A stretch of DNA of 64,000 bases from a virus (IMGVR_UViG_3300009094_001034:33174-97173), one strand, 5' to 3'. Numbered from the stretch's first letter, positions 1-64,000 are shown. Notes: generated from the letters alone by a model not told the origin. Numbers and translations are program-made.

Positions 1-887
1 TGTTCGTGCGTGGTGAGGTAGGCGTCCGCGACGGAGGTTGCGGCGCCTTGTGTATCGACGCGGCTGTCCGTCACGATCTCCGCGCGACGGCCGTACGCGA
101 GTTGTGAGGCAGAAGGTTCCGCTGGTCGTTCCAGCGCGATGGCCGCGAGGTCGGTGTCCGACATGTTCCAGAAGTACACCGCGTTCACCATGTCCGAGAT
201 GTCGTCGGTCTTCGAGACACTCTCGATCTCGCGCCCGAGCGTCAGGACGTGGCGCTCTCCCGAGTCGAAGTTGCGATAGCGAAACACGCCGCTTGGATCC
301 ACGAACCAATAGAAGTTCCCCGGCCCGATCTTCTTCACGCGCCGGATCGCATCCAGATACTTCTCCGAGCCGACTTCGATGGAGACCGTCTTCCCAGACG
401 TCTGCATCGTGTCGCTCTCGGCGTGGACGCGCGAGAAGGTTCCCATGTGCTGTGTTGCGCGATTCAGGATGTCGGTGAGGATCGTAGTGACGTCGGTCGT
501 CGTCCACGACTTCGCAGGCGCTGTCGCATCGTCCTTGTCCATGAAGAAGTCGCGGGCGAGCTGCGACGCGTACGGGGTCACGGAGACATCCACACGGTCT
601 CCCGCGCCCGCGCCGACGGTGCGGTGGATGCGTTCGATCCATCCGGCGTGAATCAGGACGCCTTCGGGCGCGTCGTCGTCGATGCAGTACGTCTTCACCT
701 CGAACCCGAGTTGGAGGCCGACGATCACATCGTCGAAGCCGGCTGCCAGTTGCAGCTCGAGCGGTCCGATCGATCCGTCGACCTCCATGGAGAACGACGG
801 CTGCGACAGGATCGCGGTGGCCGATTCCGCACCCCAGGTATCCACGTGGACGGCTCCGTTATAGACGCGGTACAGGTAACGCTTCAC
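1..887 (-). CDS. Tail tip / baseplate hub (Tal-like) protein, 3' end outside the window
   Basis: Not in the ORF track. Read manually from GTG at 887 (MKRYLYRVYNGAVHVDTWG...YWFVDPSGVFRY...LAYGRRAEIVTDSRV), open to the window edge; lies directly after the Dit-like gene. Confidence 0.65.
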   Translation of the reverse strand, partial: MKRYLYRVYNGAVHVDTWGAESATAILSQPSFSMEVDGSIGPLELQLAAGFDDVIVGLQLGFEVKTYCIDDDAPEGVLIHAGWIERIHRTVGAGAGDRVDVSVTPYASQLARDFFMDKDDATAPAKSWTTTDVTTILTDILNRATQHMGTFSRVHAESDTMQTSGKTVSIEVGSEKYLDAIRRVKKIGPGNFYWFVDPSGVFRYRNFDSGERHVLTLGREIESVSKTDDISDMVNAVYFWNMSDTDLAAIALERPAEPSASQLAYGRRAEIVTDSRVDTQGAATSVADAYLTTHE

Positions 888-890
888 GAG

Positions 891-3251
891 CTAGAGGTAG
901 GTGGGTTGGGTGGCATCGAGCACGGACCACGGCGTGCTCGTGTCCGACGTCGGATTGTTGCCTTCAAAGACCGCGTAACCGTAGTTGGATGACGTGCTCC
1001 ACGTACCGGAGCTCGCCGCGGACGTCTTGAGCGTGAGCTTCCCGCCGGACCCGGACCCATACGGGATGCGCCACGTCTGGAAGAGCGTCCCACCCGTGGA
1101 GGCTTCGAAGACGAGCGCGTACGTGGTCGACGCGGACACCGGGATGTCAGCGGCCCAAGGGATCTCGATGGGGGTGAGCGATCCGTTGTACCCCTCCGCC
1201 GCGGTGCCGGTGATGTAGGAGCGGATGTCTTCCTTCGCGATCGTTACCCGCGCATCGTTCCCGTTGATGTCGTCCACGATCGTCGATGTTGGGTTGCCGC
1301 CCGACGTCGTGCGGAGACTCACGATGAAGTCTCCCGTGGAGAGGGTTCCGTCCGACAGCAGCCCGGGAATGCGTGCAACGTAGATGAGCGTGCCGCGCTG
1401 CCGGATGTAGGTGTTCGCGCCCGAGGAGAACGTGAGCGCGGCGCGGATGCCGTCCGCGCCTCCCGTCCCGCCACCGACCGCCTGGTAGTCCGTGATGGAG
1501 TCAGTGTCGTAGAAGCTGTAGGCGCCGATGAACGACGCGGGCATGTAGACGGCTGCGGTCGCAACGCCGGACGTGAAGCGTGGGAAGCTGCCACGGGTCG
1601 CTCGCACGTCGTCGCCGGACACCGTGATCGTGCCGGAGTCGACGACGAGTTTCGTCGTGCTGTTCGGGTGCACGTCTGCGGTGAGGAGCGAGGACCGCCC
1701 CGTGGTCGCATCGATCACTTCGAGGTGCGCGCAGGAAAGTGCGGAGAGGTCCGACCAGAGACCCAAGTAGCCGGCGGCGGTGCGTGGCGTGGCCCCCGAT
1801 GCGAAGAGCGTCCAATCATCATCCGCGGTGCGCTTGTAGTAAGCGCGAAGCTGTGATCCGGTGAACCGGAGGCGGAGCCACACCCAGCCATCGAGATCCG
1901 TCACCGCGAGAGTCCGGTAGAAGCGGTCGTCATCGCGCACGGTGACGGCGTTCGGCGCGAGTTCCATGCGGACGTGCGCCGTGTCGGTGGGACTCGATGC
2001 GTTCACGCACCGAGCGATGATGCCGACGCTGCCGGAGCTCGGCTTCTTGAGATAGGCGATGATCTCGCCGTCGCGGACGGTCGTGTTGGTGACGATGGCG
2101 GTGGCATCCGTCGCCGCGGCGTTCGTTTGCTTGAACGCTTTCAGGTACGCATCGGACGCGGCGATGTCGAACGTCCCGTCCTGCAGCGTGTACACCGCTT
2201 GCGCTGCGGCGATGTTCGCGTAGGACGCGAACGTGTCGGTGAAGTGATCCGCGACGCAGATGCGCGCCGGGTTCATCGTGCCTCGGTTGATGTGAAGCTG
2301 GACACCCTGCGGTCCTGAGCCGGCGAGGTGGAGCGGCACGAACTGGTGTGCGAGCGTCGATGTTGGGAGTGTGCGGCGGGTCGTCGAGAGTGATGCTCCG
2401 GCGCCTTCGGCGCACGTGAGTGAGAGGTGGAAGCGGCACCATGTGTTGTGGAAGTGCTCGCGCGGAAGATCGAGCGGCGCGGAGATGGTCACGTCGTACG
2501 CGCGATCATCGGCCGTCGTGACGACGCGCAGGTCATCGAAGGTGACATCGACCGCGGTCGCGTTCGATCCCGTGACGGTGAGTGAGATCGAGGTGATGGA
2601 GGAGAGCGACGGTGCGCCCGTTGCAGTCATCGCGCTGATGACTGCCGAGAGATCGTTCGCGCCCGTGGTGAAACCCGAGCTCCACGTCTGCACGTAGGTG
2701 TTGCCAGGAGACGTCTGGAGCGTGAGCGCGATGGACGTGAGGAAGGATGCATTCGAGATGTACGCCCGGAGCTTCGCTGTGTCGGACGTGGCGAACGAGG
2801 AGAGGTCATGCGTTGCGGTCCACGTCGTGGTCTGCGCGCCGGTCCCTGTTGAAGCGGACACTTTGCGCCCGCGCGTGCCGTAGCTGTAGTTCGTCGCGTC
2901 GACGGACCCGCCGCTCCACGCCTCGCCCTCTTCGAAGGTCGCTGTGCGGCGTTCAAGCGTCCCGTAGTCCGTGATCACGAGCTGACCTTGTGAGACTGCG
3001 AAGAGCTGCTTGAAGGCGTCGAGCTTCTGTTCGAAGTCGGCCATCGATGTCCCAACAATGGCGCCGTCGAGTGTGATCGGTTTGCCTCGGAAGCGCTGCT
3101 GGTGAAAGGCCGTGCCGTCGCCTCGCGCGATGGGGGATGCGGCGTACTCCACCTCCGGTGAGCTGTCGTGCTGGATGCGCGACACGATGATGCCGCTCGT
3201 GCCGTCGAACGTGTTGATAATCGATCCGTTGTAAGAGTACGTGCGGCTCAT
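891..3251 (-). CDS. Distal tail (Dit-like) protein with inserted beta-rich/carbohydrate-binding-like domains
   Basis: Follows the tape measure gene; Dit-like N-terminus (IARGDG...FRGKPITLDG...KLDAFKQLF); S/T/G-rich beta-strand content; 786 aa. Confidence 0.65.
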   Translation of the reverse strand: MSRTYSYNGSIINTFDGTSGIIVSRIQHDSSPEVEYAASPIARGDGTAFHQQRFRGKPITLDGAIVGTSMADFEQKLDAFKQLFAVSQGQLVITDYGTLERRTATFEEGEAWSGGSVDATNYSYGTRGRKVSASTGTGAQTTTWTATHDLSSFATSDTAKLRAYISNASFLTSIALTLQTSPGNTYVQTWSSGFTTGANDLSAVISAMTATGAPSLSSITSISLTVTGSNATAVDVTFDDLRVVTTADDRAYDVTISAPLDLPREHFHNTWCRFHLSLTCAEGAGASLSTTRRTLPTSTLAHQFVPLHLAGSGPQGVQLHINRGTMNPARICVADHFTDTFASYANIAAAQAVYTLQDGTFDIAASDAYLKAFKQTNAAATDATAIVTNTTVRDGEIIAYLKKPSSGSVGIIARCVNASSPTDTAHVRMELAPNAVTVRDDDRFYRTLAVTDLDGWVWLRLRFTGSQLRAYYKRTADDDWTLFASGATPRTAAGYLGLWSDLSALSCAHLEVIDATTGRSSLLTADVHPNSTTKLVVDSGTITVSGDDVRATRGSFPRFTSGVATAAVYMPASFIGAYSFYDTDSITDYQAVGGGTGGADGIRAALTFSSGANTYIRQRGTLIYVARIPGLLSDGTLSTGDFIVSLRTTSGGNPTSTIVDDINGNDARVTIAKEDIRSYITGTAAEGYNGSLTPIEIPWAADIPVSASTTYALVFEASTGGTLFQTWRIPYGSGSGGKLTLKTSAASSGTWSTSSNYGYAVFEGNNPTSDTSTPWSVLDATQPTYL

Positions 3252-3260
3252 GGCGGGTGG

Positions 3261-6200
3261 TTAGGCGGGAAGTCCGGTGCGGACGCGGCGAAGTTCGTTG
3301 GCCAGCGCACGCGAGACACGCTCCTGGATCGCGTGGAGGTCGTGTTCCGAACGGATCACGGGGTTGTGGATGTTCACGATCGTCGTTCCACCGCCGTTTG
3401 CGCGATGGCGCGGATCATCGCGACGCAGCACCTCTTCGCCAGGCGTGAGCATCGCGGGAACCGTGTCTCGGTATCCGATGCCGGGGACGACCCCGCCGCG
3501 AGCAAAGTGGTTAAAGTCGAAGGTCTCCCGTGCCCACAGGTCGGCACCTTGCGCAGCGAGCTTCCACCCGCTACTACCCCAGTCGGCGCCCTTGATCTTG
3601 TCGATGAAGCCATTCGCGGCATTAACCGTTACCTCGCCAGCCTTGATCTGGACGTTCTGGGCTTCGGCTTGAATGACCTGGGCACGACCCCACGGCGTGC
3701 CCAGGACATTGCTGGCCCCATCTTCTGCAGCATTCATGTCGTCGAATGCCTTCTTCAAGTCGTTCAGGTCTTTGATGCGCTCGTTGTTCGGACCGAGGAG
3801 CGACACGAGCATCGAGCCAGCGCGCTGCCCCATGAAGTCGAAGGAGTCGGCGACCGTCCAATTGGATGACGCCATCTCGTTCAGGATGGCGATCTGGCTC
3901 TTCAACGGCTTCTCCATTCCCTCGAACCGGAGTTCCAGCTTGGAGATCGAATCCTTCAAGAACTCGGACGACTCGGTAGCGTTGTCTTGCTTCTCCTTGT
4001 AGGCATCCATCGTCTCGCTGGCGTCCTTGATCGCATCGTCGTAGCCGCGAACAACCGCTTTCTGGTCGTCTTGGGCCGATTCAAGCTCTCCCACCCTCGC
4101 AGCAAAGAGTCGGCCCTCAGCGCCGAGACCAGGCAGCCTGCCAAGGATTGCGGCGGCGGATTGTTCGGGTGCGGTGATTCCAGCCGCTTCGGCCGCTGCT
4201 CGCTGCGCCTTCTTGATCGCGAGGAGGTCGTCACCGTACGTGACATCACGCTCCAGTCCCTTCGCTTGGGCGGCGCGTCGGAGGGCATCCACGCGCTGCT
4301 TCCCCCCTGCCTCTCGCTCCTGAGCTGCGGCGAGCTGCGGCCCGAGCCGCTGGGCCTCGGCGATCGCGTCCTGCACGTTCATGGGTGTGCCGCCGGCCTT
4401 GAGGGCGTCGTCGATGCCGCGTCGTGCGGGATCGAAGGCGAGATCCTTTTCGAGGTTCACGATCGAGAACTCGCGCTGCAGTCCGGCGATGCGACGAGAG
4501 AGCGCGTTCTGTTCGAAGAGCTGGTGCGGCGCGAGCTTCAGCTTCTCAAGCTCGAACCGCTTCATCTGCTGCTGGATCTGGAACGCGCGATCGTTGTAGG
4601 CGCGTTCGCCCACGAGTTCCGCGCTCTTCAACTCCTGGAGCCGCGTCTTCAGCTCGGAGGCCGTGCCCGCGGAGTGCTTCAGTGAATCGCCGAACTTCGC
4701 GCCAGCCTCGGCGCTGCGGAGCAACTGCAGTTCCTCGCGCTTCGCCGCCATTTCGAGCCGGGCAACTTCGTCATCAAACGCATCCATGCCGGAGATGCGC
4801 GGATTCGCAAGTTGTTGGATCTCGTTGCGGACATCGCCAAGGTGCGCCTTCGTCGCCTGCAGCGCTGCCGTCGTTTCCTCGAGCTGATCCCTGAACGCAC
4901 CCTGCTGATCTTTCAGATCATCGACGTCTCCAGCTGCTGCCTTCGCGAGCGCGCCGTACGACCGCATCTCAGCGCTCGCGTGCGCCTGTTCGCGATCGAG
5001 GTCGACAAGCTGTTGCTGCATTTCCTGCGTCGCTCGGGCGTTCTCTTGCATGTTCCGGAGCGTCGATCCGATCTCCGATCCAACCGTCGATGCCGCGCGC
5101 CCGAGCGAGCCAGGGACCTGTCCGCCGAACCTCCCGATGGTGTCCGCTGCACCGATGCCGGCGTCGAAGGATTCCGGGGTCTGGTAAATATTCACGCCGC
5201 GCCGAGCAAGGGTCGCGAGCTCCGAGGCCTTCGGGGCGTTGATCGCGCTGAAGAAGCGGCGCTGGAAGGTCGCAGGGCGGTCCCCCGAGACGCCGAGCGC
5301 CTTGAGCCGGGCCAGCACCGCAATGTAGTCCTCATACGCAGTCCCAGAGGCTTTGGCTGTCGATCCCGCGTCCCGCAGCGCCACCTGCATCTCTTGGGCG
5401 GTGAGGCCCGTTTCGCGGAAGGCCACGGTGACGGCGTTTGCCATGCGCTCCGTCTCCGAGAGAGGAAGATTGAACTGGTCCATCGACTCGGCGACGGTGT
5501 CCGCAACGTCACCCAGATCCTGCATCGTCGCAGTGGCCGCAAGGAGGATCGGCGAGAGGTTCTCCTTGGTCATCTGCGCGACGTCGAAGCCGGAGTCGCG
5601 GAACTTCTCAATGGCGTTGATCGTCTCGTCGGCGTTGAAGATCGTGCCCTTCGAAGCGCCGAACGAGAGGTCCGAAAGGAATGCTCGCGCGCCGCCGAAG
5701 CCACCCTTGTGCTCCTGGATCGACATCGCGACCTGCGAGAGGTCCTTGTCGAAGGTCAGTCCTTCCGAAACGGTGTCCTTCAGGAGTTGCCAGCTCTTGT
5801 AGAGGATTGCGACGCCCCCGGCGACACGCGTGAGAGTGCCGAGCATGGACTCCTGCTTCGCTTCGGCGCCCTGCGAAGCCGTATTCACCTGATCAAGTGC
5901 GGTGCGGAAGTGCCCGAGCTCGTCCTTCGTCGCGCGATAGACCGACTGCAGTTCGCGAACGGTGGTGCCCTGCGTCTTCGCGGAAATCGCGAACGCATCG
6001 ACGCCGGTCTTCGCGTCGGACATCGCGGCGCGCACTTGAAGCGTGGCCTGCGCAAACTCCTTCCCGGTGACGCCGTTGGCACGCAGTTGCTGCTCGGCCA
6101 TCTTGAGCTGGTTCTGCATGGCCGTGAAGTTGCCCTTCAACTCCGCGGCGGACTTCGCGATCTCATCTTGGGAACCCTCGGCGGTCTTGAAGAGCTGGCG

Positions 6201-6278
6201 GAGGGTTTGGTTCAGCTTCTCAACCGCGGCGGTGTCTGCCGCGGTGCCGATCGTGATGGTCTTCTTGATCGCCGCCAT
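3261..6278 (-). CDS. Tail tape measure protein (TP901-like core)
   Basis: 1005 aa, Ala/Gln/Glu-rich helical protein; TP901-type core (LLAATATMQDLGDVAD...MDQFNL); C-terminal FARGGVVPG...DTVPAMLTPGEEVL motif. Confidence 0.93.
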   Translation of the reverse strand: MAAIKKTITIGTAADTAAVEKLNQTLRQLFKTAEGSQDEIAKSAAELKGNFTAMQNQLKMAEQQLRANGVTGKEFAQATLQVRAAMSDAKTGVDAFAISAKTQGTTVRELQSVYRATKDELGHFRTALDQVNTASQGAEAKQESMLGTLTRVAGGVAILYKSWQLLKDTVSEGLTFDKDLSQVAMSIQEHKGGFGGARAFLSDLSFGASKGTIFNADETINAIEKFRDSGFDVAQMTKENLSPILLAATATMQDLGDVADTVAESMDQFNLPLSETERMANAVTVAFRETGLTAQEMQVALRDAGSTAKASGTAYEDYIAVLARLKALGVSGDRPATFQRRFFSAINAPKASELATLARRGVNIYQTPESFDAGIGAADTIGRFGGQVPGSLGRAASTVGSEIGSTLRNMQENARATQEMQQQLVDLDREQAHASAEMRSYGALAKAAAGDVDDLKDQQGAFRDQLEETTAALQATKAHLGDVRNEIQQLANPRISGMDAFDDEVARLEMAAKREELQLLRSAEAGAKFGDSLKHSAGTASELKTRLQELKSAELVGERAYNDRAFQIQQQMKRFELEKLKLAPHQLFEQNALSRRIAGLQREFSIVNLEKDLAFDPARRGIDDALKAGGTPMNVQDAIAEAQRLGPQLAAAQEREAGGKQRVDALRRAAQAKGLERDVTYGDDLLAIKKAQRAAAEAAGITAPEQSAAAILGRLPGLGAEGRLFAARVGELESAQDDQKAVVRGYDDAIKDASETMDAYKEKQDNATESSEFLKDSISKLELRFEGMEKPLKSQIAILNEMASSNWTVADSFDFMGQRAGSMLVSLLGPNNERIKDLNDLKKAFDDMNAAEDGASNVLGTPWGRAQVIQAEAQNVQIKAGEVTVNAANGFIDKIKGADWGSSGWKLAAQGADLWARETFDFNHFARGGVVPGIGYRDTVPAMLTPGEEVLRRDDPRHRANGGGTTIVNIHNPVIRSEHDLHAIQERVSRALANELRRVRTGLPA

Positions 6279-6892
6279 CAGCCGAGGACGGTGGAAACGA
6301 CTCGCTCAAGGACCGACGTCATCACCTCCTCGGCGTCATCGAACACGGAGGCCGTGCTGCGCTCGAACCAGTGCTGCGCGGGAATGCCGCGCTGGTTTCC
6401 AGGTGCGCGCTTCGTGGAGTGCTCATACCCCAGTTCATCCACGGCATGGTTCTGCGTTCCGACTTCGGTGAACCAGGCGTAGTTGTAGCGTTCCTTCCCG
6501 CGTGCGTGGGCGAGGACGCGAGCGACCATCTGGCGCTTCTCGCGCTGGAGCTTGTCGGCGCGGATGCCGTAATCCCGCAGCAGTCCCGAATCCACCGGCG
6601 ATGCGGCGCGCGCGTTCTCCGCCGCATCGGCGGCAATCTCCTGCATGCGGTTGGCGAGCGCATCACCGACGACCGATCCTTCACTCACGTCGTCGATGGC
6701 GGCGTCGAGCCGATGCACCCGCACAATCAGGTCATCGAGCGATAGGGTGTCTGCGGTGAGGAACCCCATGCCCTGCGTCATCGTCTGGCGCAGTTGCATG
6801 AGCGACGCGCCGTAGCGCTGGAGCCCGCGGGCATCAGCGTCTGCGACCTCCACGGTCAGCTCTGCGTCGATGGCGTCGTAGATGGCCTGCAT
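6278..6892 (-). CDS. HK97 gp10-like tail completion protein
   Basis: ARAASPVDSGLLR, YAWFTEVGT and IPAQHWF resemble the gp10 APVDTGxLR...YxxFxExGT...PAxPF pattern. Confidence 0.65.
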   Translation of the reverse strand: MQAIYDAIDAELTVEVADADARGLQRYGASLMQLRQTMTQGMGFLTADTLSLDDLIVRVHRLDAAIDDVSEGSVVGDALANRMQEIAADAAENARAASPVDSGLLRDYGIRADKLQREKRQMVARVLAHARGKERYNYAWFTEVGTQNHAVDELGYEHSTKRAPGNQRGIPAQHWFERSTASVFDDAEEVMTSVLERVVSTVLG

Positions 6893-6906
6893 GAATGGGG
6901 ATGTGG

Positions 6907-7152
6907 CTATCGGGGGGAGCGGCGCGCGAGCGCTGCAAGTGCGGCAAGTGCGGCTTCTCGGGACGGCGGTGCGGTACCTTCACTCTGGGGCCGGTTCGCG
7001 CTCTCGGCAATCAGCACCGCTCGCAATGCGGCGACGACTTCGACGGGCAGCGCGAGCACGCCGGCGCCGTAGCGATCGACGAGTCGCGCCGCTTCCACGG
7101 CCGGGTGGTACGTGCCCTCCCGGACCGCGGCGTCGATCGCTAGTCTTTTGGG
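6907..7152 (-). CDS. Tail assembly chaperone C-terminal extension (gpGT-like), reached by -1 frameshift
   Basis: The -1 frame after the slippery CCCAAAA is open (PKRLAIDAAVREGTYHPAVEAARLVDRYG...) to the stop at 6907. Confidence 0.7.
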   Translation of the reverse strand, partial: PKRLAIDAAVREGTYHPAVEAARLVDRYGAGVLALPVEVVAALRAVLIAESANRPQSEGTAPPSREAALAALAALARRSPR

Positions 7153-7514
7153 TCCTCCGCGTTGCGAAGGGATGCGCTTACCGTGTCGTAGAGCGATGAG
7201 CAGGCCGTCACGAGTACCTTAACGTCGGTGATGGGCAGACGGTTGATCGTCGTCTCGTTCAGCGGCACATTCGAACCGTCCGGGTTCTTCCACGTCCACT
7301 CCTTCGGCACGGAGCGGAGGATGGCGGATTTCTTCGTCACACCGTAGCTGAACGGGATCTCCACGGTGCCATCGGCGCTGGGCCGGATCCCCAGGGAATC
7401 GAGCTTCTCCATGAGCGTCTGCTCCACGGCGACGTGGTCGAGATAGTCGACGCGGAGCGTGACGTCGATCTTCTGTGCGGGCAGGTGGACGGTGGTCTCG
7501 TTTACGGAGGCCAT
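7140..7514 (-). CDS. Tail assembly chaperone (gpG-like)
   Basis: Lies between the major tail protein and the tape measure region; WTWKNPDG..VPLNETTINRLP motif; ends GAC CCA AAA GAC TAG. Confidence 0.8.
   Translation of the reverse strand: MASVNETTVHLPAQKIDVTLRVDYLDHVAVEQTLMEKLDSLGIRPSADGTVEIPFSYGVTKKSAILRSVPKEWTWKNPDGSNVPLNETTINRLPITDVKVLVTACSSLYDTVSASLRNAEDPKD
7146..7152 (-). promoter_or_regulatory. -1 ribosomal frameshift slippery heptamer C CCA AAA
   Basis: X XXY YYZ heptamer in the correct phase, one codon before the chaperone stop codon. Confidence 0.75.
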
Positions 7515-7553
7515 GATGAGGAATGGGTGAATAGTGGATTGCGGGGGATGCCG

Positions 7554-8756
7554 TTAGGCGTACGTCGAGATCGCGTTCGTGATCAGCACCTTGATGTCGA
7601 AGCCGTCCGACGAGGAGTACTGCGCGCGGCCGCTGTGCTGCTCGCGCACGATGTCTGCGCCACCGAGCGGGGCACCGGAGGGGTCGAGGACGAGCTTCGG
7701 AATCTGGTAGCGCAGCGTGTCGCGCGAGGCCGTACCGATGAGGTTTCCAGTGGCGGTGATGTCGAGCGCGAGGCGCGTGCGCTGGCGCATCGCGTCGAGG
7801 TAGGCCACGTCCTTGTGGAGCCAGGACCAGGACGCGCTGGCGCTGTAGGAGGAGACGAGGATGTCCACGGGGTACCGGGAGAAGTCGGTCGTGCCGCCCG
7901 GCGCGTGCTCCGGCTCGAGCTTCTGGTTGAAGTTCAGGGTGAACTCGTTGAAGCGTGCGACCGCGGCCACGGTGCCGAGCGTGCCCCCGATGCTGGTGGT
8001 CGTTCCACCGATCCAGGGGATCTGCGGCGTCGAGCTGGAGTAGGACGGCGTGCGGTTCGAGAGCACGCAGTAGTCCCCCGCAGTCTTCGCGCTGGCGATC
8101 GCCAGGAATCCGATGCCCGTTCCGTTGGCGTTCACCGACGTGAGCGTGACCGTCTCCTCGTTGGCGGTACCGAAGCCGAGCTTGAACACATCGCCGACCA
8201 CGAGGCCGTAGTTCGTGTCGAGCACGGCCGTGGTGGCCCCGATGGAAAGGTTGGCCTGCAGGGTCGCCGTAACGAAGCTGTAGCGCGCCATGAGTTGCAA
8301 CTGCGCGTAATGCACATTCGACTTCTGATTCGCCGTGAGCCCGCCAAAGTGCGCGCCGACATAGCGGCGTGCGTACTTCGCATCTCCATTGCCGAGGTCG
8401 ACCGAGTACGTCGGGATGTTGCCGGAGTTGTTCGACGTCCACGCGTGCGTGTACGAGCTATCCGAGACAGACCCCGTCGTTGGAAGTCCGAACATCCCCG
8501 TGAGGAAGTAGCCGAACGTGCCGACTTGGATCGGCATGGTGATCGGACCCGAAGGCGCGGCGTTCTTGCCCGCGACCACGAAGTACTCCTCGGCGCGGCT
8601 GTCTGCGGCAACGGGAACAGTCTCGTTCTCGAACGGGGACGTCACTCCCTCGCTCTCGAGGTAGAAGAAATTGCCCGGGATGACGGCAGCGCCGGGAGTG
8701 GTCTCTTTGCCGATCGCGCCGTAGCCGCGCTTACCGGATGCGTAGAAGGTGCTCAT
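7554..8756 (-). CDS. Major tail tube protein
   Basis: N-terminal YGAIGKETTPG motif and YTHAWT...PTYSVD, typical of siphovirus tail tubes; gene position. Confidence 0.8.
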   Translation of the reverse strand: MSTFYASGKRGYGAIGKETTPGAAVIPGNFFYLESEGVTSPFENETVPVAADSRAEEYFVVAGKNAAPSGPITMPIQVGTFGYFLTGMFGLPTTGSVSDSSYTHAWTSNNSGNIPTYSVDLGNGDAKYARRYVGAHFGGLTANQKSNVHYAQLQLMARYSFVTATLQANLSIGATTAVLDTNYGLVVGDVFKLGFGTANEETVTLTSVNANGTGIGFLAIASAKTAGDYCVLSNRTPSYSSSTPQIPWIGGTTTSIGGTLGTVAAVARFNEFTLNFNQKLEPEHAPGGTTDFSRYPVDILVSSYSASASWSWLHKDVAYLDAMRQRTRLALDITATGNLIGTASRDTLRYQIPKLVLDPSGAPLGGADIVREQHSGRAQYSSSDGFDIKVLITNAISTYA

Positions 8757-8771
8757 GGTGTGGGCAGGGGA

Positions 8772-8960
8772 TTACGAGGACTTGCGGGGAGCGAGCTTGC
8801 GGGGTTCGGGTGACTCAACGCGCCGGAAGTTCACGCCGTCACAGAGGGCCGCGGCGACCTCCGGAGAGACCTCGCGCGTCTCGCCCGGCCCGACGAGTCC
8901 GACAAGAGAGTTGATGCGGCCGGTGCTGTTTGGGTTCTCGATCGTCACGGTCGTGGACAT
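8772..8960 (-). CDS. Small hypothetical virion-module protein (62 aa)
   Basis: ATG at 8960 after a C-rich leader; fills the gap in the operon. Confidence 0.55.
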   Translation of the reverse strand: MSTTVTIENPNSTGRINSLVGLVGPGETREVSPEVAAALCDGVNFRRVESPEPRKLAPRKSS

Positions 8961-8970
8961 GGGTAGGCGT

Positions 8971-9441
8971 TTAGGTTCGTGGGACGAAGTACTGCGCTTC
9001 ACAGACGATGGTGCCGACCATCAGCGGTGGGGTGCCGGTCGTGAGGAACGTGATGCTGTTCTCGACGATCCGGTTCAGCGCGCAGCCGTTTGCGAGCTGG
9101 CCTAGTTGAAGGTTCGCGTCTGCCCGCAGGGCCGTCAACGCGCACTCGTGCAATGTCACGAAGTCGTCGTACTGCGTCTGCGTATCGAGGTAGCGGTCGA
9201 AGATGAGGATGCGAGTCCGGACGCGCACCTCGTCGGCCCCTGTGACGCCGGCCTCCTCCAGGTTGTCCGGCGGCAGCGCCCGTGTCGTATCGAGCGACCA
9301 GAATGGATACTTGAGCGACGTGTCGGCGAGGTTCCTGCGTGGCCAGAGGTAGCCCGCGGCGAACAATCCCGCACTCGCACCGGTGATGGTGGTGAGCACA
9401 GCTCCGATGCCGTCTCGGTGAAGGCGAATCGGCGCGCTCAC
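8971..9441 (-). CDS. Putative tail terminator protein
   Basis: Position before the major tail gene; ALRADANL motif; 156 aa. Confidence 0.5.
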   Translation of the reverse strand: MSAPIRLHRDGIGAVLTTITGASAGLFAAGYLWPRRNLADTSLKYPFWSLDTTRALPPDNLEEAGVTGADEVRVRTRILIFDRYLDTQTQYDDFVTLHECALTALRADANLQLGQLANGCALNRIVENSITFLTTGTPPLMVGTIVCEAQYFVPRT

Positions 9442-9824
9442 GGCGTGGCGTTGGTAGTGTCGCGCCAGGTGTTGAGCGCGAGGAGTAACTGCGTGTCGAA
9501 GGCCCGAATCGCGGCGATCTGGTACACGACACCTGCGGCTGTGGTGATGAGGTCTGAAGTCTGGATCTGGGTCGGGACCGTGTACACCTTCGTGCGGCCT
9601 TCGAACGCGACATCTGCGGGTGCGTCGATGAGCATTTCCCCGACACCGGTCATGGGAGACACGAAGATTCGAAGGTCGGAGATGTGCGCGGCGGCAGGGA
9701 TCGATTGGCCGTTGCCGTTCTCGATGAGGCGGCGCACCGTCGCGGACTCACCGAGGGCGTCGATGATGGACGCGACGTCGGCGCGCATCGCCGCCAACTC
9801 CGCACTGGAAAGTTGCGACGGCAT
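9438..9824 (-). CDS. Head closure / head-tail joining protein
   Basis: Start reassigned to ATG 9824 (TGATG overlap); LGESATVRR...IQTSDLI...GVVYQI pattern of head-closure proteins. Confidence 0.6.
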   Translation of the reverse strand: MPSQLSSAELAAMRADVASIIDALGESATVRRLIENGNGQSIPAAAHISDLRIFVSPMTGVGEMLIDAPADVAFEGRTKVYTVPTQIQTSDLITTAAGVVYQIAAIRAFDTQLLLALNTWRDTTNATP

Positions 9825-10453
9825 CACCCCCGGTTGATAGAGAACGTGCTCACGTCGGCAACGTTCGTGGCGATGGCTGCGAGCGCCGCAGTCACACGGG
9901 CGCGGCAGGCGTCGCGAAGGTCGGCCCAACGCTTCGACTCGTTGCCACGCGTCACGCTGTCGGGACCAACGCTGAAGTCGAACTTGCCGGCGGCATCCGT
10001 CGATCGGCGATTGAAGGCCCGCTCGGATGCGGCGTCGAGTGCAAGCGGAATCCACTCGTTCGGGAGCGCCGTGATGACCCACGTCCCCCCGTAGTAGTTC
10101 GTCCATGTTGCGTTCGCCGTGGGCGCGGAGAGGAGCTTTAGCGTGCGGCCGTAGATAGAGAAGTGATCACCGATGAAGTAGTACGCGCCGGCGGCGTCTT
10201 CGAGGCGGTAGGACGGATAGCCCACAGCATCCACGTCGATCGAGGTCGACGTGATCCAGTCGGCGGGGAGCGCGTAGTTCTTCGTTCCCGAAAGCGCGCT
10301 CAGGCTCGTCGACGTGGCCATCGGGGCAACGGCGGAAATGCGGGCCAGCGCATCATCGCGCCACTGGTCATAGAGCTCGTTCGCGTAGACGGCGGTCACT
10401 CCGTCATCGCTCGCCTCGCGGCGCTGCCGTGTGCGGAAGTCTGCTTCGGTCAC
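9824..10453 (-). CDS. Head-tail adaptor protein
   Basis: GTKNYALPADW motif; position in the neck module. Confidence 0.6.
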   Translation of the reverse strand: MTEADFRTRQRREASDDGVTAVYANELYDQWRDDALARISAVAPMATSTSLSALSGTKNYALPADWITSTSIDVDAVGYPSYRLEDAAGAYYFIGDHFSIYGRTLKLLSAPTANATWTNYYGGTWVITALPNEWIPLALDAASERAFNRRSTDAAGKFDFSVGPDSVTRGNESKRWADLRDACRARVTAALAAIATNVADVSTFSINRG

Positions 10454-10462
10454 GGTGGTGGG

Positions 10463-11242
10463 TTACGCGGTCGGTTCGATCGCGATGCGAGAGCAGTAGA
10501 TCTCTTTCGCGACGTTCTCTTGGGTGGCGATCTGGATTGGGGCGCCAAGCGTGGCGGTCATCGACGGAAGATTCGTGGTGTTCGTCGCCGCGAGCACGTC
10601 GTTGATGTAGCACTTGATGTCGTCCGCGGTCGGGACGATCTTCACCTCGTATCGCGTACTCACGGCAATCGCGACAGCAGTCGTTGTGACGGTCTGCGTT
10701 GCCGCGTCCGATGTGACGAAGCGCCAGAAGGCTGTCCCGTCGACGGCGGTCGAGTAGCGGAGCATTGCCGCATTCAGGGTCGACACGCCAAGGTCATCCG
10801 ACGCCATCAGCGTAGTCATCTCTCCGGAGGTCGCAGCACCGACGCCCGCGTAGATGCGGCATGAGGCGAGCGAAGATCCGGTCTTGAAAACCATGTAAAC
10901 CGTCTCCGTGTTTCGGAGGTTGCAGCAACCCTGCGACGGCGACCAACCGCCACGCGCTGCGGTCGTCGCAGCTGAGGTGTATCTCACGTAGTGACTCGTG
11001 GCATCCGGACTCACGAGGGCGGTACCCGTTGCCGTGACGGAGATCCCAAGGCCTTGGGATCCGACCGCCGTCGCCTGGAACGTAAATGGCGCGAGCTTCA
11101 TGTAGTCGACGCCGGCACTCGTGATGCCGAGGTTGTCGCGCGCGTCTTCTGCGGTTGTTGCGCCCGTGCCGCCGTCTTCGACGGCAACCGGAAGATCGAC
11201 GCCTCCGCCTCCGCCCGAGCCGTAGTCTTGGATATTCAGCAT
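10463..11242 (-). CDS. Hypothetical virion protein (beta-rich, possible head fibre)
   Basis: GGTGATTAEDARDNLG fibre-type motif followed by a beta-rich domain. Confidence 0.55.
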   Translation of the reverse strand: MLNIQDYGSGGGGGVDLPVAVEDGGTGATTAEDARDNLGITSAGVDYMKLAPFTFQATAVGSQGLGISVTATGTALVSPDATSHYVRYTSAATTAARGGWSPSQGCCNLRNTETVYMVFKTGSSLASCRIYAGVGAATSGEMTTLMASDDLGVSTLNAAMLRYSTAVDGTAFWRFVTSDAATQTVTTTAVAIAVSTRYEVKIVPTADDIKCYINDVLAATNTTNLPSMTATLGAPIQIATQENVAKEIYCSRIAIEPTA

Positions 11243-11245
11243 GGG

Positions 11246-11638
11246 TTAGCCGGCGTTACCTTCGGACGTCGAGACCGCAAGCGAGCACGCCGTGAGCGTC
11301 CCGGTTCCCTTCGCGCGCACGCGGATCTTCGCGTTCGCGACGTCGAGGAGGATGCTGGTCGCAGTCGCACTCGTGCCCCAGTCGGCAGGCAGGAAGATGA
11401 ACACCGCAGGGTAGAGCGCGACGGAGCCCTCCGTCGCCTTTACGGTGCTGTAGGGGCGCCAGGTGCCGTCCGGTGACGCGAGATCCACCATAACCTCCAT
11501 CGACGTGAGGCTGGCGAGCGTGAAATCGAGGTCGAGGCTAACGCGCGCGGAGTTACCGATCTGCGCGTCCCCAGACGCCACGTAGCTCGTCGTCAGGATC
11601 GCGGCTGCACGGAGGACTGTTGGGGAGTCGGTGAGCAT
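11246..11638 (-). CDS. Hypothetical virion protein
   Basis: Co-oriented 130-aa ORF in the structural operon. Confidence 0.55.
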   Translation of the reverse strand: MLTDSPTVLRAAAILTTSYVASGDAQIGNSARVSLDLDFTLASLTSMEVMVDLASPDGTWRPYSTVKATEGSVALYPAVFIFLPADWGTSATATSILLDVANAKIRVRAKGTGTLTACSLAVSTSEGNAG

Positions 11639-11694
11639 GGAGGCGGGTCAGGGCTGTGTGCCCTGACGATGCGGTCGTGTGCGAGAGGCGGTCA

Positions 11695-11734
11695 AACCAA
11701 AGAGACACCCTGTTTGCAGGGTGTCTCTTTGGTT
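11695..11734. terminator. Intrinsic terminator-like hairpin, possibly bidirectional
   Basis: 18-bp perfect stem AACCAAAGAGACACCCTG-tttg-CAGGGTGTCTCTTTGGTT. Confidence 0.75.
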
Positions 11735-11746
11735 GTGTGTTTGAGA

Positions 11747-12382
11747 CTACGGAGTCTCCAAGTCCACGATGCGCGCGGTGAGTTCCGCGAGCACCGCCTG
11801 AACATCGGTCCCAACGACGGTCGAGATCGCGCCGGTCGAGATCGCCGAGGCGGCGTGCGCGGCCGAGGCATCGCTGGTGTGCGCCGTTACGAGGGTTGCG
11901 GCATCGGTCGCGACTTCCTCAACTGCCGCTTGCACCGTCGACGCTGCGATAGTTCCAGCGGGAGTGAAAGCAATCGCGGTCGCGGCATGTGCGGCATCAG
12001 CGTCACCCGTGTGGTTCGTGACGAGGGTTGCGGCATCGGTCGCAACCTCTTCCACCGCTGCCTGCACGGTCGAGGCGGCGATGGTTCCGGCCGGCGTGAA
12101 GGCCACGGTGGCGGCGGTCTGCGCACCGAAGGCGAGGACTTCCTTCCAGTCTCCGTTCACGGACGGAGTGTTGGTGGCGAGGATGTAAGTCTTCCCCGTG
12201 TCGCTCTGGATGGCGACGTCGCCCTTTCGAGCGGAGCTCAACGCGAGACGCGCAGCCTGGTTCGCGACGACGTTCACGTCGGTGATGGCGAGATCGACGT
12301 CATAGGTTGCGACCGGCTGGCCGTTCGCGTCCGTGGTGATGTACTTGTTCGCGGCCTGTACCGGAGGGAGAGGAAGGGACAT
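11747..12382 (-). CDS. Head decoration/fibre-like protein with 44-aa internal repeats
   Basis: (V/I)AFTPAGTIAASTVQAAVEEVATDAATLVT occurs twice plus a degenerate third copy; 132-bp DNA period (11891 vs 12023). Confidence 0.65.
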   Translation of the reverse strand: MSLPLPPVQAANKYITTDANGQPVATYDVDLAITDVNVVANQAARLALSSARKGDVAIQSDTGKTYILATNTPSVNGDWKEVLAFGAQTAATVAFTPAGTIAASTVQAAVEEVATDAATLVTNHTGDADAAHAATAIAFTPAGTIAASTVQAAVEEVATDAATLVTAHTSDASAAHAASAISTGAISTVVGTDVQAVLAELTARIVDLETP

Positions 12383-12446
12383 GAGAGTGGTTGTGAACGA
12401 AGGGGGAGGGATGTGTCTCGACGCTACGGTCGCTCGTACGGGGCGG

Positions 12447-12677
12447 TCAATTCAGCGCGAGTCGAACAACGTTCTTCATGCGCTTCTGCACTTCGACGTA
12501 CTGCTGAATCTCGGAGTTGAGATACGTGGAGAGAAGTTCGGCGAACTGCTCGGGCGACAGGGCGAAGGAGAACAAGACACGCTCGCGGCCCGTGGTCGTG
12601 TCGACGCGATGCGTGAATCGATGGCGCAGGTGCACGAGGTACGCAGCGAAGTTCGTGTCTGAGGTTGTGGATGTCAT
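12447..12677 (-). CDS. Small hypothetical protein (possibly DUF5659-like)
   Basis: TSDTNFAAYL...VLFSF pattern; ATG at 12677 overlaps the upstream stop. Confidence 0.45.
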   Translation of the reverse strand: MTSTTSDTNFAAYLVHLRHRFTHRVDTTTGRERVLFSFALSPEQFAELLSTYLNSEIQQYVEVQKRMKNVVRLALN

Positions 12678-13006
12678 TGCATGCGGACAGGAACGTGCTG
12701 GGCGCGGTCGATGCCGATGGCGTGACGTTCGTCGTAGCGGCGGCTGAAGGTGAGCTTCGCGTCGTTGATGCTTCGACGCCAGTCGAGCCGATGGAGAATG
12801 AGACGGAGCCACTCACCGGGCCCCTCTTGGAACTCCGCGAATTCTGAGACCGCGGCGAGCTTCAGTCGAAGGTCGGTCGTGAGCCGGTATTTGATCCAGT
12901 AAGCGCGCTTTGAGTGGTTGCGCGAGTCGCGGTCCGCTTCAAGGGAAAGCAGCGGATCGATGGTCTGCAGGTAGCGTGTGTATGCCGCGGTGATGGAATC
13001 ATGCAT
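12674..13006 (-). CDS. Hypothetical protein
   Basis: Co-oriented 110-aa ORF. Confidence 0.5.
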   Translation of the reverse strand: MHDSITAAYTRYLQTIDPLLSLEADRDSRNHSKRAYWIKYRLTTDLRLKLAAVSEFAEFQEGPGEWLRLILHRLDWRRSINDAKLTFSRRYDERHAIGIDRAQHVPVRMQ

Positions 13007-13039
13007 GTGAATTGAGAGGTACGCGAAAAGGGGAGAGCC

Positions 13040-13345
13040 TTAGCGGCCCTTCCCCTGGTTCGCAGACTTTGGCTTGGGAAGCGGTTTCGGCTTCGGCTTC
13101 TGGACGGGCCTTTCCTCGGGGTCGAGGGCGTTAAGAGGCGTTTCCTCGGCCGGCGCATCCGCTTGGACCTGTTCGACAGGCGCCTCATCGATCACGTCAT
13201 GCGGATCGCGGGGCGGTTTCTCGGAGGTGACGGCGAACGTCCAGCGGTCGGCGGGGTCCGCCTTCGTGGTGAGGTGCGCGACCTCCTTCTCGTTGAACCA
13301 GCGTTCGCGGGTGCCGTCTGGGGAGCGCAGCTTCGTATCTGCCAT
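13040..13345 (-). CDS. Hypothetical protein downstream of the coat gene
   Basis: Co-oriented ORF with a Pro/Lys-rich tail. Confidence 0.55.
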   Translation of the reverse strand: MADTKLRSPDGTRERWFNEKEVAHLTTKADPADRWTFAVTSEKPPRDPHDVIDEAPVEQVQADAPAEETPLNALDPEERPVQKPKPKPLPKPKSANQGKGR

Positions 13346-13420
13346 AGGAAATGGGGTGAAAGTTACGAGTACGCGCAGAGGGGAAGTCTCCTTCCCCTCC
13401 GGCGTGTACCAGGAACCTTG

Positions 13421-14326
13421 TTAGGCGCCGCGTACCGGGAGTCCGAGCGTCGGACGAACGCACTTCACCCCGTAGAGCACGTCGTAGGTCTGAAGGACCG
13501 CGAGGTCCTTCTGCGACCAGGACGAGGTGTAGCGGATGCCGAGCTTGCCCTGCGGGTCGTAGGCGACGGCGCTCTTCACCGCGCCGCCGAAGTCGGCGGA
13601 CGGGTCGTAGAGCGCGGCCGACGCCAGCGCGAGCGCGTCCGGATGCATGGCGATGTTGTTGTCGCCACCGCCCGCGCGGGAGATGTTCTGATCCATGTAG
13701 ATCGTGAAGCCGAGCAGGTTGGTCAGCTTCGCGTCCTGGATCGCCGAGGTCGAACCGATGGTGTTCGCCTGGATGAACAGCGACTGCGACAGGAAGTCGC
13801 TCTCGGTCTGGGTGCCGACGATCATCACGAGGCCATTCGGCGCCTTGGCGTCCTTCAGGCGCTTCCCCGCGAGGCGGATGGAAGCCGGATCGGCAGCGGT
13901 ACCGAGGGTACCAACGGCGGTGCCGGTGAAGTTCGCAGACTCAGCGACGAGGTCGTCGTCGATCTGGTCGGCCAGCGCCTTCATCGCGCTGTCGGCGAAC
14001 ATCTGCATGTCGTCGTCGATCATGAGCGTCTTCGCGACGTCCTCGACGCCCGTGGAAGCCTCGTAGTGCTTGTCGAGCGTGATGGTGGTGTTCGCGTAGC
14101 TCGGAGCCTGGAGGGTGATTTCCGTCTGAACCGCCTTCGCGTTCACGGAGACCGTGAGCGGGTTGAGGATGTTCACGCGGTCGCCCTTCTTCTTGAACTC
14201 CTTCTCCCACGTGCGGTTGACGATGCCGGGGAGCACGACATGGTTGGAGAGAGCCTCAAGGCCCTTGTTCGCGTAGATCTGCGGGATATTCGCCGCAGCG
14301 GTGGTTTTAGAAACGATTGTTGCCAT
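13421..14326 (-). CDS. Major capsid protein (P22 coat-like, HK97 fold)
   Basis: IPQIYANKGL, KKGDRVNI, ITLDKHY, ALADQIDDDL, MHPDALALAS and YDVLYGVKCVRP are hallmark P22-coat-family motifs. Confidence 0.9.
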   Translation of the reverse strand: MATIVSKTTAAANIPQIYANKGLEALSNHVVLPGIVNRTWEKEFKKKGDRVNILNPLTVSVNAKAVQTEITLQAPSYANTTITLDKHYEASTGVEDVAKTLMIDDDMQMFADSAMKALADQIDDDLVAESANFTGTAVGTLGTAADPASIRLAGKRLKDAKAPNGLVMIVGTQTESDFLSQSLFIQANTIGSTSAIQDAKLTNLLGFTIYMDQNISRAGGGDNNIAMHPDALALASAALYDPSADFGGAVKSAVAYDPQGKLGIRYTSSWSQKDLAVLQTYDVLYGVKCVRPTLGLPVRGA

Positions 14327-14358
14327 GGGTGGCGTTGGGGGTTGTTAGCCCAGAGGTG

Positions 14359-15150
14359 TTAGCCGCCGCTTACTTGCCTGTCGATGGCCTCCTTGTGCTT
14401 CTTGTAGAACGCGTAGTCGGCGATCTGCTCGGCAGTGAACGTCTGTCCGCTCGTACCCGTACCAGGGCTCCCGCTCGAGCCAGCGCCGGACTTGCCGGCG
14501 TACTTGCTCTTGGAGAGGTAGTCGCGCGTGGAGAGGAACTCTTGGGCCTTGGATTGGAGGGGGGTGTCGGTGTCTCCGTCGATGACCACGTTCATCGTGG
14601 TCGGATCGAGCGTGACTTTGTGTGCGTTTTTGAAGAGCTGTACGGCTGCCTCGGGGTCCACCGCATCAGCAGCGAACAGCGCAAGGAGTGCGTTGTCGAT
14701 CTTCGTGAGCTCGAGCTGCTTGCGCCAGCTGTCGCGCTCCTGTTCGGCGGCGGCCTTCGCCTCCTCGAACTTCTTGCGGTCAGCTTCAGCGCGCTCGCGA
14801 TCGAGAGCGATGATCTTCTCGAACTCGCCCTTCTCTTCGAGGCGCTTGCGCTCCTTCTCCTCCTGTTCCTTCGTCGCGGCATCTTCCTTATCGCGGTAGG
14901 TCTTGAGGAGAGCGTCACGCTCTTCGACGAGCTTCTGTGCAGCCTGGATCTCTGCCGAGGTCCGCTCCTTCACCTTCCCGAGCTTTTCGCTGAGGATCTT
15001 TTCGAGCGCGGCTTGCTGCTCGGGCGTGAACGTGACATCGGGCTTCTCCGGTTTTACGCCATCCGTGGGCGCCTGCGTTGGGTCCGCTGCAGGGGGCGTA
15101 GTCGAAGGATCGGTGTCCTTCGGGTCCGTAGTTGAAGGCTCGTCAGCCAT
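14359..15150 (-). CDS. Capsid scaffolding protein
   Basis: Acidic/Pro-rich N-terminus, TFTPEQQ, long coiled coil and GAGSSG C-terminal linker, directly upstream of the capsid gene. Confidence 0.8.
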   Translation of the reverse strand: MADEPSTTDPKDTDPSTTPPAADPTQAPTDGVKPEKPDVTFTPEQQAALEKILSEKLGKVKERTSAEIQAAQKLVEERDALLKTYRDKEDAATKEQEEKERKRLEEKGEFEKIIALDRERAEADRKKFEEAKAAAEQERDSWRKQLELTKIDNALLALFAADAVDPEAAVQLFKNAHKVTLDPTTMNVVIDGDTDTPLQSKAQEFLSTRDYLSKSKYAGKSGAGSSGSPGTGTSGQTFTAEQIADYAFYKKHKEAIDRQVSGG

Positions 15151-15266
15151 AGTTGTGGGGTGGGATGAAATGCCGATTAACGTCCGTCGACGCGCATGAG
15201 GTGCCTGCCGTGCGAGCAGTTTTGTACGCTAGTTTCATTCGCGCCTTTGCAGGCAGCGAGGCCGGG

Positions 15267-15941
15267 TTATGAAGGTGCGCGACGCTTCTTCTTCGTGTTC
15301 GTCTTCTTCACTTCACGAGTAGGTGCGTGCGCCGTCAACACCTTCACCGTATGTGTCACCTGGATCTCGGTGATGAGCGACGGGATGCCGATGTGCGTAG
15401 CGAGGCCGTGGCGGATCGCGTCGTGCGCATCGAGGTACAGGTCGGCGTGCTTGTTCTTGTCCACGAGCTCTTCAAAGTAATCCTTGGGCTTCCCACACTG
15501 CACCGCCATGCGCTCGAAGACGAGTTCCTGCAGACGTTCCGTCTCCTTCACATCCGCCTTTAGGTCTTCGTTCTTCCCGCCGATAAAGGACGACACCTCA
15601 TGCACCATGAGCGTCCCTGACGGCGCGATGTAGCGCTGTTGCCCCCCCGTAAAGAGGATGGCGCCGCAACTCATCGCCTTGCTCTCAACCACGGTGACAA
15701 CTGGGACCGAGGCCGCGTCGATTATGGCGAGCATCCCAAGCAACGCGTAGGCGTCACCTCCGAAGGAGTCGACCACGATAGGAATGACTGGCTGGCCTGT
15801 CTCATGGGCGCGCGCCATGTCCTCGCTGAACTTGCCGAGACCGTCCTCATCGAACTCTGTCACCGTCACGACCACGGGTCGCAGGATGTGCTTCTCAATC
15901 AGCGGACCAACGCCGGGACCGAGCTTCAGATGCGCGTTCAT
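15267..15941 (-). CDS. ClpP-family serine protease
   Basis: DSFGGD, AMSCGA (catalytic Ser), LMVHE (His) and DLYLDAHDAIRHGL. Confidence 0.88.
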   Translation of the reverse strand: MNAHLKLGPGVGPLIEKHILRPVVVTVTEFDEDGLGKFSEDMARAHETGQPVIPIVVDSFGGDAYALLGMLAIIDAASVPVVTVVESKAMSCGAILFTGGQQRYIAPSGTLMVHEVSSFIGGKNEDLKADVKETERLQELVFERMAVQCGKPKDYFEELVDKNKHADLYLDAHDAIRHGLATHIGIPSLITEIQVTHTVKVLTAHAPTREVKKTNTKKKRRAPS

Positions 15942-16231
15942 TTCGTGGGCTTGGGTGATGCCTTCGCGATCTCTTCCAGGAGCGATTTTGTGCGCTGCGG
16001 CGATCCACCGATCACCTGCGCTACGTTCACAAAGACACTCGACAACAGCGCGTCCACGAAGCGCTTGTAGTTCTCCTCACGGACAAGCGACTGGCGATGC
16101 TCGCGCGTCATCGTCCCGGCTCGGGCATCAACGGCGCTCAGGATCGACGAAAGGGCTCGGAGCGTGGCGATATCGCGGCGGCGCTTGAACATGAGGAATG
16201 GTGGTGAATGCAGTTGGAACGTGCTGGCCAT
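15938..16231 (-). CDS. Hypothetical protein
   Basis: Co-oriented ORF overlapping the ClpP start. Confidence 0.45.
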   Translation of the reverse strand: MASTFQLHSPPFLMFKRRRDIATLRALSSILSAVDARAGTMTREHRQSLVREENYKRFVDALLSSVFVNVAQVIGGSPQRTKSLLEEIAKASPKPTK

Positions 16232-16243
16232 TGAACGGAGGCG

Positions 16244-17050
16244 TCAAGCCGCCTGTTCGTAGCTCTCGACGTCGAGCCAGCAGCGGCAATTCGGTTCTGA
16301 AAGCGCGGCGTGCGCTTCGGAGATCGGGCGCACGTCGACGTCGTCTGCGAGCACGTCTTCCGCGAACTCCTCGCCTTCCAGATCGGCGTGCTCATCGCGC
16401 ACCCTGTCATCGCCCTGCGTGTGGTACGAGAAGACCGTCACGACCCCCGCTTCCTTCCGAAGCCGATAGGCCGTCTCCTCGGCGACGAGCCCATTCAGTC
16501 GCGTGAGTTCGGATTGCACGAGCCGTTTGGCTGCGTACGAAGGTCCCGCGCTGCCATCCACGGCACCGACGTAGTAGCGCTCGATCGCCGCGGCGATCTT
16601 GTCGACTTTCTCGCCTTTGCGGAGGCCCTGCAAAAGACGAATGCGTGCGGCCGAGCGCTGCGCTCCGCCGAGGAGCGTGATGCGGTCGCCGACGTTCTTT
16701 CCGGCGACGATCGCGCGTGATGCCTGCTTCGTCGCACGCTCTACGGCGGCCTTGCTGAAGAGCGGCCGGCCGGAGCGAGTCTGGTGATACCGCATCGTGA
16801 TCGAGGCGATGTCGCGCGAGCCAGCAGTCATCGTCCGGGCGAGGCCGGAGCGCTGCATCGCCAGCGAGCCATCCACCACGCGCATGGCGGTCGTCAGGTC
16901 GCGGATCGACTTCGGATCCAGTTCTACGAGCGCATCGACGATCTGCTTCGATGAGGCGGAGACGGTGCGAACCGCGGCCTTCTCGTGCGTCGTGTAGGCG
17001 CGCAGGAGCTGCAGGCGGTAGCGCGCCGCAGTCGGGGTGAGGCTCGCCAT
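16244..17050 (-). CDS. Minor head morphogenesis protein (MuF / SPP1 gp7-like)
   Basis: AKRLVQSELTR, TQGDDRVRDEHADLEG and PNCRC motifs; follows the portal gene. Confidence 0.85.
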   Translation of the reverse strand: MASLTPTAARYRLQLLRAYTTHEKAAVRTVSASSKQIVDALVELDPKSIRDLTTAMRVVDGSLAMQRSGLARTMTAGSRDIASITMRYHQTRSGRPLFSKAAVERATKQASRAIVAGKNVGDRITLLGGAQRSAARIRLLQGLRKGEKVDKIAAAIERYYVGAVDGSAGPSYAAKRLVQSELTRLNGLVAEETAYRLRKEAGVVTVFSYHTQGDDRVRDEHADLEGEEFAEDVLADDVDVRPISEAHAALSEPNCRCWLDVESYEQAA

Positions 17051-17056
17051 GCGGCG

Positions 17057-18541
17057 TTAGGGTGTTGCGTCTGCGTTCGCCGCGACTCCCGCCTGCTCTT
17101 CCGCAAGACGCTTCTCCACTTCCATCGCGAGCGCGTCTTCGGATGGCGCGGCGTCGATCTCCTCCTCGATCGTATTCTTCGTCGCGTCGTCCAACTTCGG
17201 GAAGGCTTCTTCGACGACGCGCTTCTTCACGAGACGGTTTGCCGTGGGCGAGACATTCACCTGCAGGAGCGCCATGGCCTCGTCGAGCATGTCGGCGAGC
17301 GTGGCGACGTTGAAGTCGGTCGGGTAGGAAACGGTCACGGGGAGATCTTCGTCAGACTTCCCCTGCCACTTATAGAAGAGGCGGATGATCTTCTTCTCGC
17401 CGTCCTCAAGGTTCTTCGCGATCTTCGCGAACGTGCTGTTCGACTCATGGAACTCGTACGCGCGAGCGACGCCGGAGGCCTCGCCGCTGTTCTGCTTGCG
17501 GTCCTGCAGCTTCGCGAGTTCGATGAACTCCCGCTTTGCGTCCTCGATCCGCTTCATGAGGACTTCGGCTGGATCGGACGGGGGCGTGATGTAGGACGGC
17601 GGGTTCGTGCCGGCCGGGTAGCGGATGCCCTTGCTGGTGCCGAGCGTCGTCGCGACGCGGGTGGCCGAATCGGGCTTGCCCGGAACACCACTCTTCTCAC
17701 CCACCGGGATTGCGAGGATGTTGAAGCCTTGGCGGTAGAGCGCCTCGTCGAGCACCGAGTGGTAGTTGTAGATGGCCTGGGCGAGTGGTGCCGTGTCCGA
17801 GATGACCGCCTGTCCGACGTCCATATGGCGCAGGTGTTCCTGGATCGGGGTGAAGACTGCGGGGACTTCTTTCAGGTCGTGCTTCCCGGCGTCGAGTTCG
17901 CGGCCCTCTGCGTCGTGGACGTACCACTCGTCGCGCGTCCAGGTGCGATAGATCGACGACGCCTCTTTCCGCTCGCCGTCCCACGTCGACTCATCCGGCG
18001 CGTCTTCTTCGACGCGAAGCCATCGATAGTTGCCATCGCCGTCGATCGCCCAGTCCTTCACTTCAAGCGGCGTGTAGACGCAGACGTACGGACGGATGCC
18101 GAGTTCCTTGTCATCGCGGCGAGTCTTCGAGTTCGTCGACTGTCGCGGCAGGTCGACGATGGAGACGGTGTGTCCCATCACCATCCCGAACTTGCCCACC
18201 TGATCCGACATCACCTGTGACAGGGGCGTTCCTTTCCGGTCGGCGTTCTTTTCGAAGTCGAGGAACTCCGGGTCCTTCGAGATACGCGCGATCTCGTCTT
18301 TGAAGATGAAGGCGGCGTAGATATCGACCTGCTTCTTCACGAGGTTCAGATACGTCGCGCGGCGCAGACGCTCGGTGTAGTCGTCATCCGTTTCGCGCGG
18401 GTGACGGAACAGGTAGTCCTCTTTGCCGGCGAATGCCGAGCCGCCTTCGTAAGAGTCGGCGTAGAACTCCCAGTCGGACTCGAACTTCGCGTACGTGGGG
18501 TGCGTCAGCTTCAGGCGATCGGCGAGGCTCGTCTCGGGCAT
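17057..18541 (-). CDS. Portal protein
   Basis: HPTY...W..Y..SYEGG, RHPRETDDDYTERLRRATYLN, RPYVCVYTPLEVKDW and SGVARAYEF. Confidence 0.88.
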   Translation of the reverse strand: MPETSLADRLKLTHPTYAKFESDWEFYADSYEGGSAFAGKEDYLFRHPRETDDDYTERLRRATYLNLVKKQVDIYAAFIFKDEIARISKDPEFLDFEKNADRKGTPLSQVMSDQVGKFGMVMGHTVSIVDLPRQSTNSKTRRDDKELGIRPYVCVYTPLEVKDWAIDGDGNYRWLRVEEDAPDESTWDGERKEASSIYRTWTRDEWYVHDAEGRELDAGKHDLKEVPAVFTPIQEHLRHMDVGQAVISDTAPLAQAIYNYHSVLDEALYRQGFNILAIPVGEKSGVPGKPDSATRVATTLGTSKGIRYPAGTNPPSYITPPSDPAEVLMKRIEDAKREFIELAKLQDRKQNSGEASGVARAYEFHESNSTFAKIAKNLEDGEKKIIRLFYKWQGKSDEDLPVTVSYPTDFNVATLADMLDEAMALLQVNVSPTANRLVKKRVVEEAFPKLDDATKNTIEEEIDAAPSEDALAMEVEKRLAEEQAGVAANADATP

Positions 18542-18598
18542 GCAGTGTCGGGGAAGTCAAACAAACCGTAGAGGCGCGATGGGCGCGCCGACAAGCCG

Positions 18599-20137
18599 CT
18601 ATCCGTTGAAGGAGAACGTTTCCATTTCTTGAACCTGCATCGTGTCTTCGATCACTTCGAGCAAGTAAGCCACGGCATCCGGCACGTCGTCGTGCTTCGC
18701 GAGAGGGAACTGCGTGAGCTCGTCGACCGCCGCGGTCGACACGGTGTCGCAGATGCGAACGCGCCACTGCTCGAATTGCGGCTGCCAGCGGATCATCCGG
18801 CGCACCTTGTCCTTGTCCGGCCGGACGCCCACGGTGGGGACGTACGATGCGCCGCGCGCAGAAGCGTCGTCCACCATCTGCTTCAGCGCTTCTTGGTACG
18901 CGACGACCTCGATCCCTACGCGCGTGTAGTCCCACTTCTGGTGCTGCTCGAGCAGCAGGCGTACTTGCTGCGGCGCGAGGATGTGTTCGCGGATGACGTC
19001 CCAGATATAGATGGTGCCGTCTTCGGCCCAGCCGCCGGTGGCGAGGACGAAGTAGTCGGCGCCGTCCTTCTGCGAAATCGCGACGTCCGCCGCACCGAAA
19101 CGAACGAGGTCTTCGAGCTTGATGGAGGCATCGCCATCCAGGATGAGGTTCGAGTCGCGAATGAACTTCGGCCGCTTGCGGTCCGCGCTCTCCACCCAGC
19201 TTCGCTTGATGACCGTGGAGCCTTCGGGGATGGGGTCGTTCTGGTATTCAGTCTGGAAGGCGAAGGACCCGATGGCCTTCTTCACCTTCATGAGCGCGAC
19301 GTACGGGAAGCGGTCCGGCCAGAGCGTGGCCGTTCCCTCGTCCATCGCTGCGCGGTGCTTCGCGTAGAAGGCGTCGGCCGCCTCCTCGCCGCCTTGCGTC
19401 CAGGCGGCGTCCCACTGCTCCCAGAGGTCCGGGCGGTTCGGTTCCGAGAGGATCGCTTGGCGGTAGAAGACCCGGTACGCGCCCGTCTTCTTCTTCCGGA
19501 GGATCAGCGCGTCCTGGTGAAGCGTGGTGCCCACCATGAGGAGGCGCGAGTGCGCCGGGTCGCGCATCGGGATGACCGAGGCGTTGAACCATCGCTCGAC
19601 CTTCTGGCGCTGGTGTTCGGTCTGAACGGAGTCGTCATCCTCGACGTCATCGGTGATGACGAGTTGCGGACGCCACTGCTTGAAGCGCCAGCCGCGCGTC
19701 GAAGATCCGCGGCCGGCGGACCGGATACAGACGTCGGTCGTGGTGATCAGCTTCTTCTCAGTCGTGTTCTTGAGGATGTCGCCGAAGACGGCGCGCAAGC
19801 GCTCGTTCTTCTCCATCTCCTCGTTGATCGAGAAGAGGAGCGTCTTTGCCTGGTCGCCGGTCTCTGAGAACAGAACGATGAAGTGGTACTTCTGGAAGTA
19901 GACGCACCAGAGGACGTAGGCGAGCGAGATGACGGTGGACTTCGCGTGGCCTCGCGGAAGGATGAAGATGCCGTCTTCGGTGTGCTCGGTGAGTTCCGCA
20001 ATCAGTTCCCGGTGGAAGTCGGGAATCTGCGCAGGGAAGTACGCGGCGAGGAAGTACTTGCAGAAGAACGCGAAGTTCCGCTCTGCCTTCCTCCGCGCCG
20101 CAGCGATGACGACCCGAGACTGCGGGGCAGTGGACGT
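18599..20137 (-). CDS. terL: Terminase large subunit; N-terminus extends about 107 codons upstream of the ORF-track ATG
   Basis: The in-frame upstream region encodes the Walker A motif PRGHAKST; Walker B ITDDVED, VGTTLH, DVAIS...DY and KHDDVPDA nuclease motifs follow; proposed start is ACG at 20137. Confidence 0.9.
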   Translation of the reverse strand, partial: TSTAPQSRVVIAAARRKAERNFAFFCKYFLAAYFPAQIPDFHRELIAELTEHTEDGIFILPRGHAKSTVISLAYVLWCVYFQKYHFIVLFSETGDQAKTLLFSINEEMEKNERLRAVFGDILKNTTEKKLITTTDVCIRSAGRGSSTRGWRFKQWRPQLVITDDVEDDDSVQTEHQRQKVERWFNASVIPMRDPAHSRLLMVGTTLHQDALILRKKKTGAYRVFYRQAILSEPNRPDLWEQWDAAWTQGGEEAADAFYAKHRAAMDEGTATLWPDRFPYVALMKVKKAIGSFAFQTEYQNDPIPEGSTVIKRSWVESADRKRPKFIRDSNLILDGDASIKLEDLVRFGAADVAISQKDGADYFVLATGGWAEDGTIYIWDVIREHILAPQQVRLLLEQHQKWDYTRVGIEVVAYQEALKQMVDDASARGASYVPTVGVRPDKDKVRRMIRWQPQFEQWRVRICDTVSTAAVDELTQFPLAKHDDVPDAVAYLLEVIEDTMQVQEMETFSFNG

Positions 20138-20172
20138 GGGGTGGGGTGGTGAATGCTCCTTCGAGCGTCACG

Positions 20173-20571
20173 TCAGGGCGCGGCGGTGGTCAACGTCCCG
20201 ATGGTGTTCTGGTCGACGTCATGGAGGATCTCGCCCAAGATCAGCTTCAACACACCGCGCTCCTGGCGCATGAGGATCTCCAGGTTCGTGAGCATCTGAT
20301 CCGAGAGCGGGTGGGCGTCGATGATCAGGTCCTTCTCGGCCATCGTGAAGAGCCGGGAAGAGACGAGGCGGCGGTAGAACGCTTGGTCCTCCCACGGGAA
20401 GTGCTCGGTTCCATGGAGGAGTTCCAGTTCCTCTTGCCAGTCATCGCCACTGAACTCCGCGGTGAGAGCACGGTGCACTGCGAGATGGCCGCCTTCTCGG
20501 AAGGCGTCGTAGGCGAGGGTCTTCAGTTCGTCATGGCGATGCTCGGAGAGGAGATCGAGGGCACGAGGCAC
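20173..20571 (-). CDS. Hypothetical protein
   Basis: Co-oriented ORF upstream of terL with a C-rich leader. Confidence 0.55.
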   Translation of the reverse strand: MPRALDLLSEHRHDELKTLAYDAFREGGHLAVHRALTAEFSGDDWQEELELLHGTEHFPWEDQAFYRRLVSSRLFTMAEKDLIIDAHPLSDQMLTNLEILMRQERGVLKLILGEILHDVDQNTIGTLTTAAP

Positions 20572-20598
20572 GACGAGTGGTGGTAGGTCTTCCTCAGA

Positions 20599-20772
20599 CT
20601 ATGCCGGCCGGGACCTCGCTTCAAGCCGCTCGCGGAGCCTGGCCGCTGCGTCCTTCGCCTTTCGCTCCGCGATCTCCGCGGTCAGCGCCCGCTCGTCGAT
20701 CTCTGGGTGGCCGGCAACGTAGCCATGCCAGATGCCGCCGATCTTCCGCACCGTGATCTTCACGTCGTCCAT
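20599..20772 (-). CDS. Small hypothetical protein (57 aa)
   Basis: MDDVKITVRKIGGIWHGYV...; start estimated. Confidence 0.45.
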   Translation of the reverse strand: MDDVKITVRKIGGIWHGYVAGHPEIDERALTAEIAERKAKDAAARLRERLEARSRPA

Positions 20773-20877
20773 GCAGGCATCGTACGGAGACCGCGGTGCA
20801 GCGCGAAACAAACGCCGCAACCACTCTCTGTGGGGACAGTCGGCAATCCACGGCGTGAAGACTCCTGAGAAAAGTTG

Positions 20878-20907
20878 TTGCGCCCGCTAATCGTGCTTTG
20901 GTATAAC
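20878..20907 (+). promoter_or_regulatory. Sigma70-like promoter upstream of the GHKL operon
   Basis: TTGCGC-N18-TATAAC with an extended -10 (TGn). Confidence 0.55.
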
Positions 20908-21013
20908 CCCTCTTGCGCAGTTGCGCCTTTCTCCACGGGGCTTCAATAGCAGGTCCCAAAAGCGAGACGGGAACGATGAGCGAAACGAAAAGCACAGCTA
21001 CACCCTCGTTGCT

Positions 21014-21050
21014 GCCGACCACTGTTCTGCGGGTCGGCTCTTTTTGTTTC
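21014..21050 (+). terminator. Terminator-like hairpin in the leader of the GHKL operon
   Basis: GCCGACC...GGTCGGC followed by TCTTTTTGTTT. Confidence 0.55.
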
Positions 21051-21182
21051 TGCTCCCATGCCGACGAAGCGCGCCCTCCTCCTCGCCCATCTCAACTGCG
21101 TGACGACTCCGTTCGAACGACAACATGAAACCTAACCGGACTCCAACAGCGAGGACGGCAACAGAAAATTAGGAGAGACCCA

Positions 21183-22979
21183 ATGGCGAAGAAGAACGGC
21201 TCTACCTTCACGAGTGAAGACCTTCAGAGTCAGGACACCTACGTGGAGAAGTTGGAGCAACAGCATTTCTCGTATCCCCTCATCGCGGCCGAGTCGTTCG
21301 TCCGCGGCATGCGCGAGTCCGGCTACAAGTCGACCGCGACGGCACTGAACGAGTTGATCGACAACGCCATCCAGGCACAGGCCCGGAACGTCGACGTGAT
21401 CCTCGGCTACAACGCCGGCAACAAGACGAAGAAGAAGCCCGACATGCTGGCCGTCGTAGATGACGGCCACGGAATGCGGGAGAAGATGATCAAGGCCTCC
21501 GTCATGTGGGGCGGCACGCACCGCGAGAACGACCGTCACGGCTTCGGCCGGTTCGGGTTCGGACTCCCGAGCGCGTCCGTCTCGATCGCGCGCCGCTTTT
21601 CGGTGTACTCGAAGGCCCCTGGCGACAAGTGGTTCGTCATCGTCATCGACCTGGACGAAATCGCGTTGGGCCGCGCGACCGACGAGAAGGGCGTGGTGAA
21701 GGTGCCGGAAGCGGTACTGGCGGAACTGCCCGAGTTCGTGAAGCCCTACGCCTCCGGCCTGGAGCACGGGACCGTCATCCTGCTGGAGAAGTTGGACCGG
21801 CTGTCGAACGGATTCGTGACGTCGCAGGCATTCAAGCAGAACGAACTGCACCAGGTCGGCGTGACGTATCGCGAGATCCTGCGCGACGTGCAGGTCCGCG
21901 TCATCGACATCGGCGAGGAATTGGACATCACGGCCGTCGAGCCGATCGATCCGTTGTTCCTCCGCCCGGACGCGCGGTACTACGACGAGACCGACGTCCA
22001 CGCCGAGCCCCTGCCAGACTTGGCGTTCGAGGTGAAGCCGTCCGAGGAGTCGCCGTACGGCGGCGTCGTGCGTGTGCGGTACGCCTACATGCCCCCGGGG
22101 TTCCTGCCGGATGAGTCGAAGCGTTCCAGCCCCCGCCTCAAGGTCCGCAAGGAGAACACGGGCCTCATCATCATGCGCGCCGGCCGCCAGATCGACGTCG
22201 TGACGAACGGTCCGAAGTTCAGCGTCGACTCCAACGACCGTCATTGGGCGTGCGAGGTGATCTTCGAGCCCACGCTGGACGAAGACTTCAGCGTGACCAC
22301 GAACAAGCAGCAGATCGTGATCAAGGACCGGATCTGGGAGGCGCTGCGGCAGAACGGCGTGTTCGACGCCATCCGCCAGATGCGCAATCGGTACGGGAAG
22401 GATCATGGCTACACCAAGGGGAAGAAGGCCGAGTCCGAGCCGAAGGTGTCCGAGGAGATCGCGACCGAGGCCGCCAAGTTCTTCGGCCGGAAGCCGACGA
22501 AGCCGAGCGTCGCGAAGGAGAAGAAGCTGAAAGAGGCGCTCGACCGCGAGGCGGTGAAGGTCGCCGAGCAGAAGGGCACGAGCCCGGAGGAAGCGAAGAA
22601 GGTGATCGAGGCCGAGACGGCTGAGAAACCCTACAAGCTCTTCTTCGAGTCCGGCCGCGGAGAGTTCTACCGCGTCGAGCAGTTGGGCGGCCAGAAGCAG
22701 CTCTACATCAACACGTCCCACCGCTTCTACTCCGACGTCTACAACAACCCGCTGACGACGAACCGCATGCGCACCGCGCTGGAGTTGCTGCTGTTCACGA
22801 TGGGCGCCTGTGAGCTCGAGTCTGAAGGCGACCGGGAGATGTTCTACACGAATGAGCGCGTCGAGTGGACGCGGCGGCTCGACACGTATCTGCAGTTGCT
22901 GGATCGTCGCGATCCGGTCGCCGATGCCCGAGCGGCCGAAACCACGCGCGCCGAGGCCGAAGACGAGTCGGCGGCGTAG
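21183..22979 (+). CDS. MORC-type GHKL (HATPase_c_3-like) ATPase 1
   Basis: Bergerat motifs ALNELIDNA, DDGHGM, GRFGFGL and HGT; S5-like region GLIIMRAGRQID; AGGAG RBS. Confidence 0.88.
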   Translation: MAKKNGSTFTSEDLQSQDTYVEKLEQQHFSYPLIAAESFVRGMRESGYKSTATALNELIDNAIQAQARNVDVILGYNAGNKTKKKPDMLAVVDDGHGMREKMIKASVMWGGTHRENDRHGFGRFGFGLPSASVSIARRFSVYSKAPGDKWFVIVIDLDEIALGRATDEKGVVKVPEAVLAELPEFVKPYASGLEHGTVILLEKLDRLSNGFVTSQAFKQNELHQVGVTYREILRDVQVRVIDIGEELDITAVEPIDPLFLRPDARYYDETDVHAEPLPDLAFEVKPSEESPYGGVVRVRYAYMPPGFLPDESKRSSPRLKVRKENTGLIIMRAGRQIDVVTNGPKFSVDSNDRHWACEVIFEPTLDEDFSVTTNKQQIVIKDRIWEALRQNGVFDAIRQMRNRYGKDHGYTKGKKAESEPKVSEEIATEAAKFFGRKPTKPSVAKEKKLKEALDREAVKVAEQKGTSPEEAKKVIEAETAEKPYKLFFESGRGEFYRVEQLGGQKQLYINTSHRFYSDVYNNPLTTNRMRTALELLLFTMGACELESEGDREMFYTNERVEWTRRLDTYLQLLDRRDPVADARAAETTRAEAEDESAA

Positions 22980-22996
22980 CCGACAGGGACCAACGG

Positions 22997-23025
22997 AAGG
23001 CCCGGGTTCTCCCCGGGCCTTTTCG
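22997..23025 (+). terminator. Intragenic-operon hairpin between the two ATPase genes
   Basis: AAGGCCCGGG-ttctc-CCCGGGCCTT-TTCG. Confidence 0.6.
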
Positions 23026-23041
23026 TTCATGAGGAGAACGA

Positions 23042-24505
23042 TTGAAGAATGGAGAGATCATCGCGCTGGCGACCTTCATCGACGCCATCCGTGACGCCGG
23101 GTACCGGGGCACGCCCGCAGCGATCGCCGAGTTGGTGGACAACGCCATGGAGGCCGGAGCGACGAACATCACCATCGAACTCTGGACGACGGACGACGGA
23201 ACGTCGGTGTACGTAGCCGATAACGGCTGCGGCATGCCGCCCGAGACGATCCGCCTCGCCCTGCAGTTCGGCGGCAGCACCCGCTTCGATTCCCGCGCGG
23301 GGCTCGGGCGGTACGGTATGGGGCTCCCAGGAAGTTCGATCAGTCAGGCATTGCGTGTCGACGTGTATTCGTGGACGACGCGCGGTGCGGCCTGGTGGAC
23401 CTTTCTGGATGTCCCGATGATCCGCGGCGGCGCCCTCGTAGCCGTGCCGAAACCGCGGCGTGCCACGCCACCCGTGGGACCGCGAGAGACGACGAGCGGC
23501 ACCATCGTCCAGTGGACACACTGCGATCGCATCCCGAGCATCACCCCACGCCTCCTGCGGGAGATCCACGAGACCATCGGCCGGCTGTTTCGGACGTTCC
23601 TGTGGGCCGGAGCCACGATCACCGTGAACGGCGTCGAGGTGCAGCCCGTTGATCCGCTTTTCCTGCGGCCGTCAGCGGCGCCGGTCGGAGCACGCCAGTA
23701 CGGCCCGGAGTTGATCTTCCCCATCACCCTCCGAGACGGGAACAGGAAGCGCCACGCCACCGTGACGGCGCAGTTCGTCGAACTGCCGATCGCGGAGTGG
23801 GAAGGGCTTTCGAATGCGGAGAAACGGAAGTATCGGATCTCCAAGTCTCCCGGCATCTCCATCCTCCGCGCCGACCGGGAGATCGACACCGGCTGGTTCT
23901 TCATGGGATCGAAGCGGAAGGAGAACTACGACGATTGGTGGCGTGCGGAAGTGCGGTTCAGCCCCGAGCTCGACACGTTCTTCGGCGTGACGCACACGAA
24001 GCAAGGGATCCATCCGACCGCCGAGATCGAGGCCATCTTGTCGCCGCAGATGGAGCGGATCGCACATGACCTGAACGCCCGCGTCCGGAAGACGTTTCTC
24101 CGCGTTCGGGCGACGGAGCCGAATACCCGCGCGATCGACTACGCCTCTGCTCGGGACCACCGGTTGGAGCCGCCGAAGCGTGCGGTTCGCCGCGGCGCAA
24201 TGAAGGCGAAAACACGAGGATTGACCTACTCCATCGAACACGCGAAACTCCCCGGCCCGCGGTTCTTCGCCGTGCGGATCTCAGACGGCCGGGTCAGAAT
24301 CATCCTCAACGAGGATCACCCGTTCTACACGGTCGTTTACGGGGACAATCGGAAGCGCGATGCGACACAGGATCGTCTCGCGCAGTTGGAAATGATGCTC
24401 CTTGCAGCAGCGCGCGCGGAAGTCCAGTGTGTGCGAAAAGAGAAGGTGGAGGCGAGGGCGTTTCTCCAACAGTGGAGCGATGCTCTCCGGACGTTTTTGA
24501 CCTAG
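23042..24505 (+). CDS. MORC-type GHKL ATPase 2 (paralogue of ATPase 1)
   Basis: AIAELVDNA, DNGCGM, GRYGMGL and SGT; shares PxDPLFLRP, ExxFxPxLDxxFxVTxxKQ and NxxHxFY with ATPase 1; GAGGAG RBS before TTG. Confidence 0.88.
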   Translation: MKNGEIIALATFIDAIRDAGYRGTPAAIAELVDNAMEAGATNITIELWTTDDGTSVYVADNGCGMPPETIRLALQFGGSTRFDSRAGLGRYGMGLPGSSISQALRVDVYSWTTRGAAWWTFLDVPMIRGGALVAVPKPRRATPPVGPRETTSGTIVQWTHCDRIPSITPRLLREIHETIGRLFRTFLWAGATITVNGVEVQPVDPLFLRPSAAPVGARQYGPELIFPITLRDGNRKRHATVTAQFVELPIAEWEGLSNAEKRKYRISKSPGISILRADREIDTGWFFMGSKRKENYDDWWRAEVRFSPELDTFFGVTHTKQGIHPTAEIEAILSPQMERIAHDLNARVRKTFLRVRATEPNTRAIDYASARDHRLEPPKRAVRRGAMKAKTRGLTYSIEHAKLPGPRFFAVRISDGRVRIILNEDHPFYTVVYGDNRKRDATQDRLAQLEMMLLAAARAEVQCVRKEKVEARAFLQQWSDALRTFLT

Positions 24506-26482
24506 ATGGCGGATGAACGAGAGTGGTTCCCTTTTCAGCCCGAGCTCGGGCAGCACGTCGAGGAGTTCACGACGTTCGCTACGCGCTTGGCTGAAGCCAC
24601 AGACCTGAAACCGCTGCGACTCGAGGTGCTCCGGGAACTCGACCGGGCGAAGAACGGCGCGCTCCCGCTCCACATGGTCCAGAGCATTGCCCTCGACCTC
24701 GCCGATCAGGGCTGGGGATTCAGCGTCGATCGAGACGGGATCGCATGCTCCGCTCCATCTGTCGCGGATGAATGCTCGGCGAGCGCAAAGACACGCATCC
24801 GTCAGGGCCACGCTTTCGAGCGCTCCGCCCACCTGCGCGAACCCTCCGTCCAAGACTTCATTGCGGCGATGGAACAGCGAAGGCTCACGGCGAACGGCTG
24901 GCATTCGATCTACTCGCTCATGCGCGATGGCCGGGAACTCGGCGCGAAGTTGGCTGCGGCCGCGACGCTTGAAGGCGCCGCGCGCGAGAAAGCGCTTGCA
25001 GCAGCGATTGATCCCTACATCCAGTTCGTTGATCCGGATGTCGTCGACGAGCACACGGGACTCCTCCTCACGGACATCTGGCGCTACTTCCGGATGACGT
25101 GGGTGAACATGCACAAGTCCGTTCCTGGCCGCACGATGATGATCCTCATCCGCGACCGAGCCGCGGCACAACATCCGGTCATCGGGATCGCGGCGCTCGC
25201 GAGCGCCGTGGCGCAGTTGGACCTGCGAGACTCGTGGATCGGATGGAATGCTGCGGCATTCCTCGACCACCTGGACAACGAAGGGAACGCAGCAGATGCG
25301 AAGTGGCTCCACGCATCCATCGACAATCTCCTCGACGCGATCTACCTGAAGGATCTCCTCAAGGAGAAGATCATCAGCAAGGCGCTCATCGCGACGCCTA
25401 CCGAGGACCTGATCCGAAACCTCCGGGATGCGGCAGCGGAAGCGAAGAAGAAGCACCACCAGAACGCCGATGCCGCGGCGATGAAGCGCAAGGACGTCGC
25501 TTGGGAGGAGAAAGCGCTCCTGCCACTCTTTCGCGCGAAGCGCTGCGAAGCGCTGGCAAAACTCCTCGGTATCCGACTCGTGTTTCAGAAGGTCGGTTTC
25601 AGTACCGGCTCTAAGAAAGCGCTCGACCTCGCACTCTCGCAGCCCTCAGCGCGGACGGCGATCGGCCAACTCGTGCGGGCAGTGAAGTCGGAGCACGTCG
25701 GTATCGACATGATGGACATTACAGTCTGCGGCGCGGTGGCGCCGTACAACCGCGTGCTCGGCGGGAAACTCGTGTGCACGCTCCTCACGAGCCCCGAAGT
25801 CGTGCAGGCGTACAAGCGACGGTACGATGGCCAGGAAAGCATCATCGCGTCGTCCATCAAGGGCGCTCCGGTACGCCGAACGCCACGGCTCGTGCTGCTC
25901 TCCACGACGAGTCTCTATGGCCGCGGCTCAAGCCAGTACAACCGCGTGAAGATCCCGGCGGGCGTGGCGGGCGGAGCGGACGGGGATGTCGTCGAGTACC
26001 GACATCTCGGCCACAGTAAGGGCTTCGGGACCTTCCATTTCAGCGCCGAGACCGTGCGCGTCATCGATACTCTTCTCGCCAGACGCCAGGACGGAAAGCG
26101 GGTGAACTCCATCTTCGGAGAGGGCGTGAATCCGCGGATGCGGAAGATCCGCGAAGCGCTCGAATCCGTGCGGTTGCCGAGCGACGCCATCTTGAATCAC
26201 GGCGTTCCGCGCGTTGTGTACGGCATCGCGCTCGCGTCGAATTTCCGCGACGTGCTCCTCGGTCGGCAAGACAAGCCGCGCTACGTGATCCCGCAAACGA
26301 AGCCTGCGGAGCGGTCGGCCCGGCTCGCGGCCTTCTGGCGAACGCGATGGCTATCCAATCGCATCAATGATCCTGCGGTGCTCTCGGACATTGCGGAGCA
26401 CACGCTGTCGTACCCCGTGACGCATGGAGCTCGCGTCGTCGGTCCGCCTATTGAAGGAGATGAGAACGAGACCCTATGGTGA
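24506..26482 (+). CDS. DruA-like (DUF4338) protein
   Basis: PGRTMMILIRD, RDSWIGW, CGAVAPYNRVLGGKLV, TTSLYGRGSSQYNR and LGHSKGFGTFHF match my recollection of DruA/DUF4338 motifs. Confidence 0.8.
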   Translation: MADEREWFPFQPELGQHVEEFTTFATRLAEATDLKPLRLEVLRELDRAKNGALPLHMVQSIALDLADQGWGFSVDRDGIACSAPSVADECSASAKTRIRQGHAFERSAHLREPSVQDFIAAMEQRRLTANGWHSIYSLMRDGRELGAKLAAAATLEGAAREKALAAAIDPYIQFVDPDVVDEHTGLLLTDIWRYFRMTWVNMHKSVPGRTMMILIRDRAAAQHPVIGIAALASAVAQLDLRDSWIGWNAAAFLDHLDNEGNAADAKWLHASIDNLLDAIYLKDLLKEKIISKALIATPTEDLIRNLRDAAAEAKKKHHQNADAAAMKRKDVAWEEKALLPLFRAKRCEALAKLLGIRLVFQKVGFSTGSKKALDLALSQPSARTAIGQLVRAVKSEHVGIDMMDITVCGAVAPYNRVLGGKLVCTLLTSPEVVQAYKRRYDGQESIIASSIKGAPVRRTPRLVLLSTTSLYGRGSSQYNRVKIPAGVAGGADGDVVEYRHLGHSKGFGTFHFSAETVRVIDTLLARRQDGKRVNSIFGEGVNPRMRKIREALESVRLPSDAILNHGVPRVVYGIALASNFRDVLLGRQDKPRYVIPQTKPAERSARLAAFWRTRWLSNRINDPAVLSDIAEHTLSYPVTHGARVVGPPIEGDENETLW

Positions 26483-26973
26483 ACGTCCTTGAAGATCTGT
26501 ACCACGTGAGCGCGACGCCGCGTGAGTTGAGTTGGCAACCGTCCCTGAAATCGAAGACGTGGGATGACGCGACGAAAGAGGAGATCGAGACGGCCCTCGA
26601 TGCGCAGCGCCCAGCGCAGGCTCCGTCGCGGCGCAAGAGCTACTTCGCGTTCCGAACGATCGACGAGTGCGTCTACTACGCCGACTCGGAGGGCATCGGG
26701 CCGGAACGCCACTTCTACGTGGTGAAACTGACGGGAGCTGTACGGGCGCCAATCAAGATCATCGCGGTGCCCCCTGCATTGTTGCCGTACCGCGACGCGA
26801 TCTACCGTCACTACTGGAACGCCGACGACGGGTGGAAGGTCTACGAACTTTTTGGCGAGCAGATGATCGTGCGGGACGAATACAAGGGCACGATCCCTGA
26901 CGCTGGCCATGTGCTTGCGAAGTTGGTTGATGACCGGAACCGCCTGATGCAACTGGCTGCAACGTGGCGATGA
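26476..26973 (+). CDS. Putative DUF2441-like / ADP-ribosyltransferase-fold protein
   Basis: LYHVS, RPAQAPSRRKSYFAF, FYVV, YW and YEL pattern; overlaps the DruA-like stop. Confidence 0.5.
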   Translation: MVNVLEDLYHVSATPRELSWQPSLKSKTWDDATKEEIETALDAQRPAQAPSRRKSYFAFRTIDECVYYADSEGIGPERHFYVVKLTGAVRAPIKIIAVPPALLPYRDAIYRHYWNADDGWKVYELFGEQMIVRDEYKGTIPDAGHVLAKLVDDRNRLMQLAATWR

Positions 26974-27425
26974 CCGATGAAGTGCTGGAGGTGTTGCGTC
27001 AGGCGAAAGTGCTTGCGCAGCGCTATCGTGCGCTGACGGGAAAGCCGCTCGGGATCACCGGAGAGGTGGCCGAGTACGAAGCCGCTCGAATCCTGGGAGT
27101 GCGACTTACGCCGGCGCGGCAATCGGGACACGACGCCGTCGAGATCGTTGATGGCCGCGAACGCACGCTCCAAATCAAGGGGCGATGCATCCTTCCGGGG
27201 GCGAAGAAGAGCCAACAGACGGGTTCCATCGATATCGAGAAGGCGTGGGATGCGGTACTTCTCGTGCTCGTCGACGAAAGCTTCGACGCGTACATCATCT
27301 ATGAAGCGGAGCGCGACGCCGTTCTGAAGGCGATCCTTGAACCGGGCTCGAAGGGGAGAAACGAGCGGTGGGCGCTGTCGGTGAGCAAGTTCAAGGGCAT
27401 TGGACGCGAGCGCTGGAAGCGCTGA
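26970..27425 (+). CDS. Small PD-(D/E)XK restriction-endonuclease-like protein (DUF6998-like)
   Basis: GITGEVAEYEAA...GHDA...LQIKGR motif; ATGA overlap. Confidence 0.7.
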   Translation: MTDEVLEVLRQAKVLAQRYRALTGKPLGITGEVAEYEAARILGVRLTPARQSGHDAVEIVDGRERTLQIKGRCILPGAKKSQQTGSIDIEKAWDAVLLVLVDESFDAYIIYEAERDAVLKAILEPGSKGRNERWALSVSKFKGIGRERWKR

Positions 27426-27441
27426 CGGTTATTCTTCTGCC

Positions 27442-28248
27442 ATGAACGATGTGCCGCAGCCGACCGCGTACGAGGAACGTTTCATTGCGTTCGTGGATGT
27501 GTTGGGTTTCGGCGCGCTGGTGTCCGAGTCGGGAAAGCCAGGTGCGGATGCGGCGGGGACAATCAAGCGAATCTGTGATGCGATTCTGTGGTCGCGGGAA
27601 GAACTCGAAGATCTGTTGAGTGGTTCTTCCGATTTCGTCTTTACGCAGTTCTCAGACTCCTTCGTGATCAGCACGGAGGCGTCGAATGAGACCCAACGAT
27701 TCGGCCTCAGCCAGTTTGCCTTCGCAGTGCGCGCGATCATCGATTGTTTCCTCGGGTCTGACTTGGTTCTGCGCGGTGGTGTTACGCGCGGTCCGCTGAT
27801 TCATACGCGTGAACTTCTCTTCGGCCCTGCGATGAACCGCGCGTATGAGTTGGAGTCTCGCGTGGCGAATGTTCCTCGGATCATCTTCGACCCGGACATC
27901 CCTGCCGTCCGTGATGCGCTGATGACGGACTACATGCCGGACTACGTGGCGAGAGACACGGACGGGTTCTTTTACGTCGACTACTTCTCCCCTACGAAGA
28001 AGTTCTTTCTCGTTCCGAGCTGGCTGTACTCCATTCAGCGAATCATCGAAGCAATGCCGGTATCGGCGGCGCTCGCGGCAAAACGCGAATGGATGGTTGC
28101 GAAGTTCAATGCGCGCCTCGAGGGTTTCTCATTCGAAGCGTTCAAGGCACGGCTCGATGACTACGTCGACGACACGGACGCGATCAACGCCGTCATCGAA
28201 GACTACGAGAAACTCCTTGAGCCGGCGCGGCGTCTGCGACGGTTGTAG
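27442..28248 (+). CDS. Class III nucleotide-cyclase-like protein
   Basis: FIAFVDVLGF, QFSDS, LRGGVTRG and FGPAMNRAYELES...PRII. Confidence 0.7.
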   Translation: MNDVPQPTAYEERFIAFVDVLGFGALVSESGKPGADAAGTIKRICDAILWSREELEDLLSGSSDFVFTQFSDSFVISTEASNETQRFGLSQFAFAVRAIIDCFLGSDLVLRGGVTRGPLIHTRELLFGPAMNRAYELESRVANVPRIIFDPDIPAVRDALMTDYMPDYVARDTDGFFYVDYFSPTKKFFLVPSWLYSIQRIIEAMPVSAALAAKREWMVAKFNARLEGFSFEAFKARLDDYVDDTDAINAVIEDYEKLLEPARRLRRL

Positions 28249-28296
28249 GAAGTTCGAAGGCGGTGACGCCCGACCATCACCGCCTCGACGAACGAC

Positions 28297-28638
28297 TTAG
28301 ACCGTCGCGGTCTGGAGCAGGGCGAACACGTTCTGCCCGTGGCGGTTCTTCCTGTTCGCTGCGAGGCGTACGTCCAGCGCTTTCTCCTCCCTCTCCGTCA
28401 GGGGCGTGACGAGGATGCGCGGCGCGACGGCGTACGAACGTGCGATCTGCAAGCACGTCGGGAGGCGGGGCGTCGTCTTGCCGGCCTCCCACTGCGAAAC
28501 GGAGAACGGGCTGACGCCGAGCTCGCGTGCCGCATCCGTGATCGTGCGATCCGACATCACGCGGAGATGCTTGAGACGACGCCCGAACTGCTTGGGGGTG
28601 GTGGATACCTCGGACTCTGCAGTCGACTGTACTGCCAT
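28297..28638 (-). CDS. XRE-family HTH repressor
   Basis: FGRRLKHLR...AARELGVSPFSVSQWEAGKTTP. Confidence 0.85.
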   Translation of the reverse strand: MAVQSTAESEVSTTPKQFGRRLKHLRVMSDRTITDAARELGVSPFSVSQWEAGKTTPRLPTCLQIARSYAVAPRILVTPLTEREEKALDVRLAANRKNRHGQNVFALLQTATV

Positions 28639-28658
28639 GAGAATTGGGGGTAGGAAGT

Positions 28659-28689
28659 TGATGCGCAAACACTAAGTGTTTGCGCATCA
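28659..28689. promoter_or_regulatory. Perfect 31-bp palindrome, probable operator
   Basis: TGATGCGCAAACACT-A-AGTGTTTGCGCATCA between divergent HTH genes. Confidence 0.7.
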
Positions 28690-28838
28690 TTCTGCAACGA
28701 AGGTGTCAAGCGAACTTCGTCTCCATGGGTGCACTCTCCCCCGTGTAGAAGCCGCCTAACTCTCGTCGCAGCGTGCTACGATTTCTCGCGACACGACCAC
28801 TCCGGCGTGACCCATATGCGTCATGAAGGAGATGGTCG

Positions 28839-29210
28839 ATGGCAGTCACCAGACGCGGCTTCCTGCAGGGGATCGCTGCCGCAACCGCGAGCACGGCCCT
28901 CGTCGTGCGGTCGAACACCCTCCCAGCCCCACCTGTCGAGGTGCTCGAGGCGGAGATCCTCGGCGAGGAAGAGGTCGGATTCCTCCGGCCACGGGGCGCG
29001 ACGAAACTGGAGTCCTACCTACGATCGCGCGGCATCAAGCCGGCGCACCTCGCCCGAGAGTGCGGCTACAGCCGTCAGCATCTTCTCCGGGTTCGCATGG
29101 GGAAGATGGAGCCGACGCGGCGCTGCATCGCGGCCATCGTCGCGGCATGCCGACGCATTGCACGGGAGCGCGTGCAGCCCTCGGACCTCTTTGAGTTGGA
29201 GCGTCCCTGA
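28839..29210 (+). CDS. Cro-like HTH protein with an N-terminal twin-arginine-like segment
   Basis: KLESYLRSRGIKPAHLARECGYSRQHLLRVRMGKMEP HTH; N-terminal TRRGFLQG; GAAGGAG RBS. Confidence 0.7.
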   Translation: MAVTRRGFLQGIAAATASTALVVRSNTLPAPPVEVLEAEILGEEEVGFLRPRGATKLESYLRSRGIKPAHLARECGYSRQHLLRVRMGKMEPTRRCIAAIVAACRRIARERVQPSDLFELERP

Positions 29211-29437
29211 TGACGTTTCCGACGAACGTCTGCGAGTGCTCTCATCGCAAGGGGAAGCACTGGTTCACGACGACGAGCAAGAAGGCGCCGTGTCTAGAAT
29301 GCGCGTGCACCTCCTTTACGCCGGAACCCGTGTGCCGCTGCGGGCATGGCAAGAAGTCCCATGCGAAAGGCCCGTGTCATCACAAGTACCTCTGCGGATG
29401 CACACAGTTCCGCGACAGGACGGCAGCCCATGCGTAA
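29210..29437 (+). CDS. Small Cys/His-rich protein with two CxCxH...H...C...CxC..F units
   Basis: CECSHRKGKH...CLECACTSF and CRCGHGKKSH...CHHKYLCGCTQF. Confidence 0.65.
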   Translation: MTFPTNVCECSHRKGKHWFTTTSKKAPCLECACTSFTPEPVCRCGHGKKSHAKGPCHHKYLCGCTQFRDRTAAHA

Positions 29438-29807
29438 GAGCACGACGGTGATGCCGCTCGCCGGCGTGTTCCGTCAGGGGCAGCCGCTGCTCTCCACTGA
29501 GGATCAGGTGTTCCTCCCCGCTGCGGCCGTGGAAGCGGACGAACTCGTGTATCGCGTCGCCGATCACTCGCTATCGGAGTTGGAAATCCAGCCAGGCGAT
29601 CTGTTGATCGCTGAATTCAGGTCCAAGGCGCAGACAGGCGAACTCGTTCTCGTGCGGCTGGGAGAGCAGTGTTTCATCGGGCGCTGGTGGTCAAAACATG
29701 CAAGACGCGACGTGACTGGACCGGATGGCCAGACGGTGATCGCACGCGGGGCAGAAGTCCTCGCGGTCATCAATCTGATTATTCGGGGGTCATATGACAC
29801 GCAGTGA
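29430..29807 (+). CDS. LexA/S24-like domain protein, degenerate
   Basis: MPLAGVFRQGQP, YRVADHSL..IQPGDLLI and GELVLVRL; no Lys at the TVKR position. Confidence 0.65.
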   Translation: MRKSTTVMPLAGVFRQGQPLLSTEDQVFLPAAAVEADELVYRVADHSLSELEIQPGDLLIAEFRSKAQTGELVLVRLGEQCFIGRWWSKHARRDVTGPDGQTVIARGAEVLAVINLIIRGSYDTQ

Positions 29808-30282
29808 ACGTATCCGGCACATATTTCTGAAACAGCGGCGCTTTACACGGGAACACGCATCAGACGCGCTTGGGCGCTCGCTTCGCTGGGTGGAAGCCAA
29901 TCGATTCTCCAGAGAGAACGGCGGGTGGGTGTCCTGGCAGGAGATGGTGCTCCTCGCGTACGCGCTCTGGACCCGCGTGCAAATCGACAAGGCGCTCGGG
30001 GACGACGCCGCGACGGTCTTTCCGCCCCTCGCGCAGCTGACGACGCTCACCGTACGCGTCCCGATCTACAAGGTCGTCGGGCTTCGACGCGACGCCGAGC
30101 GGCGAAAGATGGACATGGATGAAATCATCAACGACGCTCTCGAAGTCGATTGGTGTGAGGCCCAGAGTATCGATAAGAGAGCTCCGGGATTCCTTGCGGC
30201 GTGGCACTTCCCGTATCCCTTGTCCAGATCGGATGGCTACCGCGAGGCGGCTGACCGACGTGGCGGATGTCCCGATGACTAG
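29794..30282 (+). CDS. Hypothetical protein, possibly DNA-binding
   Basis: Operonic overlap; HTH-like ASDALGRSLRWV. Confidence 0.5.
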   Translation: MTRSERIRHIFLKQRRFTREHASDALGRSLRWVEANRFSRENGGWVSWQEMVLLAYALWTRVQIDKALGDDAATVFPPLAQLTTLTVRVPIYKVVGLRRDAERRKMDMDEIINDALEVDWCEAQSIDKRAPGFLAAWHFPYPLSRSDGYREAADRRGGCPDD

Positions 30283-31087
30283 TGACTTCGACTGGCCCGG
30301 CGTTCCGTACAGCCAGTTCCTCCGACAGCAGCTCGCGGAAGCGACCGAGTACGAGTACCTCAACCCGCGCTTGGATCGGCGGTACGACCCCGTCGTGATC
30401 GGCGGGAACGCGATGCACCCGGTGCTGCAACGTGGCGACGTGATCCTCATCGACACGGGCAACACGGAGCCGGAGGACGGCCGGACCGTGGCCGTGCGTG
30501 TCGGGGGTGGTCGCACCATCCTTGGCTACTGGCGAGATCGTGGTGGAAAGCCCGTGCTCGAGCAAGAGCGAACGGACGCGGTGATCGACCTCGCACAGTA
30601 TCAAGGCTGGTCGATCTACGGCGTCGTCACGAAGATCATCGGCCGCGGCATCCCGCCGCATGCGCCACCACCCGATGTAGCATTAGAAACGGAGGCACCA
30701 CGCATGGATGTCACGCCAGGACAGGCGCAGTGGATTATTGAACGGCTGATCGCGGAGCGGAAGGTTTCGAGGGCGGACGTCGACAGGTACGTGGGCGACA
30801 TGGGGCGCGAGATCGAGGACATTGAAGCCCGTCTCGCGAGCCTTCGCGACATCGCCGCACCCGGTGCTACGGCCTCGCCAGCGCCTCGGAGCGCGGCTCC
30901 GGCCGCGAAGACAGGGAGACGGCGCGCCGGCGGAAAGAAGGGCCATCCTCGTGGCATCGCGGGAACGCTGGCCGTCCTCCTCCGATCCATCCCCGCGGCG
31001 GAACATGCGGCCATCGCTGCGATCCGGGCGAACAAAGGGATCAAAGCCGCCATCAAGGCAGCGCAGGCCGCAGTGAAGAGGACTTAA
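30275..31087 (+). CDS. S24-like domain in frame with an uncharacterised domain (internal RBS and ATG at 30704)
   Basis: IGGNAMHPVLQRGDVILID..PEDGRTVAV..IYGVV; GGAGG precedes MDVTPGQ. Confidence 0.55.
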   Translation: MTSDFDWPGVPYSQFLRQQLAEATEYEYLNPRLDRRYDPVVIGGNAMHPVLQRGDVILIDTGNTEPEDGRTVAVRVGGGRTILGYWRDRGGKPVLEQERTDAVIDLAQYQGWSIYGVVTKIIGRGIPPHAPPPDVALETEAPRMDVTPGQAQWIIERLIAERKVSRADVDRYVGDMGREIEDIEARLASLRDIAAPGATASPAPRSAAPAAKTGRRRAGGKKGHPRGIAGTLAVLLRSIPAAEHAAIAAIRANKGIKAAIKAAQAAVKRT

Positions 31088-31104
31088 CCAGGGAATGTAA
31101 CCAG

Positions 31105-31484
31105 CTAGATGCGCGCGAGGAGCGTGGCTGCTCGACAGCGTTGCGCGAAGCGCCGCAGACACTGCTGACACCGGATGTGCCGCTGGCCGTCGACGCCGCG
31201 GTACGAGAACACCGTGAGGTTCCTGCAGAGATCCTCTGTCGAGTCGTCCTCGCAGGGGACGGGCTTCGGGAGGATCATCCGGAAGGGCTCGGACATCAGG
31301 CGGCGATGTCGCAACTCTCGCACGAACACGAGGGGTGCTTCTTTGTGGTCGGCCAGGTGTGGCCGCAGCGGCATCGGGTGTAGGCCGCCGTGGTGTTGGC
31401 CGGGCTCCGCAACTCGCGTAGAACAGCACTCTGGTCTTGTAGAAGCCGGATGATCGCATCGAGCCTACTGGAGATGTCGTCCAT
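31105..31484 (-). other. Two small Cys-containing ORFs (31296-31484 and 31105-31296)
   Basis: Coupled ORFs downstream of the promoter at 31513-31541. Confidence 0.45.
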
Positions 31485-31593
31485 GTAGTCGTGGTTGCTG
31501 AATGTCGTCCTGACCCTACCCCTCGTCGTCAGGCAATACAATGGCAATAGCGCTCGACATGGCCGAGACGCACTTCATCTACAGGAGTGCGAC

Positions 31594-31881
31594 ATGGAAC
31601 GAACGAGACGCTTCCGCCGGCCCCGCTTCAAACCCGAGGAAGCCGTGGAGCCTGACCCAATGCTCGTCACCGCGGCTGCCGGCCTCCTGTCGGTGATGAC
31701 CGGGATTCCCGATCAGCCGATGGAGCTCAAGCAGATGAGCGCGCAGGACGCTATGCGATTCGCTTCCACGATCCGCGATCCCGATTCCCTCGCGTTCATC
31801 CTGCGTGTGATCTTCGAGGCGTACGGCGTGAGCGAAGAGGCATGGGTGCGCGCCGTGAACGGCGCCGGGCCTGTGGTTTAA
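31594..31881 (+). CDS. Hypothetical protein
   Basis: AGGAG RBS before ATG 31594. Confidence 0.55.
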   Translation: MERTRRFRRPRFKPEEAVEPDPMLVTAAAGLLSVMTGIPDQPMELKQMSAQDAMRFASTIRDPDSLAFILRVIFEAYGVSEEAWVRAVNGAGPVV

Positions 31882-31918
31882 CAACCTGATCAACGCATGC
31901 GAAGGCGCGCGAGGATGC

Positions 31919-34368
31919 TCACTGGACGTCGGGGGAGAGGGGTTGATTCTCGTGAAGTCGCCGCTCCTGTTCGTAGATCTCATGCCAGTACTGCTCCTCG
32001 GACTTTCCGAGGCTCCAGATGAACACACGCCATGCGATGCCTCTGATGAACAGACGAACGTGATCAGCGAGCGTTGTCTTTTCCATTAGTGCGAGTGGGT
32101 GACGTTTCGGGAAGCGAGGGCGGATCGTCCGGCGGCGATGTGACCGCGCGTTAGGGTCACCTGCGAACCGTCCGCGCGCTGGACCAGGATCGGGATGGCG
32201 TCTGAGTCAGGCACCGTATCCATCCAAGCCTCCAGCGCTTCAACGATCGGGCGCAACGCCTCACGCAGCCGTGCGATCTCGGCCTGCTGGCGGTCGAATG
32301 TTCCCTGCATCCTGTGGCGGACGTAACACGGGAGACACGCGGGCTCACCGTCTGACAGTTCGTCACACGCGCAGGGCAGGATGGATCCAAGTTGCTCGCG
32401 GAACTCGATCTCCGTGTAGCTCGTGTATTCGTTCATGCTGCTTCGTTGGTAGGGGCTGGGGTGGGATGTCCGGGGCAACCAGTCTGGTAATCGAAACCTT
32501 CACATTGGGGCGTGAGTGGAATCACGCGATGGCCCTTCGCGAGTTCGTCGTACAGTTCGTCCCGGAACTGATCTGGCGTGAGCGGGCGTCCATTCTCGTC
32601 CGTCGCCGATTTCGCCATTCCGTTGAACATCCGTTTCGGCCAGTTGAGCGCACCGCGAATATCCAGGCACATGTGGATCGTCTTGTTCATGTTGTCTGGT
32701 CGGTATGGGCTGGGGTGTCTTGTAAGCGGTAGGGGTCGACCAAGGCATCTGAGTAGCCGTGGTACTTCCGCTTGTGGGTGATGCAGGGCAGCGGGTCCTT
32801 CACCCCGCACATGCCACAGGCGTCGATAATCTCTTTGAGCGCTTCGTCAGCGAAGGCTGTGATCGCTCGGCAGTCACTCCGGAGTCGCTCGATCTCGCGG
32901 TCCTTCTCTTCGATCATGGCGAGGAGTGCGGCGCTCATGAAGTCTTCGGAGCATCGTCCCTTGCTGCCTCTTCCGCGATATCAGCAGCCCACTGCTTGTT
33001 GCCGTCGTATGAACGATGTGAAGCGAGCTCTTCGAACTCTTCTCGGGAGACTCGCTTCGTCTCATGGGCCTGAGACGGCGTGATGTCGCAGGGCGGAACA
33101 TAGAGGCGATACAGTATCGAGTCCGCGGTCACGTCGTCCACATGCAACCATGCGTTCGCCAGGCTCTCAACCCATCGATCCCCGACCAAAGGCTGCGTCT
33201 TTGCGCGCGCCTTGGCCGCATCGGTCGGCATTACCTCGCGAGCAGAGAAGCCCCGCTTCGTGTATCTGACGATTTCAATGTCATCGCTCATAGTGAATGT
33301 TAGGAAGGTGATGTGCGGTTCGGATTCTCCAACTTCATGTCACGGCGTAGCGCGTGGATGAAGCCCGATAGCCCAGTATGCGATTCGGAGTTGTTATCCA
33401 AGTCCTCCATCATCTCGATAGCCCACTCGGCGCCGGCCGCCCATGCCTGTTTCGCCGTCACCGCCTGACGTCGAAGCGCGATGAGTTCTTCCATGGCCGG
33501 CCCGAGCGCGTGCTTATCGCAGTAGCGCTTTCCGTGGAACGCGAGGCCGCCCCACTCCTCACAGGGCGCATCACCATCCCAGGAACATGGGTTCGGCGTG
33601 TGATCGACGGGCTCGATCTTCTTCTGAGCCGGGATGCGCGAGCGAACGTCAAAGGACAGGAGTCCGCCGAAGCGCTGCAGATCGCTCGTGATCGCCATGA
33701 ACACCTGCTGGCCCTTCACCTCCGTCAGGTCGTGCTCGATGGTGACGCTAAGGAACTCGCCCGCCTTGTCTCCGAGGAAGTCCGCGCTTTGGTACATGAA
33801 CGCCAGGTCGAGCGTCGCCACGCCGGCGAACTTCGTCCGCAGGAAGCCGTGCAGTTCCACCAAGTACTGCTCGATCTCCGGCGCGTTCAGAAGGAAGGCG
33901 TTGACCTCTTCGGAGTAGTTGCGGCTGTACTCAAGCTCAATGCGGATCATGCGTCCGTCGAGATACGCATCTGACCGAGCAACGGGATCAGTTCATCCCA
34001 CTCCTCTGGCCAAGAGATCTTGAGCACACTCGTGAGTTTGTAGAGCGCGCGTCGGTTCTTCATGTCGAGCATCTGCACGAGCGCATACGCGTCTTCGATG
34101 CTGGCCGCGTCCACGCGCGCGATCTTCTCGGACCGATAGCCGTACTCGTCGCTGTAGTGCGACCAGATGGCGCGAAGAAGGTGCTGCACCTGGATGAACT
34201 GGGTATCGGTGAGCGTCACGCCGTGAGGTGTTGACATGCGTAGAGGCCGATGCCAAACCAGACAGAGAAATACGTTCCTTTCTCGAAGTCACCCTTGGCC
34301 ACGGATATCAGTGCCAGGAAGAAGCTGGCCAATGTTGCGACGGTCGCCAATGCGATGAGGACGATCAC
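31919..34368 (-). other. Cluster of small coupled phage ORFs (31919-32086, 32086-32436, 32433-32690, 32687-32938, 32935-33291, 33300-33950, 33947-34237, 34216-34368)
   Basis: Stop/start overlaps on a single strand, downstream of the promoter at 34407-34435. Confidence 0.6.
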
Positions 34369-34492
34369 GGTGGGCAGAGTGAGGAATCAGGAGGGATGTC
34401 GATCTGACCCTACGCTCGGGGCCGCCACATTGCAATGCAACGGTCAAGCGTTCTCGCGCGAGGCGTACACTCCATAGGTCCGGAGGAAAACC

Positions 34493-35338
34493 ATGTGTAA
34501 CGCGATGCTTCGCAGTGCACTCGCTGCCGTTGTCGTGTACCTCGCCGTGCCGCTCTACGCCGTCGACTGTAGGACACGGAAGTTGAGCTCTGCGGAGACG
34601 CTGGATGAGATCACGAACCAGCATCGAACGTTCGCGCAGATGCACGAGGTGTCGACGATCCAGATCGCACTCCGGCGAAACATCGCGGCGATCACGAGGG
34701 TCCGGGGTTACCGAAACATCGTCCCCATGGCGCAGTCGGTTGAGTTGAGCCGCGCGGCGCTCGCGTACGCAGAGAACATCTGCATTCCGATCACGGCGGT
34801 GGAGCACAAGACACTCGCGACGATGTTCGTCGGTATCGTGGCGGCGACGGAGAACACGGACGGTCCGGCGATCACCCGATTCGTGAACCGCCTCGAATCA
34901 GGAAAGAAACCGACCGAGAACGAGAAAGCGGCGAAGAAGGCCGCGACGATCGCCGCACGGCAGGCCGCTGGCGCCGCGGTGGGAAACGCGGTCGGGGAAC
35001 TCACCGGACAGAAGGTCGGCGAGATCGTCGGGAAGGTGGTTCGTGGAGGGCCGATCGGTACGGCGGTCGGCATCTTGCTCGGAGCCTCCGAGATCGGACC
35101 GGGTGACGTGCGCCCTGCCCCAACCGCTACGCCCAGTCCGACGCCGGATCGGAGTTCCAGCGGCACGGATCACGAGCGACCCGGCAGCATTCACGATGGC
35201 AACGTCAACGACGCGCCCAGAGAGACGATCGACCGAGCCAGCAGAACGGCCTATGTCGCGATCGAACCCACCGCCCGCGAGAAGAACAACCAGCGCATCA
35301 AGGACGCGCGCGCTGCGATCAAGAACGCCAAGCACTAG
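34493..35338 (+). CDS. Secreted protein with a glycine-zipper-like segment
   Basis: GGAGG RBS; signal-peptide-like N-terminus; AAGAAVGNAVG...GGPIGTAVGILLG. Confidence 0.55.
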   Translation: MCNAMLRSALAAVVVYLAVPLYAVDCRTRKLSSAETLDEITNQHRTFAQMHEVSTIQIALRRNIAAITRVRGYRNIVPMAQSVELSRAALAYAENICIPITAVEHKTLATMFVGIVAATENTDGPAITRFVNRLESGKKPTENEKAAKKAATIAARQAAGAAVGNAVGELTGQKVGEIVGKVVRGGPIGTAVGILLGASEIGPGDVRPAPTATPSPTPDRSSSGTDHERPGSIHDGNVNDAPRETIDRASRTAYVAIEPTAREKNNQRIKDARAAIKNAKH

Positions 35339-35385
35339 CGCGGCACGGCGAGTATCTTGTCGCAACTCGGCCGCGGTACACAGCG

Positions 35386-36174
35386 CTAGCAGTCGTACGG
35401 CAATGTGCGCGCGGGCGTGGAGCAGGAGCGCCGGATGTACCGCGGCAATCCATCGGCCTTTGGTGCGTACTCGAAGCACGCGGTCCAGGCCGGCCGGAAG
35501 ATGCGGAGGTACCGATAGTCCACACGAAGCTCAACGCTGCCACCGATCTGGTCACTCGGCGGGATCATCGTTGGCACCATGCACCGAAATGTGTGTGCGT
35601 CGCCTGGTCGCAACATCGCGATGTGTTCAGTGCCGCACGCACTCTTCCTCTCACCCGCAGGCGGGAGTGCAAATTCGAACTCATCAATGCACGGCTTGAC
35701 CGTGGTGCTTGTAACGGTTTTCTGCTTCGTGATGTCCGTGATCGAAAGAAGACTCTCGTTTTGGAGCGTGAAGAACCAGAGAGCTGCGTCTTCTCGAGGC
35801 TCCATCGAGATGCTCACCTTCGGCCAGAGCACCAACAACGCGAGAGCAAGCGCGCCGATCGCGTAGAGCGCACGGAAGATCTTCCGTGCCCGTATCCGCG
35901 CCTGCATGCGCCTCCTCGTGTGGCGTGACATGGGTGGAGCCTGCGCTTCCGGCGGAGCCGGTGTTGTCTCAGGCACCTCGGCCAACGCCGGAGGTGCTAC
36001 CGCATCTTCGGCAGGCAAAGGCGCGGGTACGACAGGCGCGAGTGCCACGGGAAGGGGTGCTGCCTTCGGCACCTCTGGCGATGGACGTGTTGTCCCTTTC
36101 CTGCGCCCCTTGTTCTTCGCTTGCTCGGACTTTCTTTTTTTCTTCTTCGCCACCGGTTCCGAAGTGTAGTCCAC
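35386..36174 (-). CDS. Single-pass membrane protein
   Basis: Basic/Pro-rich N-terminus, one TM (ALYAIGALALALLVLW) and a Cys-containing C-terminal domain. Confidence 0.5.
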   Translation of the reverse strand: MDYTSEPVAKKKKRKSEQAKNKGRRKGTTRPSPEVPKAAPLPVALAPVVPAPLPAEDAVAPPALAEVPETTPAPPEAQAPPMSRHTRRRMQARIRARKIFRALYAIGALALALLVLWPKVSISMEPREDAALWFFTLQNESLLSITDITKQKTVTSTTVKPCIDEFEFALPPAGERKSACGTEHIAMLRPGDAHTFRCMVPTMIPPSDQIGGSVELRVDYRYLRIFRPAWTACFEYAPKADGLPRYIRRSCSTPARTLPYDC

Positions 36175-36210
36175 GACGACTCTCCATCTTCTCCGTCCCG
36201 AAGAGCGCAG

Positions 36211-37644
36211 TTATTCGAAACGCAGGTCCATATCCGCCTTCTCCACGCCCGTTGCCGCGGTGAGCAGGAGCAGCGCCCGCGTCATCGCCTCGTGCGAGCT
36301 CGTGCCTTCACCTGTAACGGTGTTGGCGGTGCAGGTGTAGCGGCCTTCGCCCAGGTACTCCCAGTGAAGGCTGACGGGTGGTTTCTCCTTCGTCATGCGA
36401 GCGTCCCGATGCCGACCAGGTGGCCGCGCACCGCTTCGAGTTCCGCGCGTGCTTCGTCGTAGCTCGTGGCCTCCAGCATGTGGATCTCGCGTGCCGGCTT
36501 CCAACTCATGAAGGGTCGGTCCGGTGTCGATGCGGGGTCGTTCGGATGCACGATGCCGATGAGGCGATCGGAGACCTGGTGGATCTCGACGATGTTTTCC
36601 TTTGCGATGATGACGCCGTAGATGGTGCGGGGAGCGTGCTCGTCGCGGTCGTCGGTGGAGCGTGGTGTGTCGATCACTGCATGTGGGGTTAGGTGAAATC
36701 AGGGCGATCGTCGTCGTAGTCGTGCGGAGGATTTACCTGTTCGTGGTCGACACAAAACCACTCGTCTGTTTCATGCTCTTCCATCCCTCGGATAGTTGCC
36801 AGCACGGCGTCGAGGACTTCGCGCTCATGGGTTGGTTGGCTCCTAAAGCAGACGGTATCGGACAGCGTCGTCTTTCGACCATCGCCGTACTCAGCGTCGA
36901 TCAGAGAGAGTTGAATGCGGATGTAGGCGTGTCCACAATCTTCCTCGAACGTGAAGGTTGTGCCGGGCTTGTAGGAGAGCTGGCGAACGATGTCAGCGAT
37001 CTCCGCATGAGTCATTCGATTCTCCGCGACCAACGATGCCTGATGCACTACAGCAGGGTGTTAAGGGGTGGGCTCGTCCTCTGCGCTCAGGCATGCCGCT
37101 TGTGAAAGGCAGAGGTAGTGCTCTTCGATGCCTTCGTCGCCAGTGAGAACGGGACAGCCGCGGGCGGCGAGTGCGTCTTCGATGAGGAAGCGGAGGTCGC
37201 CAACCGTTTCGAAGTCGAGATTCATACTGGAGAGGCTGGGTGCGTCGGCGATCGTGGCGTCGGGCATTAGATCAAGGTGTTAGGGACGGGCGTGAGCACG
37301 GGAGCGATCGGCGCGGAGTCCGGCACCTGCCGCTTCGTGAAGTTTGGTAGTTCGCTTGCGCCGTTCAGGCGCGCAATTACTTGGTCGATCATCGAACGGA
37401 GTTCTGGTTGATCTGCGATTGCGCGGAGCGTTCCTTGCGTTTCCAAGAGCGCCCACGATCCGTCGCCGCGCTTCCAGTAGGAAACGAGGAGATCCCCTGT
37501 TTCCGAGCGGATGATCCAGCGTCGGTACCGGCTCAGCCCGGCCGCATGCCGGCGCAGGTGCGTGTCGAGCTTCGACCGATGCACAGCCTTGCTGCAGGTC
37601 GGACAGATCTTGGTGGTGAAGATGCGGGTGAGAGCGGTAAGCAT
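36211..37644 (-). other. Cluster of small phage ORFs (36211-36396, 36393-36677, 36689-37048, 37061-37267, 37267-37644)
   Basis: Co-oriented and closely packed. Confidence 0.5.
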
Positions 37645-37647
37645 CTG

Positions 37648-48200: not shown

Positions 48201-49089
48201 TCCGTGCGGCCCAACCTCCGGTCGTCGGCCACAGTGCACACATGTAATCGGAGGGGGCTTGTCACCAGTGGTCTCGCCCGTCGCCGCGTTCTCCTTCTGG
48301 AGCTGACGAACGATATTCCTGAGACCCCACATCTGCGCCCCGGCACGGTTCATAAATATCGGACTGTGCGGAGCCCACTCTTGCTCGACTTCTTTGAGGA
48401 GGGCTTCTTGTTCGGGCGTGAGGCTATCTGACATCAGGGGTGTGCGTTAGGGCTTCGCGCTGCGGTGGTGCGGATCTCGGGCAGGGCAGATTTGTACATA
48501 TTGGCGATGTCCGCTGCCCATGATGCGTGGTTTGGGCGGCAGTCCGGCGCTCGTATGGTGTGCGCGATCCTGTAGATGTCTCCAAAGAGCTTGCAGGCAG
48601 CTTGGTTCTTGTCGTTCATCGTCTCAAGCTCACCGTTGGCGGCGAGGTATTCGACTAGTGCGAGGGATTGATCCGACGTCAGGATCGTCGCAGCCTCGCG
48701 GTGCTCACGTGCGGCCTGCTGGTTCTCGCCGTCGATCTCGGAAAAGTGGCTCATACAGTACGGGCGTCACGTGCTCGTGCAGCGACGAGGGTCTGTTCAT
48801 CGCGCTGGATGGCCCACATCTCAACCGCGTCATACGCGTGCTCAATCGGCAGCCCGCGCTGCGCGGAGAGCGTGCGGGCGGTCTCTTCACCAGTCTTACT
48901 ATGAGCGTCGATCGTGGCGATAGCCGCTGCAAGGTCCGGCGTCAGGGTGATAGGAGGGTCCTCACACCCCTCGCACTCCGCAACCCAGCCCGCGACGCCA
49001 TACTGCACGCCACGTCGCGTGACGGTCCCGCACTTGCGGCAAGGCTTTGCCACGACGAGCGTATCGATGTCGCTGATCTCCATATCCAT
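45215..49089 (-). other. Cluster of small, often Cys-rich phage ORFs (45436-46152, 46149-46973, 46963-47301, 47298-47546, 47533-47895, 47867-48175, 48189-48434, 48434-48754, 48751-49089)
   Basis: Coupled overlaps downstream of the promoter at 49123-49151. Confidence 0.55.
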
Positions 49090-49229
49090 GCCGAGGGGGA
49101 TTACTGCTGAGGGGGTACCATCAAGCTACGCCTTTGCCGCTCAGTTGTGAAGGGAGGCAATGCACGACTTATCCACATTTTCGCGGACACGGAAAAGGGC
49201 GTCCGCATGCGCGGAGCGCCCCTTCGAAA

Positions 49230-52200
49230 TCAGAACAGGTTGAGCTGGTGGACGGGTGCTGTGATCGCCGGAATCGGCGGCAGAGGCATCTCGTCGGGTA
49301 CGGCCTCTATCAGTGCCGGAGTGCTCGGCGCTTCCGACTCGATGATGTCCGCGCGCACGATGCGCGGTCGTGTTGCAACTCGTCGCGCCACGTCGAGTTG
49401 CGCCGCGCTCGTCGCACGTTCGAGGATGTCCGCGACGGAGCGATAGCGCTGCTCCGCGTCGATGGCCTCCTTGAGTGCCTTGTACTTGGCGTTGCAGAGC
49501 TCGAGCATGTCGTCGTCGATGGTGCCGGAGGAGAGCACGATGTGCTCATGCACCTCTTTGAGCTGGCCAGGGCGGTGAATCCGGCCGCAGACCTGCGTCA
49601 GAGATTCCGGGCTCCACTCCACGGCGGCCACGATGATGTGGTTGGCGCCGGTGATGTTGAGACCGCGGCAGATCGCGCCCATGGATGCGAGAAGGACGGG
49701 CGTGGTGTCGTGGTTGAAGGTTTGCGTGATTGCGTGGCGATCATCCACCTTCGTTGAGGCGAGGATGGATGTGAACGCGATCTTTTCCGCACGCAGGCGA
49801 AGTGCAATTTCTCTCACCATGGGCCGGAGCGGCGAGGTCACGATGACCTTGTCCCCCTTCGCAATGATCTCGCGGACCAGCCGCATGATCGTGTCGAGCT
49901 TCGCCCAGGACGAACCCAGAGGGAGCACGGCGGAGCGCGGCCCGTCTTCGTACGCGAGATGTTCGGATGCAGTAGGAACCGAGGCGGCGAACCGCATGGC
50001 CCAGAGCGTCTGCGAGATGATCCCCATATTCACGTCCGCGCCCTGGTGCTGCGCGAGCTCGCGGTTGATCTTGTCGGTCGCCCATCCTTCCCAGGCGTCG
50101 TAGACGCGGCCTTGGTCGGCGCGCATCGGGACGGAATGGATGTGGCGCTGCTTCGGTGGGAGGACAGCCATCTCGCCATCGACGCGCCGCACCATGAACG
50201 GGGCCATCATGCGCGCGAAGAGATTGAGACTTGAGACTTCGGGGAGGAGCAGCGCCTTGCCCGTGTGGAGCGTGTCTTCGTACTCCTTCGTCACGAACTT
50301 GTACGTGGCGTAGCAGTCGAGGAATCGTTTTGCGCCTCCGCCATAGGAGTACGGGAACAGCGGGTTGTTCCATCGAAGAACGAACGACACGAGCCAAAAG
50401 AGGTCCGTGACGTAGCCCTTAAAAATGGTCGCGGTGAGGATGAGGAGCCCCTTCGATTTCATCGAGCGGAGCGCCTGCCCACGGAGGGACAACTTGCTCT
50501 TCGCGACCTGCGCTTCGTCGGCGATCACGCAAGGAAAGAGTTTCGAGAGTGCCTTGTAGCCGGGACGCTGTCGACGCTCACCGTTGTAGGTGTAGGCGAC
50601 GAACGAGCACGCACCGCACACCTGGCCGTTCCACTTCTCGGTATCGCTGCACTTCGGGCACTCCTTCACGGTGTTCTGGAAGGCCGCCCCGCAGTCGCAG
50701 GTCTCGGTTGTGATGTTGGCTGCTTCGTGGCGGACGTTGCCGTCCTTGTCGTACTTCACGCAACTCCACGGCGTGAAGGTTTTGGATCCATCGAGCGCGA
50801 GGAACTCGTACGACGTGATGTAGAACCCAGTCGGCTTCTCGCCACGCCGGATGCGTGCGCGCAGTTCTGCCACGCTGGTGTGTGTCGTGAGGCGGTGACC
50901 TTCCACGCCGAACTTCTGGCACTCCGCCATCCAGTTCTCGACGAGTCGCGATTCACACACCACGAGCACGCGCTTGTACTGCCGCGCGTTCGCCCATGCG
51001 ATCGAGCTGCAGGTCTTCCCACCGCCGACTTCCCAGCCGATGTAGGCGCGGGCCTTCGTGACGAGACGCGCGACGTCTTCCGCTTGGTAATCGAGGAGGA
51101 ATGGCGACTGCGCGGCGAGCAGTGCGCGGTTGCGTTCGACTTCCTGCGTCAGCAGGTCATCCACGTCCTCGATCTCGGGGAGCGGGAATGCGTTGAGGAA
51201 GACCGACACCGCGGCCTCGTCGATCTCCGGGACGTGGAACGTGCCGACGTCGGTCTCGACTTCGAGGAGCAGGTAGCCGCGCTCGATCTCGACTTTCGTG
51301 GTCTCGTCGCGTTTCTTCGCTTCGTTGTAGCTCGTCTCTTCCGAGGCGAGTTCCTTCTTGCGAATCCACGTGGGATGGACACGGTACTCGCGGCCGGCGC
51401 GCCACAACGTGGCCGTCGTTCCGTGCTCGGTGCCGAGCACGACGCTCCCCTCCTCCACGAGCACCGAGGCGGTGACGTCGGCGGTCGCGGTGTACGGCTT
51501 GTCGTCGAAGTAGCCGAGGAGTTGGTGCGCCTTCGGGCGGTAGAGCGGGATCGCCAGGCGGTCGTAGTGCTTGCGCTTCGTTTCGATCCGATCAGCGGTG
51601 CGCTTTGCGATATCGGGCGTGAAGCCGAGCGTGCGGAGCGCACGAATAGCAACGTCCCAGCCGCGCTTGATGAGCGCGGGAGTGGAACAGTACGCGTCGA
51701 TGATCCCCGTTGTGACGCCCTGCACGGGTGAGTACGCTGTGGCGCTCGCGTTCAGGAAGTCGAGCATGGCGCGGGCCGACAGGCTGCCGGTGACACCTTT
51801 CTCGGTGATCGTCACGTTCGTGTCGATCGGGAGCCGCACGAGGAGCCCGACCTGCGGAAGGTCGAGCGGCTTGGTCGCGGGGAGTTTCAGACCGTCGAGC
51901 CCTTCGAGCAACGCGGACGCGAGATCCGACGGGAACGATACGTTGCGCGTGTCGAGGCTGCGCAGTGTCGTCGCAATACGACGCTCGCGCGGGTCACGGT
52001 AGGCAGATCGGGTGGCGAGCACGAGGTCCACTTGGACATCGATCCCGTACTCATCCTGGAAGGCGTGCTCCAGTGTGATGCGCGAGCGGACGCTGTAGCT
52101 GTTGTACAGGTGCTGGCGGAGCGCCTCATCTTTCGCGTTGTCGAACGTGGACGTCGGGATGATTGCGACGAGCAGACCGCCATGAACGAGCGCACTCGTG

Positions 52201-52697
52201 CAGCACTCGATCGTGAACGCTTGAGATTCGACGGAACCGCGATCATTCACCGTGTCCCAGCGTTCGGTCTCGGGTAGTTTCCACCAGATGCCGAAGGGCG
52301 GGTTCACGACGACGACGTTCGCGCCTTCGTCATGGAGCTTGTTCTTGATCAGGTTCCGGTAGAGCAGGAGGTCACCGGCGCGGACATTGGCTGACGTCAG
52401 GTTCTTCTTCGCAACCGGGAGCGCGTCTTCGTCGAGCTCGATCCCGAGGACGTCATGGCCCGCCTGCTTGAACGGGAGAAGGAGCCGACCGGAGCCGCAC
52501 GTGGGGTCAAAGGCTGCGATGTGCGTCTCGGATGTATTGCGCGAGGCAATCGCGTCATAGATCGCCTGTGCGACAGCAGCGGGCGTGTAGTAGCTGCCAT
52601 GCGCGCTCGCGTTCCATCGTCGGAAGCCGAGTGCTCGGTTCGTATCTCTGCCGGAGAATGCAAGGTCCGGCGCGTCGTTCATCAATGCGTCGGACAT
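49230..52697 (-). CDS. Amino-methyltransferase fused to an SNF2-like helicase (DarB-like architecture)
   Basis: FDPTCGSG and NPPF; GWEVGGGKT, ADEAQ, LTAT, GLNIT and QVCGRIHRPGQ; zinc-finger insertion. Confidence 0.85.
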   Translation of the reverse strand: MSDALMNDAPDLAFSGRDTNRALGFRRWNASAHGSYYTPAAVAQAIYDAIASRNTSETHIAAFDPTCGSGRLLLPFKQAGHDVLGIELDEDALPVAKKNLTSANVRAGDLLLYRNLIKNKLHDEGANVVVVNPPFGIWWKLPETERWDTVNDRGSVESQAFTIECCTSALVHGGLLVAIIPTSTFDNAKDEALRQHLYNSYSVRSRITLEHAFQDEYGIDVQVDLVLATRSAYRDPRERRIATTLRSLDTRNVSFPSDLASALLEGLDGLKLPATKPLDLPQVGLLVRLPIDTNVTITEKGVTGSLSARAMLDFLNASATAYSPVQGVTTGIIDAYCSTPALIKRGWDVAIRALRTLGFTPDIAKRTADRIETKRKHYDRLAIPLYRPKAHQLLGYFDDKPYTATADVTASVLVEEGSVVLGTEHGTTATLWRAGREYRVHPTWIRKKELASEETSYNEAKKRDETTKVEIERGYLLLEVETDVGTFHVPEIDEAAVSVFLNAFPLPEIEDVDDLLTQEVERNRALLAAQSPFLLDYQAEDVARLVTKARAYIGWEVGGGKTCSSIAWANARQYKRVLVVCESRLVENWMAECQKFGVEGHRLTTHTSVAELRARIRRGEKPTGFYITSYEFLALDGSKTFTPWSCVKYDKDGNVRHEAANITTETCDCGAAFQNTVKECPKCSDTEKWNGQVCGACSFVAYTYNGERRQRPGYKALSKLFPCVIADEAQVAKSKLSLRGQALRSMKSKGLLILTATIFKGYVTDLFWLVSFVLRWNNPLFPYSYGGGAKRFLDCYATYKFVTKEYEDTLHTGKALLLPEVSSLNLFARMMAPFMVRRVDGEMAVLPPKQRHIHSVPMRADQGRVYDAWEGWATDKINRELAQHQGADVNMGIISQTLWAMRFAASVPTASEHLAYEDGPRSAVLPLGSSWAKLDTIMRLVREIIAKGDKVIVTSPLRPMVREIALRLRAEKIAFTSILASTKVDDRHAITQTFNHDTTPVLLASMGAICRGLNITGANHIIVAAVEWSPESLTQVCGRIHRPGQLKEVHEHIVLSSGTIDDDMLELCNAKYKALKEAIDAEQRYRSVADILERATSAAQLDVARRVATRPRIVRADIIESEAPSTPALIEAVPDEMPLPPIPAITAPVHQLNLF

Positions 52698-53200
52698 GGT
52701 GTCTCCGTTAGTTCGTTGATCCAGGTGGTCAGTTGGAAGTGGTGATCTACAGCGAAAGCCGAGACGCCGCTGTTGCCGCTATCTCGGTACTCCTGCAGGC
52801 CGATGTTGTAGCGAAGCCCGGGCGCGTAGTTCTTGGGCTGCTGGTAGGCGGAGATAAGCGCGCGTGTCGCGTCGACCTGCGGCGCGTGGTGTGCGAGGAG
52901 CAGCCGAAGCGATCCTTCGGTGCTCGCGCCGACGAACAGCCGGGTCTCATTGGAGCCGTCGAAAAAGCCCGGCTTCCAGGCGGTGTAGATCTTCCCCTCG
53001 GCGCCTTTCGTCGTGACGATCTCCCAGTTCTTCTCGGGAAGGTCGTCTTTCGTTAACGCCGCACGTCCGAACACCTGCACGAAGAGGAACTTGTCGTACC
53101 GGATCGTGTAGGCCCGCAGGAGGAAGAACGACTTCCCGTTGATGCGGATGTACTTCGTGCCTTCGACCTCAAACGGTCGCATGGAGTCCTCCTTCGGCAT
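52682..53200 (-). CDS. Hypothetical protein coupled to the MTase-helicase
   Basis: Overlaps the downstream start. Confidence 0.55.
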   Translation of the reverse strand: MPKEDSMRPFEVEGTKYIRINGKSFFLLRAYTIRYDKFLFVQVFGRAALTKDDLPEKNWEIVTTKGAEGKIYTAWKPGFFDGSNETRLFVGASTEGSLRLLLAHHAPQVDATRALISAYQQPKNYAPGLRYNIGLQEYRDSGNSGVSAFAVDHHFQLTTWINELTETPCPTH

Positions 53201-53294
53201 GGCGTAGGGGTGAATGGATGCGCCAGGACGGCGCGGTGTGAAGGGACGAGCCGCTATGGCTCGTAGGGAAGATGCGGACGCGCGGAGAAGGGCG

Positions 53295-53528
53295 TCAACG
53301 CGGATCTTCGGGAGTGATGGATGGCGGCACTGACTGCTCGGTGAGGATCTTCACAAGCATGGCCTCGTAGACCTGTGCAGCGGCTTCGTGCGTTTCGGCG
53401 AGGGCGGTTACCTGCTTACCCCAGTAGCCGGTCGGATCCACCGTCGAGCGGCGCGCACGGGCAGCACGAGCACGGAGAGTCTCAGCGTTTTCCGAGAGCC
53501 ACGTTGGCAGGAGATAGCTGCCGGTCAT
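53295..53528 (-). CDS. Hypothetical protein
   Basis: ATGA overlap with the upstream ORF. Confidence 0.45.
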   Translation of the reverse strand: MTGSYLLPTWLSENAETLRARAARARRSTVDPTGYWGKQVTALAETHEAAAQVYEAMLVKILTEQSVPPSITPEDPR

Positions 53529-54061
53529 CCTTCGGTGCGGACAGCGCCGCGATCAACGAGTGACAGGCCGCGAGTTTCACGGGCTTCCGCGCAGCTAGCG
53601 CAGAGCACCATGTCGTCGTTGTAGGCGTGAACATCGGAGCGGCCGCAATCTTCGCAATGCTCCGTGTGGTCGCACTCGCCTTCACCGTCGATCTCCGCCA
53701 GCATTGGCAAGGCGCTATCGGTGCAGAAGAGGCGGTCACATTCCGCACATTCACCGCTCTCTGTTTTCGCGTACGAACCGTCGCACGGCGTGTCCCAAGG
53801 GTCGGTACCTGGGTGCTCATCTTGGATGACCGCCACCGTTCGCGGGTCGCAGTGGAGCGGCAGGGTCCTGTCTTCCGCCGTGGGGACAAAGAATCCCTTA
53901 GCGGCCACGCGGCCCGCGTATTCGCTGGGCAGAAAGTTCTTATGCGAAGTGCCACGATCGTTGGCGAAAGACACCGCCGCGGCGTACGCCTCGTTCCGCT
54001 CTGCGAGGGTCAGGTGCTTCTCGGCGTAGAAGGCGGCGACGTCGGAGTTGTACTGCGGCAT
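53525..54061 (-). CDS. Cys-rich hypothetical protein
   Basis: Several CxxC pairs. Confidence 0.5.
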   Translation of the reverse strand: MPQYNSDVAAFYAEKHLTLAERNEAYAAAVSFANDRGTSHKNFLPSEYAGRVAAKGFFVPTAEDRTLPLHCDPRTVAVIQDEHPGTDPWDTPCDGSYAKTESGECAECDRLFCTDSALPMLAEIDGEGECDHTEHCEDCGRSDVHAYNDDMVLCASCAEARETRGLSLVDRGAVRTEG

Positions 54062-54247
54062 GAGAGATGAGGTAGAGATTGAGGGGCGGGTCTACGAGAG
54101 GAGCGCAGTGAGGCCTGGGATGAGGAGCAGTCCGGCGATGTAGAGGAGGGTGTTCACGTGGGCGGGGTTACTCGTGGGGACACACTCAAGATACTCCTCT
54201 CACACAACAGTGCAAGCCGATCGTCAACAATCCGTGCACAAAATCGC

Positions 54248-54781
54248 CTATAGCGTCGAGAATGGCATCTGCTCGCGACGTTTTGACAGCACGAATTCCT
54301 TTGCCTGTTGCAAACCTAGCTTCGTCTTAGGGAAAAGCCGTTCATGGCGCACGCCATCGACAGTGATCGTTGCGCGGTAACGCCAGCCGCTTCCGTAGCG
54401 GCGAACAATCACATTGAGGATGCCGAGGGCGTTATTGCGCTGAGCGGCAATCCGGTTCTGGTTGTTTTGCGACTGAGTGGCGATTCGTAGATTCGCCTTC
54501 CGATTGTCGAGCGTGTCATGGTTGATGTGGTCGACATGCAGACCCTTTGGAGCGTTCGTGACGAGCCGGTGCAGGAGGATCGTGCGGTGTCCATCCCGCG
54601 CGGACGTGCGCGCGAAAGCATAGAAGCTGGGCCCCTTGCTCTGCTTCATGGCGAGCCAGTTGAGTGGCTTCACCAGCGGATAGTCCTCAGCATCGATGAG
54701 CGTTTCGCGCCCGTTGGTGAGGGGTACTGCAAGCGTGTCCGAACCGATGCGTCGTACCGGGCTTCGAGGCTGTGCGCGCAC
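54248..54781 (-). CDS. HNH homing endonuclease (HNH_3 plus AP2-like domain)
   Basis: LHRLVT..VDHINHDTLDNRKANLRIATQSQNNQN; YRATITVDG. Confidence 0.9.
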   Translation of the reverse strand: MRAQPRSPVRRIGSDTLAVPLTNGRETLIDAEDYPLVKPLNWLAMKQSKGPSFYAFARTSARDGHRTILLHRLVTNAPKGLHVDHINHDTLDNRKANLRIATQSQNNQNRIAAQRNNALGILNVIVRRYGSGWRYRATITVDGVRHERLFPKTKLGLQQAKEFVLSKRREQMPFSTL

Positions 54782-54851
54782 AATGGGGCGGGCTAGGTAG
54801 TGGCAACAAAACCGTAGCACCCCGGCGGCAATTTTCAACCCCAACGAAGAG

Positions 54852-55124
54852 TCACATGATCTCGTCGGGAGCAAGGCTTCTGGACGCGATCTCTGCGAGG
54901 TTCGTGTCTCCGGCCGTAAGGATGTCGAGCACTGTGCGGCGCTTCTCCGGCGTCATCGTCGGGAGCGCCATCATCAGACTGCGCTTCGTCTCCGCGCGGA
55001 TCGCCATCGAACACGCGACAGCCGCTCGAAACGCTCTGTCCTGCTCACTCTCTACGGGGATATCCATGATCTCCCGGACCTCGTACTGCGGGACGCTGGG
55101 ACGCTTCACCTCACGAGAAGACAT
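54852..55124 (-). CDS. Hypothetical protein
   Basis: Co-oriented ORF. Confidence 0.45.
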   Translation of the reverse strand: MSSREVKRPSVPQYEVREIMDIPVESEQDRAFRAAVACSMAIRAETKRSLMMALPTMTPEKRRTVLDILTAGDTNLAEIASRSLAPDEIM

Positions 55125-55217
55125 CCCCCCGAACGAGAGGATGCTTGGGGACTTCCGCCGGGTCTTCTCCTTCTAGTGGTAGTCGATGCGCTATCGCATC
55201 GCCGCTTGAAACCTGCC

Positions 55218-56507
55218 TCATTTCGAGGGAGGGAGCAAGGCTATGTGCTTCGTCTGAGTCCCGCTATGCGTGCGCCCGGTGACAACCGTGAGGAGCGGCG
55301 CCGAGATGCGTGCGGCTAGGTGTGCGTAGAGGGGCGTCCCGTTCGCGGTCGGCAGGTTCTTTAGGAAGTGCTCGCGGGTCCAGACTTCACAACGCGGCTC
55401 GTCGCCGAGATGGAAGTCCGAGGCGAGGGCGGTCACCATCAGGCCCGTCCCCTTTCCCTTCGTGAGATCCGCGATCACGTCCTGGACGAGACGTGCGTGC
55501 GCTGCGGTCGCGCAGTAGAAGATGACGCGAACACTCTTGAGGTCGGGATTGCCCACAGGCACCTTGATGCCGTCGATGCCGTGGAGCTTGAAGAGCTTGA
55601 GGTAGTTCGTCACCTTCTGCTCGATCTTCGCGCGGCCGGATGCTCCGGTCTCGGCCTCAATGGCGTAGCCGTCGTTCGCCAGATCGAAGTAGAAGTCCGG
55701 CTCGATGATGACGTTCTTCGTCTTGTAGCCGCCGTGGCCATCCGGGATCTGATTTCCCCCGCTATCGAGGACGTACTCCTCGAACGAGAAGTTCACCTGT
55801 CCGTCCGGCAGCGGGTGGCCGATCTCGAGGCCGCGTGTTCGTGCGCCGAACCAGAGGATGGCGAGGAGTTGCGAGCAGAGCACGCGGTGCTCCACGCCGG
55901 AGATCTCCGTTGAGACGAATTTGATCCCGAGGTCCGAGTTGTTGTGGATCACGCGCTTCACCTGGTCGGCGTCGAAGCCGAGCGATGTCATCGTGGAGAT
56001 CACGAGCTCGCGGATGTCCGCGGTGTTCTCGATGAGGCGCTCCCACTCCTCGTCCGTGACGTCGCGCCGGCGCATGTGCAGTTCGCCGAGCGCGGACGCC
56101 TTGCCGTCCTCGATGCTGTACACCGGCCACTCGGAGCCCTTCACGTAGCGGCCCTTCGGGTCGAACTTCGAGACGTAGCCTTTGTCCCAGAGGAGCTTGA
56201 ATCGCTTCGCCACGTTCGCCATCCCGGTCTCGGGCTGCTTTGGCGCGTTCGCCCCCTTCACCGGGAGTGGTGTCTCGGTGAAGGAGTACGCGGTGAGGTA
56301 CAGGGCCTGCGCTTTCGCCCATCCCCACAGGAAGAGATCGGAGAGCATGCGCCCCTCGCGCTCGGTCGGCGTGACACGCAGCGTCGCGCGCTCCGCACGA
56401 TCGGCGCGCTGGAAGCGCTTCCGTTTCGCGGGATTCGTTCGTTTCTGATCTGGTAGCGGTAGCGGCGTGTCGGACACGAGGTGGAGCGGAAGGGTCGGAC
56501 TCGTCAT
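55218..56507 (-). CDS. Replication-relaxation (Replic_Relax-like) protein, putative relaxase
   Basis: wHTH-like N-terminus (TEREGRML, RFKLLWDKGYV); VEHRV; IEPDFYF..YAIEAETG...KIEQKVTNY. Confidence 0.65.
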   Translation of the reverse strand: MTSPTLPLHLVSDTPLPLPDQKRTNPAKRKRFQRADRAERATLRVTPTEREGRMLSDLFLWGWAKAQALYLTAYSFTETPLPVKGANAPKQPETGMANVAKRFKLLWDKGYVSKFDPKGRYVKGSEWPVYSIEDGKASALGELHMRRRDVTDEEWERLIENTADIRELVISTMTSLGFDADQVKRVIHNNSDLGIKFVSTEISGVEHRVLCSQLLAILWFGARTRGLEIGHPLPDGQVNFSFEEYVLDSGGNQIPDGHGGYKTKNVIIEPDFYFDLANDGYAIEAETGASGRAKIEQKVTNYLKLFKLHGIDGIKVPVGNPDLKSVRVIFYCATAAHARLVQDVIADLTKGKGTGLMVTALASDFHLGDEPRCEVWTREHFLKNLPTANGTPLYAHLAARISAPLLTVVTGRTHSGTQTKHIALLPPSK

Positions 56508-58327
56508 GCGGTCTCCGGCGCCGGCGCGTCAACCTTCTTCTTCCGGACGGGTTTCTTCTTCTCGACGGTGCCCGGCGCGGATGCGGCCTGGGGCGCCGGC
56601 TCGGCTTTCACCTTCGGCGGGAGCACGATGAACGGAAGGGCAGGACGTGGCGATCCCTTCTTGCTGTACGTGGCGTACTGGGTCTCGCGGGTGTGCTCGG
56701 CGTAGCAGGTGTTGCTCGTGGGCGGGCAGTGGCGGTGCTGCACGAGCACAGGGCGCCCTCGCTGGAGCGACACGTAGAACGCCGCACCGCGTTCGAGTTG
56801 CATGAGGTGGCGCGCGAAGATCTGGACCTGCTCGTGGACACTGACGCGTTCCCGCCCCCGACTTACAACGTGGCTGCGACCGCGGGAGTGCGCAACGCCT
56901 TCGGTATCGCTCTCGGACTCGCTCGTATCCTCGCCGTACGTCTCGGCGGGCGCATCGCGAACGACGTGGCGTTCCGCGCGTTCGGGACCCTCCACGCGAT
57001 AGGTGACAACCTGCTCGTGCTGGTTCGTGCCGGAACCGGATGACGTCTTGTAGCCCTGCGAGCGACTGGTCGACGTTCCGCGCGACTGCGTTTCTCCTTC
57101 GGACTCCTGCTCGGATGCGGTCTCCGTGGCGAGGAGCATCCCTTCGGGGTTTGCGTCGTGGATGAGCCACGCGGAGCGCTCCGCGTCGTCCTTCGACCCC
57201 GGCCGGAAAAGAACCTTCACGTCCATGACCGCCGCGATCGAGTCGTAGTGCATCCCGCGTTCGCCGATCTGGTTCGCGGACTGAAACAGGAACCAGTGGT
57301 AGTCGGCGCGGTTCCTGGCGTTCGCGAGGCCGGCGACGTAGAGCGCGGCGTTCATCCCTTCCTGCTCATCGATGACGACGAGCGAGGGGTCGAAGCGCGG
57401 GCCGTGATCGGTACGGATCGCGCGCCGGGACGCGATGTGCGCATGACGCAGCCCATAGAAGATGCGACGCAGGTTCGCCGACGTGGTGGGGTCTTCGTGC
57501 GCGGACTCGATGATGAGGATGCCGCCGCGATCATGGAACGCGCCATAGTCGAATGCATCGCGGTTGAAGAGGTGCGCGCAGTCCTTCCAGAGCCACTGGA
57601 AGTGACGGAGCGTCGAACCCGCGAGCCGCTCGAACTCTTGGAGCCGCGAACCCGCCATCCGGTACAAGCCCTCGATGACTTCGATCTCCTGGTCGAGCCG
57701 TCTCCCATCGGTCTTCGCCGCGGCACAGTCGGCGTGGCGGAACCGCTCGATCTCTTGCAGCACGCCGAGCCACGCGAAGGGGTGCATGCCGTCGAGAATC
57801 AGCGACAGTTCCTCGGGCGGACGGTGCGCCGCGACGAGGCAGGTCAGCGCTGCACGCCCGTACTTGTGGACGAGCTTGAAGTCCTCCGATCCTTCCGTCG
57901 TATGCGCGAGCGTCCCCATGATGGTGTCCACGCGCTCGGCGTAGGTTTCACGCCGCATCTGCCCATCGCGACCGGGCTTCTCCCGGAGCTTCAGCAGGTC
58001 GATCGAGAGCCCCGATGCATCTTCCGCGGAGAGCTTGAGAAACAGCACGCGGTCGAGGAGGACATGGCGTGGGATCCCCGGCACATCGGCGCGGTAGTGC
58101 TCTTCCACGAGTTGCTCGTAGAGCGTGTTCGCGAGCGTGCCCACGCCGTCGAGAATGAGCATCGGGAGATTCGGTCGTTGCCATGCGAGGAAGGCGAGCG
58201 CGAGCCGAGCCGCCGTGGTCTTCCCGCTCTCGCCGGCGCCCTCGAAGAGCGTGTGCGTGAGCATGCGGTCGGGGTTGCGCCAGAACTCGCCGGTCCGCGT
58301 TTTCCCCACGTAGAAGTCGCGGTTCAC
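56504..58327 (-). CDS. VirD4/TraD-like type IV coupling ATPase
   Basis: HTLFEGAGESGKT (Walker A), ILDGVG, VIDEQ (Walker B), ARNR...FQSANQ, VLFRP and an S/T/E-rich segment; GGAGG RBS. Confidence 0.75.
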   Translation of the reverse strand: MNRDFYVGKTRTGEFWRNPDRMLTHTLFEGAGESGKTTAARLALAFLAWQRPNLPMLILDGVGTLANTLYEQLVEEHYRADVPGIPRHVLLDRVLFLKLSAEDASGLSIDLLKLREKPGRDGQMRRETYAERVDTIMGTLAHTTEGSEDFKLVHKYGRAALTCLVAAHRPPEELSLILDGMHPFAWLGVLQEIERFRHADCAAAKTDGRRLDQEIEVIEGLYRMAGSRLQEFERLAGSTLRHFQWLWKDCAHLFNRDAFDYGAFHDRGGILIIESAHEDPTTSANLRRIFYGLRHAHIASRRAIRTDHGPRFDPSLVVIDEQEGMNAALYVAGLANARNRADYHWFLFQSANQIGERGMHYDSIAAVMDVKVLFRPGSKDDAERSAWLIHDANPEGMLLATETASEQESEGETQSRGTSTSRSQGYKTSSGSGTNQHEQVVTYRVEGPERAERHVVRDAPAETYGEDTSESESDTEGVAHSRGRSHVVSRGRERVSVHEQVQIFARHLMQLERGAAFYVSLQRGRPVLVQHRHCPPTSNTCYAEHTRETQYATYSKKGSPRPALPFIVLPPKVKAEPAPQAASAPGTVEKKKPVRKKKVDAPAPETA

Positions 58328-58710
58328 CACGCACCTCCCTGCCAGTTCGGACGGTCCTTCTCGTCCGCGCGTTCGCGTTCGCGCTCCATGGTCCGGATGC
58401 GCTCTTCCGCGATCCGGAGACGTTCGCGCAGCGTCGCGAGCGCCTCGTTCGCGATCTTCACTTCGGCCTGCGCTTTCTGCACGGCGGCCGTCTGCGCGGG
58501 GTCGACCGGACGGCTGCGCCGCTTCATCGCGAAGATCTTCTCGTCCATCTCTGCGAGCGCGAGGTCGCGCTGCTTCAGCAGGACTTCCATGCGCGCACTC
58601 GCGAGCATCGGCGCGAAGGGCAGCATGGCCTCGAGCACCGCAAGTTCGAGGTCGGCCGCGGCTTCCCTCCGGGCGAGTTCCTCGGGTGGGATGTAGGGCG
58701 TGACGGTCAT
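58324..58710 (-). CDS. Coiled-coil hypothetical protein
   Basis: Coupled to the coupling-protein gene. Confidence 0.6.
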   Translation of the reverse strand: MTVTPYIPPEELARREAAADLELAVLEAMLPFAPMLASARMEVLLKQRDLALAEMDEKIFAMKRRSRPVDPAQTAAVQKAQAEVKIANEALATLRERLRIAEERIRTMERERERADEKDRPNWQGGAW

Positions 58711-59033
58711 CGCGCGGCTCCCAAGGTCTGTTTAAGCTCGTGGATGCGCTGCTCGGTGGCGGCGAGGCGGGCGACCCGCGCGGCATACGCGGTCTGGCGG
58801 CGCTCCTCGACCGCGCGAGCGGCCTCGTGCTTCCGCGCGGATTCCATCTGGATGCGCCGATCGACCTCGTAGCGGACGGCGTACAGCGCCGTCTCGCGGC
58901 GCAGCCGCCTGGCATCGGACCACTCCACGATGGCGTCCGTGATGCGGAGAAGGAGGCCGGCGAGGAGGAAGGCGGCGGGAACACCGAAGAGGAGGAGTGC
59001 GCAGCCAAACGAATGGTCAGGCCACAGCGTCAT
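58707..59033 (-). CDS. Membrane-anchored coiled-coil protein
   Basis: N-terminal TM (ALLLFGVPAAFLLAGLLL) followed by a charged helix. Confidence 0.55.
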   Translation of the reverse strand: MTLWPDHSFGCALLLFGVPAAFLLAGLLLRITDAIVEWSDARRLRRETALYAVRYEVDRRIQMESARKHEAARAVEERRQTAYAARVARLAATEQRIHELKQTLGAAR

Positions 59034-59075
59034 GCGTCGCCCCCAGTGGCCAACACGCCGTAGATCGAAGGAGCA

Positions 59076-59341
59076 CCGGACAAGCACGTCGGCGTCGAGC
59101 GGCTGCGAGACTTCGACAACGCGACCCGAGGCACCAGCCGAGGGCTGCGGTCGGCGGCTTCATGCCGACTCGCGTTGTCGAAGTCTCGAACGGGAGCAGA
59201 CAGCTTCACCGTCTGCGGACGAGCGAGACGCCGACCAAACATCCAGACAAACACGAGGGGCAAAGCCGTTTCTTGAAGAAACTGGGCGGTGGTGACGTCG
59301 TGCGCGACGTGACGAACTCCCCTTCCGATGTGGAAGGGGAG
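59076..59341. repeat. Nested inverted repeats forming a structured non-coding element
   Basis: 19-bp perfect inverted repeat 59106-59124/59170-59188, 9-bp inverted repeat 59088-59096/59227-59235, and several further hairpins. Confidence 0.75.
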
Positions 59342-59377
59342 CGACCGACGAAGGCGGGACGGAAGGGCACGCATGGG

Positions 59378-59545
59378 CTAGCCCTCCACAGCTGCAGCGG
59401 GTTTCGGGGTCGACTTCGCAGCGAGGTTCTTCGCATAGTTCCAGACGTTCAGCGCGAGCGTGTCCGCAGTGTCGTCGTCCGGCAATGTGAGCTTCCGGTC
59501 GATGGTGGTGTTCGGAGCGTTGATCGTGATGGTGATGGTGGGCAT
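59378..59545 (-). CDS. Small hypothetical protein (55 aa)
   Basis: AAGGAG RBS before ATG 59545. Confidence 0.5.
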   Translation of the reverse strand: MPTITITINAPNTTIDRKLTLPDDDTADTLALNVWNYAKNLAAKSTPKPAAAVEG

Positions 59546-59730
59546 GCAATTCTCCTTGTCCGCTGGTGACCAGCCGCGACATCGAAGAGCCTCGCACCCA
59601 CCCTTCCCTTGAACGGGAACGCATCGAAACGTTGTAGCGGCCCGAATGCACGGGTAGCGTGACGGCGTCGGCGTCCTGCCGATGCCCCTTCCCACCGCGG
59701 CACACATCCACCTGACAACCGGAGGTAGAC

Positions 59731-60435
59731 ATGGAGGCGGTTCAACTCTGTCTCGTGGCGGAGCCACGTTCACATCTCACGGCGGTCGCGCCGCTCCTCG
59801 ATGAAGTTCCATCCCATCGCATGCGGTCGCATGGGCCTGCCGCACTCTCCGATGCGGAAGTCATCTCGATCATCACGGGCGGGTCCATGGAGGAGGCTCG
59901 TGGCCTCGTGTGCGGAGGACTTCGGGCGCTGTCCCAGAGCGACGCACGATTCGCCAAAACGGAGGGTGCACTGCGCGTTGCGGCAGCACTCGAACTCGGA
60001 CGCAGGATCGCGGCAGCACCTTGGGCGGAACCAGCTACTGTCCGTAGGGCGGACGACATCGCGCGAGGTCTCATCGCACGCTATGGGCACCAGTTTCAGG
60101 AGCACTTCGTCTGTGTGTTTCTAAACTCCCGGAACCAGGTCCTACACGAGCGCGTGGTCTACAAGGGAACGATGACGAGCGCGCTCGTTGCGACGAGAGA
60201 GCCGATCGCACTCGCACTCCAGCTGAACGCGGTGGGAATCATCGCATGTCACAACCACGCGAGCGGCGATCCGTCGCCGAGTGACGAAGACGTGCGCTTC
60301 ACGCGCAACCTGTACGACGCGTGCCAGCTCATGGGTATCGAGTTGCTGGATCACGTCATCGTCTCCCCAGCGCGCTACGCGTCGATGAAGGAGCGAGGGC
60401 ACTTCCCGGAAACGGTGTCGCGGAGGTTCGCATGA
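59731..60435 (+). CDS. radC: RadC-family JAB/MPN domain protein
   Basis: GPAALSDAE, AALELGRR, QEHFVCVFLN, HNHASGDPSPSDED and LLDHVIV. Confidence 0.92.
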   Translation: MEAVQLCLVAEPRSHLTAVAPLLDEVPSHRMRSHGPAALSDAEVISIITGGSMEEARGLVCGGLRALSQSDARFAKTEGALRVAAALELGRRIAAAPWAEPATVRRADDIARGLIARYGHQFQEHFVCVFLNSRNQVLHERVVYKGTMTSALVATREPIALALQLNAVGIIACHNHASGDPSPSDEDVRFTRNLYDACQLMGIELLDHVIVSPARYASMKERGHFPETVSRRFA

Positions 60436-60668
60436 ACTATCCATTCACGGCAGAGCCAGCGTCCAGTTTCGGGTTCGGCACGAACGTCATCTACGTGTGC
60501 GACGCGTCTTGTGCCGACGAAATCCAGGCCGGCATCATCGACGAGATGACCACCGCCCAGGCGGAGTCCACGTCGCACGCACAGTGCGCAGCGTGCGGTC
60601 GCATCCTCATCATCGAGGGGGAGCTGACGTACGCGCACTACAAGAGCGGAGATGAGCAGGAAGGTTGA
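60432..60668 (+). CDS. Small zinc-ribbon protein
   Basis: CDASC...CAACG; ATGA overlap with radC. Confidence 0.45.
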   Translation: MNYPFTAEPASSFGFGTNVIYVCDASCADEIQAGIIDEMTTAQAESTSHAQCAACGRILIIEGELTYAHYKSGDEQEG

Positions 60669-60740
60669 AAATCAAGGAGGCCGGGCGATTGCCTGCGCCT
60701 CCTTCGCGTGATGGGTGGGCTGTGGATGGAACGGAGAGGG

Positions 60741-61836
60741 TTATGCGGCCCTCCCTCTCTGCTGTTCGAGGTGCCACTTGAAGGCCGCGTAGACGGCGGG
60801 GAATGGGTCGCGGCTGTTGAAGTGGAACCACTCGTCGTTGTACGAGCCGTCATCTCCCCACCAGTACAGCTCAATGCGGCGCACGCCGTCGTTGTTGTTC
60901 ACCATGATGTCCACGTCATACGACGCTATCAGCTCGTGAAGCATCTCCTGGAGCGAGAATGCGCGAACGAACCCTGGACGGATCAGCTCTTCGGGGACAG
61001 TGCCATTTTGCCTTGCTGTCCAGCTGCGCCTTCTTCCAGTTCGCGATCATCTCGATGGGGGTATGCGCCCCATCCAGGTGCGCGTCGAGAAGCACGACCA
61101 CGCCGGGCTCTGCAGATTGGTCTTCATCGCGGTAGAAGCGGTCGCCAATCCGAATGACCGTGGTCGCTCCGAGATCGCGCAGCGTTACGGATTCCTGATA
61201 GCTCGTGCACTGCTGGAAGTCAGGCATCGGTCTTCGGGGTGAGGTTCTGGATCATGGCCAGCAGGGATTCGATGCTCTCCTGCTGGATGCGAACGACGTA
61301 GGATCTCGACGGTTCTGTGATTGAGGGCGGAGGGGGTAAACACGAGCACAGGCCACAGTGAATATCCGAGACTTTGTTTTCTGGGTGCTTCCGTACCCAG
61401 ACGTGCTTGCAGTCAGTCGGCATCCTTCCCGGCGTTAATTTCGTTGAGGTGAGAGCGAAGCGAGACAGGGAAGAACTCGATGTCCTTGTCCCACGCCAGT
61501 CCGCAATCGTCTGCACGCGCCGTGAAGCAGGCAAGGCACAGAACGTCGTTTTTGTCGCTCATGACTGTTAGCCATGTCTTCGCAGGCACGGTGAAACCGA
61601 CCGCACTTACGCGTCCGCACGCCTTGCAGATCTCACGTGTCGGCATCCTTCGAATCGGTAAGTGATGAAGGCTTTGTGAACGCCGCAGTGAACTCGTGCA
61701 GGAACCAAATCCCAACGGCAGCCTCTACGAAGAAATCAAGCCATCCTCTCGCTATGGGATAGGAGAACTCGAAGCGGACAATGAGGAGGAGTGCGAGAAT
61801 CGCGACTGCCAAGCTTTTAGGTCTGTAGAGCTTCAC
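60741..61836 (-). other. Cluster of small ORFs (60741-60944, 60916-61227, 61220-61423, 61413-61646, 61633-61836)
   Basis: Coupled ORFs downstream of the promoter at 61864-61892. Confidence 0.5.
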
Positions 61837-61986
61837 TGCATCGAATGGGTTATCGGCAGGTTCACCCTACCCGCGCCGACACCACGTTGCAATCGAACTG
61901 GCAAGGTCACTTGTCGGCATTTGGTGCGCCTCCTACGGTGAGCCGGCATCGCGCTGACGCGCGAGCTCATTGATAGGAGGGAAGCT

Positions 61987-62751
61987 ATGACCGTCATGGT
62001 CCCCGAAGTATTGCCTGCGACCGCGCCGATCCCCGGCCTGATCGCCATGAGTGACGCGCGCTACATCGGCCGTCAGGATCTTCGCGATCTCACGACGCCG
62101 GAAGGAACACGCACCCACAAACCCATCCCGCATCACGAGGTCGTGGAAGCGCTCATCGAGACACTGGGCTTCCGGCATCTGGAAGTGCTGCAAGACAGCT
62201 ATGCCGTCACGAAGGACGGCAACCGCATGTTCGGCATCGTCATGTTGAATGCGGCCGAGTTGGGCGTCCGATTCTGCCTCGGCGTGCGCAACAGCCACGA
62301 CAAGGCGTTCGCGCTCAGCGTCGTCGCAGGCTATCGGGTGATGGTCTGCTCAAACTTGTGCTTCGGCGGCGATTTCCGTGTGGTCAGTCGCAAGCACAGC
62401 GCGAACGTGAATCTGCTCGACACGCTCTCCATCGCGGTCGATCAGGTCCACCGCGGCTTCGAGCCGCTGAAGCGGCGCATCAGCGCGTGGCAGGGGTTCG
62501 ACCTCGCCGACGACAGGGCGCGCCTGATCATCTACAGCGCCTTCATCGAACGCGCGGGCATCGAGTTGCCGCGCCACCTCGGCCCGAAGGTGCACGCAGC
62601 GTACTTCGAGCCGCCGCACGAGGAGTTCCGACCGCGCACGATGTACTCGCTCGAGAACGCATTCAGCGGGGCGATCGCCGAGCTCGATCCCGTTCCGCAC
62701 TTCGAAGCGGCAACAAAGATCGTCCCGTTCCTGTCGCAGTTTCAGCACTGA
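61987..62751 (+). CDS. DUF932-family protein
   Basis: THKPIPHHEVV, LGVRNSHDK, GYRVMVCSNLCF and RKHS; AGGAGG RBS. Confidence 0.8.
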   Translation: MTVMVPEVLPATAPIPGLIAMSDARYIGRQDLRDLTTPEGTRTHKPIPHHEVVEALIETLGFRHLEVLQDSYAVTKDGNRMFGIVMLNAAELGVRFCLGVRNSHDKAFALSVVAGYRVMVCSNLCFGGDFRVVSRKHSANVNLLDTLSIAVDQVHRGFEPLKRRISAWQGFDLADDRARLIIYSAFIERAGIELPRHLGPKVHAAYFEPPHEEFRPRTMYSLENAFSGAIAELDPVPHFEAATKIVPFLSQFQH

Positions 62752-62891
62752 CGCAACACAAGGCGCCGCCCCGTTCAGGTGCGGCTGCTTTGCTATTCGC
62801 GACCTTGCGCTTGGTGTTCCGCAAGCGTACCCATTGAAGCACCAGCCCGCCCCTTCCCAATCCACCCCACAACCCCCAAAGAGGAGGCTCC

Positions 62892-63257
62892 ATGGACGAC
62901 ATGGGACTCAAGTTGAAGTGTCTGCGTGAGCTGCGCGACATGACGCAGAAAGACCTCGCCCGCGCCAGTTCGGTCGGTGAGAAGACCCTGAGCAGCTTCG
63001 AGACAGGCATGCGCATCAAGAGTCTGAAACTCTCCCAACTCGAAGCGATCCTGGCCGCGCTCGGAACCACGCTCGTGGAGTTCCTGCTGTGGAGTCCCGA
63101 GACCACCTCGGCCCCTATGCCGGCGCAGCCCATCGAAGTGACGCTGCCGCCCGTGGTGCAGCTCACGGCGCGACGTGCGGTCGTCGATCCCCTCGCGGGC
63201 GTTCGCCGAGAAAGCGATCATCCGACACCCCAATCGCCGCTTTCCTATGCAGTGTGA
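62892..63257 (+). CDS. XRE-family HTH regulator
   Basis: LKCLRELRDMTQKDLARASSVGEKTLSSFETG. Confidence 0.85.
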   Translation: MDDMGLKLKCLRELRDMTQKDLARASSVGEKTLSSFETGMRIKSLKLSQLEAILAALGTTLVEFLLWSPETTSAPMPAQPIEVTLPPVVQLTARRAVVDPLAGVRRESDHPTPQSPLSYAV

Positions 63258-63326
63258 TGTTCGCGGGACGGACCTGGTACCGAGGCTGGCGATGCGCTGG
63301 CCTCGTTCGTTTGCGATGATGAAGGG

Positions 63327-63545
63327 ATGCGGGACCGGACCAAGGACACTGAACACAAACTGCGCATGGCGCTCCTCGAATGCGTGCACGCGCTTGCCGA
63401 TGTGCGGACCATCATCGCTTCTCCGACCATCGATCAGCCCGAACGGGACTTCTACGAGCAGATGCTGGACCGCGCCCAGCGCGCGATTCATGCGATCCAG
63501 GAACGGGCGGACCAACGCCCGCCGAGGAGGGCGGACGGGCACTAG
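63327..63545 (+). CDS. Hypothetical protein
   Basis: Short helical ORF. Confidence 0.35.
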   Translation: MRDRTKDTEHKLRMALLECVHALADVRTIIASPTIDQPERDFYEQMLDRAQRAIHAIQERADQRPPRRADGH

Positions 63546-64000
63546 GCAGCAAGCTGCCAGCCGTACAGGAGGTCGGAGATGAGGGGCCACGCCTCGCGAA
63601 ACTTTTCGGTGGAGGCTCCACGCTGACTGACCTTGCCCTCCATGAAGGTGAGGGCGTGCTTGCCTTCGATCTCAGAGAACGGCAAGACGTAGAACGTATT
63701 GGTCGGCTCGATCCATGCGATGTAGAAGTCGAAGTCGCCGGGTTGGTAGAAGTCCTGGTGAAAGCCCCGGTCCCTGTCGCGCCATGTCCGCTTGCACTGC
63801 GACCGCCACGTTCCGCGCTGCTTGTTGAACCATGCGGACTTCACCTGAATGAGGATGGGCTTTCCGTCCGTCTCAATGTCGATGTCGTGGGGTGAGTGGT
63901 ACGTTCCGGTGAGCTTCGCGGCGTAGCCGAGGGCGGTCAGCTTCGCGAGGACGGCCAGCTCAGCGGCGTCGCCCTTCGAGCGGGTTGTGGCTTGGGGCAC
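63542..64000 (-). CDS. PD-(D/E)XK endonuclease (group I intron-associated type), start at or beyond the window edge
   Basis: KGDAAELAV...HDIDI...IQVKSA...DFYIAW..FYVLP. Confidence 0.75.
   Translation of the reverse strand: MPQATTRSKGDAAELAVLAKLTALGYAAKLTGTYHSPHDIDIETDGKPILIQVKSAWFNKQRGTWRSQCKRTWRDRDRGFHQDFYQPGDFDFYIAWIEPTNTFYVLPFSEIEGKHALTFMEGKVSQRGASTEKFREAWPLISDLLYGWQLAA

Follow-up and report, generated by a model that had tools for sequence, protein, structure and literature searches.

Background

Few known anti-phage systems are as strong as Druantia type I. In 2018 Doron et al. reportedly described it as DruA-DruB-DruC-DruD-DruE; we know of no mechanism proposed for it since then, and the literature searched assigns no role to DruA-D. 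A second point of comparison is given by the prokaryotic MORC/paraMORC GHKL ATPases, which Iyer, Abhiman and Aravind are said to have linked in 2008 to restriction-modification loci. Here we describe a prophage locus that resembles both. Its third gene encodes a bona fide DruA, but this is the long form, of 658 aa compared with about 410 aa, and it is preceded by a GHKL ATPase, which is part of neither the canonical system nor its PADLOC definition. A second GHKL paralogue occupies the place of the helicase block.

The locus and its setting

The analysed DNA (the window) is a stretch of 64,000 nucleotides from a 97-kb provirus record whose source is a rhizosphere metagenome. The locus is composed of six genes, flanked by the terminase genes on one side and a cI/Cro-like switch on the other. 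As the first-pass annotation had described, all six ORFs lie on the plus strand, antisense to the phage genes; their third-position GC of 0.75-0.91 is that of coding sequence in DNA of 63% GC. Late phage genes lie to the left on the minus strand and encode the terminase large subunit, the portal, the major head protein and the tape measure. On the right a cI-like HTH repressor gene (28297..28668, minus strand; Pfam HTH_31 E 1e-10, HTH_3 E 2e-9; PHROG transcriptional repressor families), convergent with the operon, is followed by a Cro-like gene, and phage genes appear again further downstream. The same phage encodes a methyltransferase-helicase fusion.

Genes 2-5 had been described as translationally coupled, with a 16-nt gap before gene 6, and direct reading of every junction agrees. 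The ATPase2 stop and the DruA start form TAG|ATG at 24503-24508, DruA and gene 4 share a 7-nt overlap (ATGGTGA, 26476-26482), genes 4 and 5 overlap by ATGA at 26970-26973 or alternatively through a GTG start at 26964, and the ATG of gene 6 stands at 27442.

The two ATPases and the long DruA

The first two genes were earlier assigned to MORC-type GHKL ATPases, and both match HATPase_c_3: ATPase1 (21183..22979, plus strand) is a MORC/MutL-like protein of 598 aa (E 5.4e-19), and ATPase2 (23042..24505, plus strand), of 487 aa (E 1.2e-19), begins with TTG after a GAGGAG site. Both keep the Bergerat motifs (ExxxN, DxGxG and the G-rich lid), which can be read in the ATPase1 translation as ELIDN, DDGHGM and GRFGFG, together with TTNKQ. 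Among 26 orthologues of ATPase2 the invariant residues are E30, D33, N34, D60xGxG64, G89RxGMG94 and K320 Q321. The last two belong to THTKQ, with K320 at the position where GHKL transducer domains have their lysine, the domain being predicted from sequence. Both ATPases share the Bergerat fold and a mobile-element or defence setting with MORC/paraMORC proteins, the lysine being a putative further likeness; the best PDB sequence matches are MORC2 and MutL (E about 2e-5 for ATPase2). Compared with Mza, the likeness to MzaB covers only the N-terminal GHKL part, at 67.4 and 65.7 bits against an NCBIfam cut-off of 850; no MzaA, C, D, E, methylase or SF2 helicase adjoins, and the partner is instead a GNAT-fold DruA.

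Gene 3 (24506..26482, plus strand) encodes the long DruA. Its earlier identification as DUF4338/DruA is borne out by Pfam DruA PF14236 (E 1.5e-32) and by a full-length match to PADLOC DruA1 PDLC00001 (E 3.2e-178; profile positions 28-668 of 675). The AF2 model (pLDDT 84.8) is composed of N-terminal helix/hairpin modules, which look winged-helix-like by the order of secondary structure in the model only, and of a GNAT-fold domain that a helical insert of 150 residues interrupts. All top 50 VIA-align rows for the model are GNAT folds (residues 164-597, Z 7.2-8.9), Z values of 8-9 being moderate for a domain within a 658-residue model, and Foldseek with the whole model gave no match at E <= 0.001. 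The top row is Mom of phage Mu (8bv8_B, Z 8.9, 174 residues aligned), which is likewise phage-borne; however, it is tied with ordinary acetyltransferases and has 8% identity to DruA, a likeness at the level of the fold only. DruA is also three times longer than Mom, carries the N-terminal modules and the insert, and has an ATPase partner. DUF4338 has already been called GNAT by Aravind and co-workers (PMC10853773), and in the model DruA has the GNAT acyltransferase fold in split form. After strand 402-410 comes A-P-Y-N-x-L-L-G-G-K-L, where helix 414-426 begins; in this region P413, Y414, G420, K421 and L422 are invariant and G419 nearly so. This is a candidate for motif A, the strand-loop-helix that binds the acyl-donor pyrophosphate in GNATs, but its pattern differs from the textbook Q/RxxGxG/A motif.

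The ATPase2-DruA pair and Druantia type I

ATPase2 is found directly upstream of long DruA in 77 of 80 genome loci, distributed over Acidobacteriota, Verrucomicrobiota, Bacteroidota, Gemmatimonadota, Pseudomonadota, Actinomycetota, Myxococcota, Spirochaetota and other phyla. The conserved unit is therefore ATPase2 plus long DruA, with ATPase2 as the fixed partner. In 49 of the 80 loci the pair adjoins Druantia type I genes, namely DruD1 and DruE1 (PADLOC) and a gene for a 976-aa protein. This association identifies the pair as a Druantia I front end and not an unrelated system, and the DruA of the window, first annotated as an orphan, is not simply one. The order within the pair is fixed, and its placement relative to the DruD-DruE block varies (co-directional upstream or downstream, divergent or convergent). 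The canonical short-DruA Druantia I of P. putida pKF715A has no GHKL gene. The ATPase2-DruA pair is an uncatalogued front end of the long-DruA branch of Druantia I.

The helicase block is missing from the prophage. No DruE (the YprA/DUF1998 helicase, PDLC00013) or DruD1 match occurs in the whole 97-kb record, and the six operon proteins have no match to the DruB, DruC or DruD models, in agreement with the first-pass annotation, which recognised no DruB-E gene in the window. DruB-E encoded elsewhere in the host of this prophage could still work in trans.

The second ATPase and the helicase block seldom share a locus

ATPase1 is the accessory paralogue of the locus. In the tree it groups with the other 'second' GHKLs, 26 in all, in a distinct clade (support 100). 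The neighbourhood survey proposed in the first-pass annotation found that the GHKL-GHKL-DruA synteny recurs: a tandem ATPase1-like gene lies 5' of ATPase2-DruA in 13 of the 80 loci and elsewhere in the locus in 4 more, and 9 loci have a third GHKL paralogue. Co-occurrence with Druantia genes was tested in the 57 loci that extend for 8 kb or more to either side. Where an ATPase1-like gene occurs, Druantia genes are present in 2 loci and absent from 12; for single-ATPase loci the corresponding numbers are 32 and 4. The second GHKL and DruB-E are thus anti-correlated (Fisher p 1.1e-6), and in phylogenetically independent pairs (n=12) about 8.5 agree and none is opposite (median p 0.004). Among the genomes whose locus lacks Druantia neighbours, mostly MAGs of unknown completeness, 8 of 10 have no DruE anywhere at E <= 1e-50.

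Because the second GHKL and DruB-E are seldom together, and most of these genomes are without DruE, the trio represents a recurrent helicase-less form. The helicase-less state is scattered on the DruA tree (11 changes for 15 rows), which argues for a recurrent state rather than one stable lineage. The two forms are not strictly exclusive, since, among the relatives fetched, the one closest to the window's DruA (locus L082, 53% identity) has both the twin ATPases and, directly upstream of them, DruE and a Cas4-like nuclease. The first-pass annotation had known of no named system of this composition, and indeed no PADLOC model and no paper in the literature searched has ATPase1-ATPase2-DruA. Its proposal that these three genes form the core of a distinct system is supported in part: the trio does recur, but as a variant of Druantia I and not as an unrelated new system.

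Genes 4, 5 and 6

Gene 4 (26476..26973, plus strand) encodes a 165-aa ADP-ribosyltransferase-fold protein (BC2332/Arr-like), so that its earlier description as ART-like is sustained at the fold level. With the AF2 model (pLDDT 93.8), Foldseek matched BC2332 (2aua, E 1e-5) and Arr (E 8e-3, probability 1.0), then the RES toxin and the pertussis and cholera S1 chains. None of 40 family members matches any Pfam ART family; some ESM Atlas neighbours carry DUF2441. The family keeps P46, R52, Y113, W114, W120 and E124 without exception and H10 and Y81 almost so; R52, E124, H10 and Y81 are candidates for a catalytic H-Y-E or R-S-E set.

Gene 5 (26964..27425, plus strand) encodes a DUF6998 nuclease of 153 aa (Pfam E 5e-7), and the earlier PD-(D/E)XK assignment is supported by restriction endonuclease-family matches. 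Residues 4-152 align with positions 10-158 of 166 in PADLOC mREase_II PDLC03209 (E 6e-51), and there is a weak match to Eco15I in the PDB (8q5m, E 0.0046). By sequence, gene 5 is a member of the BisI/Eco15I-like family of modification-dependent restriction endonucleases, with a size close to the 174 aa of that comparison; it differs in being embedded in an operon behind DruA, and its activity is predicted from the family.

Gene 6 (27442..28248, plus strand) encodes a class III nucleotidyl-cyclase-like protein of 268 aa (phrog_23933, E 2.6e-26), with a 'guanylate cyclase domain' cluster as ESM Atlas structural neighbour (TM 0.73); it has no Pfam match, Guanylate_cyc included, and no PDB sequence match. 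Its invariant residues are F17xD19xxG22F23, S71D72, R111G112 and F127G128P129, and FGPAMNRAYELES is FGDTVNxASRxES-like, without the Arg. A remote gene 6 relative lies 5 kb from DruA, on the other strand, in one locus (L046).

Only one close relative, L098, has genes 4 and 5 behind DruA, in the same order and with the same 7-nt overlap. It lies in a different mobile element with different flanks, and a gene with a Shedu-type nuclease domain is found a few kb downstream. Identity to L098 is 69% for ATPase1 (dN/dS 0.28), 60% for gene 4 and 76% for gene 5, dN/dS is 0.11-0.28 over genes 1-5, and gene 6 is absent. The first-pass annotation had left open whether the small enzymes were effectors or cargo. 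None of the three accompanies DruA in the 80 genome loci or in 3 viral loci, and gene 5 homologues (53-59% identity) stand alone in 11 other proviruses, so none is a general effector of the system. All three are cargo specific to a lineage: genes 4 and 5 are accessories gained in a sub-lineage, and gene 6 is an addition specific to the window.

Proposed function and alternatives

We give a probability of roughly 0.55 to the reading that this prophage carries, as cargo, the long-DruA Druantia I front end in a helicase-less, twin-ATPase form, which most probably protects the lysogen. The ATPase2-DruA pair joins one of two partners, the DruB/C-DruD-DruE helicase-nuclease block or a second GHKL of ancient divergence, and rarely both. 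The two ATPases may form an ATP-gated, MORC-like clamp on DNA, probably as a heterodimer, that would position or activate DruA; DruA might then acylate or aminoacylate DNA, as Mom does on adenine, or a DNA-bound protein. ATPase1 would provide the partner function supplied elsewhere by DruB-E. The triad itself has no recognisable nuclease or other killing domain.

A less probable alternative is that DruA and the ATPases write the non-methyl 'self' mark of Druantia I, a Mom-type N6-adenine adduct, and that the prophage keeps this harmless writer half to shield its own DNA, like orphan methyltransferases or Mu Mom. The best structural match of DruA is this DNA-adenine modifier, which uses charged tRNA (PMC13219725). 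In a preprint, a PacBio 'm6A' signal at CAGCTGNC appears exclusively when cells express a Druantia type I that has no methylase domain, the responsible gene not being assigned (10.1101/2024.04.14.589459); this report is, however, unreviewed and concerns a short-DruA system. Other points in favour are the constant pair order with variable placement relative to DruD-DruE, which resembles a two-module, R-M-like layout, the methyltransferase-helicase fusion in the same phage, and, in a sample of 401 genomes, full-length DruE1 always with a DruA (4 of 4) and long DruA without DruE in 2 of 4, tiny samples both. A pure writer needs no second ATPase, however, and the second GHKL is gained where DruB-E is lost, as if one substituted functionally for the other. 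Moreover, 2.9 million viral contigs yielded no helicase-less twin other than the window among the long-DruA loci that were fetched, so this is not a common phage strategy. An extended version, which we hold equally tentatively, makes DruA a MORC-loaded, Mom-like writer of a non-methyl DNA-adenine adduct and the source of the Druantia I m6A-like signal, with the twin form free-standing. If true, that form would be a phage-captured, ATP-driven epigenetic marking or silencing system that stands on its own.

More doubtful still is a single six-gene system in which the triad is a sensor core that drives the products of genes 4-6 as its dedicated effectors. The stop/start overlaps between genes 3-4 and 4-5, the recurrence of genes 4 and 5 in L098 between other flanks and the purifying selection on both would fit it. 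Against this stand the absence of genes 4-6 near DruA in the genome and viral loci surveyed (bar the remote L046 relative), the standalone gene 5 homologues, the absence of gene 6 from L098 and the nature of the gene 5 family, whose members are self-sufficient. It is just as improbable that the prophage took the front of an L082-like DruE-nuclease-ATPase1-ATPase2-DruA locus and that this leftover is idle without DruB-E. The window does have terminase genes where L082 has its DruE and Cas4-like nuclease, but every ORF is intact with catalytic motifs retained, comparison with the copy in another element, 69-79% identical and also without DruE within reach, gives dN/dS of 0.15-0.28, and the helicase-less twin form arises independently in several phyla.

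The survey gives long DruA a near-obligate, unlisted ATPase partner, and it provides evidence that the second ATPase and the DruB-E helicase-nuclease block, which seldom co-occur, behave as alternative partners of the pair. The structural match also offers an enzymatic idea for DruA, which may be a GNAT, Mom-like transferase on DNA, in three genes compared with 12 kb for the full system. Defence-finder models at present report the locus as a stray DruA only.

Promoter and hairpins

The operon had been credited with its own promoter; a sigma-70 consensus scan of 20500-28800 found no site and does not support this, and the host may use other promoter types. The closing hairpin, earlier placed at about 28254-28290, folds at 28252..28293 (plus strand; -21.6 kcal/mol, z -4.3, more stable than each of 200 shuffles); it is common to the operon and the convergent repressor gene and has no U-tract. 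Between ATPase1 and ATPase2 a GC-rich hairpin with a U-rich UUUUCGUU tail (22992..23027, plus strand; -25.2 kcal/mol, z -2.3), also detected in the terminator scan, is a candidate terminator or attenuator. L098 has a hairpin of different sequence at the same position (z -4.7).

Organization of the operon within the prophage

The operon belongs to a provirus record of 97 kb (IMG/VR), whose DNA in the window has a G+C content of 63% and is present in rhizosphere metagenome runs. Because phage genes flank both sides, the six plus-strand ORFs lie inside the prophage, in a typical cargo spot. To their left, on the minus strand, are genes for the terminase large subunit, portal, major head protein, tape measure and tail, while a cI-like HTH gene (28297-28668, minus strand) and a Cro-like gene lie to their right, followed farther on by a ParB-like gene and a methyltransferase-helicase fusion. 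The reading frames proposed in the first-pass annotation were recovered at the same coordinates, namely ATPase1 (21183-22979), ATPase2 (23042-24505), DruA (24506-26482), gene 4 (26476-26973), gene 5 (26964-27425) and gene 6 (27442-28248), with third-position GC between 0.75 and 0.91. The junctions described there were also reproduced: TAG/ATG between genes 2 and 3 (24503-24508), the overlaps ATGGTGA between genes 3 and 4 (26476-26482) and ATGA between genes 4 and 5 (26970-26973), the ATG of gene 6 at 27442 after a 16-nt gap, and the closing hairpin, which spans 28252-28293 (-21.6 kcal/mol, z -4.3). The operon promoter of the same annotation is unconfirmed, since a scan with a sigma-70-type consensus found no site. 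A second hairpin, with a U-rich tail, separates genes 1 and 2 (22992-23027, -25.2 kcal/mol); the same intergenic place in a relative also has a hairpin, different in sequence.

The two ATPases and the long DruA

HATPase_c_3 is found in the products of genes 1 and 2 alike (E about 1e-19). Searched against PDB sequences, gene 2 scores best with MORC2 and MutL, and in 26 of its orthologues the catalytic Glu, the Mg-binding Asn, the DxGxG motif, the Gly-rich lid and the Lys of THTKQ are invariant; gene 1 carries the same motifs. The MzaB and MutL models cover only the N-terminal GHKL part of both proteins, with scores far below the family cut-offs. The locus is therefore not a member of the Mza system, for which the MzaB score was decisive. 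Recent tandem duplication was likewise rejected as the source of the twin ATPases (26-28% identity, separate old clades).

Gene 3 encodes the long, 658-aa form of DruA and matches the 675-position PADLOC DruA1 model end to end (E 3e-178). Comparison of its family profile with PDB sequences returned chance-level rows only, and a Foldseek search with the whole AlphaFold2 model (38 sequences, pLDDT 84.8) returned no PDB match at E <= 0.001. An exhaustive VIA-align search with the same model, however, returned GNAT folds in 50 of 50 rows (Z 7.2-8.9, residues 164-597), and DruA is thus predicted to have a GNAT fold. The top row was Mom of phage Mu (8bv8_B, Z 8.9, 174 residues aligned), a first place that is shared, as rows less than 1 Z unit apart count as tied. 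In the model, the fold is interrupted by a helical insert of about 150 residues and preceded by two helix/hairpin modules that may be winged-helix-like. The assignment itself is not new, because Aravind and co-workers called DUF4338 a GNAT in passing (PMC10853773); putting the GNAT/Mom idea to a structure search appears to be. The literature searched contained no paper linking Druantia with GNAT, which is not proof that none has been published.

The loop NSIFGEGVNP (residues 534-543; window 26105-26134) is largely invariant across the 38 sequences (S535, F537, G538, E539, G540 and P543). Part of it falls in residues 530-541, one of three stretches of the model with pLDDT below 50; a mobile loop with a role in catalysis or substrate binding is a possible reading. 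Among viral structures (BFVD), the best matches to the DruA model are uncharacterised giant-virus proteins, from Faunusvirus (A0A3G4ZXG3, E 7e-9), Yasminevirus (E 2e-6) and Dasosvirus.

A long-DruA branch of Druantia type I

Of the candidates scored, 2810 proteins belong to the long DruA family at E <= 1e-10, with about 50% identity across phyla; the closest relatives of the window protein (P0007-P0012) share 72-83%, and the same protein is also on record from a contig of 751 kb. Scanning one genome per species gave 228 DruA relatives, and the best 80 of these were taken with 10-kb flanks. In 77 of the 80 loci the gene immediately before DruA, in the same orientation, is an ATPase2 orthologue, and two of the three exceptions have less than 3 kb of upstream sequence. 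Neighbouring ORFs were clustered and the cluster representatives scanned with PADLOC. DruD1, DruE1 (E = 0) and a 976-aa protein adjoin the pair in 49 of the 80 loci, some of which add a Cas4-like nuclease and some of which have separate DruB-like, unnamed and DruD-like genes instead. The internal order of ATPase2-DruA is fixed, and its place and orientation relative to the DruD-DruE block vary. As the pair is conserved and DruD1/DruE1 stand beside it in 49 loci, ATPase2 and the long DruA make up the front part of a separate, long-DruA branch of Druantia type I. In contrast, the canonical Druantia I of P. putida pKF715A, with the short DruA of about 410 aa, has no GHKL gene, and PADLOC has no model for the ATPase component of the long-DruA branch.

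ATPase1-ATPase2-DruA had been put forward as the core of a distinct system. Neither PADLOC nor the literature searched has a description matching this composition, but the ATPase2-DruA pair is that of the Druantia I branch, which makes the locus a form of a known kind and not an unrelated system. The locus has a true DruA, and the other defining features of Druantia type I are absent from the DNA available (DruD and DruE models run on the 97-kb record, DruB and DruC models on the six proteins). The literature searched held no paper pairing DUF4338 or Druantia with a GHKL ATPase, which again does not prove that none exists. A Hymenobacter canadensis plasmid (locus L085, 4955-14288) may hold a remoter case in which a DruA-type domain is paired with a large protein of ATPase type: there a 1052-aa protein annotated as DruA is divergent from a 1578-aa DUF3883 protein.

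Alternative partners of the ATPase2-DruA pair

Conservation of the GHKL-GHKL-DUF4338 order in other genomes, on which the first-pass proposal depended, was found: an ATPase1-like gene (37-53% identity) is present in 17 of the 80 loci, in tandem as in the window in 13, and nine more loci have a third GHKL paralogue. When all the GHKL genes of the loci are placed in one tree, the second ATPases group in a fully supported clade of 26 that is separate from that of ATPase2; ATPase1-like and ATPase2 proteins are old paralogues and not recent duplicates.

Co-occurrence was counted in the 57 loci flanked on each side by at least 8 kb, with single-ATPase loci as the comparison group in Fisher tests. 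Druantia genes are present in 32 single-ATPase loci and absent from four, present in two and absent from 12 with an ATPase1-like gene (p 1.1e-6), and present in one and absent from six with the third paralogue (p 2e-4). Since related loci share states, phylogenetically independent pairs were also tested. Out of 12 on the DruA tree, about 8.5 agree, none disagrees and the rest are uninformative (median sign-test p 0.004). Whole-genome searches returned no DruE (E <= 1e-50) for eight of ten genomes without Druantia neighbours at the locus, the eight including two actinomycete isolates and most of the rest being possibly incomplete MAGs; the other two encode it elsewhere. The helicase-less twin state is scattered on the DruA tree (11 changes for 15 rows), having arisen or been lost many times. 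The window DruA groups with L057, a twin locus without Druantia genes, and with L082, a viral-collection contig. Exclusivity between the second ATPase and DruB-E is strong, not absolute, because L082 has its twin ATPases and DruA directly preceded by DruE and a Cas4-like nuclease. The ATPase2-DruA pair thus joins with either of two alternatives, a second ATPase or DruB-E. The evidence for this alternation, from statistics and phylogeny, appears to be new, as does the absence of DruE at whole-genome level.

Four Bacteroidota twin loci (L019, L031, L033 and L041, at about 3500-6600) have a small sigma-70 region 2/HTH protein directly upstream of ATPase1, with a YunG-family gene and a 345-aa protein of no known family alongside.

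Genes 4 to 6

Regarding the three small genes, fold- or family-level assignments can now be offered. The ART-like guess for gene 4 is borne out at the level of fold: its model (pLDDT 93.8) matches BC2332, the rifampin ADP-ribosyltransferase Arr, RES toxins and the S1 chains of pertussis and cholera toxins. None of 40 gene 4 relatives has a Pfam family, and their alignment is too variable for a pattern scan. Gene 5 aligns from end to end with a PADLOC model for type II methyl-directed restriction enzymes (E 6e-51) and, weakly, with Eco15I of the BisI family. Gene 6 shows motifs like those of class III cyclases, and a structural neighbour in the ESM Atlas is labelled guanylate cyclase domain, without Pfam or PDB sequence matches; its family profile gave chance-level rows against the PDB.

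A close metagenome relative (L098/L099) has five of the genes in the order of the window, with the same 7-nt DruA/gene 4 overlap (ATPase1 69%, ATPase2 79%, DruA 74%, gene 4 60% and gene 5 76% identity). Gene 6 is absent there, and the surrounding element is another one, in which a DnaG-like primase precedes the cassette. After the cassette (L098, 6486-13489) come a protein that has a 4Fe-4S ferredoxin domain and matches DUF6414 weakly, a number of unknown proteins, among them an 862-aa one, and a protein bearing a Shedu-type nuclease domain (SduA_C); this looks like a defence island on the primase-bearing element (L099). In the 80 genome loci and three viral loci none of genes 4-6 occurs near DruA, except for one remote gene 6 relative 5 kb from DruA (L046). 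A single-protein scan of viral contigs found no relatives of genes 4 or 6, and 11 other proviruses have a relative of gene 5 (53-59% identity) but none of the other five genes. The three genes had been proposed as effectors or acquired cargo. They are not general components; as genes 4 and 5 stand beside DruA only in L098, they are a sub-lineage accretion travelling with the triad ATPase1-ATPase2-DruA, and gene 6 is another, local addition.

Proposed role of the triad

The setting of this core is mobile elements and defence islands. Defence of the lysogen is the most likely role of the triad, with a probability of roughly 0.55, favoured because the triad is carried as cargo beside the repressor, because defence genes adjoin it in L098 and because of the pattern of substitution. 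Between the window and L098, dN/dS of all five shared genes is 0.11-0.28, with dS near saturation, which indicates purifying selection. We suggest that the ATPases clamp DNA in an ATP-gated, MORC-like manner, probably as a heterodimer in twin loci, and that the clamp positions DruA; DruA could then move an acyl or aminoacyl group onto DNA or a DNA-bound protein. ATPase1 would stand in for the contribution of DruB-E.

The main rival, which we consider rather unlikely, is an orphan writer of a Mom-like DNA mark. The structural match of DruA to Mom speaks for it, as does the m6A-like PacBio signal at CAGCTGNC seen on expression of a Druantia I that has no methylase domain (preprint 10.1101/2024.04.14.589459), an unexplained signal to which this reading would tie the present locus. 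Weak support comes from a small sample in which a DruA always accompanies full-length DruE1 and long DruA occurs also without DruE. A writer alone, however, would have no need of a second ATPase. Still less probable is a single six-gene system, given the relatives of gene 5 that stand alone in proviruses and the lack of gene 6 in L098. An inactive leftover is equally doubtful; the ATPase motifs are intact in both proteins.

Other features of the window

The tRNA genes and Rfam families searched for across the window gave no hits. Some 130 nt before ATPase1 there is a weak plus-strand hairpin (21014-21050, -13.8 kcal/mol, z -1.9) with CUCUUUUUGUUU behind it; it may be the end of a short upstream transcript, or chance. 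In the minus-strand region 18599-20571, the 405-aa TerL ORF covers only positions 361-713 of the 760-position PHROG profile, and separate ORFs lie just upstream of it (19758-20171 and 20173-20571); TerL may be split, frameshifted or begin at a non-canonical start codon. The 1155-aa fusion protein (49230-52697, minus strand) joins a helicase to an N-terminal region resembling DNA methyltransferases (phrog_6380, phrog_62), and the ParB-like protein nearby (42807-43430, minus strand) also matches a methyltransferase PHROG (phrog_498). Conventional modification of its own DNA by the phage may occur in addition.
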